A stretch of 64,000 nucleotides of DNA from contig CAZKGL010000001.1 of NCBI GenBank assembly GCA_964552565.1, forward strand, positions 119,649 to 183,648, read 5' to 3'. Positions 1-64,000 of the stretch are shown one piece after another (within the stretch, counting starts at the first letter, position 1; the number at the start of each line of letters is the position of its first letter). Made by a program: the position numbers and the translations under genes. The stretch is from an uncultured Gammaproteobacteria bacterium (lineage in GTDB: Bacteria > Patescibacteriota > Patescibacteriia > UBA9934). Under the pieces are notes generated by a model. It was not told the DNA's origin. It made no database searches and worked only from the letters and a program-made list of their open reading frames with translations.

Positions 1-276
1 TTATTTTACTTATTTCTGCTAGTATCACCTGTTGTTTGCTTTCCTCATGCCCCCTCACATCAGGGGTGGATGCCAACGGCAGTGATTCGTGAAGCCACCT
101 ATCAGCGGCCAAGGTCATAGGCCTTGGACAATGGCGAGAGTAACCTCGTCCCAGTCCGGATTCCCTCATGGGATGAAGCAGGAGCTGAAAGTAATCGCCT
201 CGGCGGTGAATTGGTAACCCCTTCACGAAAAGCCTGCGGGTAGAAAAAGAAACCGAACCCTGTTGCACAACAGGGT

Positions 277-621
277 ATGAGGAAAAACTTCCTTCCGAGC
301 GGCAATGACGCTTTCGTCTGTAATTATTGCGGACGAAACGTAGAACCGCTTACATCGGGGAGCTATCGCAATCATTGTCCGTTCTGCCTTTACGGCAAGC
401 ATGTCGATATCATTCCCGGCGATCGTAGCGAGACCTGCCAAGGGCTCATGCAGCCGGTTGGTGTCGATCATGATAGTAAAAAGGAATGGATCATTGTGTA
501 CAGGTGCGTGAAGTGCGGCATCGTCCGTAGGAACAAGGCCGCACTCGAAGATCGTCAACCAGACGACTTTGAGCTGATCATCGCACTTACCAGCTCCCCA
601 AAACAAAACGGCCTCCGGTAA
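277..621 (+). CDS. RNHCP domain protein (Cys-rich, function unknown)
   Basis: Translation contains the R-N-H-C-P motif (SYRNHCPFC) and CxxC pairs typical of the RNHCP family. The stop codon TAA sits in the loop of a terminator hairpin. Confidence 0.55.
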   Translation: MRKNFLPSGNDAFVCNYCGRNVEPLTSGSYRNHCPFCLYGKHVDIIPGDRSETCQGLMQPVGVDHDSKKEWIIVYRCVKCGIVRRNKAALEDRQPDDFELIIALTSSPKQNGLR

Positions 622-657
622 GGAGGTCGTTTTGTGCGGAAGGCGTTGCAACCCATT

Positions 658-1226
658 TTATGGCTGCTGGATTAGCCGGATGAGCTCTGCTTCCGCCTCC
701 TCGGGGCTACTAAACGACGGATAACCATGCTTCTCAGCTTCTACGGCGTAACGAGGGCGCTCTATGTTAAAGAAGGCATCCGCCTCAAGGCGCTGAAGCT
801 CCTCAGTTGTGCCCCAACGGGGCTCAGCCTTCAGACGATCGAATGTTTCCTCTTCTGAACGGCCAAGAAGAGTAATGCCTTTGATGGGTAGTTGCCGCAT
901 GAGATGCGGCAAGAGATTTACGCCCTCGAAGATGGTCGGTTTTCTGATGCGAGGATTTCTTCAATCTTTTGTTTCTTTGTCGGCCAAAAGGCTTCCGACT
1001 GGTTCACGATATTTTGCCATTGTACTTCGGGAGGGGTTGCTGGGTAGTACTCGGCTTCGTTTGTATTCCAGAAGAAGTTTACCCACGACTCGAGGGTCGG
1101 GTCGTTCTTCATCTCGTCACGGACGGCGTCCATTTTCATCCATGAGATACCAAGAGCATCAGCGACTTTCTTGGCGAGATAACTTTTTCCGGCTGTGGGG
1201 ATACCAGTAATGAATACGGAGTTCAT
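658..1226 (-). pseudogene. P-loop NTPase/kinase split by a frameshift (ORFs 918..1226 and 658..912)
   Basis: The upstream ORF carries a Walker A motif (GIPTAGKS) but is only 102 aa. The contiguous downstream ORF (84 aa) is in another frame and lacks its own N-terminal domain. Together they are about 190 aa, consistent with a small AAA/cytidylate-kinase-like enzyme. This may be a true pseudogene or a sequencing frameshift. Confidence 0.4.
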
Positions 1227-1227
1227 A

Positions 1228-2205
1228 CTAGCTGCTGATTACCCGCTCCAACCAGTCTGTATTACAGTACGTTCCAAACTTTTCATTGAATTTCCCGAAG
1301 GCGCCGTCATCGAGGCTACTCACAAGCACGTCGCCCATGTAAAGCCTTAGGCGCGTGACGAGGTCACTTCCCGCAAAGAGTTCGGGGTAATACTTCTTGA
1401 ATAGTGATATCTCGTTACCTAGTCGGTAGTGCTCCCAAAGCGGTTCCGTCTTTTCTTCGACGTAATACTTGGGCGCGAGAAAGAAGTCGAGCATGTGCCA
1501 CAATTCGTAATCTTTCGGCGCTTGTCGGGCAAAGTCAAAATCAATGATGCCAGTGAGCGTATCGCCGTCGTGCAGAATATTCTCGAAATGGAAGTCATTA
1601 TGCACGAGCACCGGAGCGCTGGAATTCTTGAGGATGCCTTTATGTGCTTTATAGAAATCGCTATAAGCCACAAAGTTTTTTCGAGTTTCCGCGTCGAGCT
1701 TTGACTGGTCAATCCTGTCGATGTTTGTCAGGAAATCGAGCGCATTCTCCCAATTAGCAAATTCTCGCGGTCGCATAGACGAGTATGCGCCGAAAGAAAT
1801 ATTATGAAAGATTTTGAGTTGTTCGACGATTTGCGCTATGAGACTTTCGCGCTCACTTTCCGCAAGCAGATGCCAGTCTTCTGATAAATGTTTGCCCGGA
1901 AGTTTTGTCATGAGGAGATAGCTTGCTCCATCAATATTGCCACAATCGATTGCCCGGGGAACCTTCGCCCCGGCCGCACAAGCTTTATTCATGAGTTCAG
2001 GTTGATGAGCTGTAACGTCTAGGTTTTTTTCAATCTTCAAGACGTGATTTTTGCCAATTTCAAAGACCCGATTGATTTGTCCAGCGGTAAATTCCCTAAC
2101 GGGGGTATCAGCCGATAGCCCGTTTTTGGCAATGATTTTTTTTAATCGCATTTCTTCTGTCATATGATTGCACCCATTTTGGCACGCCCCATTCGAAAAT
2201 ACCAC
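1228..2205 (-). CDS. phosphotransferase enzyme family protein (APH/choline-kinase fold)
   Basis: Brenner and activation motifs are present (VHNDFHFENIL ... IIDFDFA), as in aminoglycoside phosphotransferase-like kinases. The start is uncertain: 2205 or the internal ATG at 2164. Confidence 0.7.
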   Translation of the reverse strand: MVFSNGACQNGCNHMTEEMRLKKIIAKNGLSADTPVREFTAGQINRVFEIGKNHVLKIEKNLDVTAHQPELMNKACAAGAKVPRAIDCGNIDGASYLLMTKLPGKHLSEDWHLLAESERESLIAQIVEQLKIFHNISFGAYSSMRPREFANWENALDFLTNIDRIDQSKLDAETRKNFVAYSDFYKAHKGILKNSSAPVLVHNDFHFENILHDGDTLTGIIDFDFARQAPKDYELWHMLDFFLAPKYYVEEKTEPLWEHYRLGNEISLFKKYYPELFAGSDLVTRLRLYMGDVLVSSLDDGAFGKFNEKFGTYCNTDWLERVISS

Positions 2206-2463
2206 CCTTACGGGTTACCGTATTTTTCTTGACAACAAACGACCTCCGGTAAGAGGGTCGTTTTGCATGGACACGTCCCCATGGGTTGCTCCGCACACCG
2301 TCCTTACCGCCATCGCCCCATGTAAACAAAAAGCTCCCGCAATCGAAATATCGATTGGGGAGTGCTTTTTGTGACAACGGGAGCTTGGTATTACTACCAC
2401 CGCATCCGATACATCTAGTTCATCAAACCGATAACACGGTGTCAAATGTGGATAACCTGCACG

Positions 2464-4746
2464 TTACTCTGCAGCCTCTTCTTTCTTCTTCCTACCCTTC
2501 CACGCCCGTTTCGGCGCAGTGCGCTTCTTTGCGAGCATCGCGATCGCTTGTTCGAGCGTCACGTCCTTCGGGTCGGTGTTTTTCGGAATGGTGACGTTGG
2601 TTTTTCCGTCCGTGACGTATGGGCCGTAGCGCCCGTCCTTCACAAGGATGTTCCCCTTGCTCTCCGGGTCCACACCGAGTTCAGCGATCGGCGTCATCAT
2701 CTTCTTTTTCTTTTCGACGCCCTCGGTGCAGATCTGGATAGCGCGCTCGAGCGTAATCGTTGCCGGGCTTTCGGTCGGCGGGAGCGAAATGTTTACTTCG
2801 CCGCACTTGAGGTACGGACCGAAGCGCCCGAGGTTGGCGATGATCTCGTTGCCGTCCGTGTGCGTGCCGACGATGCGGGGCAGCTCGAGGAGCTTCAACG
2901 CCTGCTCGATCGTGATGGTGTCCATGAGGAGGTCCTTCGTCAGCGACGCGCGCTTCGGCTTCGGTTCCTCGTCCGTCACCTCGCCGAGCTGGACATACGG
3001 TCCGAAGCGTCCGGTGCGCACAATGATCTCCATGCCGGACTTTGGATCCTTGCCGAGTTTGCGTTCCTTCATGACGTCGGCGCGGGTGAGGTCTGCGCCC
3101 TTTTCGACGATCTGTTCGTGGAACGGGCCGTAGAACGACGCCATGACCATCTGCCAGTTGTGCGAACCCTCGGCGATCTCGTCGAGCTTCTGTTCCATCT
3201 CGGCGGTGAAGCCGTAGTCGACGATGTTCGGGAAATGGTTCTTGAGGAGGTCGGTGACGATGATCGCGATGTCCGACGGGTACAGCTTCTTGTTGTCGTC
3301 GCGGAGCACATAGCCGCGGTCGATGATCGTCGTCAAGGTCGGCGCGTACGTCGACGGGCGGCCGATGCCGTACTCCTCGAGCGCCTTGATAAGCGTCGCA
3401 TCCGAGTAGCGCGCCGGCGGCTCGGTGAAATGCTGCTCCGGCTTCACCTCCTTCGCCGTACCGATGTCTTCGTCCTCCTTCAGCTCCGGAAGGATCTTGT
3501 CTTCCGCGGCGTGCCACACCTTCATGTAGCCCGGGAACACGACTGTGCTGCCGTTCGCGCGGAACGTGTGGCCGTTGCCCGCGAGGTCGACGCCGGTGCG
3601 GCGGATTTTTGCGGACGGCATCTGGCTCGCGACCGTGCGGCGCCAGATGAGGTCGTACAATTTCCATTCGCCCGTATCGAGCGATTGCTTGAGCGACGCC
3701 GGCACTACGGTAACGTCGGTCGGGCGGATGGCCTCGTGCGCTTCCTGCGCGCCCTTGCTCTTCGTCGCGTACTTCACTGCGCCCTTTGCGTACTCCGCGC
3801 CGAACTCGCTCTTGATATATTCCTGCGCTGCCGAGGTGAACTGTTCGGCGAGGTTCAAGGAGTCGGTACGCATGTACGTGATGCGGCCGGTTTCGTAGAG
3901 TTTTTGCGCCAGCGTCATCGTCTGTTTCGCGCTCATGCCGAGACGGTTGTACGCCTCCTGCTGCAGGGTCGACGTGGTGAGCGGCACCGGCGGCTTGCGC
4001 GAGGCGTCCTTCAACTCGATCTTTTGCACGACAAAATGTGCGTCCTTCACCACGTCGACGATCGCCTTGGCGTCCGCCTCCGTCTTGATGTCGAGTTTGT
4101 CGAGTTTCTTGTCGCCGATCGCGGTCAGCTTCGCCTCGATGGCGGCGCCGGCCTTCTCGAAGACGGCTTCGATGGTCCAGTATTCTTCGCTTGTGAACGC
4201 ATTGCGCTCCTGTTCGCGCTCGACGACGAGGCGCACGGCGACCGACTGCACGCGGCCTGCGGAGAGCCCGCGCTGGACCTTTTTCCACAGGAGCGGGGAG
4301 AGTTCATAACCGACGAGGCGGTCCAAAATGCGGCGCGTCTGCTGCGCGTCGACGAGGCGCATGTCGATATGGCGCGGCTTTTCGAGCGCGTGGTCGATAG
4401 CGTGCTTTGTGATTTCGTGGAATGTGATGCGCTTCGCCGTGGCCGGGTCGAGCTTTAGCACTTCGGCGATGTGCCAGGCAATCGCCTCTCCTTCGCGGTC
4501 TTCGTCAGTTGCGAGGTAGACCTCGTCGGCGTGTTTGGCGGCGTCCTTCAGCGCGGCGACCTTCTGCTTCTTTTCCGTCGGGACCTCATAGGTCGGCGCA
4601 AAGCCATGCTCCACGTCGACTCCGGTCGACTTCTTCGGGAGGTCGCGGATGTGCCCGAATGACGAGAGGATTTTGTAGCCGTTGCCCAGGAACTTTCCAA
4701 TGGTCTTGGCTTTCGTCGGCGACTCAACAATCAAAAGTTTGCTCAT
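2464..4746 (-). CDS. topA: DNA topoisomerase I
   Basis: N-terminus MSKLLIVESPTKAKTIGKFLG (TOPRIM domain). Full-length 760 aa with repeated C-terminal GRFGPY modules. Confidence 0.95.
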   Translation of the reverse strand: MSKLLIVESPTKAKTIGKFLGNGYKILSSFGHIRDLPKKSTGVDVEHGFAPTYEVPTEKKQKVAALKDAAKHADEVYLATDEDREGEAIAWHIAEVLKLDPATAKRITFHEITKHAIDHALEKPRHIDMRLVDAQQTRRILDRLVGYELSPLLWKKVQRGLSAGRVQSVAVRLVVEREQERNAFTSEEYWTIEAVFEKAGAAIEAKLTAIGDKKLDKLDIKTEADAKAIVDVVKDAHFVVQKIELKDASRKPPVPLTTSTLQQEAYNRLGMSAKQTMTLAQKLYETGRITYMRTDSLNLAEQFTSAAQEYIKSEFGAEYAKGAVKYATKSKGAQEAHEAIRPTDVTVVPASLKQSLDTGEWKLYDLIWRRTVASQMPSAKIRRTGVDLAGNGHTFRANGSTVVFPGYMKVWHAAEDKILPELKEDEDIGTAKEVKPEQHFTEPPARYSDATLIKALEEYGIGRPSTYAPTLTTIIDRGYVLRDDNKKLYPSDIAIIVTDLLKNHFPNIVDYGFTAEMEQKLDEIAEGSHNWQMVMASFYGPFHEQIVEKGADLTRADVMKERKLGKDPKSGMEIIVRTGRFGPYVQLGEVTDEEPKPKRASLTKDLLMDTITIEQALKLLELPRIVGTHTDGNEIIANLGRFGPYLKCGEVNISLPPTESPATITLERAIQICTEGVEKKKKMMTPIAELGVDPESKGNILVKDGRYGPYVTDGKTNVTIPKNTDPKDVTLEQAIAMLAKKRTAPKRAWKGRKKKEEAAE

Positions 4747-6017
4747 ACTCGATGCGAACGATAGCCGTGCGACGAGCGCGCGTCAAGAATTTCTTTCTCG
4801 CTTACCCAATGCGTGCGCACTTCGCCGGCCAAGTAGAGCGATCCCGTCACGAGGATGGTGTCACCGCTTTTGGCAGATTGGAGCGCGTGGCGGAGCGCGT
4901 CGTGCGAGAACAAGAACATCTCGCCGCGCGTTGACTTCGGGACGAGGCGGAGCAGCGCCGCGGGGTCCTTTGGCGCGCCGCGCCCGGTGCTATAGCGCGT
5001 CGTGTGGATGACATCGGCAATCGCGGCAAGTTCGGCGACCATCGCCTTTGCATCCTTACCGTCTTTGCAGCCGAAGACGACGTGGACCTTTCCTTTTGCC
5101 GCGCGTCCGAGCATCCGGCACGTCGTGCGCATCTTTGCGACGTTGTGCGCCCCGTCGACGATGACGAGCGGCTTCTTTTGCATCACTTCACACCGGCAGG
5201 GGAGGCCTGTGCTGCGGGCGATCGCGCGTTCGATCGCCGCCATCGGGACGCCCACTGCGCGCGCGGCGGCCGTGGCAACAAGCGCGTTGTGCAGCCGGTG
5301 GTCGTCGTTCGGCGCATCAATCCACTGCACGTCCGCGCCGTGCGTCTTCGCTTCGCGTGCGATGATCGCGCGGATGCCCGGGCGCGCCTCGCCACTCACC
5401 ACGCTGCACCGTCCGGTGATGATGCCCGCCTTCTCGCGCGTGATCGCTTCGAGGCTGTTGCCGAGGAGCTCGGTGTGGTCGAGGTCGATGGTCGTGATGA
5501 CCGCGACGTCTTTTTTGGGGATGACATTCGTCGAATCCCACCGTCCGCCAAGGCCGACCTCCAGCACGCACCACTCCACGCCTTCGAGCACGAACGCGAC
5601 GAGCGCGACGCAGGTCGTCAATTCGAAATAGGTGAGCGGCTGCTTGCCTTCGCGGACGTGCGCTTCGTATGCGGCGAGCACGATGTTCGTCGCCTGCACG
5701 AAACGTTTCGGGTCGAGGAGCTTTTGGCCGACGCGGAAGCGCTCAAGGAGCGTCGTGGTATGCGGCGACATGTAGCTCCCGACCTTCCGGCCGTCCGCAA
5801 GGAGCATCTCGTGGATGAGATGCGTCACGCTGCCTTTGCCGCTCGTGCCCGTGACATGGATGAAGCGCATGCGGCGCTCCGGGTGCTCGAGGCGGGCCAA
5901 CAGCTCGCGGAGGCGCGCCAAAGAATCGCGCAGGCTCTGCGCCGACGAGTGTTTCCAGGGCAGTTCAAGGTTGCCGAGCGATGAAAGGCGTGCGACCGCG
6001 GCGTGGTAGGCGTCCAT
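4743..6017 (-). CDS. folC: Mur ligase family protein, folylpolyglutamate synthase/dihydrofolate synthase-like
   Basis: Motif HVTGTSGKGS, about 424 aa with Mur-ligase middle and C-terminal domains. Overlaps topA by 4 nt. Confidence 0.75.
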   Translation of the reverse strand: MDAYHAAVARLSSLGNLELPWKHSSAQSLRDSLARLRELLARLEHPERRMRFIHVTGTSGKGSVTHLIHEMLLADGRKVGSYMSPHTTTLLERFRVGQKLLDPKRFVQATNIVLAAYEAHVREGKQPLTYFELTTCVALVAFVLEGVEWCVLEVGLGGRWDSTNVIPKKDVAVITTIDLDHTELLGNSLEAITREKAGIITGRCSVVSGEARPGIRAIIAREAKTHGADVQWIDAPNDDHRLHNALVATAAARAVGVPMAAIERAIARSTGLPCRCEVMQKKPLVIVDGAHNVAKMRTTCRMLGRAAKGKVHVVFGCKDGKDAKAMVAELAAIADVIHTTRYSTGRGAPKDPAALLRLVPKSTRGEMFLFSHDALRHALQSAKSGDTILVTGSLYLAGEVRTHWVSEKEILDARSSHGYRSHRV

Positions 6018-6023
6018 AAACGG

Positions 6024-7115
6024 CTACCTTATATAGCGGGAACCGCCGATATGTCTAGCCCAGCCTTCGATTTCCATGACGGTCAGCGTGCTGCCGACAA
6101 GCGGGGTGGGGAGGCCGACGGCGCGGCAAATATCGTCGATATGCAGGGGTTCCATGGTAAGGACGGCGTAGATCGCGGCCGCCTCGGGCGACGCCGGCGA
6201 ACCGGTACGCATAGGCGGGGTCACCGCACCCCGCCGGTCATCGGTCACGCCAAGTACGGACAGGATGTCGTCGGCGCAGGTGGCGACGTGGGCGCCATCG
6301 CGGCAGAGGCGGTTGGTGCCGACCGACGTTGGGGAGGTGATAGGGCCGGGGACGGCGAAGAGCTCGCGGTTTTCGTTGAGTGCGGCCCGGGCGGTGATAA
6401 GCGACCCGGACTGTTCCGCGGCTTCCACAACGAGGGTGGCTTTGCTGAGGCCTGCGATGACGCGGTTGCGGATGGGGAAGTGGTGGGTGAGTGGCGGCAT
6501 CGTTGGCGGGAACTCGCTCATGACGCAGCCGCCTGCGTCGACGATGGCGCGGGCGAGCGCATCTTTGCGCGGCGCATCTTGCCCGTCGAGCCCGCTGGCG
6601 AGGACCGCGATCGTCACCCCGCCGGCGTCGAGCGTCGCCCGGTGCGCCGCTTCATCGATGCCCCATGCAAGGCCGCTCACGATGACGATGCCGCGCGACG
6701 CGAGGTCTCGGCTCATATCATGGGCGACGCGTAAGCCGTAGTCCGTCGCTTTGCGCGACCCGACGACGCCGAGCGTCATGGCGTCGTGCGGCGGCAGCGT
6801 CCCGCGATAAAACAGGACATACGGCGGATCGTGGATCGCCTTGAGGAGCGTGGGGTACCGATCGTCGTCCACACCGACGACGTCGATGCCGCGCGTGGCG
6901 ACATCGTCGGCCAACGCCTGCGGGTTGTGCGCGTTGCGCCACGCGACAAACTTTGCCGCCATCGTCGGCGATAGGCCGCCACGCATGAGTTCGGATTCGG
7001 ACACGCCCCAAACCGCCTCGTCGTCGCCAAGCGTCGCGAGGAGGTTCCGGTGGTGCACGGGGCCGATGTCGAGGTCGCCAAAATGGGCGAGCGCAACGCG
7101 AAAAGGAGAGGTCAT
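6024..7115 (-). CDS. dprA: DNA processing protein DprA (Smf)
   Basis: Rossmann-like core (GVVGSRKAT...IVSGLAWGID...AVLASGLD). Classic dprA-topA linkage. Confidence 0.9.
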   Translation of the reverse strand: MTSPFRVALAHFGDLDIGPVHHRNLLATLGDDEAVWGVSESELMRGGLSPTMAAKFVAWRNAHNPQALADDVATRGIDVVGVDDDRYPTLLKAIHDPPYVLFYRGTLPPHDAMTLGVVGSRKATDYGLRVAHDMSRDLASRGIVIVSGLAWGIDEAAHRATLDAGGVTIAVLASGLDGQDAPRKDALARAIVDAGGCVMSEFPPTMPPLTHHFPIRNRVIAGLSKATLVVEAAEQSGSLITARAALNENRELFAVPGPITSPTSVGTNRLCRDGAHVATCADDILSVLGVTDDRRGAVTPPMRTGSPASPEAAAIYAVLTMEPLHIDDICRAVGLPTPLVGSTLTVMEIEGWARHIGGSRYIR

Positions 7116-7211
7116 TGCCTTATTCTACCATCTCGGCCATTTGCTCATCCGTAGGCGTCAACTGCCGAGTGTTTGCTGTGCTTGCTATAGGTGTATCCGG
7201 GGGAAAGCCAC

Positions 7212-7964
7212 ATGGAGAAGTGGATTCGTATCGGTCTTTTGCTCGGCACGCTTGCCTGGTCGCTCCTCGCGGGCTCCGGCTGCCAGTATGTATTTTCCGC
7301 GGAGTCGTCGAAGACGAGCTGGACCATGCCGGGGCCCGCGCCCGAGCTGCCGCCGGGCGTGCCGCCCGCGGTGCCCGACCTGTCGCGCTACCCGAGCGCC
7401 CAGTCGCGCATCAAGCTCGCCACGCTCGACCATCCGATCGCCGAGGTGAAGCAGATGTACGTCGCGCTCGCGGCGAAGGCGCAGGGGACGCTCCTCGTCG
7501 TCCTCTCGGAGAACCTGAACGACCACGCCGCGTTCGCGGGCCTTCTCGTGAAGCCGCTCAAGGGCAAGGGCCACGAGGCTGCGCTCGTGTTCGACGCGCA
7601 GCGGATGGAGAACGCGGCGACGATCGACGACATCCTCGACGTCTGGGCGACGACCGAGCGCGAGATCGTGCGCTGGAAGCAGCTCATGTTCGACGGGCGT
7701 CCGGCGGCGACCTTCGTCGAGCGGTACGCCGTCGCGACCGACGAGGAGTGCGCCTGGACGTGGAAGGGCGAGCTCGAGGCGAACGCGGCCTACTGCCGCC
7801 GCGCGAACGGATGGGGGCTGCGCCGCAACCCCGAGCTCTGCCCGTGGGTGGGCGACGACGCCGACTTCCGCCACGCGCTGTACCTCGCCATGACCAAGGA
7901 CATGACGCACGCCGAGTGCGTCGCGACCTGGGCGCGGATGGCGGGACACCCCGCGTACCAGTGA
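7212..7964 (+). CDS. hypothetical lipoprotein
   Basis: Signal peptide with lipobox LLAGSGC. Good SD (GGGGGAAAG) 6 nt upstream of the ATG at 7212. Confidence 0.5.
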   Translation: MEKWIRIGLLLGTLAWSLLAGSGCQYVFSAESSKTSWTMPGPAPELPPGVPPAVPDLSRYPSAQSRIKLATLDHPIAEVKQMYVALAAKAQGTLLVVLSENLNDHAAFAGLLVKPLKGKGHEAALVFDAQRMENAATIDDILDVWATTEREIVRWKQLMFDGRPAATFVERYAVATDEECAWTWKGELEANAAYCRRANGWGLRRNPELCPWVGDDADFRHALYLAMTKDMTHAECVATWARMAGHPAYQ

Positions 7965-7988
7965 ACGTCAGAGGCCGGGTGTGAGAGA

Positions 7989-8022
7989 CTCCGAAGCTCA
8001 GCTTCGAAGCTGAGCTTCGGAG
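7989..8022. terminator. 34-bp perfect palindrome between convergent genes (bidirectional terminator-like)
   Basis: CTCCGAAGCTCAGCTTCGAAGCTGAGCTTCGGAG. The core 26 bp recurs at 56174..56199. Confidence 0.5.
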
Positions 8023-8089
8023 GGAGAAATAGCTCGCGATCTGAACCGAGAGGCCGGCATCCCACGCGGGGACGCCGGCCTCAACTCGT

Positions 8090-8662
8090 TTATTGGATCG
8101 TGATCGTCTCTTCTTTCACCCCGTCCGCGAGTGCGCGGTCGATGATATCCTCGACGATCTCCGCTTTTCGCTCCATGAGCGCATGTTCGTCTTTCGAAAA
8201 CTTCTGGAGGACGTATTCCTCGAGCGGCATCTTTTCCGGCGGGGCGCCGATGCCGATGCCGATGCCGATGCGGATGCGGGCGAAGCCTTCGCCGACGTGC
8301 TCGATGATCGATTTGATGCCGTTATGCCCGCCAGCCGAACCGCCGATGCGCACACGTACTTGGTTCGGCTCGATCGCCGCCTCGTCGTACGCGACCCAGA
8401 CGTCTTTCGCTGCGACCTTGTACATTCCGCACAAGGACGCGACCGATTCGCCCGAGAGGTTCATGAAGGTCTGCGGCTTGGCGAGGATGACTTTCTTGCC
8501 GTTCACATTGGCTTCCGCGACCTCCGCCCGCGCCGCCGCATTCGCTTTCCAGCCGAGCTCCCAGCTGTCGGCAAGGTGGTCGACCGCAACAAAGCCTGCG
8601 TTGTGGCGGGTGCGGTCGTATTTCGTGCCGGGGTTGCCAAGGCCGACGATAAGGATGGCCAT
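8090..8662 (-). CDS. pth: peptidyl-tRNA hydrolase
   Basis: MAILIVGLGNPGTKYDRTRHNAGF N-terminus. Contains an in-frame (GCCGAT)4 repeat encoding GIGIGIG. Confidence 0.9.
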   Translation of the reverse strand: MAILIVGLGNPGTKYDRTRHNAGFVAVDHLADSWELGWKANAAARAEVAEANVNGKKVILAKPQTFMNLSGESVASLCGMYKVAAKDVWVAYDEAAIEPNQVRVRIGGSAGGHNGIKSIIEHVGEGFARIRIGIGIGIGAPPEKMPLEEYVLQKFSKDEHALMERKAEIVEDIIDRALADGVKEETITIQ

Positions 8663-8663
8663 A

Positions 8664-10061
8664 TTACTTCTTCTTTTTCTGCGGCGTGCGGGCTTCGCCG
8701 TGCTTGCGCTGGACGGCGCTCACGTTGATCTTGATCGGCGTGCCTTCGAAGTCGAACTGCATGCGCATCTGGCGCTCGAGGAATTTCACGTAACTTTCGG
8801 CAAGCGCGTCTTCGCGCGGCGCGTTGATGGTGAGGCGGAAGCGCGGCGGGTTCGTCGCGTACTGCTCGAAGCCGATGATGTTCGGGTGCCACGTGCCCTT
8901 GTGCTTGCTCGGCTTGTGGCGGGCGATGGCGCGGCTGATGAACTGCTTCGCCTCCGCGTCGTCGAGTTCGGTGAAGCGGCTCGCAAACACGCGGTCGATG
9001 ACTTCCAGCGTATCTTGCACGCGCTTCCCGGTGAGGGCGGAGATGAACACGATCGGCGCAAACCCGATCTGCGGCAAGTGCGCGCGGATGTATTCGTCGT
9101 ACTTGTTAATGGTGTTCGTGTCCTTGTCCGGGATGAGGTCCCACTTGTTCGCGATGAGGACGACGCTCGCGCCGTGCTCGGCGATGAGCCCCGCGAGGTG
9201 CTTGTCCTGCGCGGTAATCTTCTGGTTGATGTCGATGACGAACAGGACGACGTTCACGCGCTTCAGCATTTCGATGGTCTGCTGGACGCCGTACTTCTCG
9301 AGCATCGTGCCGCTCTCGTTGCGCCGCGCCTGGCGGCGGACGCCGGCGGTGTCGAAAAACAGGTAATCGCGGCCGCCGATGTGCGCGGCGACTTCGTTGG
9401 GTTGGCGCGTCGTGTGCGCAATGCTTGACGCAAGGAAGCGCTTTTCGCCAAGGAGTGCGTTGAGCAGCGTCGACTTCCCGGCGTTCGGCTCGCCGAACAC
9501 CGCGATACGCATCGGCAGTACGGTCGACACGTCCGCAGGCTCTTTGCCAATGCGGCTGAGCTCGGCATAGACCTCGTCGAGAAGGTCGCCGGCGCCGGTG
9601 CCGCGCGCCGCGGAGACGGGGAAGGGCTTCGCAATCGGCCAGCTGCGCCACGTGACGCCCTCGGCGCTCATGCGGAGCGCAGGCGTGTCCGCCTTGTTGC
9701 CGACGACGATGACCGGCTTCTTTGCTTCAAACAGTTTTTTTGCGATGGCGTAGTCGTCCGTGGTGGGGCCGACCGTCACGTCGACAAGGAAGAGGACGAC
9801 GTCGGCGTCCGAAATGGCGAGGTCGGTCTGTTCGATGACGCCGCGTTCGATTTCGAGCGACGGGTCGACGTCGAGGCCGCCGGTGTCGATAAGCCGGATG
9901 ACTTTGCCGCGCCAGATGCAGTCCGCCTCAAACCGGTCGCGCGTGGTCCCCGCGACGTCCGAAACCAAAGACCGCTGCTCTTCGATGAGCTTATTAAAAA
10001 GCGTCGACTTCCCGACATTGGTGCGGCCGACGAGGGCGACTTTGGGGATTTCCTGCTGCAT
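8664..10061 (-). CDS. der: ribosome-associated GTPase Der (EngA)
   Basis: Two tandem G domains (GRTNVGKST and GEPNAGKST) plus a KH-like C-terminus. Confidence 0.95.
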   Translation of the reverse strand: MQQEIPKVALVGRTNVGKSTLFNKLIEEQRSLVSDVAGTTRDRFEADCIWRGKVIRLIDTGGLDVDPSLEIERGVIEQTDLAISDADVVLFLVDVTVGPTTDDYAIAKKLFEAKKPVIVVGNKADTPALRMSAEGVTWRSWPIAKPFPVSAARGTGAGDLLDEVYAELSRIGKEPADVSTVLPMRIAVFGEPNAGKSTLLNALLGEKRFLASSIAHTTRQPNEVAAHIGGRDYLFFDTAGVRRQARRNESGTMLEKYGVQQTIEMLKRVNVVLFVIDINQKITAQDKHLAGLIAEHGASVVLIANKWDLIPDKDTNTINKYDEYIRAHLPQIGFAPIVFISALTGKRVQDTLEVIDRVFASRFTELDDAEAKQFISRAIARHKPSKHKGTWHPNIIGFEQYATNPPRFRLTINAPREDALAESYVKFLERQMRMQFDFEGTPIKINVSAVQRKHGEARTPQKKKK

Positions 10062-10069
10062 AGCGCCCG

Positions 10070-11575
10070 TTAGCGCAAAACAAGTGAGGCAGCATCTTCG
10101 CCCACGATGATTAAAAAGTCAATGTCTTCAGCGGAGGTGACGAGGTCGGCACCCGGCGTATCGTCTTCCGACAACGCGGTCGGCACGACGTCGTCCGCAT
10201 ACACCCAGCCTTCGTGCGACATGATGACGTCTGCACCGAGAAACTCCTTGAGGCTCGCGAGTTCGGCCGACTTACGGCCGTCCGTCAGGTCATAGATGGT
10301 CGTCCGCGCATACGTCCGGTCGGTAGCGTTGCCGATCGTCACGACTTCGAAGCTCGACCCGTCCAGGCGCTGGGCGGTCTGGTAGGCGAGTCCGCTGATT
10401 GCGGTGCCGTTTTGCACCTCCACCTTCACGGCCGGGACATCGGGGAGCGTTGCCGGCACGATCTCCGCGCTCGCGGTGCCGTCCGAGACGAACAGGGTTT
10501 CGGCGATTTCATGGACGTCCGACCAGTCGTCCGCCTTCGGCAGGATGATGTACGCCTCGCACCCGGTGCAGGCGTAGAGCGGACTCTCCGGGCTCGTGTC
10601 GAGCACCTGCATGGTAATGGCGTTCGTGTCGACGTTCGGCGCGTACTTCGCGAGCTTCACCATCTCCCAGAACGTGAGGTTGGTATCGATGTGGTCGTTC
10701 AGCGTATCGAGGAGGCGCGTGAGTTTGGCCGGGTTGAGGAGGACGCCGGCCGAGAGCGCTTTGTCCTTTACCGCAAGCAGGATCTTTTGCTGGCGTGCGC
10801 CGCGGGCGAAGTCCGTGCCCTCGCCGTTGTTGCCGTGGCGCGACCGGGCGAATTGGAGCGCGGTCTCGCCGTCCATGTGCGTCCATCCGCGTTCAAAGGA
10901 AACGGTGATGTACGTCGGCGATCCTTCGTACTCCGGATATTGTGCATCGGTAAAACTGTTCTCGACGTACACGTCGATGCCGCCAAGTTCGTCGATGAGT
11001 TTTTCAAACCCGTTGAAGTCGACGCGGACCGCGTAGTGGATCGGCTGGCCCGTCACGGTTTCGACGACGTCGCTTGCAAGCTTGATGCCTTCGCCATCGC
11101 CTTTCTGCTCGCCGTATGCGTTCGCGTGGTTGATCTTCCCGTTCCCGTAGCCGGGGATGCTGACGTACAAGTCGCGCGGGATTGAGAGCATGCCGAGTTC
11201 GTGCGTGGACGGCTTGAAGCTGCCGAAGATCATGGTGTCCGCAAGCTGCGGCCCGTCGTGGCCCGCGCCGCCGATGCCCATGAGGAGGAAGTTGATGCGG
11301 TCGTCCGCTTCGCCTGCGACCGGTTTGTCGCCGCTGCCGACGAGCCGCGAGAAGCCGCTCGTGAACGTCGAGAAAAACGAGAGGTTGCCCACGTCGGTCT
11401 CATCGCCGTGGGTGATCTGGGCGATGCGGTACGAAAAGAACGTGCCGACGACCGCGGTGACGGCTAAAAACATGGCGATATAGCGCCCTGAACGCGAAAC
11501 CTTGGCGCGCACCTCGCGCTCCGTGGGAATCTCGTACTTTTTTTGGAGAAAATCAACCGTGTGCTGGTCGGACAT
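10070..11575 (-). CDS. LytR-CpsA-Psr (LCP) family protein
   Basis: N-terminal TM followed by an LCP core (INFLLMGIGG...LADTMIF...LSIPRDLYVSIPGYG). Confidence 0.85.
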   Translation of the reverse strand: MSDQHTVDFLQKKYEIPTEREVRAKVSRSGRYIAMFLAVTAVVGTFFSYRIAQITHGDETDVGNLSFFSTFTSGFSRLVGSGDKPVAGEADDRINFLLMGIGGAGHDGPQLADTMIFGSFKPSTHELGMLSIPRDLYVSIPGYGNGKINHANAYGEQKGDGEGIKLASDVVETVTGQPIHYAVRVDFNGFEKLIDELGGIDVYVENSFTDAQYPEYEGSPTYITVSFERGWTHMDGETALQFARSRHGNNGEGTDFARGARQQKILLAVKDKALSAGVLLNPAKLTRLLDTLNDHIDTNLTFWEMVKLAKYAPNVDTNAITMQVLDTSPESPLYACTGCEAYIILPKADDWSDVHEIAETLFVSDGTASAEIVPATLPDVPAVKVEVQNGTAISGLAYQTAQRLDGSSFEVVTIGNATDRTYARTTIYDLTDGRKSAELASLKEFLGADVIMSHEGWVYADDVVPTALSEDDTPGADLVTSAEDIDFLIIVGEDAASLVLR

Positions 11576-11680
11576 AACGACGTACCCGTTCCTTCGGGAG
11601 TATACGCGAAAGGGGACGAGAGCGGAAGGGGAACTCGACGCTTGATTTTTCGCGAGCGATGGTATAGTTTATTGCCGCAT

Positions 11681-11757
11681 GGATGTTTAGCTCAGCTGGT
11701 TAGAGCGCTGTCCTCACACGACAGAGGTCGGTGGTTCGAGCCCACCAACATCCACCA
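11681..11757 (+). tRNA. tRNA-Val (anticodon CAC)
   Basis: Cloverleaf GGATGTT/AACATCC acceptor stem, anticodon loop CTCACAC, T-loop TTCGAGC, encoded CCA. Confidence 0.9.
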
Positions 11758-11796
11758 AAAATCCCTTCGGCTCCGGCCGAGGGGATTTTTGCTTTT
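11758..11796. terminator. intrinsic terminator after tRNA-Val (bidirectional)
   Basis: Hairpin ATCCCTTCGGC/GCCGAGGGGAT followed by TTTTTGCTTTT. Confidence 0.7.
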
Positions 11797-12886
11797 ATGG
11801 CAGTCGCTCGACCACGCCGTTTTCCGCGTCCACACGGACGAGGTCGCCGTTGTGGAGTGCGGCGAGGGCGCCGCGGACGCCGACGATGCAGGGCTTCTTG
11901 AGTTCCCGGCTCACGATGGCGGCGTGCGAGAGGAGACCGCCGCGTTCCGTGACGATCGCCGAGGCGCGCTGCATGAGGGGGAGCGCGTCCGGCGTCGTCA
12001 TGTCCATGACGAGGACGTCGCCGCCCGGGATCGTCGCCTCCGCAAGCGTATCGGCGGTGACGATGCGGACGCGGCCCGTGGCGCTGCCCGCGCAGCTGGT
12101 TTGTCCGTGTAGTGCGGCGTCTGCCGTGGCAACGTGCGGACGCGTGCCGCGCAGCATGCCGCCCAAGATGCGGTTGTAATCGATGAACCAGATGCCAAAC
12201 TCTTGCGAGCAGACCGTCTCGAAGTAGCCACAGAGGTGGTCGTGCGCGAACGTCGCGTTGCACTCCGTGCGCAGCGCGTCGCGCATCGCCGCGTCGGGGA
12301 CGTGGAGCAGCGCGACAAGTTCCTTGAGGTGCTCGCGCGCGCCGTCGTGCTTCTCGCTCATGCGCCACGTCGTGAAGTCGTACTGAAACGTGATGGGGCG
12401 CGCGGACGCCTCGAAGCCTTGCGTCAGCCGGTCGTGCGAGTCGGCGATGATGTCGCCAAACACGCCGTCCTCGTTGACGACGATGATCGTCGACCAACGG
12501 TGCTCGCTTGGCCGCGGCATGAGCTCGACGCGGTACGCGGCGTTGTCGATCGTCTGTGCGGCGAACCATGCAAGCGCGTCGGCCGTTGGCACGTTCCAAA
12601 TACGGAGCTTCGGCATCGCCGGGTCGTGCGGCACGAGACGGAGCGCGCACAGCCTGTCGCCGTACGATGCGACGGTCTCCATGAACCGCGGCGCGCGGTC
12701 CGCGACCTCTTGTGCGGAGAAACGCGACACGAGGTCGGTGGGGAGCCCAATGCGCGCGTTGAGGTGCTGCAGACGGTCGCGCTTCGCATTGTCTTCTTCG
12801 CGGAAGGCGGTTGTTTCCGCGTATCCCATGCGCTCGAGCCACTCGGTGAGCGAGACCTGCGCGTGTTTCTTCTCCGTGTCGGACAT
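11795..12886 (-). CDS. PEP-utilising enzyme mobile (phosphohistidine swivel) domain protein with an uncharacterised N-terminal domain
   Basis: C-terminus carries the swivel-domain signature GGLLSHAAIVSRELKKPCIVGV. The first ~270 aa show no ATP-grasp or PPDK motifs. Confidence 0.6.
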   Translation of the reverse strand: MSDTEKKHAQVSLTEWLERMGYAETTAFREEDNAKRDRLQHLNARIGLPTDLVSRFSAQEVADRAPRFMETVASYGDRLCALRLVPHDPAMPKLRIWNVPTADALAWFAAQTIDNAAYRVELMPRPSEHRWSTIIVVNEDGVFGDIIADSHDRLTQGFEASARPITFQYDFTTWRMSEKHDGAREHLKELVALLHVPDAAMRDALRTECNATFAHDHLCGYFETVCSQEFGIWFIDYNRILGGMLRGTRPHVATADAALHGQTSCAGSATGRVRIVTADTLAEATIPGGDVLVMDMTTPDALPLMQRASAIVTERGGLLSHAAIVSRELKKPCIVGVRGALAALHNGDLVRVDAENGVVERLP

Positions 12887-12912
12887 AGCCTCCTCATGCT
12901 AGCATAGGCGGC

Positions 12913-12950
12913 TTGATTTTTCCGTTTTTTATGGTATACTCGGTACAATT
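12913..12950 (+). promoter_or_regulatory. sigma70-like promoter upstream of lepB
   Basis: TTGATT, a 16-17 nt spacer, then TATACT. A TACAAT is also nearby. Confidence 0.45.
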
Positions 12951-12960
12951 TGCAGCATTT

Positions 12961-13608
12961 ATGAACGAAACTTCCCCGAACGACCCGAAGGGCGGCACGC
13001 GAACGCCGCTCCTTGTTTCCTGGCTTGGCCCGACGGCCGGCGCCGTCGCGATGTTCGTGGTGGAGATCGCGAAGATCGTCATCATCGCGGTCGCGATCAT
13101 CGTCGTCGTGCGTTACTTCCTCATCCAGCCGTTCGTCGTGAAAGGCGCGTCGATGGAGCCGAGTTTCTACGACAAGGAGTACCTCATCGTCGACGAAGTG
13201 ACGTACCGCTTCCGCGACCCGGTGCGCGGCGAAGTCGTCGTGTTCCATCCGCCGGAGCGTTCCGCGGAGGGGTTTTACGAAGAGAGCAGCCAGTACTACA
13301 TCAAGCGCGTCATCGGGCTCCCCGGGGAGACGGTGGAGATCCGCGACGGCCGCATCACCATCTATAACGAGGACGAGCCGAACGGCGTCTTGCTCGACGA
13401 GACCTACACGAGCGAGTACACCGACGGCCACATGCGTGTCGTCGTCCCCGCGGGGCAATACTTCCTCATGGGCGACAACCGCGACGCGAGCCTGGACTCC
13501 CGCACCTTCGGTTCCGTGCCGTTTGAAAACCTCATCGGCAGGGTCTGGGTGCGCGGGTATCCGCTCGACCGCCTCGGCGGGTTCTCGGTCCCTGAATATA
13601 ATTTCTAG
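12961..13608 (+). CDS. lepB: signal peptidase I
   Basis: Catalytic boxes GASMEP (Ser), YIKRVIGLPGE (Lys) and GDNRDAS. The start is taken at the ATG of MNETSP. The track ORF begins at an upstream TTG. Confidence 0.85.
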   Translation: MNETSPNDPKGGTRTPLLVSWLGPTAGAVAMFVVEIAKIVIIAVAIIVVVRYFLIQPFVVKGASMEPSFYDKEYLIVDEVTYRFRDPVRGEVVVFHPPERSAEGFYEESSQYYIKRVIGLPGETVEIRDGRITIYNEDEPNGVLLDETYTSEYTDGHMRVVVPAGQYFLMGDNRDASLDSRTFGSVPFENLIGRVWVRGYPLDRLGGFSVPEYNF

Positions 13609-13628
13609 CTGAATTCCTCATTCCACGT

Positions 13629-15158
13629 ATGGCAAAACCCACGCAGATGCCGGGGCAGGGCGTCGAACCGAAAAAGAAAGGCCCGAAGACACCGGAACTG
13701 GTCCGCGGTTTCCGCGACGTGCTGCCGGAGGAGCAGTGGCACTGGGATCGCATCGAAGAGGTCGCGCGCACCCTCACGAAGTCGTACGGCTTCGGTCGTA
13801 TCCGCTTGCCCATCCTCGAGTTCGCGACGCTGTTTGAGCGCACGGCCGGCAAGGAGAGCGACGTCGTGCAGAAGGAGATGTACACGTTCGAGGACCCGGG
13901 CGGCGACCGCGTCGCCATGCGCCCGGAAGGCACGGCCCAGGTGGCGCGCGCCTACATCGAGCACGGCATGGTGAACCTGCCGCAGCCGATCAAGCTTTGG
14001 TATTTTGAACAATTCTTCCGCCACGACCGTCCGCAGTTCGGCCGCTACCGCCAGCTGCAGCAGTTCGGGCTCGAGGCGATTGGCAGCATCGACCCGATCA
14101 TCGACGCGCAGATCATGCTCATGACGCACCGCTTCTACCGCGAGCTTGGCGTCGAGGTCGTGCTGCACGTCAACAGCCTCGGCACGCCGACGTCGCGCCG
14201 CGAGTACATCGCGCAGCTCGTGTCGTACTTCAAGGCGCACAAGAACAAGTTGTCCGAGACCGACAAGCGCCGCCTGCTCAAGAACCCGCTCCGCCTCCTC
14301 GACAGCAAGGAGCCGGGCATGGAGGAGCTCAAGGCCGGCGCGCCGCAGATCGTTGACTACCTCGACGCGGAGAGCAAGCAGCACTTCATGAAGGCGCTCG
14401 AGTACCTCGACGAAGCGGACGTGCCGTACGTGCTTGACCCGCACCTCGTGCGCGGCCTCGACTACTACACGCACACCATTTTCGAAGTGTTCATGCAGAA
14501 CCCGAAGACGGAGGAGATGAAGGGTCTGGCGCTTGGCGGCGGCGGCCGGTACGACGGCCTCGTCCCGATGCTCGGCGGACGCGAGAACACCGGCGCCATG
14601 GGCGCGGGCCTCGGCGTCGACCGCACCATCCTCGCCATGAAGCAGTCGGGCGTCACCCAGCCGCACGAAGAGAAGCGCGTCGACATCTTCTTCTGCCAGC
14701 TCGGCGACGCCGCGCGCCGCAAGGGACTTGCGGTGTTCGAGAAGATCCGCGAAGGCGGCATGTCGTGTGCCGAGGCCTTCGGGAAGGGCTCGCTCAAGGC
14801 GCAGCTCGAGATCGCGGACAAGCTGAAGGCGAAGCTCGCGCTCATCTTAGGCCAGAAGGAAGTGCTCGACGGCACCATCATCATCCGCGACATGGATTCG
14901 GGCGCACAGGAAATCGTGGACGTCGAGAAGGTCGTCGGCATCCTGGCCCGCCGCGTGGTCGCAAAGAACACGCTCTCGCTCGTCGAGCAGACGGCGATCG
15001 CCGCCGAGGCCGCGGAAGCGGAAGAGAAGACGGCGGACAAGGGGCATCGCGCCGGCCGCGTGACGACCGTGAAGGTGGAGCCGGTGGAGGCGAAGGAAGA
15101 AAAGCCGAAAGACGACGAGAAGCCGAAGAAGCGCAGCATCTTTGGACGCAAGAAATAG
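13629..15158 (+). CDS. hisS: histidyl-tRNA synthetase
   Basis: Class II motifs (RGFRD..., RPEGTA, GGGRYD) and an anticodon-binding domain. Lys/Glu-rich C-terminal tail. Confidence 0.95.
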   Translation: MAKPTQMPGQGVEPKKKGPKTPELVRGFRDVLPEEQWHWDRIEEVARTLTKSYGFGRIRLPILEFATLFERTAGKESDVVQKEMYTFEDPGGDRVAMRPEGTAQVARAYIEHGMVNLPQPIKLWYFEQFFRHDRPQFGRYRQLQQFGLEAIGSIDPIIDAQIMLMTHRFYRELGVEVVLHVNSLGTPTSRREYIAQLVSYFKAHKNKLSETDKRRLLKNPLRLLDSKEPGMEELKAGAPQIVDYLDAESKQHFMKALEYLDEADVPYVLDPHLVRGLDYYTHTIFEVFMQNPKTEEMKGLALGGGGRYDGLVPMLGGRENTGAMGAGLGVDRTILAMKQSGVTQPHEEKRVDIFFCQLGDAARRKGLAVFEKIREGGMSCAEAFGKGSLKAQLEIADKLKAKLALILGQKEVLDGTIIIRDMDSGAQEIVDVEKVVGILARRVVAKNTLSLVEQTAIAAEAAEAEEKTADKGHRAGRVTTVKVEPVEAKEEKPKDDEKPKKRSIFGRKK

Positions 15159-15170
15159 GCGGACGGCATA

Positions 15171-15210
15171 GCCGGGGTCCCTGTGCCCCGGCTATTGCTG
15201 TTTTTGTACG
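15171..15210 (+). terminator. terminator hairpin (AGCCGGGG-loop-CCCCGGCT family)
   Basis: ATAGCCGGGGtccctgtgCCCCGGCTAT followed by TGCTGTTTTT. Confidence 0.65.
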
Positions 15211-15250
15211 GCTGTGTCAGCCTGGAGGCGTCAACCCACTGGAGGATCCG

Positions 15251-15904
15251 ATGACCACGATTGTCCGCACCTTCGACGAGGCCCGGGAGGCGCTCGCGCG
15301 CTTCGACGCCGAACACTGGAAGCACGAGGACGGCATGCCGACCGTGCGGCACGTGCTCCTCCATCTCGTGAAGATGGGGCGGGTGCATTGCCTCGACCAG
15401 CTCGCGGTGAGCCAGGAGCACCGCGCGGAGGTCTACGACCAGGCGGTGCAGCGGCTCCTCGAGAACAGCCTGCGCCTCGAGCGCGCGGCCGGCGGCCGCC
15501 TCAAGGACGAGCACGAGTGGCTCGCCTCGCTCTACGGCGAGCCGCCGGATTGTCGCGGAGGAGGCTACGGGCGCGGCGCCGGTCTCGGCCTGCTGTACCA
15601 GGACTACGAGCAGATGGGGCCGTACCGCGCGGTCTGGCGGCACATGGCCATCCCCTTCGACGCGCTCACGACCGTCGTCCACGCGTGGGAGCACGACCTG
15701 CACCCTGTCGAGTCGTACGCGAAGCGCATCACCGAGTGCGCCGACATGCTGCGCGACGCGGCGTTCCTGTTCCGCATGTACGGCGCCGAACGCGCCGATG
15801 CGCGGTGCCGCCGGATTCTCCGCGAGGCCACGGACGAGGAGGCTGTCGTGGACATCCTCGAGCCGCTCGGCCGCCGCCTCGACTACCTCTGGCAGCGCGA
15901 ATAG
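15251..15904 (+). CDS. hypothetical protein
   Basis: ORF with high-GC third-position bias. GGAGG sits 5 nt upstream of the ATG at 15251. The longer track ORF from 14765 overlaps hisS and is rejected. Confidence 0.45.
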   Translation: MTTIVRTFDEAREALARFDAEHWKHEDGMPTVRHVLLHLVKMGRVHCLDQLAVSQEHRAEVYDQAVQRLLENSLRLERAAGGRLKDEHEWLASLYGEPPDCRGGGYGRGAGLGLLYQDYEQMGPYRAVWRHMAIPFDALTTVVHAWEHDLHPVESYAKRITECADMLRDAAFLFRMYGAERADARCRRILREATDEEAVVDILEPLGRRLDYLWQRE

Positions 15905-15972
15905 TGCGTGCCGACCCGTGCCCGGGCTCCGACTGGAGTCCGGGCGCAGCCGTTTTCCGGGGGCTTCCCCGC

Positions 15973-16001
15973 TTGACGGAAGCACGGGATTCCGCTACAC
16001 T
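15973..16001 (+). promoter_or_regulatory. sigma70-like promoter upstream of rpsU
   Basis: TTGACG, a 17-nt spacer (gaagcacgggattccgc), then TACACT. Shares the TTGACnGAAGCAC extended -35 with the promoter at 48631. Confidence 0.5.
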
Positions 16002-16036
16002 TCGGCCAACTCCAACTAGAAAGGAAGGTGGCAACC

Positions 16037-16288
16037 ATGTCGTCAATCGAAGTCAAACGCAAAAAGGGCGAGAGCTTTGAAGCGGTGTTCCGCCGCTTTA
16101 CGCGTCGCCTCCAGCAGAGCGGGAAGGTCCTGACGGTGCGCGGCAAGCGTTTCCGCAGCAAGGATCCGAACAAGAACCGCAAACACGACAGTGCCATCCG
16201 TCGCCTTGAAATGGGCGCCAAGCGCGAGTACCTCTTGAAGACCGGCAAGGTCAAAGAAGAGGACCTCCAGCAGGCACGCCGCCGCTAA
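16037..16288 (+). CDS. rpsU: 30S ribosomal protein S21
   Basis: MSSIEVKRKKGESFEAVFRRFTRRLQQSGK... matches the S21 family. AAGGAAGG SD lies 8 nt upstream. Confidence 0.9.
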   Translation: MSSIEVKRKKGESFEAVFRRFTRRLQQSGKVLTVRGKRFRSKDPNKNRKHDSAIRRLEMGAKREYLLKTGKVKEEDLQQARRR

Positions 16289-16302
16289 TACGGCACACGA
16301 AG

Positions 16303-16329
16303 CAGGGGATAACCCCTGTTTTGTGTTTT
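16303..16329 (+). terminator. intrinsic terminator after rpsU
   Basis: CAGGGGATAACCCCTG followed by TTTTGTGTTTT. Confidence 0.75.
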
Positions 16330-16383
16330 GGTACAATGGAAGTACGCGCAAACCCTAATTCAACTCCCCGCAAGCATGCTTTT

Positions 16384-16704
16384 ATGTTTGATAACGAGAC
16401 CGTGGCACAGCTGCGAGGGATTATTCGTGAGGAAGTCCAAGGGGGGGTTGACGGCATCGATGGGCGGTTTGCCGCTATCGATGCCCGATTCGACGCTATT
16501 GATGCCCGATTTGAGCGTGTCGATGCCGAGTTTAAGAGTATTGATGACCGGTTTGAACGGCTTGAGCAGAAAATTGAACGCGAGGTCGATGCATTGCGGA
16601 CGGACATGCATGCGGAATTCGCAGCGCAGCACCGCCGCATCATCAGCGATGTCGGCGAGATGATCGAGCAGAACGTCTTGCCTCACGTATTCCGCCACGC
16701 ATAA
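16384..16704 (+). CDS. hypothetical small coiled-coil protein with tandem IDxRF repeats
   Basis: IDGRFAAIDARFDAIDARFERVDAEFKSIDDRFERLEQ repeats. The start is taken at the ATG of MFDNET. An extended -10 (TGgTACAAT) at 16330-16337 precedes it. Confidence 0.5.
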   Translation: MFDNETVAQLRGIIREEVQGGVDGIDGRFAAIDARFDAIDARFERVDAEFKSIDDRFERLEQKIEREVDALRTDMHAEFAAQHRRIISDVGEMIEQNVLPHVFRHA

Positions 16705-16710
16705 GCCAAA

Positions 16711-16744
16711 CCAAAAGCGGGACGCCATCCCGCTTTTGGTTTTC
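16711..16744 (+). terminator. intrinsic terminator
   Basis: CCAAAAGCGGGAcgccaTCCCGCTTTTGG followed by TTTTC. Confidence 0.8.
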
Positions 16745-16772
16745 TGAAGCACATGTTACCGTTGAGCCATCT

Positions 16773-17420
16773 ATGGAGAAGCCCCTCCTCCTCTTCGACT
16801 TCGACGGCGTGTTGGTGGATTCGTTTGATATTAACCAGCAGGTCTTCAACGAGTTTTACCCGCAGATGACGCAGGACGAGATCCTTTCCTTGTATGACGG
16901 GAATGGCATCACGCGGCTGCGCGAATTCCAGGAGCGCAACGGATACACCGACATCCTCGAGCGGCAAACGGCGTTTTCGGTCCGCTACAGCGAACTCGCG
17001 GCGACGAAGTCGCTGTCCGACTGGGCGGCGGCGATGTTGCAGCAGCTCGCGGAACGGTTCACGCTGACGATCGTCACGACGAGCAGGGAGGAGGGGGTTG
17101 AGGCGTGTTTGATGCGTTCCGGTGCACGTGGGCATGTTGCCCGCATTTATGGCCGCAACGCGCATGACAGCAAGGTCGAAAAGATCCGTATGGCATTTGC
17201 AGACCATGGCGGCGTGCCGGAGAGGAGCCTGTTCGTGACGGATACGGTCGGCGACGTCCATGAGGCGAGGGAGGCGGGCGTCCACGCGCTTGCCGTGGCG
17301 TGGGGCTTCCATCCGCGCGAACGGTTGGCAAAGGGGAATCCGTGGGCTATTGTGGACTCACCCGCACATCTCACTACGATGATCGATACCTATTTCTATG
17401 ACGCTGTACGAACAGATTAA
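16773..17420 (+). CDS. HAD-superfamily hydrolase (subfamily IA, phosphatase-like)
   Basis: Motif I LLLFDFDGVLVDS at the N-terminus. Later HAD motifs are present. Confidence 0.8.
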   Translation: MEKPLLLFDFDGVLVDSFDINQQVFNEFYPQMTQDEILSLYDGNGITRLREFQERNGYTDILERQTAFSVRYSELAATKSLSDWAAAMLQQLAERFTLTIVTTSREEGVEACLMRSGARGHVARIYGRNAHDSKVEKIRMAFADHGGVPERSLFVTDTVGDVHEAREAGVHALAVAWGFHPRERLAKGNPWAIVDSPAHLTTMIDTYFYDAVRTD

Positions 17421-17844
17421 GGACGACATGAAATCCGCGATGAAGAGCAAGGACGCGGAAACGCTCGACACCGTGCGCATGCTGCTTGCGTCGCTCAAGA
17501 ACAAGGCGATCGACATGCAGAAGGAGCTCGACGACGCCGATGTCATGGCGGTCGTGAAGAGCGACCTCAAAAAGCTGAAGGACGGGCTGGACTCGTTCGT
17601 CGCCGCGGCGCGCGAGGACCTGGCAGAAAAAGCGCGCAAGGAGATGAAGGTGCTCGAGAAGTACTTGCCGGCGCAGATGAGCGACGAAGAGCTGGAACAG
17701 AAGGTCCGCGCAACGCTCGCGGAGCTCGGCATCACGGACGCATCCGGCATCGGCAAGGCGATGGGGCAGCTCATGGGCAAGCTGAAAGACTTTGCCGACG
17801 GCTCCCGCATCAAGGCGATGGTTGATAAAGTATTGAAAGGGTAG
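17398..17844 (+). CDS. yqeY: GatB/YqeY domain protein
   Basis: MTLYEQIKDDMKSAMKSKDAETLDTVRMLLASLKN... is the typical YqeY N-terminus. Overlaps the HAD gene by 23 nt. Confidence 0.8.
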   Translation: MTLYEQIKDDMKSAMKSKDAETLDTVRMLLASLKNKAIDMQKELDDADVMAVVKSDLKKLKDGLDSFVAAAREDLAEKARKEMKVLEKYLPAQMSDEELEQKVRATLAELGITDASGIGKAMGQLMGKLKDFADGSRIKAMVDKVLKG

Positions 17845-17953
17845 GGACTCGGGTGCGTCGTTGTGCTCCGCAACTGCGCTACGCCGCGGCGGCGACAAGT
17901 CGCCGGCGGCTGGGCGCAGACGTCTCCGCCCAACGACGCACCACTCGTCCCTC
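17844..17953. repeat. palindromic REP/MITE-like element, family A (copy 1, 110 bp)
   Basis: Inverted match to 39471..39559. Copy 1 carries an extra ~25-bp palindromic insert. The element is itself an imperfect ~100-nt hairpin. Confidence 0.7.
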
Positions 17954-17963
17954 GGAAGAAGAC

Positions 17964-19076
17964 ATGGGCACACTACGAAAAGCAATTCTCGCGGACCTCG
18001 TCCATTACGCGCTGCCGAAAAAGGAGGCGGAGGACCGCATGCGCGAGCTTGAGGAACTGACGCGCACCTACGGCGGCGTGGCGGTCGTGAAGACGATCCA
18101 GCGTCGCGCAAAGCCGGATTACCGCACCTTCATCGGGAAAGGGAAGGTCGACGAGGTGGCGGCGCAGGGCAAAGCGCTCGGCGCGGATCTTTTGCTTGTC
18201 AACGAAATCCTCAAGCCGCAGCAGCTGTACAACCTTGAAGAGCTCTTGCGCCCGGCGAAAATCCAGGTGTGGGACCGCATCGATCTCATTTTGCACATCT
18301 TCGACAAGCACGCGAAGACCGCGGAAGCGAAGCTCGAGATCGAGCTCGCGAGCATCCGCCACATGGGCCCGCGCATTTTCAACATGAGCGCCGAGCTCGG
18401 CCGCCAGCGCGGCGGTACCGGCACCCGCGGCGGTACCGGTGAAACGAACACCGAGGCGATGAAACGCCACTTGCGTGAACGCGAGCAGCACATCCTGCAG
18501 AAGCTCGAGAGATACCAGGGCACGCGCAACCTCCACCAGGAGCACCGCCGCCGACACCACAAGAAAACGGTCGCGCTCGTGGGCTACACAAACGCGGGGA
18601 AGACCTCGCTCCTCAACACCCTCGGCAAGCGTCGCGAGTTTGCGGCCAACAAGCTGTTTGCCACGCTCGATACTCGCGTGGCTGACGTGTATATCCCCGA
18701 GCTCGGCGAGACCGTGCTGCTTTCGGACACCATCGGGTTCATCCAGGGCCTGCCGCCGTCCCTCATCCGCGCATTCCGCTCCACGTTGTCCGAGGCCGCC
18801 ACCGCAGACCTGTTGCTGCATGTCATCGACGTGTCCGACCCGAAGTTTGGCGAGAAGATCGCGGTCGTCGAGGGCGTGCTCGACGCGATGGGCATCGCCG
18901 ACCATCCGCGCATGTACGTCTTCAATAAGATTGACGCCGTCCGAGACCCCGAACGCCTGCGCCGCGAACTCGGTGACTGCGGGGTCATCGTCTCCGCGGA
19001 GCGCGCCGTCGGCGTCGCGGAACTCAAGTCGGCGATTGCTCGCACGTTCTCCACAACCGCCCGCGTGTCGCCGTAG
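17964..19076 (+). CDS. hflX: GTPase HflX
   Basis: HflX N-terminal domain plus a G domain (GYTNAGKTSLLN...DTIGF). The start is taken at the ATG of MGTLRK. The upstream part of the track ORF lies in the repeat element. Confidence 0.9.
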   Translation: MGTLRKAILADLVHYALPKKEAEDRMRELEELTRTYGGVAVVKTIQRRAKPDYRTFIGKGKVDEVAAQGKALGADLLLVNEILKPQQLYNLEELLRPAKIQVWDRIDLILHIFDKHAKTAEAKLEIELASIRHMGPRIFNMSAELGRQRGGTGTRGGTGETNTEAMKRHLREREQHILQKLERYQGTRNLHQEHRRRHHKKTVALVGYTNAGKTSLLNTLGKRREFAANKLFATLDTRVADVYIPELGETVLLSDTIGFIQGLPPSLIRAFRSTLSEAATADLLLHVIDVSDPKFGEKIAVVEGVLDAMGIADHPRMYVFNKIDAVRDPERLRRELGDCGVIVSAERAVGVAELKSAIARTFSTTARVSP

Positions 19077-19135
19077 ACGAAGTGCGGTACAATAGGTGCA
19101 CTGAATTCCCCGTGCTTGTCCTTGTGGAGAATGTT

Positions 19136-20944
19136 GTGCGTCTCAGAAAATGTTCGTATCCCTTCATCCTCGCCGCGCTCGCGGCCGGCGTGGTGCTGTT
19201 TGCGCCCGACGCGTTCGCGCAGACGGATTCCGTCGAAGAGGTCGGCACCGCCGCGGGGTTCGGCACCGCCGGGCTCATGGAGATCGTCGGTACCATCATC
19301 TCCGTGGTGCTCGGCATCCTTGGCGTGGTCTTCCTGCTCCTCATCATCGCGTCCGGCTTCCTCTGGATGACGGCGGGCGGGAGCGAGGACAAGGTGAAGC
19401 GCGCGAAACGCATCCTCATCAACGCGACGATTGGCCTCGTCATCGTCCTCATGTCGTACGGCATCGCGTCGTTCATCTTGAACGCCATCGGGGACGCGAC
19501 CGGATTCGATGCGGACGGCGACGGAAGCTCGGTCTCGACCGAGCCGCGTTCGGGTTCGCTCGGCAGCGGCAGCATCCGCGACCACTATCCGGAGCGCAAC
19601 GCGACCGACATCGCCCGCAACACCCGCATCATCGTTACGTTCTCGGACGCGATGGACATCGAGTCGTTTATTACCGGCTACGACACGAACGACACGCCGG
19701 ACGACACGAGCGACGACACGACCGCGACCGCCATCAACAGCGACATGGTGCAGATTTACCAGTCCGGCGACGAGTCGACGACGCTCACCGACGTCAGCGT
19801 TGCGTTTACCGACGATTTGAAAACCTTCGTGTTCGACCCTGCGGAGTACCTCGGCAGCGCGACCGAGGACGTGTCGTACACGGTTTCCCTCAGCACGAGT
19901 ATCGAGACCGCGGACGGCGAGGACGCATTCACCGGCGTGTACAGTGGCGGGTATGAATGGTCGTTCGAAGTCGGCACGACCATCGACCTCGACCCGCCGA
20001 GCATCCAGAGCGTCATCCCGGTCGAGGGCCAGAGTTACGACCGCAACATCACGGTCGAGATTACGTTCGACGAAGCGATCGACCCGACGTCGGCGTCGGG
20101 GACCCGCGAGGCGGACAGCGGCTTCCAAAATATTCAGACGGTGGGCACGTCGGGCGCGCCGGAGGCGGGAACCTACGAGATCAGCAACGGCTACCGCACC
20201 GTAACCTTTACGTCTACCGACGCCTGCGGGACGAATTCGTGCGGCGAGACCATCTACTGCTTGCCCGCGAACGACAGCATCACGGTGACCGCGTACGCCG
20301 CCACCGCGGAGAGCGACCCGCCGCAAGCGGACAGCTTCCCCTACGACGGTATCGTCGACACTGCCGCGAACAGCATGGACGGCGACGGCGACGGGACCGC
20401 GGGCGACGACTACGAATGGAGTTTTACGACGACCGGCGACATCAACCTCGAGGGCGCGACTATCGAGTCGATCGCCCCGGACATCCTCGCCGAAGGACAG
20501 GCGCTCGACCAGGACGTGGTGATCACCTTCGACGACATCATGCGCACCTCGACCCTGACGAGCGACAATATTACGCTCGAAAACTACGAATCCTCGACCG
20601 GTTCGACGCACGAGATGTACTACCTGCCGCGTGCGACGAGCCTGGACAGTTCCGGCGCGGAAGTGACGTCGGATACGCAGACGCCGGTGCAGACGCAGGT
20701 GACGGTCGGCCACGGCATCTTCCTCGAGTCGGTCGACGGGCTGACGTACCTCTACGGCGTCATGGTCGGCGAAGGCGTGGAGAACCAGTACCAAAACTGT
20801 TATAGCCCGGCCGAAGGTCCGGACGCGACCGGCGGCGCGTGCGGCGTCGACGACAACTCGCCGTCATGCTGTAACGGTTCCGCCTCGTCCGAGACGTGCG
20901 ATTTCTTCCCGGACGCGACCACCACGACCTCGACCTCCTCATAA
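19136..20944 (+). CDS. secreted/surface protein with CPR-type T4SS-pilin-like N-terminal domain (paralog A)
   Basis: Signal peptide, then a two-TM hairpin with the motif FLWMTAGGSEDKVKRAKRIL. C-terminal ~470 aa is an Asp/Thr-rich extracellular region. The start is ambiguous, from the track GTG at 19082 to the GTG at 19136. Confidence 0.6.
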   Translation: MRLRKCSYPFILAALAAGVVLFAPDAFAQTDSVEEVGTAAGFGTAGLMEIVGTIISVVLGILGVVFLLLIIASGFLWMTAGGSEDKVKRAKRILINATIGLVIVLMSYGIASFILNAIGDATGFDADGDGSSVSTEPRSGSLGSGSIRDHYPERNATDIARNTRIIVTFSDAMDIESFITGYDTNDTPDDTSDDTTATAINSDMVQIYQSGDESTTLTDVSVAFTDDLKTFVFDPAEYLGSATEDVSYTVSLSTSIETADGEDAFTGVYSGGYEWSFEVGTTIDLDPPSIQSVIPVEGQSYDRNITVEITFDEAIDPTSASGTREADSGFQNIQTVGTSGAPEAGTYEISNGYRTVTFTSTDACGTNSCGETIYCLPANDSITVTAYAATAESDPPQADSFPYDGIVDTAANSMDGDGDGTAGDDYEWSFTTTGDINLEGATIESIAPDILAEGQALDQDVVITFDDIMRTSTLTSDNITLENYESSTGSTHEMYYLPRATSLDSSGAEVTSDTQTPVQTQVTVGHGIFLESVDGLTYLYGVMVGEGVENQYQNCYSPAEGPDATGGACGVDDNSPSCCNGSASSETCDFFPDATTTTSTSS

Positions 20945-20953
20945 CGTACGGCC

Positions 20954-23900
20954 ATGTCACGCTTCCGACTTCGCCATGTCCTGCCATTCCTCGCCGGTCT
21001 TTCCTTGATCGGCGTGTTGGCGTTTACGCCGGACCTTCTTGCGCAGAGCGAAAGCCTGACGGAGGTCGGCGATGCATCGGGTCTCGGCAGCGAGGACCCG
21101 CGTATCATCATCGCCAACATTATCCGGACGTTCCTGACGGTCCTCGGCGTTCTTGCGGTGCTCATCGTCCTCTACGGCGGCTGGGTGTGGATGACGGCGG
21201 GCGGGAATGCGGAGAAGGTCGAGAAGGCGAAGAAGATCCTCATCCGCGGCGGTATCGGCATCGCGATTATCCTCATGTCGTGGGCCATTACGACGTTTGT
21301 CATTACGGCGCTTCTTGATTCGACCGGCGGGAGCGGCGGGAGCGGCGACGACAGCGATGGTTCGGGCGGCGGCGTCCTCGGCGGCGGCAGTACGACGAGT
21401 TTCAGCGTGACCGACTACTCGCCGGAAGGCGCGGTGTCCATCCGCAACGTCCAGCTGCGCGTGACGTTCTCAAAGACGCTCGACGACGAGACGGTCGAGG
21501 GCAACATTGTCGTGACGAACGCGTCGAGCGGGGAGGCAGTGGACGGCGCCATTACCGTCAGTGGGAACAAGGCGACGTTCGTCCCGAGCGCGGCCTGCCC
21601 GTCGCCCAACGAAGACCGTTCCTGTTTTGACGCGGACACGGAATTTACCGTGACGGTTTCGGAAGCCATCGAGAGCTCCTCCGGCACTGCGCTCACCTGC
21701 GGCGCGGACGACTGTACGTCGAGCTTCACGACCGGCAGCCTCGTCGATACCGAAGACCCGGTCGCGGAAATCACGGATCCGGAGCGCGGCGACGGGGTCG
21801 AGGCGGGCAGCGTGGAGACCATCCAGGTCCATGCGACCGATGACACGGAAGTCTCCGGAGCAGATTTTTCGCTCGATGAGGAGGAATTCGATTCGGTCGG
21901 CGCGGAAGGTGACGACTTGAGCGACGTGACGATTGAATCGACGTGGGACACGACCGAACTCACGGTGGGGCAGGACTACGAAATCTCCGTGACGGTCACG
22001 GACATCGCGGGGAACACGGATGGCGTTTCCGTCGACGTCACTGCGCGGGGCGCGTGGTGCTTTAACGACGAGATCGACGAGGAATACGGAGAAACGGGAT
22101 TGAACTGCGGCGGCGACTCGTCGAGCGCGGAGTATTGCGGCGCATGCGACGGTTCGAGCTGTACCGAGGATTCAGAATGTTCCAGCGGCAGCTGTGTCGA
22201 CGGCGTCTGTACCACCTTGCCGGAGATCGAGAGCGTCTCGCCGGGCAGCGGCGCGGTCGGGACGTACGTCACGGTCAGCGGCTCCGGCTTCGGCACGAGC
22301 ACGGGGACGGTGGCGTTCACATCGGAGGACGGGACCACCACGGTCGAAGCCGACATCCCGTCGTGCAGCGACGGCTGGTCGGACACCGAGATCGTCGTCG
22401 AGGTGCCGGAGGGCGCGGGCGACGGCCCGATTACCGTGACGACGGACGATGACCTTTCCGACGCGACGGACGATGACGCGGGCGCGCTCATCGACGATTT
22501 TGACGTGAACGATACCGAGCGGCCGAAGCTATGCTCGCTCTTCCCGGACGAAGGCGAGTCGACCGACGGGACGACGCTCTCCGGTTTGGACTTTGGCGAC
22601 GAGCAGGGGAGCTCGACCGTGTCGTTCGGGACGTCCGCCGCCGGCTCGTATACGAGCTGGGAAGACACGTCGGCCAGCGTCACCGTCCCGGCCTTGGAGG
22701 ACGGTGAGTATGACGTGGTCGTGACCGTCGATGGCGTCGAGTCGAACGCGGTGACGTACACCGTGGAAGAGGACACGACCGGCGACCCGGTGATTACCGG
22801 CATCGACCCGTCCGAGGGCGCGGTCGGCGACTACATCACAATCAGCGGTGAAAACTTCGGCATCCTCGTCGGTACCGTCCGTCTTGTCGACGATGCGGGC
22901 AACGAGGCGGTCGCTGAAGTCGATTTCCCTGAGGAATGCGCGGAGGACTATTGGGAGCCGACCGAGATCACCGTCATCGTCCCGGAGGAGTATCAGAGCG
23001 GCGACGGGCTCAGTGCCGGCGCGTTTGACGTGTACGTGGTGACGCAGGAGGGCGCCGAATCGGACACGACGAGTTTTACCGTCGAGGACGGCGACCCGTC
23101 GCCGGGTATTTGTGCGATTGATCCTGACGTCGGCCTCGCGGGGACGTCGGTAACGATCTATGGCGAGCGCCTCGGGTCTGACGAGGGTTCGGTCGCGTTT
23201 TACGACGAGGACGGCGACGTGGCCGCGACGGTCGACGAAGACGGTTGGTCGAGCGATGCAATCTCGCTGACGGTCCCAAGCGGGGCCGAGACCGGCCCGG
23301 TGACGGTGACGTCGTCTGCGGGCGATGAGAGCAACAGCATTGATTTTGAAGTCTCCGATGCCGGCGCTGCGGAAACCGAGACGGAGCCGGCATCGTACGG
23401 ATGGTACTTCTCGACCGGCGAAATCCCGGAGACCCCGGAGCTGCTTGTGGAGTGTTCGGACGACCGCATCAGCGGCGTGCCGAACAACCGGTTCACGTCT
23501 GACGGCGTCTGCGTGGAGGCAATGGTGTACGGCGAATTCTCCACGGTCATGAACGAAGGGTCGATCACGGACGCGCTGACGGTGGAAATGTGTACTGCCG
23601 CCGGCGAACAGCCGTGCGACACGACGACCGACGTCACCGGCGACGGCACGCTTGAGGTATCCTCGTCGACGACGAGCACGACGTTCAGCTGGTCACCGTC
23701 GTCGACCTTTACCGCAGACACGACGTATCGAGTAACCGTCTCGACCGCCGCGATGTCGGACGAGGCGCAGGCGCTCGACGACGACGTATCGTGGGAGTTC
23801 ACGACCGCATCGTCCTCGGAGACGTGCGAGGTCGACACCGTCCATGTCGTTCCGAGCGCGGCGACGATTACCGAACAATACGCGACCGAGCAGTTTACCG

Positions 23901-26900
23901 CGGTGCCCGCCGACGGCTGTGTCGTCGTCGACGGCGACGACTATACGTGGGACTGGTACGTCTACAGCGGCGTCGCAAACCTGACCAGCGACGACGAGTG
24001 CGCGGGCGGCACGACCGACTGCACGCTTGTTGAGGCGCTTGCGGAGGGCGAAGCGGATGTCATCGCGGAAGAAACCGCAAGCACGACGAGCGGCCAGGCA
24101 GACCTGACCGTGGCGTTTACCGATCCGTACGTCTCGGATTACTGGCCGGATTGCGACCAGGCGTGCAGCAACGGCGAGATCGGGGCGAGTTTCAATACTG
24201 CGGTCACGAGCACTTCGCTCGAAACCGACGGCCGCGTCGAACTGTACGAATGCGACAACGAGCTCTGCGCGGTCGGTCCGGCGGACGAGTACGGGTCGTA
24301 TGACGTGGTCGCGACCGATTGCGACGACGATGACCCGTCGTTGTGCGCGGGGGTGGCGATTTCACCCGATGCGGAGCTGACCCCGGGGACGTATTACCGC
24401 GCCGTCATCAGCCGTCGCGTGGAAACCCCGAGCGGCGTTTCGTTGACGCGCACAAACTACGATACCGGCTTCTCGTGGGTGTTCCGGGTGATGGAGGGCG
24501 ACGCGACGTGCGCCGTCGAACGCATTGAAGTGACGCCGGTCGACGCGGTTGCGGACGCCATCGGCGACCGCCAGACCTTCACGGTCGACGCGTACGGCAC
24601 GCCGGACGCGTGTTCCGTCGCGGGCCAGCTCTTGTCCGCATCGGACTACGACTGGTCGTACGGCGCATGGTCCGACGACGGGAGCGACGCGGCAGTCGAT
24701 GTCGCGGATTGGTGGGATGTCGGGTCTTCGAGCGGTTTTGTCGACACAAGCATCGAAGACGTCCCGGAGGGCTGCACGGCCTCGTGTATCCCGTCCGGCA
24801 GCACGGCGCTCGACGCCGTGTGCGGCGATGGAACCGTGGACAGCGACGCGGGAGAAGAGTGCGAAGACGGGAACACCGCGGACGACGACGGGTGTTCGTC
24901 GAGCTGTCTGTATGAAGGGTCGGAGACGACCTGCGGCGACGATGTCGTCGATACGTACGAGGAGTGCGACGACGGCGGAATCGCGGACGGCGACGGATGC
25001 TCCTCCGTCTGTCTGAACGAGGGGTCCCGCGCGATCGGCACGACGTGCGGCAATGATGACGTCGCATACGAAGCGGACCAGGGCGGCGAGGATTGCGACG
25101 ATGGCAACGTCGTGAACGGCGACGGATGCTCCTCCGTCTGTCTGAACGAGGGGTCGCTGACCCTCACCGATGTTGGCGGCGCCGTGTGCGGCGACCTCGA
25201 TATTACCGAGCCGTACGAAACCTGCGATGACGGCGGCACGACGGACGGCGACGGCTGCTCGTCCAACTGCACCCGCGAAGGCGCGGACGGCAGCTACGGG
25301 ACCTGCGGCAACGACAGCACGGAGCAGGGGACGTACGGCGAAGGCGAGGATTGCGACGGCGAAGAATGGTGCACGGATTCCTGCACGTACGGCGGATCGT
25401 CCGTCACGTACTCCGAGCCCTCGTTCTGCGGCGACGGCACGGCCGGCCTCGGCGAAGTGACCGCCTGCGAATCGTCGGGCGGCGACGACAACACCGACTC
25501 GCTCCAGCTTGCGTACATTACCGACGACGCTGCACAGGAGGTCGATACGGACACGAACGTCGCGATTGCAACCGTCACGGTGACTGAGCCCGAGTCCGGC
25601 CTTTCGACGGACGTGACGTACACGCTGGCGTGTTCCGCCGCGACCGACACGGACTGCTCGGATCCGGAAACGTATGGCGTCGGCCTCGGGAACTGCTGCA
25701 TTGCGCGCCCGACCGCGACCCTGTACCCGAACGGCACGGATGCCTGCCGCAACGCGGCGATCTACGGCATCTTCACCCAGGAGATGGACCTCGGCTCGTT
25801 CAGCGTCACCGACACGGACGGCGACACGACGCCGCGGATGTACCTCGTGCTCGACACCTCGACGACCGACGACGGCGCGTGTCCGTACGACGACGAGCTC
25901 GCATGGCTCGGCGAGGACTCTTGGATTGCGGAGACATGGCTGCGCATCCGCCGCATCGTGACCGGCCACGCCGCGGAAGCGGCGCCGGGCGAGGACGAGT
26001 GCGTCCTGCCGGTGTCGAGTTACGCCCAGGAAGCGCAGGACGACGGGACGTTCAAGGTGCGGATGCGCTACGGCGAGGCGCTCGAGGCGGACGTGACCTA
26101 CACGCTGCGCATTGAGGTCGACAGCGACAACACGGACACGAGCAAGGACGGCGTGCTGTCCGCGGACAATGTCGCCATGTACGACGCCGACGGCGTGATT
26201 GAAGAAACATTCTCGACCGGCAGCGAAATCTGCACGCTCGACAGCGTTGTTGTGGAAGATACGGACGACGAGAGCCCGTATTACTTCTCGCAGTACGGCG
26301 AGGAGCATACCTTTACGGCAACCGCGTACTCGTACAACGGCTCGACCCGCCAAGAGCTCGAATCCATCGACGATGTCTACTCGTGGACGTGGTCGAGCTG
26401 GGAGGAGGAGGCGAGCGAGTCGGTCGTGGATGTCGCGCAGAGCACGACCACGGGCACTGAGGACGAAGCGGCGGTCGAGGCGACCGGCGAAAACGGCGAG
26501 GCGGTCATCGTCGCGACCGCTACCATTGAGGACGACGTGGTCGGCGACAGCGAGGGCGAGGAGGTGACCGGCTCGGAGGATGTCGTGGTCTACCTTTGCC
26601 AGAATACGTGGCCGGACATTACGGCGACCGAATTCCCTTGGAGCGACGACGAGGACGGTATTGATAACGGCGCGGAAGAGGGGAACGGCTGGATGAACTT
26701 CTCGACGTACTTCTGCCGCGACAGCGGGGAAGCGGACGACACAAGCGACGACCTGCCAGGCGTCAACGTCGTGTATGCAACGGATTACTCGAGCGCCGAC
26801 GACATCCTGAAGGAGTATCTCTTCGAGGTCGACGACGGCAGCGGGGACGCGATCGGCTTCCGTATCGTGTCGAATTCCGAGTACTTGGGCCCGGAACAGT

Positions 26901-29900
26901 GGTTTGAGGCCCAGGGCTTCTCGGGTTCGCCGCAGACGACCACCATCGACGGCTTCCAGGCGGTCACCGATGGCCGCACGACGTACGTCGCGGCGCCGAA
27001 CCAGTCGGACACCTCGCTGTACTCGAATATCTACGTCATTTCGTACAACGAAGGGGCGAGCGAGGAAACGACCGACCTGTACGACCAGATCCTCGAAAAC
27101 ATCTCGTTCGCCATCAACGTCGACAACGACTGCGACGCGGAGGACGGCGAAACCTGTACGGACGCATGGAGCACGCTCCAGCGCGACACGAAGCGCCTTG
27201 CGGACCTCACGACGGTCGCCGCGCTCGTTGAGACCTATGTCGACGAGAACGGCGTCGTGCCGCCGCTGTCGTCCGGTACGTACGTCCGGAGCATGGGGTC
27301 AAGCGTCTGGGATTCGTGGGGCGACCTGCTCGGCGCGGCGCTCGGCGACTCCGATCTGCCGACCGACCCGCGCAACACCTATGACGGCTGCGGCGCGGAT
27401 CCGTTCGCGTCCTACGACGAGGATACGTGCGTGAACGAAACCGCCGGCCAGTACCTCTGTCCGGAAGGGTCGTACGCCTACCATTACCGCGCGGTCGGCA
27501 CCGACGGGGTCACGCTGTATGCGGACCTCGAGTATGACGATGCGGCATGGGTGAACCCGATCGACGCCGATACGTCGGACGACATCGACTACGAGGTGTA
27601 CAGCGCCATGAGTTCCGGCGACGGCTTTACGTCGACCGCGTTCTGCGACGGCTCCTCGAGCGGCGGCACCGTGTACGGCTCGACCGGTTCGTGCGGCGAC
27701 GGCGTCGTGAACACGAGCATCGACAGCGACGGCGACGGCACGGCGGACACGGTGGAGACGTGCGAGATCGGCGAGTCGGGCGGTACTGCCGAATGGTGCG
27801 ACAGCGACCTTGCGAGCGACGGCGACGGGGACGGCGATCCGCTCAACGATTGGGACGGCTCGGTGAGCCAGACCTGCAACAGCGCCTGTACCGGCTGGAC
27901 CGACGACAGCGACGCCGAGTGCGTCCTGTGGTCATGCGGCGACGGCGTCGTGGACACCACCGACGGCGAGGAATGCGACGACGGCGCGCTGAACGGGCAG
28001 TACGGCTATTGCAGCAACACCTGCTCGTACGACGACGCGTTCTATTGCGGCGACGGGTCGCTTGCGGGCAGCGAAACCTGCGACTGCGGAGCGCCGGGCG
28101 AGAGCACGATCGTCGACCCGACGCAGTCGCGCCCCTACGGCGGCACGAGCTATAGCTGCGTGACGACCGAAGGTAACGGCACCTACGACGAAAATCCGTA
28201 CAACACCTGCGCATGGGATTGCCAGGGCCCGGCGTCGTACTGCGGCGACGGCGTCGTCGACAGCGGCGAAGAGTGCGACGGCGACACCGAGCACTGGGAA
28301 GGCAAGCTCTGCAATCTGTACTCCACTGCGGATACGTTCGGCCAGGCGTGCGAGACGGACGCGGATTGCGAGCGGTACTCGGATGCATCGCTGCCGAACG
28401 CCTTGTGCGGCGACGCGAGCAACGACGACTTCGAGGCGTGTCCGGAAACGACGGTCTGCGTCGCGGGCACCACAAGCCTCATCGGCACGGAGTGTACGGC
28501 CGACAGCGACTGCGGGACCGACGGCGCCTGCTCGGACATCGCCTACCAGACCTACCGCACCCGGACGTGCGAGGACGACGGTGCGAGTGGGGAAACGTGC
28601 GACTGGGACGTCCCGTCCCTCGGCCTCTACGGCATCTCGTGCACGGCACTCGGGAGCTGCGGCGACGGCACGGTGGACGACAATGAGGAGTGCGACGACG
28701 GCAATGACGATTCGACCGACTCGTGCACGAACGAGTGCACGGACAATGTCTGTGGCGACGGGTACCTCTACGTCGGCGAAGAGCAGTGCGACGAAGGGAC
28801 GGAAAATGGACAGGGCTGCAGTTCGAGCTACGAATCGACCTGCACATCCTGTTCGGAGACGTGCCGGTACGAAACGTCGTCCGGCGACTTCTGCGGCGAT
28901 GGCGAGATCAACGGCGACGAGTACTGCGACGCCTACGCCATGCCGTACCAGTATGCGATCAGCGTGACGTACGATGAGGCCGAATCTGAAGACGACTTCA
29001 ATCCGTTCGCCGGCGAGACGGTCGTGTGGACGTATGGCGACTCCTGTGACACGCTCGGTGAGACCGTTATCGATTATGCGGACGAGTCGGACGAGTCGGA
29101 TGTCACCTACACCTGTTCCATGATTGGGTACTGTAACGGCGGCGACAGCAGCTACGGCGGCAACGGCGACGAGTGCTTGACCGACTCGGACTGCGATGAA
29201 GGCGACTGCGTCATGACCGTCTGCGCGGATGATTGCGACAACACGTGCCCGGAGACATACGAGTCCACCGCGCTCCTCCTCACCGCGGAGCAGCCGGGCG
29301 CGACCGCAGAGACTGCGGTCGACCTGTACACGTACTCCGACAGCGGGGAAGCGGAGGTGCCGAACTCGGCGACGATCACGTTCCCTGCCTGTACCATCGC
29401 GTCTTCGCTCGTTGCGGACATCTCGATGGACAACGTGGAACTGACCGAGTACTACATCGTCTTCGTGACCGACACGTCGGGATCTATGGATGACAGCTTC
29501 GATGGTTCCCAGACGTCCGGCGTCCCCGTCGACGAGCAGCGTATTACCGCCGCGGTCGACGTGCTCCGTGAGGCGATCCAGAGCCTGTACGATGCAAGCG
29601 AAAACATGCATATCGCGCTCGTGCAGTATGACGACACTGCGTACGAGGAAACGTCCGGCGACGGCGGGCCGACGGCATTCACGGACGCCGACCAGGAATC
29701 CAACCTTCTGTCCACCATCAACAGTTACTACGTTGCGGGCGGCACGACAGAGACCGACGACGGCCTTGCCATGGCGAAGGCGCTCCTCGACAGCGAGGCG
29801 TCGGACCGCACCTCGAACGTCCGGAAAATCATCGTCCTCCTCTCGGATGGGGAAGAAAATAGCACGTCCGATGCGGGAAGCGTGGCGGACGAGATCAAGG

Positions 29901-30316
29901 CCGTCGACCTCGACGAGGACGGCGTGGACGATTACGAGCTCTACACCGTCGCGCTGACGAGCGTCGACACGCTCATTACGACCATGAACGGCTGGTCGAG
30001 CAATAGCGGGAGCGCGCTCGCATCGAACAACATCGACTACGCCTACGACGGCGACACGGAAGATGAGCTTGAAGACTCCTACGAGGACATCGTCGCGTCC
30101 ATCGCGCAGCCGACCATCGCCATCATCTCGTCCGACGGCTCGACGACCTATACGACGACCGACGAGTTTGAAGAGGGTTCCGGGGTCGACTTCCCGTGGC
30201 CGGAAGGGTTCTCGTGCGACCAGGACGACGAACAGGAGCTGCCGATCCGTATTACGTTCCCGGGCGAAGGCACGATCGAAATCAGCAATGTCCGGTTCGA
30301 GTATTGCGCCCCCTAG
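20954..30316 (+). CDS. giant surface adhesin-like protein (3120 aa): T4SS-pilin-like N-terminus, 4 IPT/TIG domains, Cys-rich DUF4215-like repeats, C-terminal vWA domain
   Basis: N-terminus is paralogous to the previous gene (WVWMTAGGNAEKVEKAKKIL). IPT/TIG modules at about 22.2-23.4 kb (VSPGSGAVGTYVTVSGSGFG). CGDGxVDxxEECDDGNxxxGDGCSSxC repeats at about 24.8-25.5 kb and 27.7-28.9 kb. MIDAS DTSGSMDD vWA domain at about 29.45-30.0 kb. Confidence 0.75.
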   Translation: MSRFRLRHVLPFLAGLSLIGVLAFTPDLLAQSESLTEVGDASGLGSEDPRIIIANIIRTFLTVLGVLAVLIVLYGGWVWMTAGGNAEKVEKAKKILIRGGIGIAIILMSWAITTFVITALLDSTGGSGGSGDDSDGSGGGVLGGGSTTSFSVTDYSPEGAVSIRNVQLRVTFSKTLDDETVEGNIVVTNASSGEAVDGAITVSGNKATFVPSAACPSPNEDRSCFDADTEFTVTVSEAIESSSGTALTCGADDCTSSFTTGSLVDTEDPVAEITDPERGDGVEAGSVETIQVHATDDTEVSGADFSLDEEEFDSVGAEGDDLSDVTIESTWDTTELTVGQDYEISVTVTDIAGNTDGVSVDVTARGAWCFNDEIDEEYGETGLNCGGDSSSAEYCGACDGSSCTEDSECSSGSCVDGVCTTLPEIESVSPGSGAVGTYVTVSGSGFGTSTGTVAFTSEDGTTTVEADIPSCSDGWSDTEIVVEVPEGAGDGPITVTTDDDLSDATDDDAGALIDDFDVNDTERPKLCSLFPDEGESTDGTTLSGLDFGDEQGSSTVSFGTSAAGSYTSWEDTSASVTVPALEDGEYDVVVTVDGVESNAVTYTVEEDTTGDPVITGIDPSEGAVGDYITISGENFGILVGTVRLVDDAGNEAVAEVDFPEECAEDYWEPTEITVIVPEEYQSGDGLSAGAFDVYVVTQEGAESDTTSFTVEDGDPSPGICAIDPDVGLAGTSVTIYGERLGSDEGSVAFYDEDGDVAATVDEDGWSSDAISLTVPSGAETGPVTVTSSAGDESNSIDFEVSDAGAAETETEPASYGWYFSTGEIPETPELLVECSDDRISGVPNNRFTSDGVCVEAMVYGEFSTVMNEGSITDALTVEMCTAAGEQPCDTTTDVTGDGTLEVSSSTTSTTFSWSPSSTFTADTTYRVTVSTAAMSDEAQALDDDVSWEFTTASSSETCEVDTVHVVPSAATITEQYATEQFTAVPADGCVVVDGDDYTWDWYVYSGVANLTSDDECAGGTTDCTLVEALAEGEADVIAEETASTTSGQADLTVAFTDPYVSDYWPDCDQACSNGEIGASFNTAVTSTSLETDGRVELYECDNELCAVGPADEYGSYDVVATDCDDDDPSLCAGVAISPDAELTPGTYYRAVISRRVETPSGVSLTRTNYDTGFSWVFRVMEGDATCAVERIEVTPVDAVADAIGDRQTFTVDAYGTPDACSVAGQLLSASDYDWSYGAWSDDGSDAAVDVADWWDVGSSSGFVDTSIEDVPEGCTASCIPSGSTALDAVCGDGTVDSDAGEECEDGNTADDDGCSSSCLYEGSETTCGDDVVDTYEECDDGGIADGDGCSSVCLNEGSRAIGTTCGNDDVAYEADQGGEDCDDGNVVNGDGCSSVCLNEGSLTLTDVGGAVCGDLDITEPYETCDDGGTTDGDGCSSNCTREGADGSYGTCGNDSTEQGTYGEGEDCDGEEWCTDSCTYGGSSVTYSEPSFCGDGTAGLGEVTACESSGGDDNTDSLQLAYITDDAAQEVDTDTNVAIATVTVTEPESGLSTDVTYTLACSAATDTDCSDPETYGVGLGNCCIARPTATLYPNGTDACRNAAIYGIFTQEMDLGSFSVTDTDGDTTPRMYLVLDTSTTDDGACPYDDELAWLGEDSWIAETWLRIRRIVTGHAAEAAPGEDECVLPVSSYAQEAQDDGTFKVRMRYGEALEADVTYTLRIEVDSDNTDTSKDGVLSADNVAMYDADGVIEETFSTGSEICTLDSVVVEDTDDESPYYFSQYGEEHTFTATAYSYNGSTRQELESIDDVYSWTWSSWEEEASESVVDVAQSTTTGTEDEAAVEATGENGEAVIVATATIEDDVVGDSEGEEVTGSEDVVVYLCQNTWPDITATEFPWSDDEDGIDNGAEEGNGWMNFSTYFCRDSGEADDTSDDLPGVNVVYATDYSSADDILKEYLFEVDDGSGDAIGFRIVSNSEYLGPEQWFEAQGFSGSPQTTTIDGFQAVTDGRTTYVAAPNQSDTSLYSNIYVISYNEGASEETTDLYDQILENISFAINVDNDCDAEDGETCTDAWSTLQRDTKRLADLTTVAALVETYVDENGVVPPLSSGTYVRSMGSSVWDSWGDLLGAALGDSDLPTDPRNTYDGCGADPFASYDEDTCVNETAGQYLCPEGSYAYHYRAVGTDGVTLYADLEYDDAAWVNPIDADTSDDIDYEVYSAMSSGDGFTSTAFCDGSSSGGTVYGSTGSCGDGVVNTSIDSDGDGTADTVETCEIGESGGTAEWCDSDLASDGDGDGDPLNDWDGSVSQTCNSACTGWTDDSDAECVLWSCGDGVVDTTDGEECDDGALNGQYGYCSNTCSYDDAFYCGDGSLAGSETCDCGAPGESTIVDPTQSRPYGGTSYSCVTTEGNGTYDENPYNTCAWDCQGPASYCGDGVVDSGEECDGDTEHWEGKLCNLYSTADTFGQACETDADCERYSDASLPNALCGDASNDDFEACPETTVCVAGTTSLIGTECTADSDCGTDGACSDIAYQTYRTRTCEDDGASGETCDWDVPSLGLYGISCTALGSCGDGTVDDNEECDDGNDDSTDSCTNECTDNVCGDGYLYVGEEQCDEGTENGQGCSSSYESTCTSCSETCRYETSSGDFCGDGEINGDEYCDAYAMPYQYAISVTYDEAESEDDFNPFAGETVVWTYGDSCDTLGETVIDYADESDESDVTYTCSMIGYCNGGDSSYGGNGDECLTDSDCDEGDCVMTVCADDCDNTCPETYESTALLLTAEQPGATAETAVDLYTYSDSGEAEVPNSATITFPACTIASSLVADISMDNVELTEYYIVFVTDTSGSMDDSFDGSQTSGVPVDEQRITAAVDVLREAIQSLYDASENMHIALVQYDDTAYEETSGDGGPTAFTDADQESNLLSTINSYYVAGGTTETDDGLAMAKALLDSEASDRTSNVRKIIVLLSDGEENSTSDAGSVADEIKAVDLDEDGVDDYELYTVALTSVDTLITTMNGWSSNSGSALASNNIDYAYDGDTEDELEDSYEDIVASIAQPTIAIISSDGSTTYTTTDEFEEGSGVDFPWPEGFSCDQDDEQELPIRITFPGEGTIEISNVRFEYCAP

Positions 30317-30324
30317 CGTGAACT

Positions 30325-31152
30325 ATGCAAGGCCTTGAAGACCAACAATTCTTTACCCCGGGTGAGCCGCAACCGCCGCATGGCGGGGGCGGCCACTCGC
30401 GGCGTGCGCTCGTCATCGCGGTTGTCGCGGTGGCGGCGCTTGCGGTCGCGGTCCTTCTCGGCCTGTACATCAAGAACCGGTTCACCGGACCCTTCAGTGA
30501 CGGGTATGGCGACGGAACCGATATTGAGGCCGACATTGCGTCCGAAGTCAGCCGGGAATGCGCGGACGCCGACGATGTCGCCGCGTGCGAGGATCGCGTC
30601 CGGTCAGAAATGGCGCAAGACGCGGCGATGCCCGAGGCGTGCGAGGGCCTCGAGGAGCCGGCATTCACGAACTGTGTCATGCTCATTGCCCAGGACGAGA
30701 TGGACGCTGCGGTGTGCAGCGCACTTGATGCCGAGGCAAAGACGTCCTGCCAGGACGATGTCGCATTCCGCCTTGCGGTCGCGAATGAAGACTACGCCGC
30801 CTGCGCCGACCTTACCGACGAGACGCTCCGCGCGAATTGCGAAGCGCGCCTGCTTTCGGTTGTCATCGCTTCCGGCGACTGTGCCGCGTACGGCGTCGAC
30901 GCGTCGGTGTGCAATGGGCAGGCGCAGCTCGACGCGGTCATTGCAGCGGGCGATCCGGAGGGATGTAACACGCTCCCGGACGAGCTCGAGGGCGACTGCC
31001 GCGATGCATTTGCATCATTGGATGCCGACCACGACGGGCTCTCGCTTGGCGAAGAGTATGGTTACGGCACGGACCCGAAGAATGCGGATACGGACGGAGA
31101 CGGGTACAATGACGGTAGGGAAGTCCAAAACGGGTACGACCCGACGAAATAA
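30325..31152 (+). CDS. bitopic membrane protein with Cys-pair region and bacterial TSP3-like Ca-binding repeats
   Basis: Pro-rich N-terminus, single TM (LVIAVVAVAALAVAVLLGLY), C-terminal DADHDGLSLGEEYGYGTDPKNADTDGDGYNDGREV. Confidence 0.55.
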   Translation: MQGLEDQQFFTPGEPQPPHGGGGHSRRALVIAVVAVAALAVAVLLGLYIKNRFTGPFSDGYGDGTDIEADIASEVSRECADADDVAACEDRVRSEMAQDAAMPEACEGLEEPAFTNCVMLIAQDEMDAAVCSALDAEAKTSCQDDVAFRLAVANEDYAACADLTDETLRANCEARLLSVVIASGDCAAYGVDASVCNGQAQLDAVIAAGDPEGCNTLPDELEGDCRDAFASLDADHDGLSLGEEYGYGTDPKNADTDGDGYNDGREVQNGYDPTK

Positions 31153-31154
31153 GC

Positions 31155-31850
31155 TTGCATATGTTCGACAATCAACCGCAACCAAATCCGAACCCGAACC
31201 CGACGCCGTCGCCGGCGCCAAATGCCGAGGACATGTTTTCCGGCTTGGACGCCGGCAAACCCCCGGTCGCGCCGCCCGGCCCTGAGCCGCGTCCGTCCCT
31301 GACGCCGCAGACGCCGCAGATGCCCCCGCCCGAGGCCCCGAATGTCGGTCCCGGCGACCTTGGCCCGCGCACCGCGCGGTTCGGCGTCGTAAAGGTTGCG
31401 CTCATTGTCGCGCTGGTCCTCGCGCTCATCGCCGCGGCAGGGTATGCGGCGTGGAAGATCATGAGTCAGGCGCCGTCCGACGACGGTGTCGTGCAGAGTA
31501 TCGACGACACGACCGACGGCGAAGAAGAGGACTCGGAAGAGACGGAGGAGGCTCCGGACGAGACCGACGGAGCACTCACCGCGCCTGAGGAGGAAGAAGA
31601 GGAGGAGAGCTCGTTGTTTGACACCGATGGCGACGGACTCACGAATGCCGAGGAGCTTGAGGCCGGTACCTTGCCGAACCGCGCCGACACCGACAAGGAC
31701 GGCCTTGGCGACCGCGAAGAGGTCGAGGTCTACGATACCGATCCGTTGGAAGAAGACACCGACGGCGACACGTATCTTGACGGCCAGGAAGTGAAGGGCG
31801 GGTATAATCCCAACGGGCCGGGCAAACTTTTTGAAGTGCCCACCGAGTAG
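31155..31850 (+). CDS. bitopic membrane protein with TSP3-like repeats (paralog)
   Basis: MHMFDNQPQPNPNP Pro-rich N-terminus, TM, then DTDGDGLTNAEELEAGTLPNRADTDKDGLGDREEV...DTDGDTYLDGQEV. Confidence 0.55.
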   Translation: MHMFDNQPQPNPNPNPTPSPAPNAEDMFSGLDAGKPPVAPPGPEPRPSLTPQTPQMPPPEAPNVGPGDLGPRTARFGVVKVALIVALVLALIAAAGYAAWKIMSQAPSDDGVVQSIDDTTDGEEEDSEETEEAPDETDGALTAPEEEEEEESSLFDTDGDGLTNAEELEAGTLPNRADTDKDGLGDREEVEVYDTDPLEEDTDGDTYLDGQEVKGGYNPNGPGKLFEVPTE

Positions 31851-31855
31851 CGTCT

Positions 31856-32914
31856 ATGTTCGACAAGGCGGCGAAACAACCTACGGCTCCCGCCACCCCT
31901 GCGGCTCCTTCGGCCTCTGGGGCGAATGATTATGTCATCCACACGATGCCGCGGGAGTTTTACGGCAAGGAGGCGTCGCTCGTCACCCCCCCTAGCCCCC
32001 CCATGCATGGAGGGGAAACTCCTCCGACACCGCCCCCACCGCCGCCCCCGAAGCCCGTGCCGGCTCCAAAGCCCATTCCACCGTCCACTGTCCCACCGAA
32101 ACCTAAGCGCTCCGTGAAGGGCATGGTGGTCATCGCGGTCATCGCCATGATGATCATCGCTGCGGGCGCGTACGCCGCGTCCGTCATCATTGCGTCGGTC
32201 AAGGAGCAACAGCGCCTGACCGAATTGGAGTTGCAGCGCGCCGAGCAGGAGGCCGAGGCCGAGCGCGAGCGTGCGGAGGCGCTTGCGGAAGCCGCTGCGC
32301 AGGCCGAAGAAGAGGCGGAAGAGGTCGCGAAGGACACGGACAGCGACGGGCTTACGGATATCGAGGAGTTGCTCTACGGTACGAATTTCCGCGAGCCGGA
32401 CAGCGACAAGGACAGCTACCTGGACGGCAACGAGGTGTTCCATCGGTATCACCCGCTCGGCGACGCGCCGGCGACGCTGCTCGACACGGGCGCGGTGAAG
32501 GTCTTCGAGGACGCGTTGTACCCGTTTACGATGTACTACCCGTCGAGCTGGAGCACTTCGCTTGACGAGACGAATATGACGGTGGCGTTCCGTTCGTCAC
32601 GGCAGGCGTCTATCACCGTCGAGTGGGAAGAGAAGCCCGCCGATGAAACGCTTGCGGACTGGTACGACGCGTCGCACACCGACCGCGCGTCCGGCGACCT
32701 CAAGGAGATCCTGACGAAGGAGGGGTATTACGGCCTGACGACTGCGGACGACCGGACGGCGTACCTCGACTTCGGCGGCGACGCGGTCATCACGCTGACC
32801 TACGATCTTGGCAGCCGGACGCAAGTCGAATACCTCCAGACGTTCCAAATGATGGTGAACAGCCTCACGATGGTCGAGGATGTCGTGACGCCGGAGGAAA
32901 CGACGACGCCATGA
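31856..32914 (+). CDS. bitopic membrane protein with coiled coil and TSP3-like repeats (paralog)
   Basis: MFDKAAKQP... Pro-rich N-terminus, TM, Glu/Ala coiled coil, DTDSDGLTDIEE...DSDKDSYLDGNEV, then a ~150-aa C-terminal domain. Confidence 0.55.
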   Translation: MFDKAAKQPTAPATPAAPSASGANDYVIHTMPREFYGKEASLVTPPSPPMHGGETPPTPPPPPPPKPVPAPKPIPPSTVPPKPKRSVKGMVVIAVIAMMIIAAGAYAASVIIASVKEQQRLTELELQRAEQEAEAERERAEALAEAAAQAEEEAEEVAKDTDSDGLTDIEELLYGTNFREPDSDKDSYLDGNEVFHRYHPLGDAPATLLDTGAVKVFEDALYPFTMYYPSSWSTSLDETNMTVAFRSSRQASITVEWEEKPADETLADWYDASHTDRASGDLKEILTKEGYYGLTTADDRTAYLDFGGDAVITLTYDLGSRTQVEYLQTFQMMVNSLTMVEDVVTPEETTTP

Positions 32915-33354
32915 TTACGCTTGAGGTCTATGACGAGCGCGTTCCCGAACCTGCCCGCCTCGGCGCGGAGCGGTATCTTGCGATCGCGCGCGCCGTGAAC
33001 GAGGCCGTCCCGGACGGTCCGGACGGCGCTATTACCGTGACCTACGTCGAGGACGACGAGATCCGCCGCCTGAACCGGATGTATCGGGGCAAGGACGCGG
33101 TGACCGACGTCCTTTCGTTCGGCTCTGGCATGCCGGAGACCGGCGAGGTGGGGGACGTCATCATTTCGTTCGCGCAGGCGGAGCGCCAGGCACTGTCGTT
33201 CGCCGAGGACGGCAGCGCGCCCGACATCGAGCTTGAGTGCACCGACCTCGTCGTCCACGGCATCCTGCACGTCCTCGGGTTCGACCACGAGCGTCCTGAG
33301 GACGCCGACCGCATGTTTCCGCTCCAAGACCGCATCGTTGAGCGCGCCCTATGA
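32911..33354 (+). CDS. ybeY: rRNA maturation RNase YbeY
   Basis: Metal-binding motif HGILHVLGFDH. ATGA start/stop overlap with the preceding gene. Confidence 0.85.
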   Translation: MITLEVYDERVPEPARLGAERYLAIARAVNEAVPDGPDGAITVTYVEDDEIRRLNRMYRGKDAVTDVLSFGSGMPETGEVGDVIISFAQAERQALSFAEDGSAPDIELECTDLVVHGILHVLGFDHERPEDADRMFPLQDRIVERAL

Positions 33355-33737
33355 TTTCTCCCTTCCGTTTTCTTCGCAGCCTTCGGTACGCGCTCCGCGG
33401 CCTTGTTACCGTCGCGCGCGCCGAACACAGCTTCCGCGTCCAGCTGCTCATCGGTACCGCCGCGATCGCATGCGCCATCGTGTTGCCGCTCGCGACGTGG
33501 GAACGCATCCTCGTGTTCCTCATGACCGCCGCGGTCCTCGTGCTTGAGGTCATCAACAGCATCGTCGAGCGCATCGTCGACGCGGTGCACCCGCGGCTCA
33601 GCCCCATGGTCCGCGAGGTCAAGGACATGATGGCCGGGACGGTGTTCCTGAGCTCGCTCGCGGCGGTCGTCGTCGGCGTCATGGTCTTCGGCCGGTATCT
33701 CGGCCCGGCCGTGGAGTGGATCGCGGGCGTGTTATAA
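33351..33737 (+). CDS. dgkA: diacylglycerol kinase family protein (prokaryotic DgkA)
   Basis: Three-TM ~125-aa protein with the conserved E..N..VE core. Overlaps ybeY (ATGA). Confidence 0.75.
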   Translation: MISPFRFLRSLRYALRGLVTVARAEHSFRVQLLIGTAAIACAIVLPLATWERILVFLMTAAVLVLEVINSIVERIVDAVHPRLSPMVREVKDMMAGTVFLSSLAAVVVGVMVFGRYLGPAVEWIAGVL

Positions 33738-33759
33738 TGGCATGGCCTAGATTGGCGTT

Positions 33760-35016
33760 ATGGCAGATGGTTCCATCGTAGGTCTGGATATCGGTTCCGC
33801 AACGGTGCGTGTCGCCGTTGCCCAGCCGTTGCCGGGGGAAGACGGAAAGCCGCGTTTGCATATTATTGGCGCGGTTGCTTTGCCGTCTGCGGGTGTCCAT
33901 CGCGGCACCGTGTCCAGCATGGAAGATGCGGTTTCGGCCATTTCGAAGGTATTGGAGCGCGCCGAGCGCATGACCGGCGTCCCGCTGAACGGGGCGTGGG
34001 TGTCCATTGCGGGGCAGAACATCTTGGTACAGGAGAGCCGAGGCGTGGTCGGGGTGACCCGGCCGGACGGGGAGATCCGCGAAGACGACGTCGAGCGCGC
34101 CATGGAGGCGGCCCGTACGGTGGCGACCCCGTCGAACTACGAGATTTTGCACGTTATCCCAAAGAGTTTTACGGTCGACGGCCAGCGTGGGGTCAAGGAT
34201 CCGGTCGGCATGAACGGCATCCGTTTGGAGGTGGACGCGGTTATCATCCAGGCGCTTGCGTCGCATATTAAAAACCTCACGAAGAGCATCTACCGCACCG
34301 GCCTCGACATTGAGGACCTTGTATACGCCCCGCTGGCGACCGCGGAGGCCGTCTTGACCCAGCGCCAGAAGGAGCTCGGCGTCTGCGTGGTGAATGTCGG
34401 CGCCAGCTCGACCACGCTTGCGGTGTTTGAGGAAGGCGACCTTATCCACACCGCGGTCCTGCCGATCGGCGGCGATCGCATTACGTCGGACGTGGGGACG
34501 CTCCTGCGGGTCCCGCCGGAGATCGCCGAGAAGGTAAAGCTGACCTATGGCCACGCGGTGCCGGACGCGGTCGACCGAAAACACACCTTCAGCCTGAAGG
34601 AGTTGGGTGCGGACGTCGACGAGGTGGTGAAGCGACGCTTCATCGCCGAGATTATCGAATCGCGCGTGGAGGAGTTGTTCGAGGCGGTCGACGCCGAGCT
34701 CCGCAAGGTGGACCGGTCGGGCATGCTTCCGGTCGGCGTCATGCTGACCGGCGGCGGGGCAAAACTCGACGGTATCGTCGACGTCGCCCGGCGGGTGCTG
34801 CGGCTGCCGTGCGCCCTTGGGGCGCCCGTCGGCGTGTCGAGCGTCATCGACGAGGTACACGACCCGGCGTTCGCAACCGCTATCGGTCTGGGGGTCTGGG
34901 GGTACACCATCAAGGGGATGCATACGAGCAAGTTCGGGAATTTGTTTAGCAAGTTCAAGTCGGTCGACAAGGTGGCTGAGCAGATCGGGAAGTGGTTCAA
35001 GTCGCTTGTTCCATAG
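33760..35016 (+). CDS. ftsA: cell division protein FtsA
   Basis: Actin-fold N-terminus VGLDIGSATVRVAV, 418 aa, immediately upstream of ftsZ. Confidence 0.9.
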   Translation: MADGSIVGLDIGSATVRVAVAQPLPGEDGKPRLHIIGAVALPSAGVHRGTVSSMEDAVSAISKVLERAERMTGVPLNGAWVSIAGQNILVQESRGVVGVTRPDGEIREDDVERAMEAARTVATPSNYEILHVIPKSFTVDGQRGVKDPVGMNGIRLEVDAVIIQALASHIKNLTKSIYRTGLDIEDLVYAPLATAEAVLTQRQKELGVCVVNVGASSTTLAVFEEGDLIHTAVLPIGGDRITSDVGTLLRVPPEIAEKVKLTYGHAVPDAVDRKHTFSLKELGADVDEVVKRRFIAEIIESRVEELFEAVDAELRKVDRSGMLPVGVMLTGGGAKLDGIVDVARRVLRLPCALGAPVGVSSVIDEVHDPAFATAIGLGVWGYTIKGMHTSKFGNLFSKFKSVDKVAEQIGKWFKSLVP

Positions 35017-35046
35017 CCGGGGTCCCCGCACCCCGGCTTGCCGTTG
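35014..35046 (+). terminator. terminator hairpin (AGCCGGGG-loop-CCCCGGCT family) overlapping the ftsA stop codon
   Basis: TAGCCGGGGtccccgcaCCCCGGCTT. The stop codon TAG is the first 3 nt of the stem. Confidence 0.55.
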
Positions 35047-35067
35047 CGCAATCGTGCTCCGCGGGCC

Positions 35068-35155
35068 GGGTCCTGCCGCCTTCGCACCCTGTTGGGTGCT
35101 CGACTCGTCGGACTCGTCTGCGCGCCCAAGCAGGGGACCTGCTCGGCGTCACCCG
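35068..35155. repeat. 88-bp REP-like element, family B (copy 1)
   Basis: Identical to 37155..37242 (direct). Contains the imperfect hairpin CCTGTTGGGTGC...GCGCCCAAGCAGG. Confidence 0.75.
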
Positions 35156-35377
35156 GCCACCCTTCTCTTCGACGGGCCCGATATCTCAGCGTCATGCCCA
35201 CCCGCTTTTCCCGAATTGGGGAGGAGGGGGAGTTTTTTATACGCACAGTTCATCCACAGGCATTCGTGGAGGGTTGGGAGGGGGTGTGTTAGGCTGTGAG
35301 TACAAAATTTATCTGAGGTCAGCGAAATTGAATACATAAAGTGTTCAGTGAGAGAGGCGCGTGAACACCAAGTTGGT

Positions 35378-36649
35378 ATGGCGGAGTTCAAACCGGAAAT
35401 CGAAACAGCAGCCAAGATTAAAGTCGTCGGGATCGGCGGTGGCGGGGGATCGGCGCTCATGCGCATGATCGCCGAGAAGCTCCGCGGGGTGGAATTCATC
35501 GCCGTGAACACCGACGCCCAGGCCCTCCACCAGAATACGGCTCAGGTAAAAATCCCGATCGGGAAGACCGCGACCCGCGGCCTTGGTGCGGGCATGAACC
35601 CGGAGGTCGGCCGGCGCGCCGCCGAAGAGAACGCGAACGACATCCGCACGGCGATCGCCGGTGCGGACATGGTGTTTTTGACCTGCGGCCTTGGCGGCGG
35701 CACCGGGAGCGGCGGCGCGCCGGAGGTCGCCAAGATCGCCCGCGAGGTGGGTGCGCTGACGGTCGCCGTGGTCACCAAGCCGTTCGGTTTCGAAGGCGCC
35801 CAGCGCAAGCGCATTGCCGATGACGCATACCTCGAACTCGCCGAGCACGTCGACACGCTCATCACCATCCCGAACGACCGCGTGCTCCAGATCATCGACA
35901 AGAAGACGTCGCTCCTTGAAGCCTTCAAGATCGTTGACGACGTGCTCCGCCAGGGCGTGCAGGGGATCTCGGAAATCATCACCATCCCCGGCCTCATCAA
36001 CGTCGACTTCGCGGACGTAAAAGCCATCATGCAGAACGCCGGTTCGGCGCTCATGGGCATCGGCCGCGCCTCCGGAGAAAACCGCGCGGTGGAGGCGGCA
36101 AAGCAGGCAATTGCGAGCCCGCTCCTTGAGATCTCCATCGACGGCGCCAAGGGCATCCTCTTTACCGTCACTGGAAGCTCGGACCTCGCCATGTACGAGG
36201 TTGCCGAGGCCGCGAAGATCATTACCGGTTCCGCGGACGACGACGCCCGCGTCATTTTCGGCGCCAACGTCGACGAGAGCCTTGAGGACGAAGTGCGCAT
36301 TACGGTCGTCGCAACCGGCTTTGACAGCCGCGACCACCGCCGCGCCCCGTCGCTCGCCGGCGACGTCGAGGTCGCGCCGCAGGGGAGCTGGAGCGCCCCC
36401 CGCCGCGACGACTATCGTTCCGCCCCCAGCCGGAGCAGCAGCTATATGGCGCCGAAGGAGTCGCCGTTTGGCGAGCGCCGCGTTCCGTCTGCCGCCTCGG
36501 CCATAACGCCCGTCGCACCGCCTCCGGTCCGCGAGCCCCTGACGGCCGCCGAAGAGAGGAAGCCGGTCGCTCCCGCGCCGCAGCCCGCCCAAAAGGAGGA
36601 AGACGATGAGCTCGGCATCCCGGCGTTTATCCGTCGCAAGATGATGTAA
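35378..36649 (+). CDS. ftsZ: cell division protein FtsZ
   Basis: KIKVVGIGGGGGSALMRM tubulin signature and the T7 loop. Pro/Ala-rich C-terminal linker ending in the conserved IPAFIRRK peptide. The start is taken at the ATG of MAEFKPE. The track GTG at 35348 is an alternative. Confidence 0.95.
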   Translation: MAEFKPEIETAAKIKVVGIGGGGGSALMRMIAEKLRGVEFIAVNTDAQALHQNTAQVKIPIGKTATRGLGAGMNPEVGRRAAEENANDIRTAIAGADMVFLTCGLGGGTGSGGAPEVAKIAREVGALTVAVVTKPFGFEGAQRKRIADDAYLELAEHVDTLITIPNDRVLQIIDKKTSLLEAFKIVDDVLRQGVQGISEIITIPGLINVDFADVKAIMQNAGSALMGIGRASGENRAVEAAKQAIASPLLEISIDGAKGILFTVTGSSDLAMYEVAEAAKIITGSADDDARVIFGANVDESLEDEVRITVVATGFDSRDHRRAPSLAGDVEVAPQGSWSAPRRDDYRSAPSRSSSYMAPKESPFGERRVPSAASAITPVAPPPVREPLTAAEERKPVAPAPQPAQKEEDDELGIPAFIRRKMM

Positions 36650-36651
36650 CT

Positions 36652-37128
36652 GTGTACTGCCCGGTTTGCAACGCGAAATCCACGAGGGTCATCGATTCGC
36701 GCCTGACCGCGGATTCGCTTGCCATCCGCCGCCGCCGCGAGTGTGAGCGCGCAAAATGCGGATTCCGGTTCAGCACGGTGGAAGAGATCGAATTACTCGA
36801 TGTGACGGTCGTGAAACGGAACGGCCGCCGCGAGTCGTATTCGCGGGAAAAGATCGAATCCGGGCTGAAGAAGTCGCTCGAAAAGCGTCCGCACACCGAC
36901 GCGCAGTTCCGCACCCTCGTTCACACCATCGAGCGCGACATCCAGAAGCGCCGCGGCGCGGAGATTACGAGCAGGGATATCGGAGAGATCGTCATGGACC
37001 GTCTGCGCGCCTTCGACAAGGTTGCGTATATCCGCTTTGCGTCGGTCTACTCGTCGTTCGAAGATGTCGGAATGTTCGTCCAGGAGTTGAAAAAGCTTGG
37101 CGCGGGAAATAAAAAGCGGAAAAAGTGA
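36652..37128 (+). CDS. nrdR: transcriptional repressor NrdR
   Basis: MYCPVCNAKSTRVIDSR zinc ribbon plus an ATP-cone domain. Confidence 0.9.
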   Translation: MYCPVCNAKSTRVIDSRLTADSLAIRRRRECERAKCGFRFSTVEEIELLDVTVVKRNGRRESYSREKIESGLKKSLEKRPHTDAQFRTLVHTIERDIQKRRGAEITSRDIGEIVMDRLRAFDKVAYIRFASVYSSFEDVGMFVQELKKLGAGNKKRKK

Positions 37129-37154
37129 TATACTGCAGATAAGGAATATGCGTC

Positions 37155-37242
37155 GGGTCCTGCCGCCTTCGCACCCTGTTGGGTGCTCGACTCGTCGGAC
37201 TCGTCTGCGCGCCCAAGCAGGGGACCTGCTCGGCGTCACCCG
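37155..37242. repeat. 88-bp REP-like element, family B (copy 2)
   Basis: Identical to 35068..35155. Confidence 0.75.
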
Positions 37243-37261
37243 ACGCTTGCACCGTTCCAGT

Positions 37262-38665
37262 ATGGAATTCAGGAGGACAAAAATCGTGTGCACCATCGGA
37301 CCGGCGTCATCGAGCCCCGGGATGTTGGTGCGGATGTTGCGCGCCGGTATGGACATGGCGCGTTTGAATTTTTCTCATGGCACCCACGAGGACCACGCGC
37401 GGCTCATCCGCGCCGTCCGCGCCGCGTCCCGCAAGGCGGGGAAGGCGGTGGCGATCCTCCAGGACCTCCAGGGCCCCAAGATCCGCGTCGGTGATCTCCC
37501 GAAGGACGGCGTCGTCTTGCACAAGGGCGAACACATCACGCTGACGACCGAAGACCGCGCCTACGAAACGGACGGCCCTATCCCCGTGACGTACCACCGG
37601 CTCCACCGCGACGTCGCGAAGGGCCACCGCATCCTGTTTGACGATGGGACGATTGAGGTCGAGGTCGCCAAGGTGCGCGGCAAGCGCATCACGGCGCTCG
37701 TGAAGGTGCCGGGGACGCTGAAGTCCCACAAAGGCATGAACCTGCCGGACTCCGAGGTGAGCGCCGACCCTTTTACGACCAAGGACCGCGAGGACCTGCT
37801 CTTTGGCGTGGCGCAGGGCGTCGACTGGGTGGCGATGTCGTTCGTGTCATGTGCCGACGACATCATGACCGCCCGCGCCGTTGCGCGGAGCGCCGCCCGG
37901 GCCCATGGCGTGCGCACCCCACTCATCTTCGCAAAGATCGAACTGCGCAGCGCGCTTGACCGGTTCCCCGAGATCCTCGAGGCTGCGGACGGCATCCTGC
38001 TCGGGCGTGGCGACCTGGGCGTCGAAATTCCGCCCGAAGAGGTGCCTATCGTGCAAAAGGACGTTGTCGAGGCCTGCCGCCGGGCGGGGAAGCCGGTCAT
38101 CGTGGCCACGCAGATGCTCAACTCGATGGTGGACAACCCTCGTTCGACCCGCGCGGAGACCTCCGACGTCGCCAACGCCGTGTTCGACCACACCGACGCG
38201 GTGATGCTCTCTGCCGAATCCGCGACCGGGCGTTATCCCGTCGTCACCGTGCAGGCGATGGCGGCGGTCATCCGCGAGGCCGAGCAATCACGATACGACG
38301 ACATCGCCCACATCTGCGTGACCGTCCCTGGGCTCGAAGAGGCGATGGCGCAGACCGTGCACGTCCTTGCCGCGAGCGGGATTATTGGCGCCGTGGTTGC
38401 GGTGGCGTCGCACGGCGATCTCGCGCGCAAGCTGAACATGTACCGTCCGTCCGTCCCCATCTACCTCGTGACGCCCGACCCCGCGGTCGCCCGCCAGTCG
38501 GTCGCGTTTGCCGGGGTGACGCCGCTCGTCATGGACGACGCGGCCGGGAGCTTAGCGGCGCGTGTCCACACAAAAGTCCGCCGCGAGCGGCTGGTGCCGC
38601 GCGGCGCGGCGATTGCCCTCCTCACGGGTTCGGTCCCGCACACGCAGCTGAGTATTCTCCGCTAG
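37262..38665 (+). CDS. pyk: pyruvate kinase
   Basis: KIVCTIGPAS...MARLNFSHG...MVARGDLGVEIP motifs. Alternative start at the GTG at 37286, which has a perfect AGGAGG 8 nt upstream. Confidence 0.9.
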   Translation: MEFRRTKIVCTIGPASSSPGMLVRMLRAGMDMARLNFSHGTHEDHARLIRAVRAASRKAGKAVAILQDLQGPKIRVGDLPKDGVVLHKGEHITLTTEDRAYETDGPIPVTYHRLHRDVAKGHRILFDDGTIEVEVAKVRGKRITALVKVPGTLKSHKGMNLPDSEVSADPFTTKDREDLLFGVAQGVDWVAMSFVSCADDIMTARAVARSAARAHGVRTPLIFAKIELRSALDRFPEILEAADGILLGRGDLGVEIPPEEVPIVQKDVVEACRRAGKPVIVATQMLNSMVDNPRSTRAETSDVANAVFDHTDAVMLSAESATGRYPVVTVQAMAAVIREAEQSRYDDIAHICVTVPGLEEAMAQTVHVLAASGIIGAVVAVASHGDLARKLNMYRPSVPIYLVTPDPAVARQSVAFAGVTPLVMDDAAGSLAARVHTKVRRERLVPRGAAIALLTGSVPHTQLSILR

Positions 38666-38934
38666 CCGGAAAAACCTGCAGCCTGCGTGGGGAGCTGGTC
38701 GATGCGCTCCTCAATCCACCGCTCCGCGCTTGGCACGATGAGCTGGCCGAGGAGGTAAATGACGATGCCGAAGACGATGGTGCCGCCGATCGCCATGCCA
38801 AAGCCGCGGACGATGCCGTCGAGGAACGCGCGGGGGAGGCGTTTGCCAGCCCGGAGCGATTCAAGGTAGTCTCGGTGGGCACGGGCGATCGTTTCTGCAA
38901 GCGCCTGTTCCGATACGCGTTTTTCGTCTGTCAT
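38662..38934 (-). CDS. hypothetical small membrane protein
   Basis: One or two TMs (GMAIGGTIVFGIVIYLLGQLIV). The start is trimmed to the internal ATG to avoid a divergent overlap with the next gene. Overlaps the pyk stop by 4 nt. Confidence 0.35.
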   Translation of the reverse strand: MTDEKRVSEQALAETIARAHRDYLESLRAGKRLPRAFLDGIVRGFGMAIGGTIVFGIVIYLLGQLIVPSAERWIEERIDQLPTQAAGFSG

Positions 38935-38951
38935 ATCCGGCACAGTACCAT

Positions 38952-39464
38952 ATGCGGCTGATGCTTTTGAATGGGCCATGGGGCGTGGGCAAGAGTACCG
39001 CGGCGCGGCTGTTGCACGCCGCGATCCCCGGCTCGTACCATCTCGAGCTCGACGCGCTCCGTCGCAGTATCAGCGGCTACGAACGCGACCGCCAAAAGAG
39101 CTTCTTTTTTTCGTTGACGCTCGCAAAGGCGATTATGGCGGAATGCTTTGCGGACGGGCGTGATGTCATCGTCGACAAGATGTTTTTTGCGCCCGAGGTG
39201 ATTGACGGCATCCGGGCGTTCGCAGGGGAGCGCGGTGCCGGGGTATTCGAGATCATCCTTTGGACCGACAACCGGACGCTCCTCTCGCGCGGCGCGACGC
39301 GCGGCTATTCGAGCGGCGTGTTCTCCATCGAAAAGGCACAGCGCTCGTGGGACCTCATTGAGCGCCTCATCCCTCAGCGCCCGCAAGCAACTGTCATTGA
39401 TACCACCTCTCTTTCTCCTCATGACACCCTGCGTAAGATTCATGCGGTTATTGCTGCCGGGTGA
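38952..39464 (+). CDS. P-loop NTPase (AAA_33/zeta-toxin-like small kinase)
   Basis: Walker A LLNGPWGVGKST at the N-terminus. 170 aa. Confidence 0.6.
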   Translation: MRLMLLNGPWGVGKSTAARLLHAAIPGSYHLELDALRRSISGYERDRQKSFFFSLTLAKAIMAECFADGRDVIVDKMFFAPEVIDGIRAFAGERGAGVFEIILWTDNRTLLSRGATRGYSSGVFSIEKAQRSWDLIERLIPQRPQATVIDTTSLSPHDTLRKIHAVIAAG

Positions 39465-39470
39465 CGGCAT

Positions 39471-39559
39471 AGAGGGACGAGTGGTGCGTCGTTGGGCGGA
39501 GACGTCTGCGCCCAGCCGCAGTCGCGCAGTTGCGGAGCACAACGACGTACCCGAGTCCC
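39471..39559. repeat. palindromic REP/MITE-like element, family A (copy 2, 89 bp, inverted)
   Basis: Reverse-complement match to 17844..17953. Confidence 0.7.
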
Positions 39560-39586
39560 GATCGGACCGAAAGCGCCGTCTGCAAA

Positions 39587-39617
39587 CAAAAGACACCCGG
39601 ACGAAGGGTGTCTTTTG
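39587..39617. terminator. bidirectional intrinsic terminator
   Basis: AAAAGACACCCggacgaaGGGTGTCTTTTG. Confidence 0.75.
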
Positions 39618-39621
39618 TTTC

Positions 39622-39837
39622 CTACTTTTTACACGCCTTGCAGGAGCCGCAGAAGAGCATTGCAACCGCGGAGAGGCCGACGAGCACGTAGACGATCCGC
39701 TCGACGATATCCCACTGTCCCAGGATGGTTTCGACAAGGTTGAAGTCGAACAGGCCGACGAGGCCCCAGTTCAACGCACCGATGATGACGAGGACCCACG
39801 CGAACTTGTGCACACCACACATGCCATGTGACATCAT
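39622..39837 (-). CDS. DUF378 family membrane protein
   Basis: MMSHGMCGVHKFAWVLVIIGALNWGLVGLFDFNLVE... matches the DUF378 core. The long N-terminal extension in the track ORF is rejected. Confidence 0.7.
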   Translation of the reverse strand: MMSHGMCGVHKFAWVLVIIGALNWGLVGLFDFNLVETILGQWDIVERIVYVLVGLSAVAMLFCGSCKACKK

Positions 39838-40013
39838 AGTGAAAGAAAAATGGTAAAGAGTGTCGAATTCGGGTTGACGCTCGTCCTGCGCCACGCCCGC
39901 GGTGCGTTTATCATAGCACGAGAAATGGCTAATCTCAGATATTGCGGACGATCGTGTGGATAATCGATCCGTGGCCGAAAATAATTGACAGCCTCGACAA
40001 CGCCGGATAGGTG

Positions 40014-40055
40014 GATGTCCTGAAAAACTCACGATCGTGAGTTTTTCAGGACATC
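40014..40055. terminator. 42-bp perfect palindrome (terminator of the gene at 40054..40245)
   Basis: GATGTCCTGAAAAACTCACGA|TCGTGAGTTTTTCAGGACATC. Confidence 0.7.
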
Positions 40056-40245
40056 AACGGTATTTGTTTTCCGGCGGGGGAGGGACGTTGCCGCCTTCGC
40101 GCCGGGCTTCCGAGAGCCCGATGGCGATCGCCTGGCGAGGGTTCGTGACCTTCTTGCCGCTTTTGCCGCTGTGCAGCTCGCCACGTTTCATCTCATGCAT
40201 TTTCTCTTCAACCTTTTCTTGGGCCTTCTTTCCGTATTTTGCCAT
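40054..40245 (-). CDS. hypothetical small basic protein (63 aa)
   Basis: Lys-rich (MAKYGKKAQEKVEEKMHEMKRGELHSGKSGKK...). Followed by a perfect palindromic terminator. Confidence 0.4.
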   Translation of the reverse strand: MAKYGKKAQEKVEEKMHEMKRGELHSGKSGKKVTNPRQAIAIGLSEARREGGNVPPPPENKYR

Positions 40246-40331
40246 AGGCCTTCATCATCGCTATCTGGCCGGTATCGTCAACCTCAACGTCACAGTAATG
40301 ATACGGTCGACACATTAGTGTGACGGATATG

Positions 40332-40361
40332 AAAAACCCGCAGCCGAAGCTGCGAGTTTTT
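40332..40361. terminator. intrinsic terminator downstream of tRNA-Asp
   Basis: AAAAACCCGCAGCcgaaGCTGCGAGTTTTT. Confidence 0.6.
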
Positions 40362-40363
40362 CA

Positions 40364-40440
40364 TGGCGGGCCGGACGGGACTCGAACCCGCAACTTCTGC
40401 CGTGACAGGGCAGTGCTCTAACCAATTGAACTACCGGCCC
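40364..40440 (-). tRNA. tRNA-Asp (anticodon GTC)
   Basis: Acceptor stem GGGCCGG/CCGGCCC, anticodon loop CTGTCAC, T-loop TTCGAGT, discriminator G, encoded CCA. Confidence 0.9.
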
Positions 40441-40491
40441 AGGTAGATTCAACGCGGCCACAGTGTAACAACAGGCTGGAAAATATGCAAG

Positions 40492-41514
40492 ATGCCCGCA
40501 TGGGTTGCACTCGGCCTTTTGGGGTGGGAAAATGGGGGCGCTATGGGAATGCCGAAATGGGGAGGCTACGTAGGGGCGTTTGTGCTTGGTGCGGCCGCCG
40601 GGGTCGTGGCCATGGCCGGGCCGGGGCAGGCGGACGACCGTCTGTTCGGGACGCCGCTGCGCGACCAGGACACGGGCTACGCCTATGTCGCCCCGCTCCT
40701 CGCGTGCAACGTCGGGGCAGAGGAGGAGTCGGTTTCGTTGTCGGGGCTGAAGTCGTCGTTTTCCTCCCTCATCGACGCCGCGGTCGCCTCTGGCGCCATC
40801 GAGCACACATCGGTGTACTTCCGCGTGCTCGATACCGGCGAATGGACCGCGGTGGACGGTGACGCGCCGCATTCCCCCGCAAGCCTCATGAAGGTGCCGA
40901 TCCTCATGGCGTACCTCGAAGCGGCGCAGCGTACGCCGGCTATTCTGCGGGAACGGGTTGCGTATGTTCCTGCAACGGACGAGGCGCAAGTTATTTTTCC
41001 TACGCAGACGCTGGCGGCGGGGGAGATGTATACCGTTGAGGATCTCCTGAAAGCGATGGTGATGTATTCGGATAACGGAGCCCGTGATGTACTTATGGAA
41101 TACATCGATTACGGGATCCTCTCTGAAACGTTGGAGGACCTGGGCATCCCGTTGCCCAAGCAGGGGACGGAATACACCGTGTCGCCCCGCCTGTATTCGC
41201 GTCTGTTCCGTATTTTGTACAATGGCACGTATTTGACCCCCGAAATGTCCGAGCTCGGCCTGTCGTGGCTCGCCCAGTCGGAATATGCGGACGGGATTCG
41301 GGCGGGCGTACCGGATGACGTCGAGGTTGCAAATAAATTTGGGAACGCGACCGTGACCGGCGCGGACGGCACGGATACGTACGAGCTGCACGATTGCGGC
41401 ATCGTGTACGCGGAGTTGCCGTATACGCTGTGCGTCATGACGCGTGGCGACGATCTTGCTGCGCTTGCGGATGTCATCGCGGAACTGAGTCGCGTGGCGT
41501 TTGCTTCGCCATAA
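40492..41514 (+). CDS. class A beta-lactamase-related serine hydrolase
   Basis: SxxK (SLMKVP), SDN (YSDNGA) and KxG (KFGN) boxes. Signal/TM segment near the N-terminus. The start may be at 40543 or 40549. Confidence 0.7.
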   Translation: MPAWVALGLLGWENGGAMGMPKWGGYVGAFVLGAAAGVVAMAGPGQADDRLFGTPLRDQDTGYAYVAPLLACNVGAEEESVSLSGLKSSFSSLIDAAVASGAIEHTSVYFRVLDTGEWTAVDGDAPHSPASLMKVPILMAYLEAAQRTPAILRERVAYVPATDEAQVIFPTQTLAAGEMYTVEDLLKAMVMYSDNGARDVLMEYIDYGILSETLEDLGIPLPKQGTEYTVSPRLYSRLFRILYNGTYLTPEMSELGLSWLAQSEYADGIRAGVPDDVEVANKFGNATVTGADGTDTYELHDCGIVYAELPYTLCVMTRGDDLAALADVIAELSRVAFASP

Positions 41515-41522
41515 AACGAGGA

Positions 41523-41563
41523 AGACCCACCGCGGTGCCGAGTTGAACGGCGGTGCGGTGGGT
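41523..41563. terminator. GC-rich hairpin terminator between convergent genes
   Basis: GACCCACCGC...GCGGTGGGTC 10-bp stem. Confidence 0.55.
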
Positions 41564-41601
41564 CCCCGGTGGGGCGTAAACCCCGAGGTGTCGGCAGGAG
41601 G

Positions 41602-42219
41602 CTAGGCCTCCGTGCCGGCGGGCTTGTTGGTGATGGTCGGCGGGTCGGTCGAGTCGTCGCGGCGGACCGGCGGGTCGGCCGGCGGCGCGGGGGCGGCGGG
41701 CGCGGGCTCCTCGGCCTTGGGCTCGACGACCTTCACGGTCGTCTCGGCCTTGGCCTTCGGGGGCGCCTTGCGGCAGTCGCTGTCGCGGACGTTGTTGCAC
41801 ATGGCGTACACGTCCTTGCCGCAGTCGATGTCCTTGCCGTCGCGCTCGACGTCCTCGAGCTCGGTCCAGGCCGTCTTCAGCCCGATCTGCGGGAGGCAGG
41901 CGAGCAGGTCGACGACCGTGCCGTGCGCGTCGAGCACCTTGTAGGGCTCGGCCGTGTCCTGGACGCCCGAGATGTAGAACTCCTCGGTGCCCTGGACGCT
42001 GCGGACGCCGCCGATGGTGCGGGCGACGACCTTGCGGTGGCCGGGGGCCGAGAAGGTGGTGTCGACCACCGTCTCCTCCGCGCCGGTCGCCCAGTTGTAG
42101 AGCGCGGTGCCGCCGCCGCCGCACACCAGCAGCCCGACGACCGCGGCGCCGATGAGGCCGGCGCAGCCGATCTGCTTCCACGACCAGCCCTTGCTGGCCC
42201 GGTTTTCCGTTTCGTCCAT
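41602..42219 (-). CDS. hypothetical membrane-anchored protein
   Basis: N-terminal TM (IGCAGLIGAAVVGLLVCGG), Pro/Ala-rich C-terminal tail. GGAGGG SD upstream of the ATG at 42219. Confidence 0.5.
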   Translation of the reverse strand: MDETENRASKGWSWKQIGCAGLIGAAVVGLLVCGGGGTALYNWATGAEETVVDTTFSAPGHRKVVARTIGGVRSVQGTEEFYISGVQDTAEPYKVLDAHGTVVDLLACLPQIGLKTAWTELEDVERDGKDIDCGKDVYAMCNNVRDSDCRKAPPKAKAETTVKVVEPKAEEPAPAAPAPPADPPVRRDDSTDPPTITNKPAGTEA

Positions 42220-42335
42220 TGTCGGAACCCTCCAAGTCGAGCGAGTCGGGGTAGCACCCCCAATCTGCTGACCCGCGATAGTAACAGAAAACGCAACAAA
42301 AGTCAATAAAATGTGGCTAATACAAAGAAAAAACA

Positions 42336-42364
42336 GGCCGGAAGGCCTGCTTTTTCGTGAAAAT
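42336..42364. terminator. intrinsic terminator after rplT
   Basis: AAAAAACAGGCCggaaGGCCTGCTTTTTCG. Confidence 0.8.
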
Positions 42365-42367
42365 TGG

Positions 42368-42712
42368 TTACTTGGTGGCCGAAACGACCTTGGCGAAGAT
42401 GCCGGGGTGCTTTTCCGCAAGCTGCGAGAGCACTTTGCGGTCAAGCGCGATATTGGCCTTCTTGAGGAGGTCGATGAAGCGCGAATAGGACAGCCCGTGC
42501 TCGCGGACCGCGGCGTTCAGCTTGATGGTCCAGAGGTTGCGGAAACTGCGCTTCTTGGCGCGGCGGTCGCGGAAGGCGTACGCGCCGGCCTTCAGCATTG
42601 CCGGGCGGGCCAGGCGGATCTTGTTCTTGCGGCCCCAGCGGTAGCCCTTCACCCGCTTCATCAGGTTCGCGCGGCGCTTGCTGTGTTGTACTCCACGTTT
42701 TACTCGAGGCAT
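42368..42712 (-). CDS. rplT: 50S ribosomal protein L20
   Basis: MPRVKRGVQHSKRRANLMKRVKGYRWGRKN... Confidence 0.95.
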   Translation of the reverse strand: MPRVKRGVQHSKRRANLMKRVKGYRWGRKNKIRLARPAMLKAGAYAFRDRRAKKRSFRNLWTIKLNAAVREHGLSYSRFIDLLKKANIALDRKVLSQLAEKHPGIFAKVVSATK

Positions 42713-42718
42713 ATGCGG

Positions 42719-42937
42719 TTACTTGACCTTGTTGTGGTAGGGGAGGAGCCCCGACACGCCCTTGCGGACGGTGCGCGACAGCGTGACGTCGGTGCGCTTG
42801 TTGCGCGTCACCTTGCCCGGTTCGCGGGAGTTAAAGTGGTCCTGACCGGCCTTGCGCTTGATCATTTTGCCGGTTTTCGTGATGCGGATGCGCTTGGCAA
42901 GCGCCTTATGGGTCTTCAGGGACATAGGCTCGGTCAA
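42719..42937 (-). CDS. rpmI: 50S ribosomal protein L35
   Basis: KTHKALAKRIRITKTGKMIKRKAGQDHFN... The start may be the internal ATG (MSLKTHK). Confidence 0.85.
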   Translation of the reverse strand: MTEPMSLKTHKALAKRIRITKTGKMIKRKAGQDHFNSREPGKVTRNKRTDVTLSRTVRKGVSGLLPYHNKVK

Positions 42938-42976
42938 TTGACAATGGCAGGAGTCTACGGGAAATCCGGAAAAAGG

Positions 42977-43531
42977 TCAAGAATTGCGGGCAAGGATCAT
43001 GTGGATCTTGCCGTCCTGGTTCTTGAGGGGGGATTCGACCTTCACGTCGTAGGACTGGCGCAGCTGCTCCACGAAGGCGTCAAACACCTCTTTTGCCTTG
43101 TCGAAATGAGCGCGTTCGCGGCCGCGGAGGATCATCTCCGCCTTGATCTTGTCGCCCTTTTCGAAGAACTTTTTGCCCTGTTCGACGCGGATGGCGAGGT
43201 CGCCCTGGCCGATGCGCATAGTGAGGCGGATGCCCTTCGTCTCCACTTCCTTGGACTGGGCGCGCTGTTTGCGGACCTCCTTTTCCTTCTGGTACTTGAA
43301 GTGGCCGGCGTCGGCGAACTTGCACACCGGCGGCTCGGCCTTCGGGGACACCTCAATAAGGTCGAGGCCGCGTTCTGCGGCGAGCGCGACGGCCTTCGCA
43401 ACCGGAAGGACCCCGAGCGCGACGCCGTTCTCGTCGATGACGCGCACCTCCGGCACGTCGATCTTCTCGTTGACGCGGTATTCCGGGATGGTGAACTTCG
43501 GTTTTCGTTGACGGTGGCGATGGATGCGCAT
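42977..43531 (-). CDS. infC: translation initiation factor IF-3
   Basis: IF3 N- and C-domains (VRVIDENGVALGV...LIEVSPKAEPPVCKF...). A non-ATG start upstream cannot be excluded. Confidence 0.9.
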   Translation of the reverse strand: MRIHRHRQRKPKFTIPEYRVNEKIDVPEVRVIDENGVALGVLPVAKAVALAAERGLDLIEVSPKAEPPVCKFADAGHFKYQKEKEVRKQRAQSKEVETKGIRLTMRIGQGDLAIRVEQGKKFFEKGDKIKAEMILRGRERAHFDKAKEVFDAFVEQLRQSYDVKVESPLKNQDGKIHMILARNS

Positions 43532-43575
43532 GGCCGTGAATTACGGATGATGAATATTTCCTCGTTGGTGGACCT

Positions 43576-43959
43576 GAAGGGAGTTGAACCCTTGTCTGGT
43601 CGGAGATGCCCTGTCGATGGTTTCCAAGCTCAGTAGCGCTTGGTGTGCGCGCTATCCCTTAAAGCGTTACGAAAAAGGATAGACCGCGTTCCCGTCCAAC
43701 AGGTCGCATCATGAGACGGGAATCATGATGCCGAGCATGCGGTTATAACACCCGTTGTCCACCTGCATACTCGATGGGACGGATGGGCGCACGGCGCTTA
43801 GGCGGTGGCCAGAGCGAGCGACGGCATGCGGAACGCAGCCTTCACGCGCTGAGAGAAGCTGTTGGCATTTCTCGGTTGCATCGTGTGATGACGAAGGACG
43901 ATGCACCTCCGGCTTGATCGGGCAGGGAACCGATTCCGCCATCGAAGCCTGGCAGGCCC
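43576..43959 (-). ncRNA. ssrA: tmRNA (ssrA)
   Basis: 5' GGGCCUG pairs with 3' CAGGUCC-A-CCA, including the G3·U wobble. T-arm GGGUUCAACUCCC and PK1 GGUGCAUCG are present. It sits 12 nt downstream of smpB. Candidate tag ORF GCC AAC ... TAA encodes ANSFSQRVKAAFRMPSLALATA. Confidence 0.8.
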
Positions 43960-43971
43960 CTCGACGGAGAA

Positions 43972-44415
43972 CTATTCCTTAAGCCGTTGTCGGATCTCGC
44001 GCTCGATGTCGCGCTTCTTGATGACCTCACGTTTTTCGTGCTGCCGTTTTCCTCGCGCAAGCGCAAACCCAAGCTTGACAAGATCGCCTGTAGTGTAGAC
44101 AGAAACCGGCACAATCGTCAACCGTTCGGCCTCATGTTTTCCGCGAATGGCATTGATTTCTTTCTTATGGACGAGGACGGTGCGGTCGCGGGTCGGGTGG
44201 TACTTCTCCGGAGATCCTGACGGCGCATAATGACCGATGTGCATGCCGCGGATGACGAGCTCGCCGCCGACGATGTCGAGGTACGACCCCTTGAGGTTGA
44301 CGTGACCCGCTTTTGCCGCCTTCACTTCGGCCCCCGTCAACGCCAAACCGCCCTCGAACCGATCGAGGAGTTCATAGTCATGGAGCGCACGCGCGTTTTT
44401 TGCGAGCTCGGGCAT
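43972..44415 (-). CDS. smpB: SsrA-binding protein SmpB
   Basis: MPELAKNARALHDYELLDRFEGGLALTGAEVKA... Only the 3' 444 nt of the long track ORF is real. Confidence 0.9.
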   Translation of the reverse strand: MPELAKNARALHDYELLDRFEGGLALTGAEVKAAKAGHVNLKGSYLDIVGGELVIRGMHIGHYAPSGSPEKYHPTRDRTVLVHKKEINAIRGKHEAERLTIVPVSVYTTGDLVKLGFALARGKRQHEKREVIKKRDIEREIRQRLKE

Positions 44416-44436
44416 GCATGGTACACTAGCAGCAAT

Positions 44437-45504
44437 ATGGCAGCGCGAAAAGAGGAGGAGCGGCACGGTTCGGTCATCACGATTTCGACCGGGACGATCT
44501 TCCGTTCCTTGCTCATCCTGCTTGCGGCGTATCTCCTGTATGTCATCCGCGACGTCGTCGCGCTGTTTCTTGTTGCGGTGTTCATCGCGGTCATCATCGA
44601 CCCGTTTGCCGGACGCCTCCAGCGCATGGGCCTGCCGCGCGGGCTTTCTGTGGCCATCATCTACCTCATGTTGCTCGCCGTCCTCGCCGGCCTCCTGACG
44701 CTTGTCGTGCCGCCGATGGTGTCGGAGTTCAGCCAGCTTGCAACGACGTTTGCGCCGCTCCTCGAAGACACGCGGTTCGCCGGCATCAAGTCGCTCATCG
44801 AAACCGGCGCGTCCCCCGAGGGGCTCGGCGCGATTGCCGCGAGCATCCAGGAATCCGGCCTGCTCGGCGCGCTGCCGCAGCTCGGCGGCGTCGCGCTCGG
44901 CGCGCTCGGCGGCGTCCTCGGGTTTTTCCTCATCCTCATCCTCGCGTTTTACCTTGTCACGGAAGAGAACGTCATCCGCCGCGGCATCGCGCTCCTCGCG
45001 CCAGACGAATACCAGCCGTTCGTCTCGCAGCTCTCCGTGAAGATGCGCGAGAAGGTCGGGCATTGGCTCCGCGGCCAGCTCCTTATTATGCTCATCGTCG
45101 GCCTGCTCGACTACGGGGCACTCGTCATGCTCGGCATCCCGTACGCCATCGTGCTCGCGATTGTTGCCGCGCTGTGCGAGGTCGTCCCGTTCATCGGCCC
45201 GAACGTCGCGGTCATCCCGGCCGCGGTCATCGCGTTTTCCGTCTCGCCCGTGCACGCCGTGCTCGTCCTTGCGGCCTACTTTGTCGTCCAGCAGATTGAG
45301 AGTAACATCCTGACGCCGAAGATCATGCAGCGGACGACCGGTCTCAACCCCATCATTACGATCCTCGCCATCCTTATCGGGTTCGAGATCGGCAATACGC
45401 AGGGCGTCCAGGGCGGCGTCATCGGCGCGTTACTCGCCATCCCGCTTGCCATGACCGCATCGGTCTTCTTTAACGAAGTATTCCGCGAACGCGCGGAACG
45501 GTAG
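44437..45504 (+). CDS. AI-2E family transporter (PerM/UPF0118)
   Basis: About 8 TMs, 355 aa. The start is taken at the ATG at 44437 because the upstream part of the track ORF overlaps smpB on the opposite strand. Confidence 0.8.
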   Translation: MAARKEEERHGSVITISTGTIFRSLLILLAAYLLYVIRDVVALFLVAVFIAVIIDPFAGRLQRMGLPRGLSVAIIYLMLLAVLAGLLTLVVPPMVSEFSQLATTFAPLLEDTRFAGIKSLIETGASPEGLGAIAASIQESGLLGALPQLGGVALGALGGVLGFFLILILAFYLVTEENVIRRGIALLAPDEYQPFVSQLSVKMREKVGHWLRGQLLIMLIVGLLDYGALVMLGIPYAIVLAIVAALCEVVPFIGPNVAVIPAAVIAFSVSPVHAVLVLAAYFVVQQIESNILTPKIMQRTTGLNPIITILAILIGFEIGNTQGVQGGVIGALLAIPLAMTASVFFNEVFRERAER

Positions 45505-45507
45505 TGT

Positions 45508-45903
45508 ATGCTCCACCATCGCAGCTGGTTCCCGTTCATCCTCATCGGCCTCTCGCTCGCGCTTGGGGTGATCATTGCTGCCGTCTATGCCCCCCTAGCC
45601 CCCATAAATGGGGGTACCATCGGGGAAAATGAGACCCCCTCCATTGATGGAGGGGGCACGGGGGTGGTTACGGCAGAAGAATATGAGGCCGGCGTGCGCG
45701 CGGTCCTCTCGACGTACGCGGCGGGTGCGGATGCCGGCGCGGCCTACGACGCGCTTGTGGCCATGCGCGTCCCCACGGTCGAGTACCAAGCGGCGCACCT
45801 CGAGCTCGTCATCGCGTTTGCACAACTGAAATCCGGCAACACGGACGAAGGCCAGGCGCGGCTCGACCTCGCCATGACCGCGTACCCGTGGCTCATTCCG
45901 TAA
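45508..45903 (+). CDS. hypothetical membrane-anchored protein
   Basis: N-terminal TM. Coding-like GC3 bias. Confidence 0.4.
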   Translation: MLHHRSWFPFILIGLSLALGVIIAAVYAPLAPINGGTIGENETPSIDGGGTGVVTAEEYEAGVRAVLSTYAAGADAGAAYDALVAMRVPTVEYQAAHLELVIAFAQLKSGNTDEGQARLDLAMTAYPWLIP

Positions 45904-45906
45904 CGT

Positions 45907-46677
45907 GTGATCCTCCTCCACCGCCTCACGCCGTTCGCCCTCGCGGGCACGCTGTTCGCGGGCTTCGCGATGCTCATCGCGAGGCCGGCGTCCTTGTGGT
46001 GGCCGATCGTCCTCCTGTTTGTTGCGTCGACGCTCCTCCTCTCGCGGCTCCTCTTGTTCGAGTTCCGCCGTCCGGCGTTCTGGGTGTTCCTCGGCATCCC
46101 GTTGTTCATGGTCACCTCTGCGTTCCTGTTCTTCCTCTTTTTGGAATCCGACCTCGCCAAGTGGATCCTCGCGGTGAGCGTCGTCCTCGCGGCCGGACTG
46201 TACGCGGAGAACCTCTTTACGTTTTACCACCTGCCGAGCGCGTACCAAGCGTACTCGCTCGAGTATCTCTCGCTCGTCATCTCGATCGCGAGCGCGTTCT
46301 TCTTCACGAGCGCGGCAAACGGCGCGCACCTCTTCTTGCGCGACCTTGTCCCGTTGTGGATCCCCGCCATCATCGTGTTCGTCGCCGTGCTGTTTTCCAC
46401 GCTGGCGATGTTCTGGGTGAGCAAGGTCGGGTTTGAGACGTCGCGCCGGTACGCGCTGTTCGGCGCGCTCCTCATGACGGAACTCTTCGTCGTGCTGACG
46501 TTTTTGCCGACGAGCTTCGTGGCGAACGCCGCCGCCTTCGCGACGTGCTTGTATGTGTACCTCGGCCTCATGCGCGCGCACGTGCTCGAAAAACTGAGCC
46601 GGACGGTCGTGCGGCGGTACGCACTCACTGGTATGCTTCTTTTGGCGGTCATTTTTGGAACCGCACAATGGCTATGA
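45907..46677 (+). CDS. hypothetical polytopic membrane protein
   Basis: 6-8 hydrophobic helices. GTG start. Confidence 0.45.
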   Translation: MILLHRLTPFALAGTLFAGFAMLIARPASLWWPIVLLFVASTLLLSRLLLFEFRRPAFWVFLGIPLFMVTSAFLFFLFLESDLAKWILAVSVVLAAGLYAENLFTFYHLPSAYQAYSLEYLSLVISIASAFFFTSAANGAHLFLRDLVPLWIPAIIVFVAVLFSTLAMFWVSKVGFETSRRYALFGALLMTELFVVLTFLPTSFVANAAAFATCLYVYLGLMRAHVLEKLSRTVVRRYALTGMLLLAVIFGTAQWL

Positions 46678-47786
46678 TCCACCTCTCCCCACGTCGGCTT
46701 GTCCTCATTGTCCTCGCGCTTGCGCTTGTTGGCGGCGCGACGGCGGGTATTGTCGCGACCGTTGCGCTCGATTCGGCGCTCGAAGAATACGCCGCCGCGT
46801 TGTTTGCCGGCCGCGTGCCGGGAACGCCGGGCGGCGGGACGCGCCGCGCCGCCGATGCCGATGACGCGCTGACCACGGTCGGCGCCGTGGGCGAGGCGAG
46901 CGTCGCCACCGTCACGCAGGCCACGCTTGATTCGCGGTTGTCCGGTTCTTGGGTCACCGCGCATGACGCGCTCGGGTACGGCGTGGTGGTGAGCGCCGAC
47001 GGTTGGGTGCTGCTCCACGCCGACACGGTTTCGGGTATCGCGAACCCGATGCGCAACACGGAAGTGTGGATCGGCGGGACGCGCTACGTCCCGACCCAAG
47101 TGGTGACGGACACGCTTTCGGACACTGCGCTCATGAAGGTGGACGCAAGCGGGCTTGCACCGGTCGCGTTTGCCGCGTCGGAAGGCGAGGCGCCGGGCGC
47201 GCGCGTGTATGCCCCGAGTACGCAGGGCGGCCTGCTCGTGACGACGGTTGCGGACACGCGTGTCCCCGTGGACACGGTGGTGCGCGCCGAGGCCTATGCG
47301 TATGGATGGGAACTCGCGGTCCATCCCCAAACGGGGACGCCGGTTTTCGATGGCTCGGGGACGCTGCTCGGGCTTGCGGGGGAGGGCGGCATGACGCCGG
47401 TGCACCAGGTCTCGTCGTTTGTGAAAGACGTCATCCGCGACGGCGCGCCGTCGCACGCCGGGCTTGGCGCGTACGTCGCCGACCTCGGGGCGGTGCTCAA
47501 CATGGACGAGGGGCTGCGCGGCGGGGAGACGTACGGCGCGCTCGTGATTGCGCCGCCTTCCGGCGCCGCGGCCGTGCTCCGTTCGTCGCCGGCTGCAACC
47601 GCGGGATTGCTTGCGGGCGACATCATCGGCGCGGTCGACGGCGTGCGCGTGGATACGGCGACGACGCTCGCGGAATTGCTTCGTCTCTACGACCCGGGGG
47701 AGACCGCGGCGTTTGCCGTGACGCGCGGCGGGGAGGAGTTCACGCTCACCGTGACGTTCGTCGAGTACGGCGATTTGCTATACTAG
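46668..47786 (+). CDS. HtrA/trypsin-like fold protein with C-terminal PDZ domain (catalytic Ser not evident)
   Basis: N-terminal TM, His and Asp regions (HADTV, DTALMKVD), and a PDZ domain (GAYVADLG...GDIIGAVDGVRV). QGG stands where GNSGGP is expected. Confidence 0.55.
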   Translation: MAMIHLSPRRLVLIVLALALVGGATAGIVATVALDSALEEYAAALFAGRVPGTPGGGTRRAADADDALTTVGAVGEASVATVTQATLDSRLSGSWVTAHDALGYGVVVSADGWVLLHADTVSGIANPMRNTEVWIGGTRYVPTQVVTDTLSDTALMKVDASGLAPVAFAASEGEAPGARVYAPSTQGGLLVTTVADTRVPVDTVVRAEAYAYGWELAVHPQTGTPVFDGSGTLLGLAGEGGMTPVHQVSSFVKDVIRDGAPSHAGLGAYVADLGAVLNMDEGLRGGETYGALVIAPPSGAAAVLRSSPAATAGLLAGDIIGAVDGVRVDTATTLAELLRLYDPGETAAFAVTRGGEEFTLTVTFVEYGDLLY

Positions 47787-47790
47787 CGCT

Positions 47791-48444
47791 ATGACCTCTT
47801 CTGCAACGCAACTCATGCCGCTCTTGCGCAACTGGCGCACCGTCGCGTTCGCCGGCGCGCTCGGCTTGGTGTTGGCCGTGTTGGTATCGTTCGTTCGCCC
47901 GCTCGAGTACAGCTCGACGACGCGGCTGCTCATTACGCAGGAGCTTGGCGCGGTCGACGCGTACACGGCGAGCCGCTCGGCGGAACGCATCGCCGACGAC
48001 CTCGCGAGCATCGTCTATACGTCGACGTTCTACGACAAAGTGATGTCGTCGGGCTACCCGGTTGACGAGGCGTACTTCCCGAGCGACGCCATCAAGCGCC
48101 GCAAGAAGTGGGAAGACGCGGTCTCCGTTGCGGTCTCGCGTTCAAGCGGCCTGTTGACCGTCCGCGCGTACCACACCGACGTGACGCAGGCGGAAGAGCT
48201 GGCGCGCGCCGTCGCCTACGTCCTCAGCACGCAGGGGTGGACCTACACCTCGGGCGGTAACATCGCGGTGCAGATCGTCGACGAACCGCTCAACTCGCGC
48301 TATCCCGTGCGGCCCAACCTCATCGTCAACGGGATGTCCGGCCTCGTGCTCGGTATCCTCGCCGGTTCCGGCTATGTGCTTATCATGACGGAACGCCTCC
48401 GCCGGCGGCACCAGATTTTCCACGAAACTGCCGCTTCGGCGTAG
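47791..48444 (+). CDS. Wzz/chain-length-determinant-like protein
   Basis: Two TMs flanking a periplasmic domain. C-terminal Gly-rich TM (GMSGLVLGILAGSGYVLI). Confidence 0.5.
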   Translation: MTSSATQLMPLLRNWRTVAFAGALGLVLAVLVSFVRPLEYSSTTRLLITQELGAVDAYTASRSAERIADDLASIVYTSTFYDKVMSSGYPVDEAYFPSDAIKRRKKWEDAVSVAVSRSSGLLTVRAYHTDVTQAEELARAVAYVLSTQGWTYTSGGNIAVQIVDEPLNSRYPVRPNLIVNGMSGLVLGILAGSGYVLIMTERLRRRHQIFHETAASA

Positions 48445-48630
48445 CTTGACGGCCATTTGGCCTTGTTGGTAAGCTTCGGCCTGCAAATCTCCTTCGGGGA
48501 CCCGGTGGAGCGGTCGTGATGCCTCCTCCTCATCGCGATTCGTGACCGTCGGGTCTCCCAAGGAGATTTTTTGTTTTCCAAAACTTGGCTAATATTTCAC
48601 GCATTTTTCCCAATAAACCCAGGCTCATCC

Positions 48631-48659
48631 TTGACAGAAGCACAACTTTTTGCTACATT
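48631..48659 (+). promoter_or_regulatory. strong sigma70-like promoter in an AT-richer 450-bp intergenic region
   Basis: TTGACA, a 17-nt spacer, then TACATT. The predicted leader is about 230 nt long before the ATG at 48898. Confidence 0.55.
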
Positions 48660-48897
48660 TCGCTGTTCTTTTAAAGCCCTCGTTAGGCCAATTTTCGGCA
48701 GACTGGGGTGTGCGAAGGGCACTCTTATGGCCTGGATGTCGCGGAGGTTCTCCTCCAACCGCCGCTGACGTCCGGCCCTATGGAGTGCCCTTTACCGGAG
48801 CCAATCCGGGCGAGGGCACACCTCGCGACACTCCAGCCCGGCCGCAAGGCCACAACTGTCCGAACCACGGCCACCGAGCCGTTCGAGAGGTGAACCG

Positions 48898-49980
48898 ATG
48901 TTGCTCCCCCTGTTCCTCCTCACCTTCGCCCATGCGGCGGAGGAAGAGGAGCCCGCGGAGGAGGTGACCTACACCCCCGCCGCGGTCGACCAGGCGCGCC
49001 AGGACGCGAAGCTCGACGAGGCGTACACCCGCCGCACCGGCGGGACCGTCGACATGAGCAAGATCCTCGCGGCCCAGAAGGCCGCGCAGGACGCCGCCAC
49101 CGCCGCGGAGGACGCCCGCCAGGGCGCCGTCACCGCGTCGACCAACGCGACCACCGCCGCCGAGTCGGCCAACTCCGCCGCGCAGCGCGCGGAGGACGCC
49201 GCCATCCGCGCCGAAGCCGCCGCCAACGCCCCCCGCAACGTCATCGTCAGCGACGACGAGGAGGAGGACGAGCGCGACGAGCCCGAGCCCGAGGACGACG
49301 ACGGCGAGGTCGAAGACCTCGACGCCGAGGAGCCCAAGGACGGCGACAAGGACGGCGTCCCCGACGCGAAGGACGAGTGCCTCCGCGCCAAGGAGGACGT
49401 CGACGGCGTGTCCGACAAGGACGGCTGCCCCGACGACGGACCCCGCTTCGGCGGCTTCGTCAGCGCGGGTCTCGGCCTCGACTTCCGCGGCGGCAACGTC
49501 GAGGACGCCGACGGCAACACCGTCGCCGGTCCGATGGACGTCCCCCTGCTGCTCTCGGGCGGCATCCTCTACGGGGAGCGCGGCACCGACGCGGCGCGCG
49601 GCAAGGGCTTCGGCCTGTCGCTGCGCGGCGGTGTCGTGCCCGGCGCCGCCGGCCACCTGGCCTACGCGGACGTCCTCTTCCTCTCGACCTCGGCGCGCGG
49701 CGGTGCGATGGGGATCGGGATCGGTGGCGGCATGACCGCCATCGGCTCCCTCGAGGGGACGGGCATGGAGGCCTACCAGGCCGGCGGCGAGCTCATGCTC
49801 CTGTCGCGCACCCCGGTCAGCCGCACCGACCAGCCGAACGTCACCGACCTCAACGTCGCGATGACGATCGGCCTGGCGCGGGCGGGGAACGAGGTGTCCG
49901 GCGTGTGGGTGGTGCCCTTCGGGGTGCAGCTCACGCTCGGCCGGCGCTGGCAGGGCATCGCGCTCGACCCCGAGGACTAG
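48898..49980 (+). CDS. secreted acidic protein with OmpA-linker-type TSP3 repeats and Gly-rich C-terminal domain
   Basis: Signal peptide. Ala/Glu-rich region, poly-acidic stretch, DKDGVPDAKDEC...DKDGCPDDG, then a ~170-aa Gly-rich domain. GAGGTG SD. Confidence 0.55.
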   Translation: MLLPLFLLTFAHAAEEEEPAEEVTYTPAAVDQARQDAKLDEAYTRRTGGTVDMSKILAAQKAAQDAATAAEDARQGAVTASTNATTAAESANSAAQRAEDAAIRAEAAANAPRNVIVSDDEEEDERDEPEPEDDDGEVEDLDAEEPKDGDKDGVPDAKDECLRAKEDVDGVSDKDGCPDDGPRFGGFVSAGLGLDFRGGNVEDADGNTVAGPMDVPLLLSGGILYGERGTDAARGKGFGLSLRGGVVPGAAGHLAYADVLFLSTSARGGAMGIGIGGGMTAIGSLEGTGMEAYQAGGELMLLSRTPVSRTDQPNVTDLNVAMTIGLARAGNEVSGVWVVPFGVQLTLGRRWQGIALDPED

Positions 49981-49982
49981 GG

Positions 49983-50166
49983 CCTCGACTCGGAGGGGAC
50001 CGACGGTACGCAGTACGCTGCGTCCGTCGGTCCCCCACCCGACAATCTGAAATCATGTTACGCAAGTGCCGAATGCTTCGACACTGCCGTAGCCTGGTTT
50101 CGCGAGTAAACAGGTGAACGTCCTTCGGGGCGTTGTGACTGCAACTCGCATCGGTCCCACAACAAC
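49983..50166 (+). repeat. duplicated ~180-nt terminator + leader element (copy 1)
   Basis: Near-identical to 50755..50936 over the first ~120 nt and about 75% identical over the last 60 nt. Begins with a long GC hairpin, GGGGACCGACGGTACGCAG..CTGCGTCCGTCGGTCCCC. Confidence 0.7.
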
Positions 50167-50221
50167 CTGTCACGTGACCGCTAACGTGACATCACCGGCC
50201 TTTGGCCAAAGGAGCATTCCC

Positions 50222-50746
50222 ATGCTCTTGCTGACCTCCGTCGCCTGCATGATGGGCGACTTCGACGACAACCGCGTGTCCGGCGCCGACAACGGCGTCG
50301 ACGTGTCCGAGTACCTCGCGGAGAACGGCCCCCAGGACATGACCGACCTCGGCTACCCCGGCATGGTGGGCTTCCCGACCCTCGGGGCCCGCTTCGACCT
50401 CGCGGGCGGCTGCTACGCCGGCGTGAACGCCGCGGGCACCGACGAGGACTGGGAGGCCAACAACGTGTGCATCGAGGACAGCTCGGTCACGATCGAGGAG
50501 ACGGGCACGCGCTACGGCCTGCAGGAGTTCGACCCCGGCAACGGGAGCTCGGGCTACTACCACGGCAACATGTACAACGCCGCGGACCCGACCTGCGGGC
50601 CGAGCGTGAAGACGTGGGACTGCTGGTACAACCTCGAGGACTTCGAGGGCCGCAACAAGCTCATCGACTGCGGCATCGACGACCAGGGCGACCTGGTGTG
50701 CGCGCTCGACTTCTACTCGACGTGGGACGGCATCTCGGTCGACTAG
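50222..50746 (+). CDS. hypothetical lipoprotein (Cys-rich, acidic)
   Basis: Lipobox LTSVAC. AAAGGAG SD. Confidence 0.5.
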   Translation: MLLLTSVACMMGDFDDNRVSGADNGVDVSEYLAENGPQDMTDLGYPGMVGFPTLGARFDLAGGCYAGVNAAGTDEDWEANNVCIEDSSVTIEETGTRYGLQEFDPGNGSSGYYHGNMYNAADPTCGPSVKTWDCWYNLEDFEGRNKLIDCGIDDQGDLVCALDFYSTWDGISVD

Positions 50747-50754
50747 AGGCGCAG

Positions 50755-50936
50755 CCTCGACTCGGAGGGGACCGACGGTACGCAGTACGCTGCGTCCGTC
50801 GGTCCCCCACCCGACAATCTGAAATCATGTTACGCAAGTGCCGAATGCTTCGACACTGCCGTAGCCTGGTTTCGTGAGTTACAGGTGAAGCATCCTTCGG
50901 GATGTTGGCTGAAACTCACATCGTTCCCACAACAAC
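50755..50936 (+). repeat. duplicated ~180-nt terminator + leader element (copy 2)
   Basis: See 49983..50166. Confidence 0.7.
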
Positions 50937-50990
50937 CGCCCCGCATCCTACGCGCGGCACAACCGGCCTCAGGCCAAGGAGGAGAAGGCC

Positions 50991-51941
50991 ATGCGCCTGA
51001 TCCCGATCACCACCATCCTCGCCGCCTGCATCTTCGAGCAGGCCGACGTCCAGCTCGACGACGAGAGCCCGGTCACGGAGACCCCGTGGTCGGCCTCGGA
51101 GGGCGAGGACGACGACGGCGCCGACGACGGCGACGGCGGCGAGGGCACGTCCAGCACCTGGTACTTCGACGGCGACGGCGACGGCTTCGGCCTCACCTCG
51201 TCGGCGGTCACCGGGTCCAAGCCCTCGGACAGCACGTCCTGGGTGACGATGGGCGGCGACTGCAACGACGCGAGCGCCTCCATCAACCCCGACGCCACCG
51301 AGATCGCCGGCAACACGGTCGACGAGGACTGCGACGGCATCCTCGACAACGAGGACGGCTCCACGAGCTACTCGTACTACGTCGACAGCGACGGCGACGG
51401 CTACGGCAGCACGACCACGGTCACGTCCGACTCGTCCACCCCGGCGTCCGGCCAGTCCACCCTCAACACGGACTGCGACGACACCGACTCCAGCGTCTAC
51501 CCGGGCGCCACGGAGACCACGGACGGCGAGGACGACGACTGCGACGGCAGCGTCGACGAGTCGAGCTCCGGCTCGAGCACGTCGACCTCGGTCGAGGTCT
51601 GCTACCAGCCGCTCTCCGGCTCGAGCACGTGGACGGGCTACGCCTGGACCAACAACCCGTGGAACCAGACCTACTGGTTCGCGTCGGCCTACGCCTCGGC
51701 GTCGGGGACCACGAAGTCGTGCGGCTCGGCCCTCGGCTACGTGTCCGGCGCCACCGTCGAGATCAACGGGCTCAACCCGGACGGCGACTACATGGTCGGC
51801 GCCTGCGACGGCAGCACCTACGCGGCGATGTCCTCGGACGGCACGAAGTGCATGTTCGCGTACATCTGGGTGAACGGGACGCTGCTCGGCAGCTCCCACT
51901 TCTCGTCGGACAGCTACGACGCGAAGTACACCCTCCCGTAG
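50991..51941 (+). CDS. lipoprotein with MopE-like putative metal-binding repeats
   Basis: Lipobox LAAC. Repeats of DGDGxG...CNDxDxxxxPxAxExxxxxxDEDCDG. Confidence 0.55.
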   Translation: MRLIPITTILAACIFEQADVQLDDESPVTETPWSASEGEDDDGADDGDGGEGTSSTWYFDGDGDGFGLTSSAVTGSKPSDSTSWVTMGGDCNDASASINPDATEIAGNTVDEDCDGILDNEDGSTSYSYYVDSDGDGYGSTTTVTSDSSTPASGQSTLNTDCDDTDSSVYPGATETTDGEDDDCDGSVDESSSGSSTSTSVEVCYQPLSGSSTWTGYAWTNNPWNQTYWFASAYASASGTTKSCGSALGYVSGATVEINGLNPDGDYMVGACDGSTYAAMSSDGTKCMFAYIWVNGTLLGSSHFSSDSYDAKYTLP

Positions 51942-51948
51942 GGTCCAC

Positions 51949-52075
51949 GGCGAGGGGGCGACGTGCAGCAATGCGCGCCGCCCCCGACCAACCCAACGTA
52001 ATAAGAAGAGAGATCCTATCAATGAGTGAACTGCTCCGAGCGTTCATTCATCCGTGGGATCTCTCTTTGTTTTCG
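51949..52075 (+). repeat. conserved ~125-nt 3' element (copy 1)
   Basis: Matches 56050..56170. Terminator GGGGGCGGCG..CGCCGCCCCC plus a long-range hairpin AGAGAGATCC...GGATCTCTCT. Confidence 0.65.
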
Positions 52076-52284
52076 TGGACAACTGTCCGCAAATGACAAC
52101 GTCGACGTGATTTTTCCTTTACATCCTCATCATTTTTTGTTATAGTGATGCGTCCGTTTTTGCTGCGCCCTGCGCGCAAATTCGTGGACTAGGCGAGGGA
52201 AATGCCCTACGCTGAACAAGCCACACCGACCTTTCCCATCCACCACCCCCCCCCAACCACCGGACACCGGATCCTGGAGGACCC

Positions 52285-54483
<2,199 letters not shown>

Positions 54484-54486
<3 letters not shown>

Positions 54487-54568
54487 CCGGGGAACTCCCC
54501 GGCTCGCGTGAAGGCCGCCTTCCTGACTCCCGTAAGGGGGAAGGGGAGGCGGCCTGACCTGTTTTATT
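54484..54568 (+). terminator. stop-codon-overlapping AGCCGGGG..CCCCGGCT hairpin plus a second GC hairpin and T-tract
   Basis: TAGCCGGGGaactCCCCGGCT, then GGCCGCCTTCC...GGAGGCGGCC, then TGTTTTATT. Confidence 0.6.
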
Positions 54569-54626
54569 AGGCTAATTTTAGCCTCTTTTTTGTATATTTG
54601 GGGTTTGCGACCTCTACGGCAAGGGC

Positions 54627-54655
54627 TTGCAAAAAACCCAAGAATATGCTATAGT
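54627..54655 (+). promoter_or_regulatory. sigma70-like promoter in an AT-rich intergenic region
   Basis: TTGCAA, a 17-nt spacer, then TATAGT. About 120-nt leader to the ATG at 54782. Confidence 0.55.
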
Positions 54656-54781
54656 TATCCGTCAGTATTTTGGCTGACCAGAGCCCTGAAAAAGGGTATT
54701 CTGACGCGACCAATCGAACCTTCAACCCCGCTTTGGCTCAACCCCAAGGCTCACCGCGGAAATCCCGCAAAGGAGGCGCCC

Positions 54782-56038
54782 ATGCGCTTCTTGCTCTTGA
54801 CCCTCAGCCTCGCCGCCTGCAACGGCGACGAGCTCGTCTCCGACAGCGGGGACACCGGCGAGCCGGCCGACACCGGTCTCACCGGCGACACCGGCACGAC
54901 GACCGAGGCCACCCCCCAGTGGTGCCTCGACGCCGACGGCGACGCGTACCCCAACCGCGCCGCCTGCGTCACGCCCAACCCGTCCAACTCCTCGTACGTC
55001 GAGGTCGCCGACGTCTCCACGTACACCACGTGGGACTGCGACGACAACAACGCCTCGGTCTCCCCGGGGCAGTCCGAGTCGGTCGGCAACGGCATCGACG
55101 ACGACTGCGACTACGTCATCGACGAGGACCCGGAGGTCACGCGCTACTACGACTACGACCTCGACGGGTACGGCGGGGAGATCGTCATGACGGCGCCGGA
55201 GAGCAGCTTCGACTCCTCGTGGGTCGAGAACTCCAGCGACTGTGATGACTTCGACGCCCAGGTCACGCTCGGCGAGACCTACGTCGTCGACAGCGACGGC
55301 GACGGGTACGGCGACGAGGACCTCTCGGACTACCAGGTCGCGTGCGAGCAGCCCGCGGGCTACGTCGACAACGCGGAGGACTGCAACGACAGCTCCGACG
55401 AGTGGTACCCCGGCGCGGCCGAGGACTGCTCGGTCGACGAGGACCGCGACTGCGACGGCATCTCGCCGTTCGTCGACGCGGACGGCGACTCGTTCGCCGC
55501 CTGCGAGGACTGCGACGACTTCGCCGCGTCCGTCAACCCGGACGCCGACGAGGTCTGCAACTCCATCGACGACGACTGCGACGAACGGGTCGACGACAAC
55601 GACTCCGACGTCGTGGACGCCACGACCTGGTACGACGACGACGACGCGGACGGCTTCGGCGACCCGGACGACACCGTCGAGCGCTGCGAGGCGCCGGAGT
55701 CCACCGTCGGCAACGACGAGGACTGCGACGACTCCGACGCCGAGGTGAGCCCCGACGCCCGCGAGGTCTGCGACCGCGTCGACAACGACTGCGACTCGCG
55801 CACCGACGACGCGGACTCCGACGTGGAGGACCAGGTGACCTGGTACCTCGACCTCGACGGCGACTCGTACGGCTCCGACTCGTACACGCAGGACGCGTGC
55901 TACGAGCCGACGGCCACCTACGGGGAGTACGTCGAGGACGGCGGGGACTGCGACGAGGGCGACGACGACGTGAACCCGGATGCGTCCGAGGTCTCGGGCA
56001 ACACCGAGGACGAGGACTGCGACGGCACGGCGGAGTAG
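54782..56038 (+). CDS. lipoprotein with MopE-like putative metal-binding repeats
   Basis: Lipobox LSLAAC. AAAGGAGG SD. Repeated CDDxDAxVxPG..E..DGxDDDCD modules. Confidence 0.6.
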   Translation: MRFLLLTLSLAACNGDELVSDSGDTGEPADTGLTGDTGTTTEATPQWCLDADGDAYPNRAACVTPNPSNSSYVEVADVSTYTTWDCDDNNASVSPGQSESVGNGIDDDCDYVIDEDPEVTRYYDYDLDGYGGEIVMTAPESSFDSSWVENSSDCDDFDAQVTLGETYVVDSDGDGYGDEDLSDYQVACEQPAGYVDNAEDCNDSSDEWYPGAAEDCSVDEDRDCDGISPFVDADGDSFAACEDCDDFAASVNPDADEVCNSIDDDCDERVDDNDSDVVDATTWYDDDDADGFGDPDDTVERCEAPESTVGNDEDCDDSDAEVSPDAREVCDRVDNDCDSRTDDADSDVEDQVTWYLDLDGDSYGSDSYTQDACYEPTATYGEYVEDGGDCDEGDDDVNPDASEVSGNTEDEDCDGTAE

Positions 56039-56049
56039 CAGCCATTCGC

Positions 56050-56170
56050 GGCGAGGGGGCGGCGTGCAGCAATGCGCGCCGCCCCCGACCAACCCAACGT
56101 AACAAGAGAGATCCTATCAATGAGTGAAGCGCTCCGAGCCTTCCCTCATCCGTGGGATCTCTCTTTCTTT
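56050..56170 (+). repeat. conserved ~125-nt 3' element (copy 2)
   Basis: Matches 51949..52075. Confidence 0.65.
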
Positions 56171-56171
56171 T

Positions 56172-56201
56172 CGGAAGCTCAGCTTCGAAGCTGAGCTTCC
56201 G
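56172..56201. repeat. 30-bp perfect palindrome (second copy of the GAAGCTCAGCTTCGAAGCTGAGCTTC core)
   Basis: CGGAAGCTCAGCTTCGAAGCTGAGCTTCCG. Core identical to 7993..8018. Confidence 0.6.
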
Positions 56202-56264
56202 TGCCTCGGGATGGTTTGCGTTCCTCGCACGCCGCGGCGTCGGCCCGTGTGATAAAATATCCTC

Positions 56265-57800
56265 GTGCCCAACTTGCGCAGCATCTACCATCTCGCGGAG
56301 GAGCGAACGCGTTTCGCTATTTTTGGACTTGCCGTCTTGCTCCTCGTCGGCATCGCCGGCGTCGTGTTCTTGTCGCCGTCGCTCACGCTCGCGCTCGTCG
56401 CGGCGCTCGGCGTCGTCTTTGTCAGTTTTGTCCGGCCGACATGGACCTTGTTCTTCCTGATGGTCTACCTGCCGTTCGAACCGTTCCTCCTCAAGTGGGT
56501 GCCGGACGACGTGTACGTCTACGCCCGCTATTCCTCCGAGTTGCTGGTCTACCTTCTTGTCGCCGTCGTCGCTTGGAAAATATTTTCCGGTGTCCTGCCG
56601 TTCAAGCGGACGCCGATCGACCTCCCGTTCGCCGCGTTCTGCATTATCCTGCTCGCGTCGACGCTCATGAATTTTTCCGAACCGCTCGCCGCGATCCTCG
56701 GCGGTAGGCAAATTCTCCGTTTCGTCCTCCTCTACTTTGTGACGGTGCAGCTCTCGCCGACTATGACGTTCATGCGCACCGCGGTAAAGGCGCTGGTCGC
56801 CGTCGTCGCGGTACAAATCGTCCTTGGGGCCATGCAGGCGGTCCTCGGCGGGCCGATGGACGCATTCTTGCTGCCGACGGAGCGCCGTACGGTGGGGGAG
56901 ATCCAGCTCACCGCGGGCACGGTGCAATTTTGGGACCCGGGGCAGCGCGTGTTCGGCACGCTCGGCCGCTACGACCAGCTCGGGACGTTCATGGCGTTCG
57001 TCCTCCTCCTTATGGCGGCATGGCTGTACGAGCACCGCGACACCCCCAAGCTCACCAGCTGGTGGGCGGTCTTCATCCCCGCGCTTCCGATCCTCGCGTT
57101 AACGTATTCTCGCTCCGCGTGGTTCGGATTCCTCCTCGGCTTCCTGTTTATCGCGGTTTGGGCGAAGCGCGACCGGCGCATCGTCGTCGGTACCGCGGTC
57201 GTCACGGGGCTGCTCGCGCTGTACCTCATCGTGTCCGGCCTCGCCGTCAACCGCCTTGTCGACGTTGCAGATCAGTCGTTTGCGGAACGGTTCTTCGAGG
57301 CGTTTTCTGCGGAGCGATGGAGCGGCGAATACTATGGCCTCGGCCGCGTGTATTGGATCGTGCACACGGTCATCAGCGTCGTCCCTGCGGCGCCGCTGTT
57401 CGGCCACGGCCCCGCGAGCTACGGGGCGGGGGCGGTCGCAGCGCTCAAACACACGCGCGTCTACGACGAGCTCGGCCTCCCGTTCGGCGTCTACGGCACG
57501 GAAGGCTACATCGACAACAACTGGTTCAGCCTGTGGGGCGAGACCGGCACGCTCGGCCTGGCCGCGTATGTGTGGATGTACGCGACGTTGTTCTTGCTTG
57601 CGGTCCACGTGTGGCGCAAGGGGAAAACGGAGGACGTCCGCGCGCTCGGCCTCGGCGTGGCCGCGGCCATGCTCGCGGTCGCCGTCAATGCGTTGTTGGC
57701 GACGTATCTCGAGGCGCGCACGCTGGCGCCGTACCTTTGGATTTTCGCCGGACTCGTGACCGTGCTCGCCGACCGCATCGAGTCCGAACACGCGACGTGA
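56265..57800 (+). CDS. O-antigen ligase/polymerase-like (Wzy_C family) membrane protein
   Basis: About 12 TMs with a large periplasmic loop containing YSRSAWFGFLLG. Confidence 0.7.
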   Translation: MPNLRSIYHLAEERTRFAIFGLAVLLLVGIAGVVFLSPSLTLALVAALGVVFVSFVRPTWTLFFLMVYLPFEPFLLKWVPDDVYVYARYSSELLVYLLVAVVAWKIFSGVLPFKRTPIDLPFAAFCIILLASTLMNFSEPLAAILGGRQILRFVLLYFVTVQLSPTMTFMRTAVKALVAVVAVQIVLGAMQAVLGGPMDAFLLPTERRTVGEIQLTAGTVQFWDPGQRVFGTLGRYDQLGTFMAFVLLLMAAWLYEHRDTPKLTSWWAVFIPALPILALTYSRSAWFGFLLGFLFIAVWAKRDRRIVVGTAVVTGLLALYLIVSGLAVNRLVDVADQSFAERFFEAFSAERWSGEYYGLGRVYWIVHTVISVVPAAPLFGHGPASYGAGAVAALKHTRVYDELGLPFGVYGTEGYIDNNWFSLWGETGTLGLAAYVWMYATLFLLAVHVWRKGKTEDVRALGLGVAAAMLAVAVNALLATYLEARTLAPYLWIFAGLVTVLADRIESEHAT

Positions 57801-57801
57801 T

Positions 57802-59016
57802 ATGCGCGTCATCCAGGTGCACAAATATTTCCATGAACGCGACGGGGCGGGGCGGTCGATGCTCGCGCTCATGCGGCTGCTCGACGGGGCGGGGCATGTC
57901 ACCGCGCCGTTTGCCATGCGCACGCCCGAGAACCTTCCGACGCCGTGGGAAAAGTTTTTCGTCTCGCCGCTCGACACGCGCAGCCCGGGCAAGGGGGGCG
58001 CTGCGGTGCGCCAGTTCATGCGGTCGCTGTGGTCGCGGGAAGCCGCTCGCAAGCTCGACGGCATGATGTACGCGTTCCATCCCGACATCATCCATGTCCA
58101 TAACATCATGACGCACCTCTCGCCGTCGGTGCTCGCCGCGGCGCGTCGGCGCGACATCCCGGTGGTGATGACGGTGCACGACTACGCGCTCCTCAGCGCG
58201 AACTATGCGCTGTGGGACCGCGACCGTGCCTTGCCATTTGCCGTGCCCGGGCTTTTCCGCACCGCGGCGACGCGGTTTATGAAAGGGTCGTGGCTCGCCA
58301 CGTGCGCGGTTGAAGCGATCCGGCAGCTCCACATGCGCCTCGGGCTCGTCGACCACGCCGTCGACCACTATATCGCGCCGTCCCTATTCGTGCGGCGCGC
58401 GCTCATGCTGCTTGGCATCGCCGAGTCGCGCATCACCGTCATCCATCCGCCGGTTTCCATGCCGGAAGACGCGCCGCGGCATGACGAAGGGTACGTCCTC
58501 TACGTCGGACGCCTGGAAGCGTACAAAGGCGTCGCAACGCTCATCGAGGCGATGCGCGCGCTGCCGAACGTCCCGTTGCGTATCGTCGGCGACGGCCCGG
58601 ACCGCGCGCGGCTCATGGGGCTTGCGCGCGGGATGCGCAACATCACGTTTGTCGGTTTTGCGCAGGGCGCCGCGCTGTGGGACGAATACGCCGGCGCGCG
58701 GGCGGCCGTCGTGCCATCCGTATGGTACGAGCCGTTCGGCATGGTGACGCTTGAGGCCATGGTGCGCGGCGTGCCGGTTATCGTGAGCGACCGCGGCGGG
58801 CTTCCGGAGATCGTGGAGGACGGCGTTTCGGGTTTGGTCTTCCCGGCGGGTGAAGCGGGGGAGTTGGCAAAGCGGATTCGGGCGCTTACGGAGGATCCCG
58901 GAAAGGCCTCGGCCATTGGCGCCGCAGGGCGGGAGCGGGCGGGAATGATGGGGGATCCGGACGCCCATATGGCGGCCGTTTTGGACGTGTATACCCGAGT
59001 TTTGGAAAGGCGGTAG
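57802..59016 (+). CDS. glycosyltransferase family 4 (GT-B fold)
   Basis: C-terminal EX7E-type motif (YEPFGMVTLEAMVRGVPVIVSDRGGLPEIVEDG). Confidence 0.85.
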   Translation: MRVIQVHKYFHERDGAGRSMLALMRLLDGAGHVTAPFAMRTPENLPTPWEKFFVSPLDTRSPGKGGAAVRQFMRSLWSREAARKLDGMMYAFHPDIIHVHNIMTHLSPSVLAAARRRDIPVVMTVHDYALLSANYALWDRDRALPFAVPGLFRTAATRFMKGSWLATCAVEAIRQLHMRLGLVDHAVDHYIAPSLFVRRALMLLGIAESRITVIHPPVSMPEDAPRHDEGYVLYVGRLEAYKGVATLIEAMRALPNVPLRIVGDGPDRARLMGLARGMRNITFVGFAQGAALWDEYAGARAAVVPSVWYEPFGMVTLEAMVRGVPVIVSDRGGLPEIVEDGVSGLVFPAGEAGELAKRIRALTEDPGKASAIGAAGRERAGMMGDPDAHMAAVLDVYTRVLERR

Positions 59017-59112
59017 GGGCTGTGGATAACTTTTGACAAGGGAAGGGGAATAGAGCCAAAAAGGCCTATTTTTTGTTGACAGTAGCTGAGTTTCCTGCTA
59101 GGATACCCGGTT

Positions 59113-60273
59113 ATGCTTATCGCGATGATCGGACAAAAAGGCGTTCCGGGCCGCTTCGGCGGTATCGAAACCCATGTCACCGAGCTCGCCACTCGCCTCA
59201 CCCGCGAGGGTTTTGCCGTCGTCGCGTACGCGCGCCCGTGGTACTCGGGCAAGGGGCTCGACCGTTACAACGGCATTCGGGTCATCACCCTCCCTTCCCT
59301 GCGCACGAAACATCTGGACGCGATCACGCACACCCTCTTCGCCGTGCTGCATGCCTGTTTCGTCGTGCGTCCCGACGTTTACCATTTCCATGGCGTCGGC
59401 CCTTCCCTGCTCGCCTGGATTCCGCGCCTCCTCGCGCCGAAGGCGAAAGTGGTGACGACGTTCCACTGCATCGACCGCCATCATGCGAAGTGGGGACGCT
59501 TCGCCCAGTTCATGCTCCGTCTCGGTGAACGCGCCTGCCTGAAGTTCGCGGACGAGTGCATCGTCGTCAGCCGCACGTTGCGCAACTATGTCGAGGTCGA
59601 GTACGGCGCCAAGGCGACGTACATCCCGAACGGCATCACGCCGCGCCGCGCCGCGGCCGACGACCGCCTGCTCGCCCCGTTTACGCTCCAGCCGTTCCAA
59701 TACGTGGCGTTCGTCGCCCGCCTCGTGCCGCACAAGGGCGCGCACACCCTCATCGACGCCTGGAAGAAGGCGCGCAAGGACCATCCGGATATCATGCGCG
59801 ACATGAAGCTCGCCATCGTCGGCGATTCGGCGTTTACGGACGACTACGTGCGCACGCTGAAAATCACGGCGATCGACGACCCGTCCATCGTGTTCACCGG
59901 CTACCAGAGCGGTGAGACGCTGGAGGCGATCTTCGCCGGCGCGCGCTTCACGGTGAACCCGTCGACGAGCGAGGGCCTCCCCATCGCCGTCCTCGAAGCG
60001 ATGAGCTACGGCAAGGCGGTGATCGCGAGCGACATCCCGGCGCACCTTGAGGTCATCAACGAGTACGGCGTCCCGTTCATGACCGGCAGCGTCGAGGACC
60101 TTGCCGAGAAGATCGCCGAGCTCACGAGCGACCCGATGCGTTCCGCCTCGCTCGGCCACGTCGCCCGCACCTTCGTCGAGCAGCACTACCACTGGGACGA
60201 CATCGCGGAGCGCACCATGCTCCTCTATGGCGACACCCGCCCGGCTCCCGAGGGCATCCTCGTGACCGGGTAA
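59113..60273 (+). CDS. glycosyltransferase family 4 (GT-B fold)
   Basis: GVPGRFGGIETHV N-terminus. C-terminal EGLPIAVLEAMSYGKAVIASDIPAHLEVIN. Confidence 0.85.
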   Translation: MLIAMIGQKGVPGRFGGIETHVTELATRLTREGFAVVAYARPWYSGKGLDRYNGIRVITLPSLRTKHLDAITHTLFAVLHACFVVRPDVYHFHGVGPSLLAWIPRLLAPKAKVVTTFHCIDRHHAKWGRFAQFMLRLGERACLKFADECIVVSRTLRNYVEVEYGAKATYIPNGITPRRAAADDRLLAPFTLQPFQYVAFVARLVPHKGAHTLIDAWKKARKDHPDIMRDMKLAIVGDSAFTDDYVRTLKITAIDDPSIVFTGYQSGETLEAIFAGARFTVNPSTSEGLPIAVLEAMSYGKAVIASDIPAHLEVINEYGVPFMTGSVEDLAEKIAELTSDPMRSASLGHVARTFVEQHYHWDDIAERTMLLYGDTRPAPEGILVTG

Positions 60274-60311
60274 CAAAACACGCCGCACGTCCGTGCCGCG
60301 TGTTTTGTGTT

Positions 60312-60626
60312 TTATGCGTCGTTGGTTTTCGGCTGCTCCTTCTCCTTGAGCACGTCGGGGTTTGGCGAGTACAAGGTGTTCTTGATGCGCCACTGTTCGA
60401 CGAACTGCCCGATCCCTTTTTTGTCCCGCTTGTTTCGGACCGTGGTCGAGGACTGGGACCACTTGAGGAGGGACTCGAAGTTAATTTTGTACCGGCCCTG
60501 GACCACGATGTAGCTCACTTCCTTCTCTGCGATCGCGCGGCGGACGGTGCGCGGGCTTACGCCGAACATCCGTGCGGCTTCCGAAACCGTGAGCCGGATG
60601 ACGTGGTCGAGCGGGGAATTCTCCAT
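60312..60626 (-). CDS. helix-turn-helix DNA-binding protein (excisionase/HTH_17-like)
   Basis: LTVSEAARMFGVSPRTVRRAIAEKEV HTH. Region is noticeably lower in GC. The start is taken at the ATG of MENSPL. Confidence 0.6.
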   Translation of the reverse strand: MENSPLDHVIRLTVSEAARMFGVSPRTVRRAIAEKEVSYIVVQGRYKINFESLLKWSQSSTTVRNKRDKKGIGQFVEQWRIKNTLYSPNPDVLKEKEQPKTNDA

Positions 60627-60640
60627 ATGGCGCAAGCTTA

Positions 60641-60668
60641 CGTTTGGCTACTCTAGCGTAGCCAAACG
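60641..60668. promoter_or_regulatory. 28-bp near-perfect palindrome (candidate operator) between divergent HTH and ECF-sigma genes
   Basis: CGTTTGGCTACTCTAGCGTAGCCAAACG, with 1 mismatch. Confidence 0.45.
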
Positions 60669-60771
60669 CGCGAATTGCGTCAAGAAATGTATTGCATTTG
60701 CTGGGCTTTCATGCCACTATGCCCGTCAATCTCCAGGTGTAACATTTCGGCTGCCTTTTGCATCTATATTC

Positions 60772-61293
60772 ATGCAACGCGCCAAACAACAATTCCTCGC
60801 CTTCCGGGTATTTCGCTTTCGGGACGCCGACGCGTACCAAACGCTCTACCGGGAATATGTCGAGCCCATCGAGCGGCAGCTTTCGCTGAAACTTCCCCGC
60901 CGGGAAGACGTCGATGAGCTGACGAGCGAAGTGTTCCTTCGCGGGTGGGAATACATGACGGCAAACCGCGTCGAGCACCCCCAAGCATTCTTTTTCCGGA
61001 TCGCGGGCAACCTCGTGGCGGAGTTCTACCGGAAGGCCAAGCCGACCGAGGAACTCGACGAAGCCTCCGCGGTGCCGGCGGCGGGGTCGCTGGCAGAAGA
61101 TGTCGCGAGTAGCGATGCCCTCCAGCAGTTGCTTGAGAAGGTCAGCCGGCTCAAAGACGAGTACCAGGCGGTCATCCGCCTCAAGTACATCGAAGAGCGT
61201 TCGATCGAAGAGATCGCGCGCGAGCTCGGCAAGAGTGCGACAAACGTCCGCGTGCTCCTCTATCGCGCAAAACGCGCATTCCAAAAATTGTGA
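60772..61293 (+). CDS. RNA polymerase sigma-70 factor, ECF subfamily
   Basis: Region 2 (FFFRIAGNLVAEFYRK) and region 4 HTH (SIEEIARELGKSATNVRVLLYRAKRAF). Confidence 0.85.
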   Translation: MQRAKQQFLAFRVFRFRDADAYQTLYREYVEPIERQLSLKLPRREDVDELTSEVFLRGWEYMTANRVEHPQAFFFRIAGNLVAEFYRKAKPTEELDEASAVPAAGSLAEDVASSDALQQLLEKVSRLKDEYQAVIRLKYIEERSIEEIARELGKSATNVRVLLYRAKRAFQKL

Positions 61294-62456
61294 ACCGTTC
61301 CGCCGAAGAACAATTGCAGTCGCTCGCCGCGCTCAAGAACGACCCTCGCTTTGCCGCGAGGACGGTTGCGTTTCGCGAGGCGCAGGAGGCGGAACTCATG
61401 GTTGCGATCGGCGGGCGCCAGACCGCGGCGACGTACGGGTGGCGCGACTACGTTTCCTATATTCGTGAGGTGAAGTTCCCGGCGGTCGGGCGATCATTCA
61501 GCGCCGCCGCGGCCGCAGTGGTCGTCATGCTCGGCGGGTGGATCACGACGGTCGACGCCGCCGCCGACAGCCTCCCGGGCGATCCGCTCTACGGCTTCAA
61601 GCTTGTGACCGAACAGGTCCAGCTCCGGCTCGCCTCGCTCGAGCGCCGCGCCGTCCTCCATACCGAGTTTGCGGAACGCCGCCTCGAAGAGGTCGTCGCC
61701 CTCCAGCAATCGGGCGCCGCAAAGGACGAAAACGTGAAGGTCGCGGTGAATGCCTTTACCCGGGAGATCGCGTCGGCCAACCAAGACCTGCAAGCGCTCA
61801 TCCAGAGCGGAAGCCAGGAAGCGCTGGCCGCGGCGACCGAGGTTCAAGGGAAACTGAGCGGGTTCGATGCGGCGCTTGACGAAACGGTCGCGGCCGCGGC
61901 GAGTATAGAGGTTTCGACCGAGGTCCAGGGCGCAAAGGACGCCGCGCGCGAAACCCAATCGACGGCAGTTTCCGTCGTGGTCGATACGCACGAGGAACAG
62001 GGCGACGAATATTCCCAGCGCGAACTCCAGGACATGTTCCAAGGCGAGCTCGGCGACCTGCGCGGACGGCAGACGTTCGACCTCCACCGCATCGAGGTCG
62101 TGGAAGCATCGCTCGTCATGCATGCCGGACGGCTCGAGGGCGTCGCGGTCCCGACCGCGGACGACTTCACCTCCCTCCGTTACGCGGTCACGTCGGCGGA
62201 CGACGGCATCTCTGAGGCGATGAACCTCTTCGCAATCGGCGGCTACCGCGCCGCGTTCGAAAAGCTGCGCAGCGTCGACGGCGAGCTCCTCGCAGTCGAA
62301 GCGCGCCTCGCGCAAACCGAGATCGCCATCGTCACTGCGCTGAACGCGCCGACGCCGGAACCGGTTGATGCATCGGAAGAAACGGATGACGAAGCCGATA
62401 CCCCGACAGAGGAACCCCCACTTTCACCAGAAACGGCGACAAACGAGACCGAGTAG
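61290..62456 (+). CDS. putative anti-sigma factor (single-TM, DUF5667-like extracytoplasmic domain)
   Basis: ATGA overlap with the sigma gene. About 85-aa cytoplasmic region, TM (AAAAAVVVMLGGWITTV), and a PGDPLYGFKL motif. Confidence 0.5.
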   Translation: MNRSAEEQLQSLAALKNDPRFAARTVAFREAQEAELMVAIGGRQTAATYGWRDYVSYIREVKFPAVGRSFSAAAAAVVVMLGGWITTVDAAADSLPGDPLYGFKLVTEQVQLRLASLERRAVLHTEFAERRLEEVVALQQSGAAKDENVKVAVNAFTREIASANQDLQALIQSGSQEALAAATEVQGKLSGFDAALDETVAAAASIEVSTEVQGAKDAARETQSTAVSVVVDTHEEQGDEYSQRELQDMFQGELGDLRGRQTFDLHRIEVVEASLVMHAGRLEGVAVPTADDFTSLRYAVTSADDGISEAMNLFAIGGYRAAFEKLRSVDGELLAVEARLAQTEIAIVTALNAPTPEPVDASEETDDEADTPTEEPPLSPETATNETE

Positions 62457-62629
62457 GCGCACGCATTTCCTTCAGGCCTGATCTTCTGCGCAAGGTCATG
62501 CCCGAAGGGAATGCGCTTGCATCCCTACTATCCATCCATAAAGGGCAACGTAGCAAAGGTCGAGACCGCATGGTCGCGCTGCCCTCGGTTCTTAACCCCG
62601 TAAGGGGATACTAGAGAATACGAGTACTT

Positions 62630-64000
62630 ATGCAACAGATGTTGCACACAGGGAAACGTGTCGTCTCCGCCGTTGTTGCGGCCGCGACGATCGCGGTGAC
62701 CGTCGGGCTCGCAGGTCTCATTGCGCCTTCGCAGGCCAATGCGGCTTCGGCCGGCGACCTCATCAAGGGGTCGCTTTCGACCGTGTACTACTACGGTTAC
62801 GATGGCATGCGCTACACGTTCCCCGATGAAAAGACCTACATGACGTGGTTCAGTGACTTCGATGATGTCACGACCATTTCTGACAGCGCACTCGCGGACC
62901 TCGAGCTCGCTGGCAACGTCGTGTACCGCCCGGGTTCGTACTTCGTGAAAATCACGAGCGACCCGAAGGTATACGCGGTCTCGACCAATGGTTCCATTCA
63001 CTGGGTTGAATCTGAGGAAGTCATGGTAGATTACGCCGGCTCGAACTGGGCCTCGGCGATCCGTGACGTCCCGGATGCCTTCTTCGTTGACTACACGGTT
63101 GGCGCTTCGCTCATGTCGGCCACTGCCTTCGATGGCATGCTCTACATGGACGGCGGCAGCTACTACATTGCTTGGGATGGTGAAAAGCGCATGCTGAGCA
63201 GCGCTGGCCGCTCGGCCAACAACCTCCAGGCCGGCTTCTTCTTGGACGGCTCGGGTATCGATGACAGCTCGCTCACGGCCGGTGATGACATCACCAGCAG
63301 CGTGACCGCGCTCATGGACCCGGCGCAGACCGAGACGGAGATCGATGGTGAAGCCTCTGGCGACCTTGAGCTCTCGCTCTCGTCGTCGACGGCGGCCGGC
63401 GCGTCGCTCCCGCAGGGTGCGAACTCGGTCCCGGTCTTCAGCTTCGATGTTGAAGCGGGTGCGGAAGACGCCTCGCTCGACAGCCTCGTCCTCAGTGTTG
63501 GCGGCGCAGGTGCGACGACCGACATCTCGAACGTCTACCTCTACGACGGTTCCACCCGTCTCACGGAGGCGCGCTCGGTGAACGCGTCGACCCGCCAGGT
63601 GACCTTCTCGAACCTCGGCTACGAAGTGGCCGCTGGCGAAGAAGCGACCCTCACGGTCCGCATCGAGGCTTCGTCGACTGCAGTCGCGGCTGACACGTTC
63701 AGCTTCGAAATCGAGAGTGTCGACGATGTCGGCGCCTCGGGTGACGTTGATGGTGACTTCCCGATCGAGGGCAACACCTTCACCTTCACGGGCAGCGACG
63801 CCGGTTCGGTCCTCATCACCAAGTCCGGTTCGATCACGAACCCGACCCTCGGCGAGCAGGATGCGGTGATCGGTATGTTCAAGATGGCTCCGTCGAGCGA
63901 GAACGCCTCGATCGAGGAAATCCTCGTCAAGGTGGACAACGCTTCGGACCACAGCGACTTCTGGCTCTGGGACGGTGAGGAATCGCTCGTCGAAGGTGAA
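62630..64000 (+). CDS. secreted repeat protein (3'-partial, runs off the window)
   Basis: Signal peptide (AATIAVTVGLAGLIAPSQANA), then Ig-like ~90-aa repeats. No stop codon through 64000. Not in the ORF track because it is open-ended. Confidence 0.55.
   Translation, partial: MQQMLHTGKRVVSAVVAAATIAVTVGLAGLIAPSQANAASAGDLIKGSLSTVYYYGYDGMRYTFPDEKTYMTWFSDFDDVTTISDSALADLELAGNVVYRPGSYFVKITSDPKVYAVSTNGSIHWVESEEVMVDYAGSNWASAIRDVPDAFFVDYTVGASLMSATAFDGMLYMDGGSYYIAWDGEKRMLSSAGRSANNLQAGFFLDGSGIDDSSLTAGDDITSSVTALMDPAQTETEIDGEASGDLELSLSSSTAAGASLPQGANSVPVFSFDVEAGAEDASLDSLVLSVGGAGATTDISNVYLYDGSTRLTEARSVNASTRQVTFSNLGYEVAAGEEATLTVRIEASSTAVAADTFSFEIESVDDVGASGDVDGDFPIEGNTFTFTGSDAGSVLITKSGSITNPTLGEQDAVIGMFKMAPSSENASIEEILVKVDNASDHSDFWLWDGEESLVEGE

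Follow-up and report, generated by a model that had tools for sequence, protein, structure and literature searches.

A family of hairpin-anchored giant proteins as candidate attachment fibres of Patescibacteria

In Streptococcus sanguinis, PilB (vWA) and PilC (ConA-like lectin) consist of an N-terminal pilin-type module, a linker and adhesive modules, and VWA or lectin modules on pilus subunits, including those of RrgA, serve adhesion (PMC8179133). RrgA of S. pneumoniae, GBS PilA and PilY1-type proteins carry a distal VWA domain with a MIDAS on a long appendage for adhesion, and are sortase-linked through LPXTG or associated with type IV pili. Long beta-sandwich chains with a calcium-related acidic make-up and a proposed reach to a partner surface are found in SiiE, the RTX adhesins LapA/MpIBP, Gram-positive Ig-repeat giants and the giants of CPR bacteria such as Vampirococcus, and giant membrane proteins have already been proposed as CPR attachment factors (PMC8080830). 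In Saccharibacteria, adhesins are essential for epibiotic growth (PMC10633639). The VirB2-like T4SS pilins described in Patescibacteria (PF18895) are small, are often encoded beside virB4, and have a signal peptide, two helices and a basic loop, with adjacent genes (PMC12102498, PMC10633639). In a survey of Patescibacteria, pilin genes were not located near virB4 in about 40% of the assemblies, and no T4SS adhesin was found (PMC12102498).

We analysed a stretch of 64,000 nt (the window), in which the longest ORF of its region is open across 3120 codons. The source organism has not been grown in culture, and the lifestyle assumed for it is that of its phylum. The encoded protein, hereafter the giant, resembles PilB and PilC in its pilin-type module, linker and adhesive modules, in its complete VWA MIDAS, and in the alternation of VWA and ConA-like lectin, here across its family. 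Unlike PilB and PilC, which have a class III signal peptide, a type IV pilin fold and one or two modules, the giant has a Sec signal peptide, a VirB2/TrbC-type hairpin and an ectodomain of about 3000 aa that comprises more than 30 modules, and no pilus machinery genes lie near it. The signal peptide, two helices, basic loop and adjacent genes recall the VirB2-like pilins of Patescibacteria, but the giant extends C-terminally by 3000 aa and is encoded among housekeeping genes. It shares the distal VWA/MIDAS with RrgA, GBS PilA and PilY1-type proteins but is anchored N-terminally and lacks LPXTG. The beta-sandwich chain and acidic make-up are those of the giant adhesins; SiiE/LapA-type proteins, however, contain about 50 near-identical repeats, whereas the giant is a domain mosaic with another anchor, within a five-gene module. 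No RTX/HemolysinCabind repeats or T1SS signal were found in it by Pfam or NCBIfam, and its neighbours are TSP3 membrane and housekeeping genes. Like the DUF4215/TIGR02232 repeat proteins, it has CGDGxVxxxEECDDGN...GDGCSxxC units that match both models, but here these repeats form just two blocks of a far larger architecture. Judged from its sequence, the giant appears to be a modular protein of the "pilin plus adhesive module" kind, in which the pilin is of the T4SS type and not a type IV pilin.

Domain order of the giant protein

The features of the giant are listed below, all on the + strand.

20954..30316, +, giant ORF, ATG start, 3120 aa, 327 kDa
20954..21046, +, Sec-type signal peptide, aa 1-31 (...LLAQ/SES), hydrophobic at aa 6-30, predicted cleavage
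21098..21322, +, VirB2/TrbC-like pilin hairpin, TM1 aa 49-84, TM2 aa 94-123 (PF18895, hydropathy)
21392..21973, +, two membrane-proximal Ig-like domains, Big_5 aa 147-260 and Big_7 aa 269-340 (Pfam)
22058..22210, +, small Cys-rich knot with 8 Cys, aa 369-419, directly before the TIG array (Cys positions)
22220..23368, +, four tandem IPT/TIG beta-sandwiches, aa ~423-805 (Pfam TIG, 4 stretches, E 2.8e-30)
23501..24793, +, further Ig-like stalk domains, aa ~850-1280 (internal similarity and Pfam)
24821..25483, +, Cys-rich acidic block 1, aa 1290-1510, about 6 CGDGxVDxxEECDDGNxxxGDGCSxxC units (DUF4215, TIGR02232, regex)
25484..26563, +, Pfam-blank stalk region, aa ~1511-1870 (family conservation)
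26591..27139, +, middle module part 1, aa ~1880-2062, LCxNxWP motif and beta-rich domain (predicted fold)
27140..27598, +, middle module part 2, aa ~2063-2215, Cys knot, then a domain of a long helix and beta-sheet (predicted fold)
27692..29263, +, Cys-rich block 2, aa 2247-2770, about 8 CGDG-initiated units (DUF4215, self-comparison with block 1)
29456..29968, +, von Willebrand factor A domain, aa 2835-3005, complete MIDAS (Pfam)
29969..30313, +, conserved C-terminal domain of about 115 aa, ending ...FPWPxxFxC...YCAP (invariant columns)

Hydrophobic segments were confined to the N-terminus (aa 6-30, 49-84 and 94-123), with none after aa 123, and the protein ends ...VRFEYCAP with neither a C-terminal hydrophobic anchor nor an LPXTG motif. 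T4SS_pilin PF18895 matched aa 52-116 with 35.5 bits in the N-terminal fragment and 28.3 bits in the whole protein (gathering score 26.6), and the NCBIfam pilin-like model NF045849 gave a weak match (E 9e-5, 22 bits, below its cutoff of 40). No N_methyl or other type IV pilin family (class III signal peptide) appeared at the N-terminus in the Pfam and NCBIfam output. The Lys-rich loop between TM1 and TM2 (K88, K91, K93, K94) holds 4 of the 15 Lys residues of the protein, and a Gly/Ser-rich linker comes after the hairpin. The signal peptide, both hydrophobic helices and the basic loop were kept in 9 aligned sequences, as was the A-Q motif of the signal peptide in the orthologue alignment, and the hairpin is among the best-conserved blocks of the family (mean identity about 0.45-0.50). 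These results bear out the pilin-like membrane hairpin of the initial annotation: a signal peptide, two hydrophobic helices and a Lys-rich loop, followed by an ectodomain of ~3000 aa.

The hairpin may be more than an anchor. It could be a true T4SS-type pilin module that co-polymerises with small VirB2-like pilins encoded elsewhere in the genome and places the ectodomain at the tip, base or side of a pilus, which we consider quite unlikely. The above-threshold PF18895 match and the conservation of the hairpin suit a pilus-borne protein of this kind. The two adjacent hairpin genes would then amount to a small "pilin array" of the sort recorded in 383 assemblies of Patescibacteria (PMC12102498), and the vWA and ConA-like lectin tips of the family are the same two types as in the S. 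sanguinis modular pilins (PMC8179133). On this view the giant would correspond, among T4SS-type pilins, to PilB(vWA) and PilC(lectin) among the modular type IV pilins. However, no VirB4, VirB6 or other T4SS gene was detected in the 40 window ORFs scanned or in the syntenic loci, including the called genes of L001, and a 327-kDa cargo on every subunit would be sterically incompatible with a helical filament, allowing a rare or terminal subunit at best. Mature pilins are small (about 70-120 aa), and the 3120-aa giant is far beyond that size. When a profile of the 9 hairpins was compared with PDB sequences, no pilin matched at E<=10, and the solved VirB2/TraA chains were not reached. In VirB2/TraA pili, as seen in F- and T-pilus structures, both pilin termini lie outside the filament and the C-terminus is exposed. 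The production of VirB2 pili by Patescibacteria is itself unproven.

The domains named in the initial annotation were all recovered by Pfam and NCBIfam profiles above curated thresholds, with the DUF4215, TIG and VWA models among those that matched. Big_5 was present at three places (two matches at about aa 857-1100, E 4e-12), and Big_7 matched with 29.4 bits. The Cys-rich knot at aa 369-419 had no Pfam match and resembled other Cys-rich units in the self-comparison. Four TIG modules had been predicted at 22.2-23.4 kb, and Pfam TIG found exactly four stretches there (104.6 bits), mutually 30-42% identical. Block 1 has CGD-type starts at aa 1290, 1327, 1365, 1412, 1451 and 1492, and DUF4215 matched it in 4 stretches (E 4.3e-11, 43.4 bits); TIGR02232 myxo_disulf_rpt matched in 5 stretches (E 1e-19, 70.1 bits vs a cutoff of 20.8). 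Block 2, with CGD-type starts at aa 2247, 2328, 2365, 2430, 2485, 2569, 2600 and 2647, is similar to block 1 and highly degenerate, with long insertions in several units, and its DUF4215 match lay below the cutoff of 27 (E 6e-5, 23.7 bits). Units canonical enough for the HMMs numbered only 4-5 in block 1 and 2-3 in block 2. Both Cys-repeat blocks thus lie where they had been placed, with about 6 and about 8 units.

About 700 aa (1550-2250) had no Pfam match and were not covered by the initial annotation. Within the blank stalk, aa 1756-1835 showed weak similarity to the upstream Ig-like region (aa 1182-1258). The beta-rich domain of part 1 carries the motif IGxRxxxNxxxLxPxxW...GFxGxP...DGxxAVxDGRTTYVAAPN...YxNIYxISYN, and its aa 1940-2060 were modelled, with low confidence, in a PsbP/Mog1/LpqN-like fold. 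Part 2 carries the motif RDxxRLxDxxxxxxxxxxY...G..PxLxxGT...S.WxSW...L...LPxDPxN, and the low-confidence models suggest that aa ~2075-2215 probably form a type IV pilin/pseudopilin-like head domain without the hydrophobic N-terminal helix. The AF2 models of the middle module were built from 8-11 sequences and reached a mean pLDDT of only 50-56, so both fold calls are tentative. A search of PDB sequences with the pilin-like domain returned nothing but chance GLP-1 receptor matches (E about 0.6). The putative PsbP/LpqN-like and pilin-like pair in the Pfam-blank middle, itself a low-confidence assignment, is new here.

A bolder proposal, which we regard as speculative and distinctly improbable, is that the family is the missing adhesin class ("modular VirB2 pilin") of a patescibacterial T4SS-like/pilus apparatus. 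The hairpin would enter or nucleate a VirB2-type filament, the internal pilin-like head would link the fibre with type IV pili or their tip complexes, and the five genes would form a vertically inherited host-contact organelle of Uhrbacteria-like Patescibacteria, whose clade-specific tips set host range.

Conservation of the family and of the five-gene module

Seven MAG contigs of Patescibacteria carry collinear orthologues of 2956-3639 aa, with 27-46% identity, each within the same arrangement of genes. The comparison indicates that the giant gene is real and under selection, not a one-off or a fusion artefact, because the orthologue at L002 (3114 aa) is 46% identical end to end and six further full-length orthologues, in loci of 38-62% GC, are also collinear. 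That the ORF is a chimera created by misassembly, a frameshift-masked fusion of several genes or a chance frame in GC-rich DNA is next to impossible. The DNA does have 63% GC and many long spurious ORFs in other frames, and a frame change splits the orthologue at L001; this split is an exception, on a fragmentary MAG contig where the gene is also truncated. Against such an origin, the full-length domain matches all fall in a single frame, there are seven independent collinear orthologues of full length, more than 100 representatives in the database match this length, and repeat-driven assembly signatures are absent. The earlier description of one open frame, not a fusion or frameshift product, agrees with the full-length collinear orthologues in many genomes. 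At the DNA level, the giant ORF is free of near-identical tandem repeats of the kind that point to misassembly. Recent repeat expansion or an assembly artefact was likewise rejected, given the lack of such signatures.

An exhaustive HMMER scan over 1.84 billion representatives yielded 1334 matches, with 571 cluster representatives at E<=1e-30, mostly of about 3000-4000 aa and with the match at the same position. The hairpin, TIG domains, Cys repeats and middle module were common to 103 of the 107 retrieved representatives of >=2800 aa. The initial annotation had called the combination "not a standard adhesin architecture"; this was misleading, as the same architecture is the norm of a large Patescibacteria family. 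The closest named relatives belong to Candidatus Uhrbacteria. Public databases label family members only as "IPT/TIG", "DUF4215" or "vWA domain-containing" proteins, and a literature search found no experiment or paper on them. By these comparisons the giant is a member of a large, conserved and unstudied family in the ultrasmall Patescibacteria (CPR).

The four neighbours that accompany the giant are as follows.

19082..20944, +, pilin620, a 620-aa paralogue (Pfam T4SS_pilin E 1.7e-6, Big_5 E 6e-13)
30325..31152, +, TSP3a, 275 aa (Pfam TSP3_bac E 4e-6)
31155..31850, +, TSP3b, 231 aa (Pfam scan, sequence, synteny)
31856..32914, +, TSP3c, 352 aa (Pfam scan, sequence, synteny)

The conserved gene order is HisRS-YqeY-(HflX)-620-aa pilin-like paralogue-giant-three TSP3 membrane proteins-YbeY-DAGK-FtsA-FtsZ. 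Pilin620 has a signal peptide, a VirB2-like T4SS_pilin hairpin, Big_5 Ig-like domains and a Cys-rich C-terminus, and its alignment with the giant shows 32% identity across the first ~340 aa (E 2e-36). Its true start probably lies downstream of the listed GTG; it ends 9 nt upstream of the giant gene and lies directly upstream of it in all long loci. TSP3a, kept downstream of the giant in all loci, crosses the membrane once; its ectodomain is acidic and rich in Cys, and the protein has a bacterial TSP3 (Ca-binding) repeat at the C-terminus. TSP3b and TSP3c each have a Pro-rich N-terminus and one TM helix, followed in TSP3b by an acidic region with TSP3 repeats and in TSP3c by a charged stretch resembling a coiled coil, a TSP3-like repeat and a C-terminal domain that is conserved. 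TSP3c is 31-51% identical in all loci over aa 160-340, and its stop overlaps the ybeY start. These observations indicate that the giant is part of a conserved five-gene module, which has a fixed chromosomal position in all long loci (38-67% GC).

The giant is strongly acidic (pI about 4.05, D+E 21%, K+R 2.3%) and contains 126 Cys (4%); the Cys share in its homologues is 3.6-6.4%, so the high Cys content is kept. The acidity is specific to surface proteins and does not reflect a halophile proteome, because the cytoplasmic neighbours of the giant have pI values of 5-10. A salt-in halophile account was rejected in view of these ordinary values. A toxin or polymorphic-toxin reading was also rejected, as Pfam and NCBIfam detected neither enzymatic nor toxin domains. 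Signals in the promoter and terminator scans did not rise above shuffled controls, and the window contains no rRNA. Taken together, composition and topology predict a cell-surface protein of great length that is anchored in the membrane.

Strict vertical conservation, single copy and a site beside ybeY-dagK-ftsA-ftsZ would also fit a housekeeping envelope role. The five genes might build a constitutive coat or spacer (an S-layer-like or fibrous layer, a cell-cell spacer or a division-linked scaffold) for integrity or shape and not for host recognition. We regard this as unlikely, although it has several points in its favour: the module is single-copy and vertically inherited, with rigid synteny directly upstream of the ybeY and ftsAZ genes; the stalk is conserved over its whole length; the acidic, Ca-binding make-up (TSP3 partners, pI about 4) is typical of surface-layer proteins; and one CPR bacterium has been observed with a fibrous coat that was ascribed to giant proteins (PMC8080830). 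However, the gene order beside ftsAZ may merely reflect a conserved core-genome neighbourhood, and a 3000-aa many-domain mosaic with a membrane hairpin is unlike known S-layer subunits. Moreover, VWA-MIDAS, lectin and CarboxypepD_reg tips are ligand-binding, not lattice-forming, and differ between clades.

The distal tip and its proposed role in attachment

The VWA domain matched PF00092 (E 1.8e-16, 61.3 bits vs 23.8) and VWA_2 PF13519 (E 1e-12, 49.1 bits vs 27), and its MIDAS residues are complete (D2840-T-S2842-G-S2844, T2932 and D2965). Family members with a VWA tip keep the MIDAS: in aligned family tails, its positions were conserved as D in 42/45, S/T in 46/46 and D in 55/66 sequences, and they were also conserved in P0001 and P0007. 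A PDB sequence search found no solved close relative of the VWA tail. The domain is predicted to bind a ligand in a metal-dependent manner. A MIDAS-bearing VWA domain had been placed at the extreme C-terminus; the domain and its conservation in orthologues stand, but a further domain of ~115 aa comes after it, which has no Pfam match and whose YCAP-type endings recur across the family.

The stalk of the giant is conserved along its whole length, and the tip is its least conserved part. The VWA tip is replaced by Laminin_G_3 (ConA-like lectin) at L008 and by CarboxypepD_reg at L010 and L004, the match at L004 being weak (E 0.0019, below the Pfam cutoff), and further family members carry other tails. 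About half or more of the family has a VWA tip, an approximate fraction, as the locally built VWA HMM under-calls divergent tips (DxSxS...SDG is visible by eye in P0060, P0070 and P0064). The alignments indicate that VWA is one option among several for the tip. For the most part, tip type tracks phylogeny, with 87 of 98 nearest neighbours in the same state vs 48.5 expected. Tip exchange is therefore occasional, in contrast to the fast diversification usually seen in receptor-binding proteins.

That the tip is the least conserved part and is swapped between lineages lends support to an adhesin whose ligand-binding module lies at the far end. The modular adhesin with a ligand-binding tip suggested at the outset fits the domains, the topology and the variable tip, and is the most economical reading; adhesion itself is what we infer. 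We give a probability of roughly 55% to the giant being a hairpin-anchored, disulfide-rich, strongly acidic host- or surface-attachment fibre that works with its four co-conserved neighbours. Beyond the sequence features themselves, we infer its surface exposure, extended shape, adhesion and ligand, as well as physical interaction among the five proteins.

For this attachment fibre we propose the following arrangement. After Sec export and signal-peptide cleavage, the VirB2/TrbC-type two-helix hairpin would hold the giant in the single cytoplasmic membrane, with the Lys-rich loop facing the cytoplasm. The Gly/Ser linker would lead into the ~3000-aa ectodomain, in which roughly 15 Ig-like/TIG beta-sandwiches are strung together with about 14 disulfide-knotted acidic CGDG repeats and the middle module. 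This stalk would hold the distal binding module tens of nanometres off the cell, where the VWA/MIDAS and the small C-terminal domain would contact a host-cell or surface ligand in a metal-ion-dependent manner. In other lineages, the same stalk with a ConA-like lectin or CarboxypepD_reg-like tip would retarget the fibre. Pilin620, the three Ca-binding TSP3 single-pass proteins and the giant would together make up one envelope module.

PF18895, the VirB2-like module that has so far been treated as a small pilin, also heads proteins of more than 3000 aa, which matters for the interpretation of "pilin" counts in genomes of Patescibacteria. The family is large, recognisable by sequence and genomically fixed, and its constant stalk and clade-dependent tip allow tip type to be set against host or habitat. 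Beyond a few cultured Saccharibacteria, little is known of how ultrasmall Patescibacteria locate their hosts and stay attached to them, and the giant family is a concrete candidate for this role.

Domain architecture and membrane topology of the giant protein

The initial annotation had reported a 9.3-kb open frame, and we confirmed it: the ORF at 20954..30316 (+ strand) starts with ATG and runs for 3120 codons without interruption. The encoded protein has a mass of 327 kDa and a pI of about 4.05, and it contains 12.6% D, 8.6% E, only 0.5% K (15 lysines) and 126 cysteines. No DNA-level tandem repeats were found in the gene, indicating that its protein repeats are old and diverged. Searches with curated profile libraries (Pfam and NCBIfam) recovered every domain that had been named, and the DUF4215, TIG and VWA models all matched.

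Features of the giant protein (amino-acid positions) and of the adjacent genes
aa 52-116: T4SS_pilin (PF18895), 35.5 bits for the N-terminal fragment (gathering score 26.6)
aa 147-260: Big_5
aa 269-340: Big_7
aa 423 to about 800: IPT/TIG, four stretches, E 2.8e-30
aa ~857-1100: second and third copies of Big_5
aa 1290, 1327, 1365, 1412, 1451, 1492: starts of CGD-initiated units, Cys-rich block 1
aa 2247, 2328, 2365, 2430, 2485, 2569, 2600, 2647: starts of CGD-initiated units, Cys-rich block 2
five stretches: TIGR02232 "myxo_disulf_rpt", E 1e-19
Cys-rich repeats: DUF4215, match in the curated profile search
aa 2835-3005: VWA, E 1.8e-16
window 30325-32914, + strand: three consecutive TSP3 membrane-protein ORFs, directly downstream of the giant gene

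Both Cys-rich blocks lay where the initial annotation had placed them (unit starts at aa 1290-1492 and 2247-2647), the second being far more degenerate than the first. The MIDAS motif was complete, with D2840-x-S-x-S, T2932 and D2965 all present. The VWA domain had been placed at the extreme C-terminus, which proved incorrect, as a conserved domain of ~115 aa follows it. A middle stretch of ~700 aa (aa 1550-2250) matched no Pfam family.

Strongly hydrophobic segments were confined to aa 6-30, 49-84 and 94-123, and the short loop that joins the second and third of these contains four of the 15 lysines (K88, K91, K93 and K94). Judged from sequence, this is a VirB2/TrbC arrangement of Sec signal peptide, two-helix hairpin and basic cytoplasmic loop, by which all residues past aa 123 would lie outside the membrane. 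The hairpin is followed on its C-terminal side by a Gly/Ser-rich linker. The C-terminus (...EYCAP) carries neither an LPXTG motif nor a hydrophobic tail. Membership of the LPXTG or RTX giant adhesins was rejected, as the defining features of either are missing, and so was membership of the type IV pilin family, there being neither a class III signal peptide nor an N_methyl match. The protein also differs from small VirB2 pilins in size and gene context, and our literature search, which was incomplete in coverage, found no description of a VirB2-type hairpin carrying a giant ectodomain.

Gene neighbourhood and relatives

The window is chromosomal and bacterial, with a tmRNA, two tRNAs and housekeeping genes (TopA, DprA, Der, LytR, HisRS, YqeY, HflX, YbeY, DAGK, FtsA, FtsZ and pyruvate kinase). 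A gene for a 620-aa paralogue, pilin620, ends 9 nt upstream of the giant gene; its product has Big_5 domains in addition to a signal peptide and a T4SS_pilin hairpin, and is paralogous to the giant over the first ~340 aa, where identity is 32% (E 2e-36). The three downstream genes, TSP3a, TSP3b and TSP3c, each encode a single-pass protein in which one TM helix separates a Pro-rich cytoplasmic N-terminus from an acidic ectodomain bearing Ca-binding repeats of the bacterial TSP3 type. TSP3c also has a conserved C-terminal domain (~150 aa) that matched no family. These five genes either overlap or are spaced 2-9 nt apart.

VirB4, VirB6 and other T4SS families were absent from the 40 window ORFs scanned. 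This absence, together with steric considerations, makes it quite unlikely that the hairpin is a true pilin module through which the protein is built into, or carried on, a VirB2-type pilus, even though a survey of 3035 Patescibacteria genomes saw VirB2-like pilins and arrays, and no adhesin (PMC12102498).

Cytoplasmic neighbours have ordinary pI values of 5-10, compared with about 4.05 for the giant, pilin620 and TSP3a/b, indicating that acidity is a property of the surface proteins and not of the whole proteome. Extreme acidity (pI about 4.05, K+R 2.3-2.8%) was limited to the giant and its closest relatives at loci L002 and L003, distant members having a pI of 4.5-5.3 and K+R of 7-8.5%. High Cys content (3.6-6.4%) was universal among these homologues.

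Several other features of the window were observed. GC is 0.50 in 1-2000, against about 0.62-0.68 elsewhere, and an APH-family phosphotransferase ORF lies there on the minus strand (1228-2205); the segment may mark the edge of an island or be of foreign origin. Between the HisRS and HAD hydrolase genes (15214-16700, 1.5 kb), the listed 288-aa ORF is Arg-rich, has a pI of 12 and no Pfam match, and is probably a wrong-frame artefact. At 43566-45255 (minus strand) the tmRNA (77 bits) adjoins a 426-aa ORF with an SmpB domain only at aa 284-425, which points either to a start listed too far upstream or to a long N-terminal extension of SmpB. Adjacent ORFs at 52285-54486 and 54590-56038 (+) encode further secreted repeat proteins of this genome (733 and 482 aa), with 4-5 MopE-type repeats ("putative metal-binding motif", PF11617; E 1.6e-44 and 1.7e-29, respectively). 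Across 38900-64000, most long ORFs had no Pfam match at E<=1e-3, a DUF5667 match being seen at 61290-62456; gene calls in this GC-rich part are uncertain because many ORFs overlap on both strands.

A scan of species-representative genomes for relatives gave ten loci. Seven of them contain complete collinear giant ORFs (2956-3639 aa) that align essentially end to end with the window protein; identity is 46% over aa 3-3120 for L002 and 27-34% for the remaining complete orthologues. GC of the loci ranges from 38% to 67%. All long loci, and also L001, share the order HisRS-YqeY-(HflX)-pilin620-GIANT-TSP3a-TSP3b-TSP3c-YbeY-DAGK-FtsA-FtsZ-(PK), and TSP3a-c accompany the giant at every locus. The sole sign of disruption was at L001 (MAG GCA_964459775.1), where a contig end cuts the gene and one frame change occurs (nt ~1963-1988), probably an assembly error or a recent pseudogene. 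Together these explain why this orthologue is annotated as two proteins of 660 and 1270 aa.

An exhaustive HMMER scan of 1.84 billion cluster representatives with aa 1540-2250 as query returned 1334 matches, including 571 at E<=1e-30. Among the 150 best matches, over 100 were 3000-4000 aa long and had the aligned region at the equivalent position. Local HMMs built from the family alignment were applied to the fetched representatives of at least 2800 aa, and 103 of 107 contained the N-terminal hairpin, TIG block, Cys repeats and middle module. The architecture, initially described as non-standard, is thus standard for a large uncharacterised Patescibacteria family. The collinear orthologues, fixed gene order and family scan exclude a chance ORF as well as a frameshift or fusion, which the initial annotation had already disfavoured, and leave a misassembly or other artefact a negligible chance.

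Members of the family carry unspecific source names ("IPT/TIG domain-containing protein", "DUF4215 domain-containing protein", "cysteine-rich repeat protein", "vWA domain-containing protein") and come from organisms recorded as "Patescibacteria group bacterium" or "Candidatus Uhrbacteria bacterium". The window gene is one member of an existing, database-visible and unstudied Patescibacteria family; the same literature search found no paper on it or on the five-gene module, an absence that is not proof. Six loci with Patescibacteria-type gene order (L002, L003, L007, L008, L010 and L011) are titled "uncultured Gammaproteobacteria bacterium" or "Candidatus Kapaibacterium sp."; because synteny is identical across loci, these titles are likely mislabels.

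Tip variation and the middle module

Aligning eight sequences over their full length gave mean identities to the window protein of 0.3-0.5 across most of aa 1-2650 and 0.13-0.25 across aa 2650-3100, which includes the tip, the distal C-terminal module with a putative binding role. The tip is a VWA domain in L001, L002 and L003, a Laminin_G_3 (ConA-like lectin) domain in L008 and a CarboxypepD_reg domain in L010, with a weak match to the latter in L004; no recognisable domain was found in the tips of L007 and L011. Among database representatives, a local HMM placed VWA at the extreme C-terminus in 51 of 98, and at least one further tail cluster of eight members has, judged by eye, a divergent VWA with extra domains after it, so that about half or more are VWA-tipped. 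MIDAS is largely kept where VWA is present. The largest other tail cluster (21 members) carries a CarboxypepD_reg-like unit.

Tip state agreed with that of the nearest neighbour by middle module in 87 of 98 (shuffling expectation 48.5 +/- 5.9), indicating that tips are clade-specific with occasional switches and not hypervariable. Across these comparisons, tip state mostly followed middle-module similarity. The ligand-binding, clade-variable tips argue against a constitutive envelope or coat component, a role that would suit the rigid core-genome position beside ftsA/ftsZ and the vertical inheritance, and that we regard as unlikely.

The middle module (aa ~1880-2215), with its predicted PsbP/LpqN-like domain and Cys knot, is the best-conserved block apart from the N-terminus. 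It also stands alone at the N-terminus of far smaller secreted proteins (P0002-P0005, 271-924 aa), followed by PKD or cadherin-like domains or DUF4215 repeats, which identifies it as an independent, mobile module. It likewise forms the N-terminal part of P0174-P0176 (207-924 aa together with P0002-P0005), and those small proteins that reach past it continue with the same kinds of domain. Two AlphaFold2 models, both weak (mean pLDDT 50 and 56, from 8-11 input sequences), suggest a probable pilin-like head domain without the hydrophobic alpha1N.

Proposed function in host contact

We propose, with a probability of roughly 0.55, that the giant protein is a hairpin-anchored, disulfide-stabilised, strongly acidic fibre. 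Its building blocks would be roughly 15 beta-sandwich domains, the middle module and about 14 Cys-knot units; from the typical sizes of such domains we estimate a summed length of several tens of nanometres that could extend to about 100 nm. On a cell with a diameter of a few hundred nanometres, such a fibre would reach far. At its distal end, the VWA domain would contact a ligand by way of a metal ion in the MIDAS, in the manner of integrin I-domains, RrgA and S. sanguinis PilB (PMC8179133); lectin-like or other tips take its place in other clades. Because they are co-inherited with the giant, pilin620 and the three TSP3 proteins are candidate partners for anchoring, spacing or Ca-dependent stiffening.

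The giant would work most like modular pilins and tip adhesins, in which a pilin-type module at the N-terminus carries a VWA or lectin module for adhesion. Of the modular adhesin initially suggested, the domain reading held, the adhesin role is plausible and the claim of uniqueness failed. Giant membrane proteins have already been put forward as CPR attachment mediators (PMC8080830), and epibiotic growth of a Saccharibacterium requires adhesins, type IV pili and a T4SS with a pilin array (PMC10633639). The conserved five-gene module and the internal PsbP/LpqN-like/pilin-like module are two added observations that merit follow-up. A family of this kind is unsurprising; for host contact in Patescibacteria it offers a candidate that is well defined, widespread and open to experiment.

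Follow-up and report, generated by a model that had tools for sequence, protein, structure and literature searches.

The closest described counterparts of the DNA analysed here are small palindromic elements of several kinds. Repetitive extragenic palindromes (REP/REPIN) occur in doublets that are mobilised by RAYT tyrosine transposases. The attC sites of integrons, 57-141 bp long and imperfectly palindromic, are recognised not by sequence but in the form of a folded single strand in which certain unpaired bases are conserved. Yeast mitochondria harbour GC clusters and byp elements, mobile GC-rich hairpins in AT-rich genomes that are found in coding regions as well; the ribosome skips over those of the byp kind. 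GTAG- and CGTC-tagged REP superfamilies extend across phyla and include intragenic copies, and the CGTC unit has been described as the tag, an 8-9 bp stem starting with A/T pairs, a 4-5 nt loop and a CCA tail (Di Nocera et al. 2013, PMC3733652). Rickettsia palindromic elements (RPEs) insert in-frame in genes, where they are translated and tolerated; MITEs that have inserted near genes affect transcription or translation as a side effect, and they nest into one another (PMC10969869).

Here, a pair of repeats that brackets ftsZ-nrdR was investigated in a stretch of bacterial DNA of 64 kb (64,000 nucleotides, the window). We consider it likely that a short mobile DNA of the REP/REPIN, MITE or RPE kind, non-coding and hairpin-forming, recently inserted at both sites and gave rise to the two repeats, B1 and B2. 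The features of the locus are as follows.

35020..35041, + strand: terminator-like hairpin GCCGGGGT-CCCCGC-ACCCCGGC, then a weak T-run, directly after the ftsA stop codon
35067..35155, + strand: hairpin element copy B1, family core GGGTCC...CACCC at 35068-35154
35236..35377, + strand: ftsZ upstream block ..CCACAG..GTGTTA.G.TGTGAGTACAAAATTT..AAATTGAATAC-ATAAA-GTGTTCA.., kept in all relatives
37127..37135, + strand: extended -10-like box TGATATACT, overlapping the nrdR stop codon
37148..37261, + strand: in-frame stop-free stretch of 38 codons, from ATG 37148 via B2 to the pyk ATG at 37262
37154..37242, + strand: hairpin element copy B2, core at 37155-37241

The repeat pair and its surroundings

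B1 (35067-35155) and B2 (37154-37242) are direct repeats on the same strand and are identical at 89 of 89 positions. The original prediction of identical direct repeats around ftsZ-nrdR is borne out, with one base more than the 88 claimed, and the hairpin CCTGTTGGGTGC..GCGCCCAAGCAGG and the tandem GACTCGTC-G-GACTCGTC that it named are present in the repeats. Folding confirmed that the repeats are structured, each copy forming a single long imperfect hairpin. The repeat folds with -53.4 kcal/mol on the + strand (z -2.6) and with -56.3 kcal/mol on the - strand (z -3.3); for B2, -57.3 kcal/mol was obtained (z -2.9). In both copies the stem continues into the flanks, by 3 bp at B1 (35064-35066, GGC, and 35156-35158, GCC) and by 4 bp at B2 (37150-37153, GCGT, and 37243-37246, ACGC), where its sequence is unlike that at B1. 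Differing arms of 3 bp and 4 bp in the window have a chance probability of ~1e-4, estimated from base composition. A 47-nt core with at most three mismatches occurs exactly twice in the window versus 0 expected (100 shuffles), and neither low-stringency BLAST nor a covariance model with filters off revealed further copies there.

An independent Logan assembly of run SRR12113420 contains ftsA and ftsZ-nrdR identical to the window. At three of the four junctions its contigs end within the repeat, which is typical of a true repeat. A search for the exact pyk protein starting at 37262, which bears on the fourth junction, gave no match.

The gene names of the original prediction are correct (ftsA 33760-35016, ftsZ 35378-36649, nrdR 36652-37128, pyk from 37262), and under conventional gene calls both repeats are intergenic, as stated there. 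The placement of both in 5' leaders is right only in part. B2 lies between nrdR and pyk; a position in the ftsZ leader is not supported for B1, which lies 22 nt past the terminator-like hairpin of ftsA and ~80 nt upstream of the conserved ftsZ block. A hairpin with a T-run is found at the same place after ftsA in relatives L003, L008, L009 and L010; the one in the window is graded only as terminator-like because a simple terminator scan did not report it. The ftsZ upstream block became apparent when the ftsA-ftsZ spacers of the window, L003, L005 and L007-L010 were compared by eye. It is presumed to comprise the ftsZ promoter and leader; no sigma-70 consensus was found in it.

On the other side of the gene pair, the -10-like box TGATATACT corresponds to a TG(C)TATACT box that relatives have 9 nt ahead of the pyk ATG, as seen when the pyk upstream regions of L003-L006, L009 and the window are aligned, and we infer promoter activity for it. 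B2 separates this box from the native start of pyk, and pyk expression is therefore probably altered. An open reading frame in the pyk frame runs through B2. Its translation from 37148 begins MRRVLPPSHPVGCSTRRTRLRAQAGDLLGVTRRLHRSSMEFRRTKIV... and may form an N-terminal extension of pyruvate kinase that is encoded largely by B2.

In eight syntenic loci of relatives (FtsZ 82-87% identical), the gene order ybeY-dagK-ftsA-ftsZ-nrdR-pyk is kept and the element is absent. The nrdR-pyk gap measures 133 nt in the window; in the five relatives whose loci extend to pyk, all without the element, it is 32-33 nt. The original prediction had proposed such a comparison, together with a count of copies elsewhere, and both checks proved apt. 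None of the syntenic relatives examined has the element at either site, nor was an older hairpin of the B family found there in any of them. Judged from these alignments, the repeats are not conserved leaders. It had further been proposed that a restriction to these two sites, together with absence from relatives, would indicate a recent local duplication. The relatives do lack the element here, but as it is a member of a widespread family, the insertion of a mobile element explains the pair better than plain duplication.

A hairpin family in at least a dozen phyla

GTDB species-representative genomes were searched with the end pattern GGGTCCTGCCGCC ... CGGCGTCACCC. At least 114 loci were found, ~90% of which are true relatives according to a covariance model. 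Members occur in a dozen or more bacterial phyla, with several copies per genome; Omnitrophota, Acidobacteriota, Actinomycetota, Planctomycetota, Nitrospirota, Dormibacterota, Rokubacteria and Patescibacteria are among them. The covariance model R1 gave 104 matches at E<=1e-3 in 100 loci and did not match odd pattern matches in cultured actinomycetes. Scores across the family range from 33 to 85 bits. Both window copies, which were part of the training set, fall inside this range (B1 66.3 bits, E 3e-12; B2 72.5 bits).

The near-invariant ends of the family, (C)GGGTCCTGCCGCC ... C(C)GGCGTCACCC(G), pair with each other through GGGT/ACCC, a 2x2 mismatch, a T.G wobble and GCCG/CGGC. Between the ends follow an inner stem of free sequence and an apical motif, GT(G/C)CTCG - variable hairpin - CTGCG(C/G)GC. 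All 96 aligned members are invariant at the ends and also at C20 and C85, which are not forced by the pattern; in part, the constancy of the 11+11 end bases stems from the pattern used for the search, and looser ends exist. The T.G wobble occurs in every aligned sequence, and the 2x2 mismatch is asymmetric and conserved. B1 and B2 carry the conserved ends GGGTCCTGCCGC(C) and C(C)GGCGTCACCC exactly, on one strand and with the family spacing of 55-80 nt. Every family-invariant position is present in B1, and the folds of both copies agree with the covariation-backed consensus, including the apical motif GGTGCTCG...TCTGCGCGCC.

The family hairpin is maintained by compensatory changes. A single closed hairpin was obtained for 97 of 119 matches, 83% of cells are paired, and the covariation score amounts to 0.296, compared to 0.113 after shuffling and at most 0.137 with the partners slid. 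Both strands of the element fold about equally well, the bottom strand at least as well as the top strand, and a strand-asymmetry test for RNA-level signal (G.U versus A.C) gave no preference for the top strand.

Outside the conserved ends, the flanks of each copy are complementary to each other and copy-specific, as with GGC/GCC at B1 and GCGT/ACGC at B2. A perfect flank extension of at least 4 bp was observed in 57 of 119 copies versus none of 119 in a shifted control; the longest extension measures 31 bp. Pairs of the variable closing stem P1 are changed on both sides in 23-45 of the 96 sequences. One Dormibacterota genome contains five copies with near-identical cores and five different arms of 7-10 bp. 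Nested family copies exist as well.

Several copies were located within genes. In pheT, an in-frame copy corresponds to an insert of 28 aa that is missing from most of 14 aligned homologs; at this site P0125 has a diverged copy and three other homologs have unrelated inserts. Further in-frame copies are found in a DegT aminotransferase gene and, in three lineages, in E2 acyltransferase linkers. Family copies survive in intergenic spacers and in-frame in tolerant protein parts. The pheT and DegT homologs are too distant to tell a palindromic target from an inverted flank duplication. Relative to the upstream gene, 38 copies are in the same and 24 in the opposite orientation (crude gene calls), a mild bias that leaves room for some RNA-level selection.

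Rfam 15 had no match in the window between 34900 and 37400 (E<=5), and eight family loci returned just generic hairpin or miRNA-like noise far below gathering scores (E<=1). The central-hairpin pattern CCTGTTGGGTGC-N10-40-GCGCCCAAGCAGG gave 0 matches in GTDB representatives and JGI metagenomes, from which it appears that the source species and B's own subfamily are absent from those collections; a B-specific three-block pattern gave 0 matches in metagenomes. The five open-frame translations of B, used as one query against 5.8 billion proteins, had no match, so B is not captured elsewhere as spurious ORFs. The end pattern gave 0 matches in 2.9 million viral contigs and B none in PLSDB plasmids; nothing in these searches points to a phage or plasmid as vector. 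ORF clusters around ~110 family loci (~800 kb), inspected for a partner enzyme, consist of housekeeping families only, with no recurrent neighbour family, the E2 cluster among them being made up of intragenic element copies. No transposase or other mobilising enzyme was found among the 40 ORFs of the window, and no Y1 transposase in its 64 kb. In the literature, the end sequences matched unrelated primers and aptamers alone, and keywords led to REP, REPIN, RPE and MITE papers with nothing on this family.

Comparison with described elements

Like REP/REPIN, the family consists of short GC-rich non-coding palindromes that lie mostly just downstream of genes, several per genome, that form larger hairpins and share a short conserved tag common to several phyla, and that occasionally provide in-frame intragenic copies encoding 20-30 aa. 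As for the CGTC class of REP, no dedicated transposase was identified. Unlike REP/REPIN, the element contains neither GTAG nor a 20-40 nt unit in inverted doublet, and no RAYT was found for the family (for the source genome, 64 kb were examined). The tetranucleotide CGTC does occur in the right end CGGCGTCACCC, yet the unit architecture described for CGTC REPs is absent. The family further differs from REP in its ends of 12-13 nt each, which pair across an insert of 55-80 nt, and in its flanks, which are copy-specific inverted repeats.

RPEs are selfish palindromic DNA of ~100-150 bp in a small genome, located in intergenic regions and in-frame in unrelated protein genes. The family resembles them in such in-frame insertion, seen in the pheT, DegT and E2 genes, and the likeness is one of behaviour alone. 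RPEs are limited to Rickettsia and relatives, whereas the family spans at least a dozen phyla. To our knowledge, copy-specific palindromic flanks and nested layering have not been described for RPEs.

With MITEs such as the Neisseria Correia elements, ERIC, RUP and Nezha, the family shares small size, terminal inverted repeats, the non-coding character and fold-back. However, a MITE is flanked by direct target-site duplications and derives its ends from a parent IS. No such IS was seen among the 40 window ORFs or recurrently in the ~800 kb around family copies. The flanks of the element are inverted rather than direct, with no sign of the direct target-site duplication that MITEs show; a 2-bp palindromic duplication of CG (CG/GGTCC...CACC/CG) fits both window copies and is indistinguishable from element sequence. 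Unlike those of MITEs, the family ends are asymmetric (TCCTG versus TGACG, mismatch, T.G wobble), which is better explained by recognition of a folded strand than by a symmetric transposase site.

Conserved ends around a centre of free sequence are reminiscent of integron attC sites, but the end motifs RYYYAAC / GTTRRRY are absent, there are no cassette arrays by integrase, and copies lie inside genes. Saccharibacteria copies have a GC content of 76-79% in genomes of 41-47% GC and thereby resemble the yeast GC clusters and byp elements. In contrast to byp, the family belongs to another domain of life and has no sequence similarity, and translation through the element is the simpler reading here. 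SRP RNA, Y RNA, twister and other ribozymes, attC, Tn3-type inverted repeats and CRISPR were dropped on sequence grounds, and the att sites of an island were dropped as ftsZ-nrdR is core and syntenic in relatives.

Explanations for the repeat pair

Several copies, covariation, copy-specific flank stems, nesting and in-frame copies together amount to selfish-DNA behaviour of the REP/MITE/RPE type. Such an element would be copied or moved as a folded hairpin, in single-stranded or cruciform DNA, by an enzyme encoded outside the element. It would either insert at the centre of short palindromes or produce a short inverted duplication of the flank. Either mode would give each copy a new outer stem, and these stems could join the unit and build up in layers. 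B1 would have entered a dispensable spacer between the terminator-like hairpin of ftsA and the ftsZ promoter region. B2 would have split the pyk -10 box from the start codon, leading to a strong hairpin in the pyk transcript, and pyk expression was probably rescued in one of two ways, with translation beginning at ATG 37148 and reading through the element, or with use of the GTG 37286 start and its AGGAGG.

The original prediction had suggested a terminator, an attenuator, an RNase processing site or an insulator. We consider it unlikely that B1 and B2 are selected cis-regulatory RNA hairpins (terminators, attenuators, RNase sites or mRNA-stabilising 3' structures) tuning ftsA/ftsZ and nrdR/pyk. 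The sense strand gives RNA hairpins of very high stability, the orientation of both copies agrees with that of the genes, and B2 is almost certainly within a transcript. Family copies are also somewhat more often co-oriented with the upstream gene and near its stop codon, and REP-type hairpins stabilise upstream mRNA in E. coli (PMC3733652), which counts in favour of such a role. However, the element is missing at both sites in all syntenic relatives, and B1 is upstream of the conserved ftsZ promoter block. B1 is followed by GCCACCCTTCTCTTC and B2 by ACGCTTGCACCG, neither of which is the U-tract of an intrinsic terminator, and the terminator scan reports neither copy. A terminator or attenuator is thus unsupported, given the lack of a U-tract, of an Rfam match and of a strand preference, the bottom strand folding no worse than the top. 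Family copies are found in either orientation and, in-frame, within essential genes such as pheT, where a strong terminator would be intolerable. On this evidence, an effect on expression is more likely a by-product than the element's reason to exist. The window copies are not dedicated regulators, and the repeats should not be read as a riboswitch or attenuator of ftsZ or pyk but as an insertion polymorphism, one copy of which probably forced changed pyruvate kinase expression.

We regard it as very unlikely that the family is a structured non-coding or ribozyme-like RNA gene or motif with P1 as variable closing stem, and B1 and B2 functional copies of it, although the conserved nucleotides are concentrated in internal loops, the wobble and the asymmetric mismatch are conserved, covariation in P1 and the inner stems is abundant and the phylogenetic spread is wide. 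Copies of the same genome combine near-identical cores with unrelated P1 arms, which is beyond what point mutation can produce. Copies also lie in-frame inside coding genes in either orientation, some are nested, neither strand is preferred in stability, and there is no conserved gene neighbourhood and no Rfam family; close relatives of the source organism lack the family. Least probable of all appears a purely local duplication or gene conversion between two older hairpins with no current mobility, the pair being merely a recombination substrate around ftsZ-nrdR. Two copies only are present in 64 kb, direct, 2 kb apart and 100% identical, and their identity stops exactly where the flank-specific stem extensions start, as in a conversion tract. 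Against this, neither site has an older family hairpin in any relative, and in every respect the element looks like a member of a family whose copies are scattered over unrelated loci of many genomes. With a duplication of tandem type, intervening or flanking sequence should have been copied as well, and none of it was seen.

Among mobile hairpins, small palindromic repeats are well known. Unusual are the identical 12-13-nt ends in all copies retrieved, the copy-specific palindromic flanks and the onion-like nesting, which together indicate a structure-directed mobilisation mechanism. The ends and the hairpin architecture are seen again in MAGs from a dozen or more phyla, essential genes included. 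With some reservation, we put forward that the family may represent an undescribed cross-phylum class of mobile DNA hairpins with boundaries set by structure and not by an inverted repeat of the transposase type. Each insertion would be centred in a copy-specific inverted repeat, by palindrome-centre targeting or inverted flank duplication, growth would be layered, with nesting possible, and an enzyme, perhaps of the host or widely transferred, would recognise the mismatched basal helix on folded single-stranded DNA. If this is true, in-frame insertions into proteins and changes in expression would arise in uncultivated bacteria, small-genome Patescibacteria among them, from a source that has gone unrecognised. 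The family breaks short-read assemblies, as in the Logan contigs, and makes spurious or extended ORFs; a family model would thus help to annotate uncultivated lineages.

A relationship of B to repeat family A, also suggested in the original prediction, was not supported. Family A lacks the conserved ends, and its best R1 match (18.1 bits, E 0.077) covers the inner hairpin of A1 only, with none on A2. The ends of family A read GGGACTCGGGTGCGTCGTTG...CAACGACGCACCACTCGTCCC.

The repeat pair around ftsZ-nrdR

The two family B repeats, B1 in the ftsA/ftsZ spacer and B2 in the nrdR/pyk spacer, share 89 nt of identical sequence on the same strand, and the identity breaks off exactly at either end. 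The identical direct repeats of the original prediction are real and one base longer than first stated, and the hairpin arms and the GACTCGTC-G-GACTCGTC tandem named there are present in both. The gene order is ybeY, dagK, ftsA, ftsZ, nrdR, pyk, with every gene on the + strand.

Genes and family B repeats around ftsZ-nrdR
33760-35016, + strand, ftsA
35067-35155, + strand, B1, 89/89 nt identity with B2
35378-36649, + strand, ftsZ
36652-37128, + strand, nrdR
37154-37242, + strand, B2, 89/89 nt identity with B1
native ATG at 37262, + strand, pyk

A 47-nt core of B (≤3 mismatches) occurred twice in the window versus 0 expected occurrences, and no third copy was detected in the 64 kb by word-7 BLAST or covariance model with filters off. 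In the independent Logan assembly of SRR12113420, ftsA and ftsZ-nrdR are identical and the contigs terminate within the repeat, which is the usual behaviour of a de Bruijn assembler at a real repeat. B1 and B2 each fold as a single long imperfect hairpin (-53.4 kcal/mol, z -2.6, for the + strand; -56.3 kcal/mol, z -3.3, for the - strand). As direct repeats they are a potential substrate for recombination leading to deletion or amplification of ftsZ-nrdR.

The closest relatives of FtsZ show 82-87% identity, and the named matches at 72-75% are Candidatus Uhrbacteria and Patescibacteria. Window GC is 63%, and no transposase was found among 40 window ORFs scanned with Pfam. Eight syntenic loci of relatives (L003-L010) have the same gene order, and the B element is absent from all of them by BLAST and by covariance model. 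Five of these loci extend to pyk, and in them nrdR and pyk lie 32-33 nt apart. The ftsA-ftsZ spacer of the relatives varies from about 190 to 590 nt. Since the element is missing at both sites in the relatives, B1 and B2 reflect lineage-specific insertion at both sites. We conclude that both are recent copies of a mobile, hairpin-forming element.

In the relatives, the ftsA-ftsZ spacer has a hairpin and T-run behind ftsA and a conserved block ahead of ftsZ. B1 lies in the variable mid-spacer, 22 nt past the terminator-like hairpin of ftsA and ~80 nt ahead of the conserved block, and is probably outside the ftsZ leader. The proposed placement of the repeats in 5' leaders is only partly correct; B2 is located between nrdR and the pyk start. 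The conserved block (~140 nt, window 35236-35377; L003, L005, L007-L010) contains CCACAG...GTGTTA(A/G)(C/G).TGTGAGTACAAAATTT and, directly ahead of the ftsZ start codon, a hairpin TGAA(C/T)AC-N5-GTGTTCA; judged by sequence, it is likely the ftsZ promoter with a structured leader.

The ftsA-ftsZ spacers of relatives (L003 9580-9850, L005 9410-9860, L009 9700-9900, L010 2960-3010) contain long palindromes of other kinds, such as GTCCGTCCACC...GGCGGACAGAC and CCGCGTACATTTCCTCAC...GTGAGGAAATGTACGCGG. The covariance model of the B hairpin family, R1, did not match them, and they are unrelated to B. In this clade, hairpin elements seem to have landed in the spacer repeatedly. One relative has a ~100-nt palindrome, TTCGGGCCATTTTGGG...CCCAAAATGGCCCGAA, between ftsZ and nrdR (L009 11330-11430). 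In L003 (11303-11438) the nrdR call is just 116 aa, an ATP-cone without zinc ribbon, following a 137-nt gap.

In relatives (L003-L006, L009), an extended -10-like box, TG(C)TATACT, is located 9 nt ahead of the pyk ATG. The arrangement is of the leaderless type and lacks a Shine-Dalgarno sequence. The window keeps the -10-like box (TGATATACT, 37127-37135) and CCAGT-ATG, with 117 additional nt, B2 among them, in between. In the pyk frame, an ATG at 37148 follows 12 nt past the box, and the frame is open across B2 into pyk; this stretch comprises 38 codons, MRRVLPPSHPVG...SSMEFRRTKIV. From the sequence, Pyk may carry an N-terminal extension encoded by B2. As an alternative to the ATG 37148 start, AGGAGG at 37272-37277 (tandem rare Arg codons), a perfect Shine-Dalgarno site ahead of GTG 37286, could serve as a new ribosome binding site for this GTG; relatives have CGCAGA or AAGCGA at this position.

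A hairpin family across phyla

Patterns specific for the inner hairpin of B gave no matches in GTDB representatives and JGI metagenomes. The family was searched in species-representative genomes by both ends only, GGGTCCTGCCG-N55-80-CGGCGTCACCC (22 bases fixed). At least 114 genome stretches matched, and a single closed hairpin fold was obtained for 97 of the 119 matches listed. R1 was trained on 38 of them and gives hits at 104 places in 100 loci (E≤1e-3). B1 and B2, both in the training set, score 66 and 72 bits and show every family feature. A few odd end-pattern matches in cultured actinomycetes, not hit by R1, are chance hits. Among the matches listed, the carriers are MAGs of Omnitrophota, Acidobacteriota (Vicinamibacteria and others), Actinomycetota, Planctomycetota, Nitrospirota, Dormibacterota, Rokubacteria, Krumholzibacteriota, Chloroflexota, delta- and gammaproteobacteria, and, within Patescibacteria, Saccharibacteria, Kerfeldbacteria and Levybacteria; several of these genomes have at least 3-5 copies.

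Outside the 22 pattern-forced bases, C20, C85, a flanking C/G pair and the apical CTCG and CTGCGC motifs are invariant or nearly so. The ends look invariant partly through ascertainment, as copies with one or two end changes occur in the same loci. In the consensus hairpin 83% of cells are paired, and compensatory changes back the structure (covariation score 0.296 vs 0.113 for shuffles and ≤0.137 with partners slid). In a Nitrospirota subfamily (L032, L034, L116, L123) the usual apical motif is replaced by a conserved inner segment, CGGCTTCGGCTGCGAAGACTGGCCTCTAGGCG. No Rfam 15 family matched the element, and no description of the family was found in Rfam 15 or in non-exhaustive literature searches.

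Family copies occur in frame, in both orientations, within real genes. The pheT gene of a Saccharibacteria genome has a 28-aa element insert missing from most of 14 aligned homologs; the same loop holds a diverged copy in homolog P0125 and unrelated inserts in three others. The P0125 insert is a diverged element-encoded peptide, which indicates an old insertion evolving as coding sequence. Differing insertions in this PheT B5 region loop were seen across several Saccharibacteria lineages (P0125, P0132, P0148, P0222). Further in-frame copies lie in a DegT-type aminotransferase of Nanosyncoccus and in flexible linkers of E2 acyltransferases (Actinomycetes, Solirubrobacterales, Omnitrophota). The original prediction had proposed terminators or attenuators. 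There is no U-tract downstream of B1 or B2, and in essential genes transcription and translation proceed through family copies, which leaves such a role unsupported. The regulatory interpretation in general found no support either.

Saccharibacteria copies have 76-79% GC vs 41-47% in the host genomes. Both strands of family copies fold about equally well, the bottom strand slightly better, and with respect to adjacent genes the copies show only a mild orientation bias. No conserved gene neighbourhood was found around the copies, the end pattern gave none in viral contigs, and B had no match in plasmids. The family is a DNA-level selfish sequence and not an RNA gene.

Palindromic flanks, nesting and proposed mobilisation

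The flanks just beyond the conserved ends are mutually complementary in most copies, with a sequence that varies copy by copy. Perfect stem extensions of ≥4 bp were present in 57/119 copies vs 0/119 in a shifted control, the longest reaching 31 bp. One Dormibacterota genome has five copies with near-identical cores and five unrelated arms of 7-10 bp. In Omnitrophota nzgw324 and in Vicinamibacteria (31-nt arms) several copies have arms in common, so that arms travel along with the element in some lineages. The window arms are GGC/GCC (B1) and GCGT/ACGC (B2), with a joint chance of ~1e-4 estimated from base composition. In Dormibacterota MFD09603.bin.2.40 (L097 4040-4300), four left and four right ends surround one core like an onion, each layer being GGGTCCTGCCG-GGCGAAGCAGCCC ... 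GGGCTGCTTCAGTCCTT-CGGCG(T/C)CACCC. A further, partial left end lies 24 nt upstream in several copies from Nitrospirota and Kerfeldbacteria.

Established for the family are a conserved hairpin, dispersed multiple copies, empty orthologous sites, ORF tolerance, copy-specific palindromic flanks and nesting. As a hypothesis for insertion and mobilisation, we infer that a folded strand of the element is moved by functions supplied in trans. Its asymmetric conserved basal helix (GGGT/ACCC, CC/TC mismatch, T.G, GCCG/CGGC), unlike a symmetric transposase repeat, would be the recognition site on folded DNA. Insertion would either be aimed at a hairpin apex or the middle of a short palindrome, or would duplicate one flank over a short length in inverted orientation. 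The whole hairpin could then move again and arms would build up, which would account for the nested copies, for inner arms specific to a lineage and for outer arms that vary.

The closest described kinds are REP/REPIN elements, Rickettsia palindromic elements and MITEs; the B family works alike but lacks defining features of REP/REPIN elements and MITEs. Like the B family, the GTAG- and CGTC-tagged REP superfamilies span phyla and include copies within genes; for the CGTC class no transposase is known (PMC3733652). However, the B family lacks the GTAG tag and the CGTC unit architecture, and no RAYT was found in the 64 kb. Unlike in MITEs (PMC10969869), a direct target duplication is not evident, and a parent IS was seen neither among the window ORFs nor recurrently around family copies. 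The interest of the family lies in its cross-phylum spread, palindromic flanks and in-frame insertions.

Other repeats in the window

Family A, suggested earlier to be related to B, has the ends GGGACTCGGGTGCGTCGTTG...CAACGACGCACCACTCGTCCC; it is a separate palindromic repeat outside the B family.

Further repeats in the window
17844-17953, + strand, family A copy beginning at the yqeY stop codon
39472-39559, - strand, family A copy 8 nt past an AAA_33 gene, ~22 internal nt missing
40011-40058, near-perfect 48-nt palindrome, 96% complementary arms, no spacer
49982-50167 / 50754-50937, repeat pair, 187 nt, 94%
51948-52075 / 56049-56173, repeat pair, 128 nt, 91%

The 128-nt pair holds a hairpin with 26-nt arms and lies 3' of paralogous Asp/Cys-rich repeat proteins. 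Most of the repeat content of the window comes from Cys/Asp-rich repeat ORFs (DxDxDG / CDDxD type), namely a 3120-aa ORF and several downstream ORFs (20954-30316 and 50991-56038). Syntenic homologs of the 3120-aa ORF in relatives gave weak DUF4215, Big_5 and TIG matches.

Follow-up and report, generated by a model that had tools for sequence, protein, structure and literature searches.

A duplicated structured RNA element on either side of the middle gene in a probable surface-protein operon of three genes from a groundwater bacterial lineage known only from metagenomes

The window analyzed here, by which we mean the whole stretch of 64,000 nucleotides, belongs to a rare groundwater bacterial lineage that is known only from metagenomes. 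Three genes, designated A, B and C, follow one another on its forward strand, and the two intergenic regions (IGRs) of this probable surface-protein operon carry the two copies of a duplicated block, which is a real and previously uncatalogued structured RNA. The genes and the putative limits of their transcription unit are the following:

48631..48659, + strand: sigma-70-type promoter of gene A (TTGACA-17-TACATT with TG), which would serve the whole A-B-C unit
48898..49980, + strand: gene A, a secreted protein of 360 aa with TSP3-like acidic repeats and a Gly-rich C-terminal half
50222..50746, + strand: gene B, of a small Cys-rich lipoprotein family, 174 aa
50991..51941, + strand: gene C, a lipoprotein with MopE-type Cys/Asp motifs
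52006..52076, + strand: probable terminator of the A-B-C unit, a conserved nested hairpin followed by UUUGUUUU, present in four lineages (window, L006, L008 and L011)

Protein searches recovered for gene A only itself and TSP3/OmpA fragments, and no match for the C-terminal domain of gene C; syntenic orthologues of gene A are present in lineages L001, L006, L008 and L011. A word-based search with gene B returned only itself and P0002, the other lineages being reached by an exhaustive HMMER search with a gene B profile, and its AF2 model (pLDDT 73) had no fold match in the PDB. The gene A promoter is conserved in L008 (8529) and L011 (8635), and the next promoter downstream of the unit is located at 52118-52146. 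Within the two element-bearing IGRs, consensus scans, which recognise only sigma-70 promoters and T-tract terminators, found neither of them. Since a conserved promoter precedes gene A and a conserved terminator follows gene C, with none in between, the element is most likely intercistronic mRNA, and the three genes are probably co-transcribed.

A preliminary description of this DNA had reported a duplicated 180-nt leader containing a 70-nt identical block. The duplication is real and not a matter of chance: the two copies, of ~190 nt, occupy 49982-50170 and 50754-50940, a repeat search of the window gave 92% identity between 49982-50135 and 50754-50907, and a 28-mer taken from the block has exactly two occurrences in the window, where 0 are expected. 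The identical block also exists but had been measured too short, since the exact identity runs over 121 nt (49982-50102 and 50754-50874); the remainder differs by changes that preserve the base pairs. Folding of the whole IGRs gave z-scores of -8.1 and -6.6. Furthermore, the sequence recurs in independent Logan assemblies from this organism, with breaks precisely at the limits of the repeats, which indicates that the duplication is not an assembly artefact. The architecture of the element is a chain of hairpins, HP1-HP2-HP3-HP4, plus a CA-rich tract and the Shine-Dalgarno (SD) sequence.

The first unit of the chain is HP1, and a similar hairpin lies 3' of gene C:

49991..50042, + strand: HP1 copy 1, a GC-rich hairpin of 18-21 bp, 11 nt past the gene A stop codon, without a T tract
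50763..50814, + strand: HP1 copy 2, same sequence as copy 1
51954..51985, + strand: HP1-like GC hairpin 3' of gene C, without a T tract and without HP2 or HP3 behind it

HP1 had been presented as a long GC terminator hairpin. As a hairpin it was confirmed (core 49995-50035, extended form 49991-50042, about -43 kcal/mol), but not as a terminator: it has the GC-rich stem-loop of an intrinsic terminator and lacks the U tract immediately 3' of the stem. In the window it is followed by CACCCGACAAUC, in all lineages the linkers behind it are C/A-rich and G-poor, and a T tract is found in no copy. HP1 was not called by the terminator scan, which does find T-tract terminators at 48551, 54569 and 60285. 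Because the genome uses T-tract terminators elsewhere, and gene C has both an HP1-like hairpin and a separate terminator, we do not consider HP1 a terminator; it could act as a partial one. Every lineage has it behind each of the three genes, with changes that are compensatory and with G.U pairs on the + strand, the strand that it favours across lineages.

HP1 is followed by the parts that precede the next cistron:

50049..50101, + strand: HP2 copy 1, a conserved imperfect hairpin of ~53-55 nt with TGAAAT-N16-CGAAT in its 5' arm
50102..50149, + strand: HP3 copy 1, outer stem 50102-50107/50144-50149, inner hairpin ACGUCC-UUCG-GGGCGU at 50118-50133
50156..50167, + strand: CA-rich tract CCCACAACAACC, copy 1
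50168..50191, + strand: copy-specific 8-bp hairpin, conserved in position and not in sequence
50197..50214, + strand: HP4 (GGCC-UUU-GGCC, 50197-50207) and SD of gene B (AGGAG, 50210-50214)
50821..50873, + strand: HP2 copy 2, same sequence as copy 1
50874..50919, + strand: HP3 copy 2, outer stem GUGAGU/ACUCAC, inner hairpin GCAUCC-UUCG-GGAUGU at 50890-50905
50926..50937, + strand: CA-rich tract CCCACAACAACC, copy 2
50938..50958, + strand: copy-specific hairpin GCCCCGC-AUCCUAC-GCGCGGC
50965..50984, + strand: HP4 (GGCC-UCA-GGCC, 50965-50975) and SD of gene C (AAGGAGGAG)

The inner hairpin of HP3 is the UUCG hairpin with compensatory changes that had been noticed before, and it is exactly as described; four of the 16 HP3 pairs differ between the window copies and none is broken. 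The outer stem, which had been overlooked, covaries as well (GCGAGU/ACUCGC versus GUGAGU/ACUCAC), and copy 1 carries a conserved GGUGAA in the 5' internal loop. In group II, pairing is complete (100%) in both HP2b and the inner HP3, with changes mediated by G.U, and the inner HP3 requires the + strand; window copy 2 has a degenerate HP2b, and L005 lacks the inner HP3. The conserved block upstream of the SD was likewise recovered in both copies as the CA-rich tract; CA-rich tracts of the CAACAAC type are also found in the other lineages, and the GSCC/GGSC stems of HP4 in all of them.

The order A-B-C with the element in both intergenic regions was found in five further lineages, six in total. 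Covariance-model searches with the filters off gave exactly two copies per locus, located in the A-B and B-C regions and always on the gene strand, and no further copies in the 64 kb of the window or in ~55 kb of related loci, the stretches covered ranging from 10 to 64 kb. The element thus always precedes the same two lipoprotein genes, as expected of the cis-acting leader that had been suggested, and among the homologues gained by these searches the structure is conserved with covariation, in agreement with the proposed selection on RNA structure. Between lineages the leader is 53-81% identical in nucleotides, and the gene B proteins of the same lineages are 22-56% identical. Within a genome the element copies are 83-96% identical, in L008 the identity of the copies extends past the start codon to +15, and and identical direct repeats of 121-165 nt flank gene B; gene conversion is evident.

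An imperfect palindrome in intergenic DNA, just past stop codons and at points where assemblies break, might suggest a dispersed repeat (REP/BIME-like or MITE) that landed twice by chance. We consider this extremely improbable, given that the element occupies two orthologous sites in one orientation in six diverged lineages, occurs nowhere else in the available sequence, and has neither terminal inverted repeats nor target duplications. Exact and degenerate 20-22-mers from HP2 of the window and of L001 had 0 matches in genome, metagenome and viral contigs, these patterns being too specific for the clade of the window, since L010 and L011 themselves come from JGI metagenomes; the IGR had no match by blastn in plasmids and phages.

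The preliminary description had likened TGAAAT-N16-CGAAT to ECF sigma promoters, had named an ECF-sigma-controlled regulon as one possibility and had pointed to an ECF sigma/anti-sigma pair at 60.8 kb; an ECF-type sigma gene with a DUF5667 partner is indeed located at 60772-62456. In the corresponding model HP1, a very strong hairpin past each stop codon, terminates the upstream gene, a promoter of the form AA[A/C]T-N16/17-CG[A/T][A/T] drives each lipoprotein gene, and the rest is 5' UTR. The arrangement is certainly present, inside the 5' arm of HP2, and AA.T and GCCG are invariant. Seven of ten copies resemble AAC...CGT ECF promoters, reading GAAC or CAAC, 17 nt and CGTTT; L001 has GAAAT...CGTTC, and both window copies have GAAAT...CGAAT, without the AAC and CGT cores.

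However, the base pairing of HP2 is not what a promoter predicts. The "-35" base (alignment column 7, C or A) covaries with column 56, situated 49 nt downstream (CG in seven copies, AU in three), and the "-10" box (CGAAT, CGTTC or CGTTT) forms the 5' side of helix P4, for which every copy has a complementary 3' side (CGAA/UUCG, CGUUC/GAACG, CGUUU/AAACG). The two arms are equally conserved, and under the promoter model the 3' arm would be part of the transcript. In the window GAAAT-N15-18-CGAAT occurs only in the two element copies, and it was not found upstream of the sigma gene at 60772; furthermore, HP1 is devoid of a T tract, and gene C requires a terminator of its own. Since the boxes form the 5' sides of two helices of HP2 and change together with the opposite strands, the ECF-promoter reading, and with it the ECF regulon, is not supported, and we regard it as unlikely.

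The pairing of HP2 was evaluated on an alignment of ten copies from six lineages, eight of the copies being paired within genomes. In this alignment 85.7% of the cells are paired versus 29-38% with the partners slid, seven pairs are changed on both sides, and the covariation score is 0.224 versus 0.097 in shuffles (0 of 500), it being understood that with such sampling the covariation counts include shared ancestry and gene conversion. Many paired positions of HP2 are invariant, as are one C.A mismatch and one U.G pair. The sequence conservation of HP2 exceeds what a merely protective hairpin needs and points to a specific partner, be it a nuclease, a protein, an RNA or a ligand.

It should be noted that in eight of the ten copies the minus-strand form of HP2 is the more stable one, by 7-10 kcal/mol, that the invariant C.A mismatch of the mRNA strand becomes G.U on the minus strand, and that in L008 and L011 the minus-strand apical hairpin followed by GUUUGUGU was called terminator-like. 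HP2 might accordingly act on the other strand, as an antisense RNA hairpin, or as DNA, as a single-stranded or cruciform target of a recombinase or nuclease; the identical direct repeats around gene B, where conversion has evidently taken place, would then permit deletion, duplication or conversion of the gene. Both the strand reading and its consequence for gene B seem quite unlikely to us. No minus-strand promoter or gene was found, the neighbours HP1 and inner HP3 need the + strand, and the invariant U.G of the + strand turns into A.C on the minus strand. In addition, the order A-B-C is stable in six lineages, the annotated neighbours include no integrase, transposase or RAYT, and the attC boxes are not in the right order.

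Several other candidates were tried and rejected. An integron attC site has an R'' box (RYYYAAC) 5' and an R' box (GTTRRRY) 3' of a palindrome, with an integrase nearby; only GTTACGC (5') and an imperfect complement were found, in the wrong order on both strands, with no neighbouring integrase, and the conserved gene order is not that of gene cassettes. Differences between the copies are not adenine-specific, as opposed to those of a DGR template/variable repeat. A leader peptide or small ORF was discarded because the ATG frames in HP2 differ by lineage and the ATG at the group II position is missing in the window, L001 and L005; likewise, an N-terminal extension of gene B from GTG 50114 has its copy 2 equivalent out of frame. 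Neither acceptable sigma-70 hexamers nor the GG-N10-GC of sigma-54 promoters occur inside the element. A K-turn in the HP3 internal loop would rely on a GUGA/GUGA arrangement found in copy 1 only, and pairings of the loop with the SD or leader (GAAUGC with GCAUUC in copy 1) are not kept in copy 2 or in other lineages. Hammerhead, twister and other ribozymes, as well as a GEMM-like tandem hairpin, had no Rfam support.

In general, the search of Rfam at the gathering threshold (4227 models) yielded no family for the element and, in the window, only a tmRNA and two tRNAs; under relaxed conditions nothing credible appeared at E<=10 (49900-51050 and L001) or at E<=1 (L008, 8400-12400). A known riboswitch is therefore not supported, since no Rfam family matches even at E<=10. 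A responsive cis-regulatory leader of another kind is a possible reading, which we hold tentatively: HP2 would be a specific binding site whose occupancy sets the translation, or the Rho/elongation fate, of B and C. Its invariant pairs, mismatch and U.G pair are typical of recognition sites, the leader is far more conserved than the proteins downstream, both copies are kept alike in each genome, and one leader before two genes suggests coordinate control. The switch might perhaps consist of mutually exclusive pairings of HP2 P1 and HP2b, which share GGUU; with the same reserve, a second switch may be imagined between the invariant CGCCG of HP2 and the downstream GGYG of the GGYGAA motif. As read from the sequences these alternative pairings can form in all ten copies, but they are nearly devoid of covariation, and the degenerate HP2b of window copy 2 and the missing inner HP3 of L005 mean that the putative switch partners are not universally kept. 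Moreover, the element consists of simple hairpins in a row; it has no multi-helix junction, no conserved loop-rich pocket, no conserved SD-sequestering helix, no terminator/antiterminator pair and no Rfam match. Should the responsive leader apply, which we judge possible rather than probable, HP2 would be the site of a specific metabolite, RNA-binding regulator or endonuclease, and the element would represent a new class of responsive "operon punctuation" RNA.

Our preferred interpretation, to which we give about an even chance, is that the element is intercistronic mRNA of the A-B-C operon that serves segmental processing or stability of the transcript and matched translation of B and C. What is observed is a duplication with covarying hairpins at a fixed position and orientation in six lineages, inside a unit in which no promoter or terminator could be recognised; co-transcription, cleavage and the effects on stability and translation are what the model would add. 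Transcription would start at the conserved sigma-70 promoter at 48631 and end at the T-tract terminator at 52006-52076, and each intergenic region would be composed of two units, HP1 and then a leader module for the next cistron. HP1, very stable and directly past the stop codon, would cap the 3' end of the upstream cistron without efficient termination, whether by blocking 3' exonucleases or as a leaky site of pausing or termination. The leader module would comprise HP2, HP2b/HP3, HP4, the unstructured CA-rich tract and the SD. Cleavage of the transcript may take place within HP2 or in the single-stranded, G-poor stretch that links HP1 to it, and would leave segments with protective hairpins at both ends. 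Because the homogenised leader is shared, B and C would differ neither in stability nor in translation-initiation region, and hence would have matched output. This scheme would correspond to selective RNA processing and stabilisation (SRPS).

As a new cis-acting RNA motif the element is a clean candidate: it has no Rfam family, shows clear covariation and keeps a fixed position in six lineages, and its sequence conservation is far above that of the rapidly diverging surface proteins encoded behind it. It also illustrates the concerted evolution of a non-coding regulatory module within an operon, and it makes RNA-encoded control of cistron stoichiometry concretely testable in an organism that only metagenomes have revealed. 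If HP2 does have a specific partner, the duplicated leader would coordinate the expression of surface lipoproteins that evolve fast; gene conversion would then maintain the identity of the two copies, since both would have to respond to one and the same partner. As a practical lesson, promoter-like boxes inside a palindrome should be tested for covariation before a regulon is inferred.

Among known systems, the promoters of ECF sigma factors such as sigmaW and sigmaE are of the AAC-N16/17-CGT type. The element resembles them in its AA[A/C]T and CG[A/T] boxes ~16-17 nt apart, in its place before envelope-protein genes and in having an ECF-type sigma gene 10 kb off; it differs in that the boxes are covarying helix strands, the window copies lack the AAC/CGT cores and the sigma gene has no copy of the motif. 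With the riboswitches and leaders of Rfam it shares a covarying untranslated structure upstream of the SD, better conserved than the coding sequence and placed before more than one gene, whereas it is a chain of independent hairpins and not a junction-organised aptamer, and no conserved expression platform is visible. Like REP/BIME elements, which can stabilise the upstream mRNA, it has imperfect palindromes just past stop codons, but REP occur in tens to hundreds of dispersed copies with RAYT transposases and the element in only two orthologous sites. The intercistronic hairpins of the Rhodobacter puf operon, the malE-malF REP and the RNase III signals of the phage T7 early transcript are cleavage sites, 3' protectors or both; they are repeated, irregular, with internal loops, and result in unequal or defined stability of the segments. 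Those elements are single hairpins, in contrast to the four to five hairpins and ribosome-binding region that are conserved here as a unit.

In the cip-cel cellulosome operon of Clostridium cellulolyticum SRPS employs 3' stem-loops to set stoichiometry (PMC4423207), and further papers give precedent for such operons (PMC8219983, PMC5927463). The likeness to these systems is threefold: stable stem-loops at cistron 3' ends within one transcription unit, here a probable one; IGRs between genes for extracellular or surface proteins as the place where relative expression is set, or would be set in our case; and no internal promoters or terminators, here according to consensus scans. HP1 supplies the stable stem-loop, maintained by selection, that SRPS has behind the upstream cistron. 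Compared with SRPS systems as described, the element adds a sequence-conserved multi-hairpin 5' leader that is duplicated before two cistrons and homogenised in each genome.

The duplicated leader that the preliminary description had placed upstream of two lipoprotein genes is real. It belongs to an element of about 190 nt that occurs twice in the window, at 49982-50170 between genes A (48898..49980) and B (50222..50746) and at 50754-50940 between genes B and C (50991..51941); the three genes encode surface or secreted proteins on the forward strand. A repeat search gave 92% identity between 49982-50135 and 50754-50907, and a 28-mer from the block has two exact occurrences in the window, where none was expected. 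By sequence reading and pairwise alignment, the opening 121 nt of both copies are identical (49982-50102 and 50754-50874) and the following ~70 nt are about 80% identical; beyond, only short islands are shared. The duplication is not an assembly artefact, since Logan assemblies of the same organism give the same sequence, with contigs that break exactly at the repeat boundaries (L003 terminates at ...GGTTTCG and L004 begins within the identical block).

Both intergenic regions fold well below dinucleotide shuffles (z = -8.1 and -6.6) and present the same chain of structures, given here for the first copy, all on the forward strand:

HP1, 49991-50042: GC-rich hairpin of 18-21 bp, beginning 11 nt past the stop codon
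Linker, between HP1 and HP2: G-poor
HP2, 50049-50101 (copy 2: 50821-50873): imperfect hairpin of 53 nt
HP3, 50102-50149: 6-bp outer stem, internal loop and 6-7-bp inner stem with a C(UUCG)G cap
CA-rich tract CCCACAACAACC, after HP3
Copy-specific hairpin, 3' of the CA-rich tract
HP4, directly upstream of the Shine-Dalgarno (SD) sequence: small GGCC-loop-GGCC hairpin

The covariation previously reported for the UUCG hairpin is also real, because every stem difference in HP3 between the two copies preserves pairing. C-G becomes U-A in the outer stem, a second helix that had been missed, and G-C becomes A-U in the inner one; two further changes go via G.U pairs, and indels are confined to loops.

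Exact and degenerate DNA patterns of the element had no match in any collection searched. Word-based protein searches returned a single relative of gene B (P0002). On its Logan contig L001 (1.9 kb), a diverged copy lies between the A and B orthologues, and a second one begins 3' of gene B. With a profile of gene B, exhaustive HMMER searching recovered only 5 clusters among 1.84 billion representatives, on contigs L005, L006 (=L007), L008 (=L009=L010, from groundwater metagenomes) and L011. These contigs and the window share the gene order L20-L35-IF3, SmpB, AI-2E, PDZ protease, Wzz-like, A, B, C, MopE-motif proteins, Wzy and glycosyltransferases, with the element in both the A-B and B-C intergenic regions of every lineage. 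HP2 covariance models, run with filters off on the window and ~55 kb of related loci, found exactly two copies per locus and none outside these sites. The distribution is narrow, comprising six lineages that probably form one uncultivated groundwater clade; that the element is a dispersed repeat is scarcely credible.

Several features of these loci can be mentioned. The tmRNA gene (43566-43959) adjoins an SmpB ORF (43972-45255) open for 427 codons, a length that is probably an artefact of an open frame because SmpB is annotated with 151-152 aa in relatives. Further repetitive surface-protein genes lie close by, encoding MopE-motif proteins (52285-54486, 54782-56038), and an ORF of 3120 aa at 20954-30316 is packed with Cys-rich CGDG...ECDDG repeats. 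The AF2 model of the gene B family is beta-rich (pLDDT 73, pTM 0.72), with no significant fold match in the PDB. In the window, gene B begins (50222-50250) with a signal of only 9 residues (MLLLTSVAC) without a charged n-region, unlike its orthologues, all of which have full lipoprotein signal peptides; the short start agrees with the SD position.

The structure is conserved across lineages. In a ten-sequence alignment with a 23-pair model of HP2, 85.7% of cells are paired, against 29-38% with partners slid by 1-3 columns. Seven pairs are altered on both sides, double changes occur in 17 cells versus 5.5 in shuffles (0 of 500), and the covariation score is 0.224 versus 0.097 (0 of 500). In L011 the A-B copy reads CUAGG...CCUAG, as opposed to CUACA...UGUAG in the B-C copy of that lineage and in all remaining group II copies, and the apical helix is CGAA/UUCG in the window, CGUUC/GAACG in L001 and CGUUU/AAACG in the remaining lineages. 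HP2b, a mini-hairpin 3' of HP2, changes from GGUUC/GAACC to GGUUU/AAACC in L011; together with inner HP3 it is 100% paired in group II, where one change is double and three are single and pass through G.U. The HP4 stem switches between GCCC/GGGC and GGCC/GGCC, and HP1 is found everywhere after genes A, B and C, with compensatory differences. L005 has no inner HP3 hairpin. Since the inner HP3 loop is UUCG in the window only, and GCAA in L001, conservation does not extend to the UUCG loop as such. Invariant sequence lies mostly in HP2 (AA.U, UA, GCCG, CGAC, UAGCC, GGUU), accompanied by a GGYGAA-type motif after HP2 (GGCUAG in L008) and a CAACAAC-type tract.

The TGAAAT-N16-CGAAT arrangement, read earlier as an ECF promoter, is the 5' arm of HP2. 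The corresponding group II boxes, CAAC-N17-CGTTT, are in fact more ECF-promoter-like than the window version. However, the variable base of the "-35" box (column 7, A or C) changes in concert with the one in column 56 (U or G), which lies 49 nt further downstream; the "-10" box forms the 5' side of the apical helix, with its complement following in every copy; and the two arms of HP2 are equally conserved. No such motif was found upstream of the ECF-type sigma gene (60772-61293) or elsewhere in the window. A hairpin predicts all the compensatory changes and a promoter none; we consider the promoter unlikely. The sigma gene, which encodes regions 2 and 4, and the DUF5667 gene behind it together occupy 60772-62456; the sigma frame is open 5' to GTG 60547, ATG 60772 is the likely start, and a sigma-70-like TTGCAT-17-CACTAT lies directly 5'.

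The strand on which the hairpins act was also considered. HP1 prefers the gene strand (summed MFE -408 versus -360 kcal/mol), and inner HP3 requires it owing to G.U pairs. HP2 is the exception: in 8 of 10 copies the opposite strand gives the more stable hairpin, by 7-10 kcal/mol. On that strand its invariant C.A mismatch becomes G.U, and its invariant U.G becomes A.C. This would suit an element acting from the minus strand or as DNA, but the flanking hairpins prefer the gene strand and no minus-strand promoter or gene was found at the element loci; we regard such action as quite improbable, and provisionally take the C.A mismatch to be a trait that is conserved in the hairpin of the mRNA.

Upstream of gene A, TTGACA-17-TACATT with an extended -10 TG is present in the window (48631), L008 (8529) and L011 (8635), and similar promoters precede the following window genes (52118, 54627, 59076). 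The four window sites are textbook TTGACA/TTTACA-17-TAnnnT with extended -10 TG. The genome is 63% GC, and these promoters lie in intergenic islands that are AT-rich; several are followed by long 5' UTRs of 120-240 nt. T-tract terminators occur at 48551, 54569 and 60285. Consensus scans found no sigma-70-type promoter or T-tract terminator in either element-bearing intergenic region. Gene C is followed in every lineage by an HP1-like hairpin without a T tract, and then by a separate, terminator-like structure:

Conserved 62-nt nested hairpin with UUUGUUUU: window 52006-52076; L006 ~10200-10270; L008 ~12060-12140; L011 ~12065-12135 (4 of 4 lineages with the region available)

The terminator role once assigned to HP1 thus finds no support, and on the simplest reading of these scans A-B-C would be one transcript.

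As to the neighbouring regions, the inner hairpin of the nested structure (GAGUrAC...GCUCCGAGC...) is sequence-conserved and exceeds a terminator's needs. The 238-nt gene A 5' UTR (48660-48897) is structured as strongly as the element (z = -6.1). In L006 this UTR (6790-6881) opens with GAAAACTCTGTCTAG, which has the 11-mer AACTCTGTCTA in common with the HP2 5' arm; gene A may have a related leader in truncated form. Comparison of window 51942-52284 with L008 11961-14321 reveals an extra gene of ~580-700 aa in the relatives, absent from the window. It separates the gene C terminator from the MopE-motif gene that comes next and has a promoter-like site to itself.

Across lineages, gene B proteins share just 22-56% identity; for gene A, the window and L001 share 36%. 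The leader module, from HP2 through the SD, keeps 53-81% nucleotide identity in all but one of the ten copies; the exception, the shorter one of L005, has 44-48% with the window clade. Between L006 and L008, identity is 78-81% for the leader and 23% for gene B. In each genome, a leader copy is closest to its partner in that same genome (83, 91, 96 and 87%). In L008, inter-copy identity continues past the start codon to +15. The HP1 part of L006 and L008 shows orthologous similarity of the A-B copies (84%), which are less like the B-C copy of their own genome (57%), unlike in the window, where the conversion tract includes HP1. The duplication is therefore older than the split of these lineages, and gene conversion keeps the leader uniform.

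The best-supported reading, to which we give about an even chance, is an intercistronic mRNA element with two functional parts. HP1 would cap the 3' end of the upstream cistron, and the HP2-to-SD module would provide the downstream cistron with a protected 5' end and an unstructured CA-rich ribosome landing site, giving genes B and C the same initiation region and possibly affecting their expression; the transcript would be cut in the HP1-HP2 linker or within HP2. The main rival, a responsive leader with HP2 as a specific binding site, is considerably less probable. It fits the sequence conservation and invariant non-canonical pairs of HP2 and possible competing pairings (P1 versus HP2b, CGCCG versus GGYG), but the putative switch partners are not kept in all copies and no expression platform is visible.

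The element is a good candidate for experiments, given its strong conservation, its concerted evolution and the unusual strand preference of HP2. No Rfam family matches it, and it belongs to none of the catalogued families. It looks like a conserved cis-regulatory leader and would work like the known intercistronic stabiliser and processing hairpins; its proposed role corresponds to the selective RNA processing and stabilisation that PMC4423207 describes for the cip-cel operon, with related work in PMC8219983 and PMC5927463.
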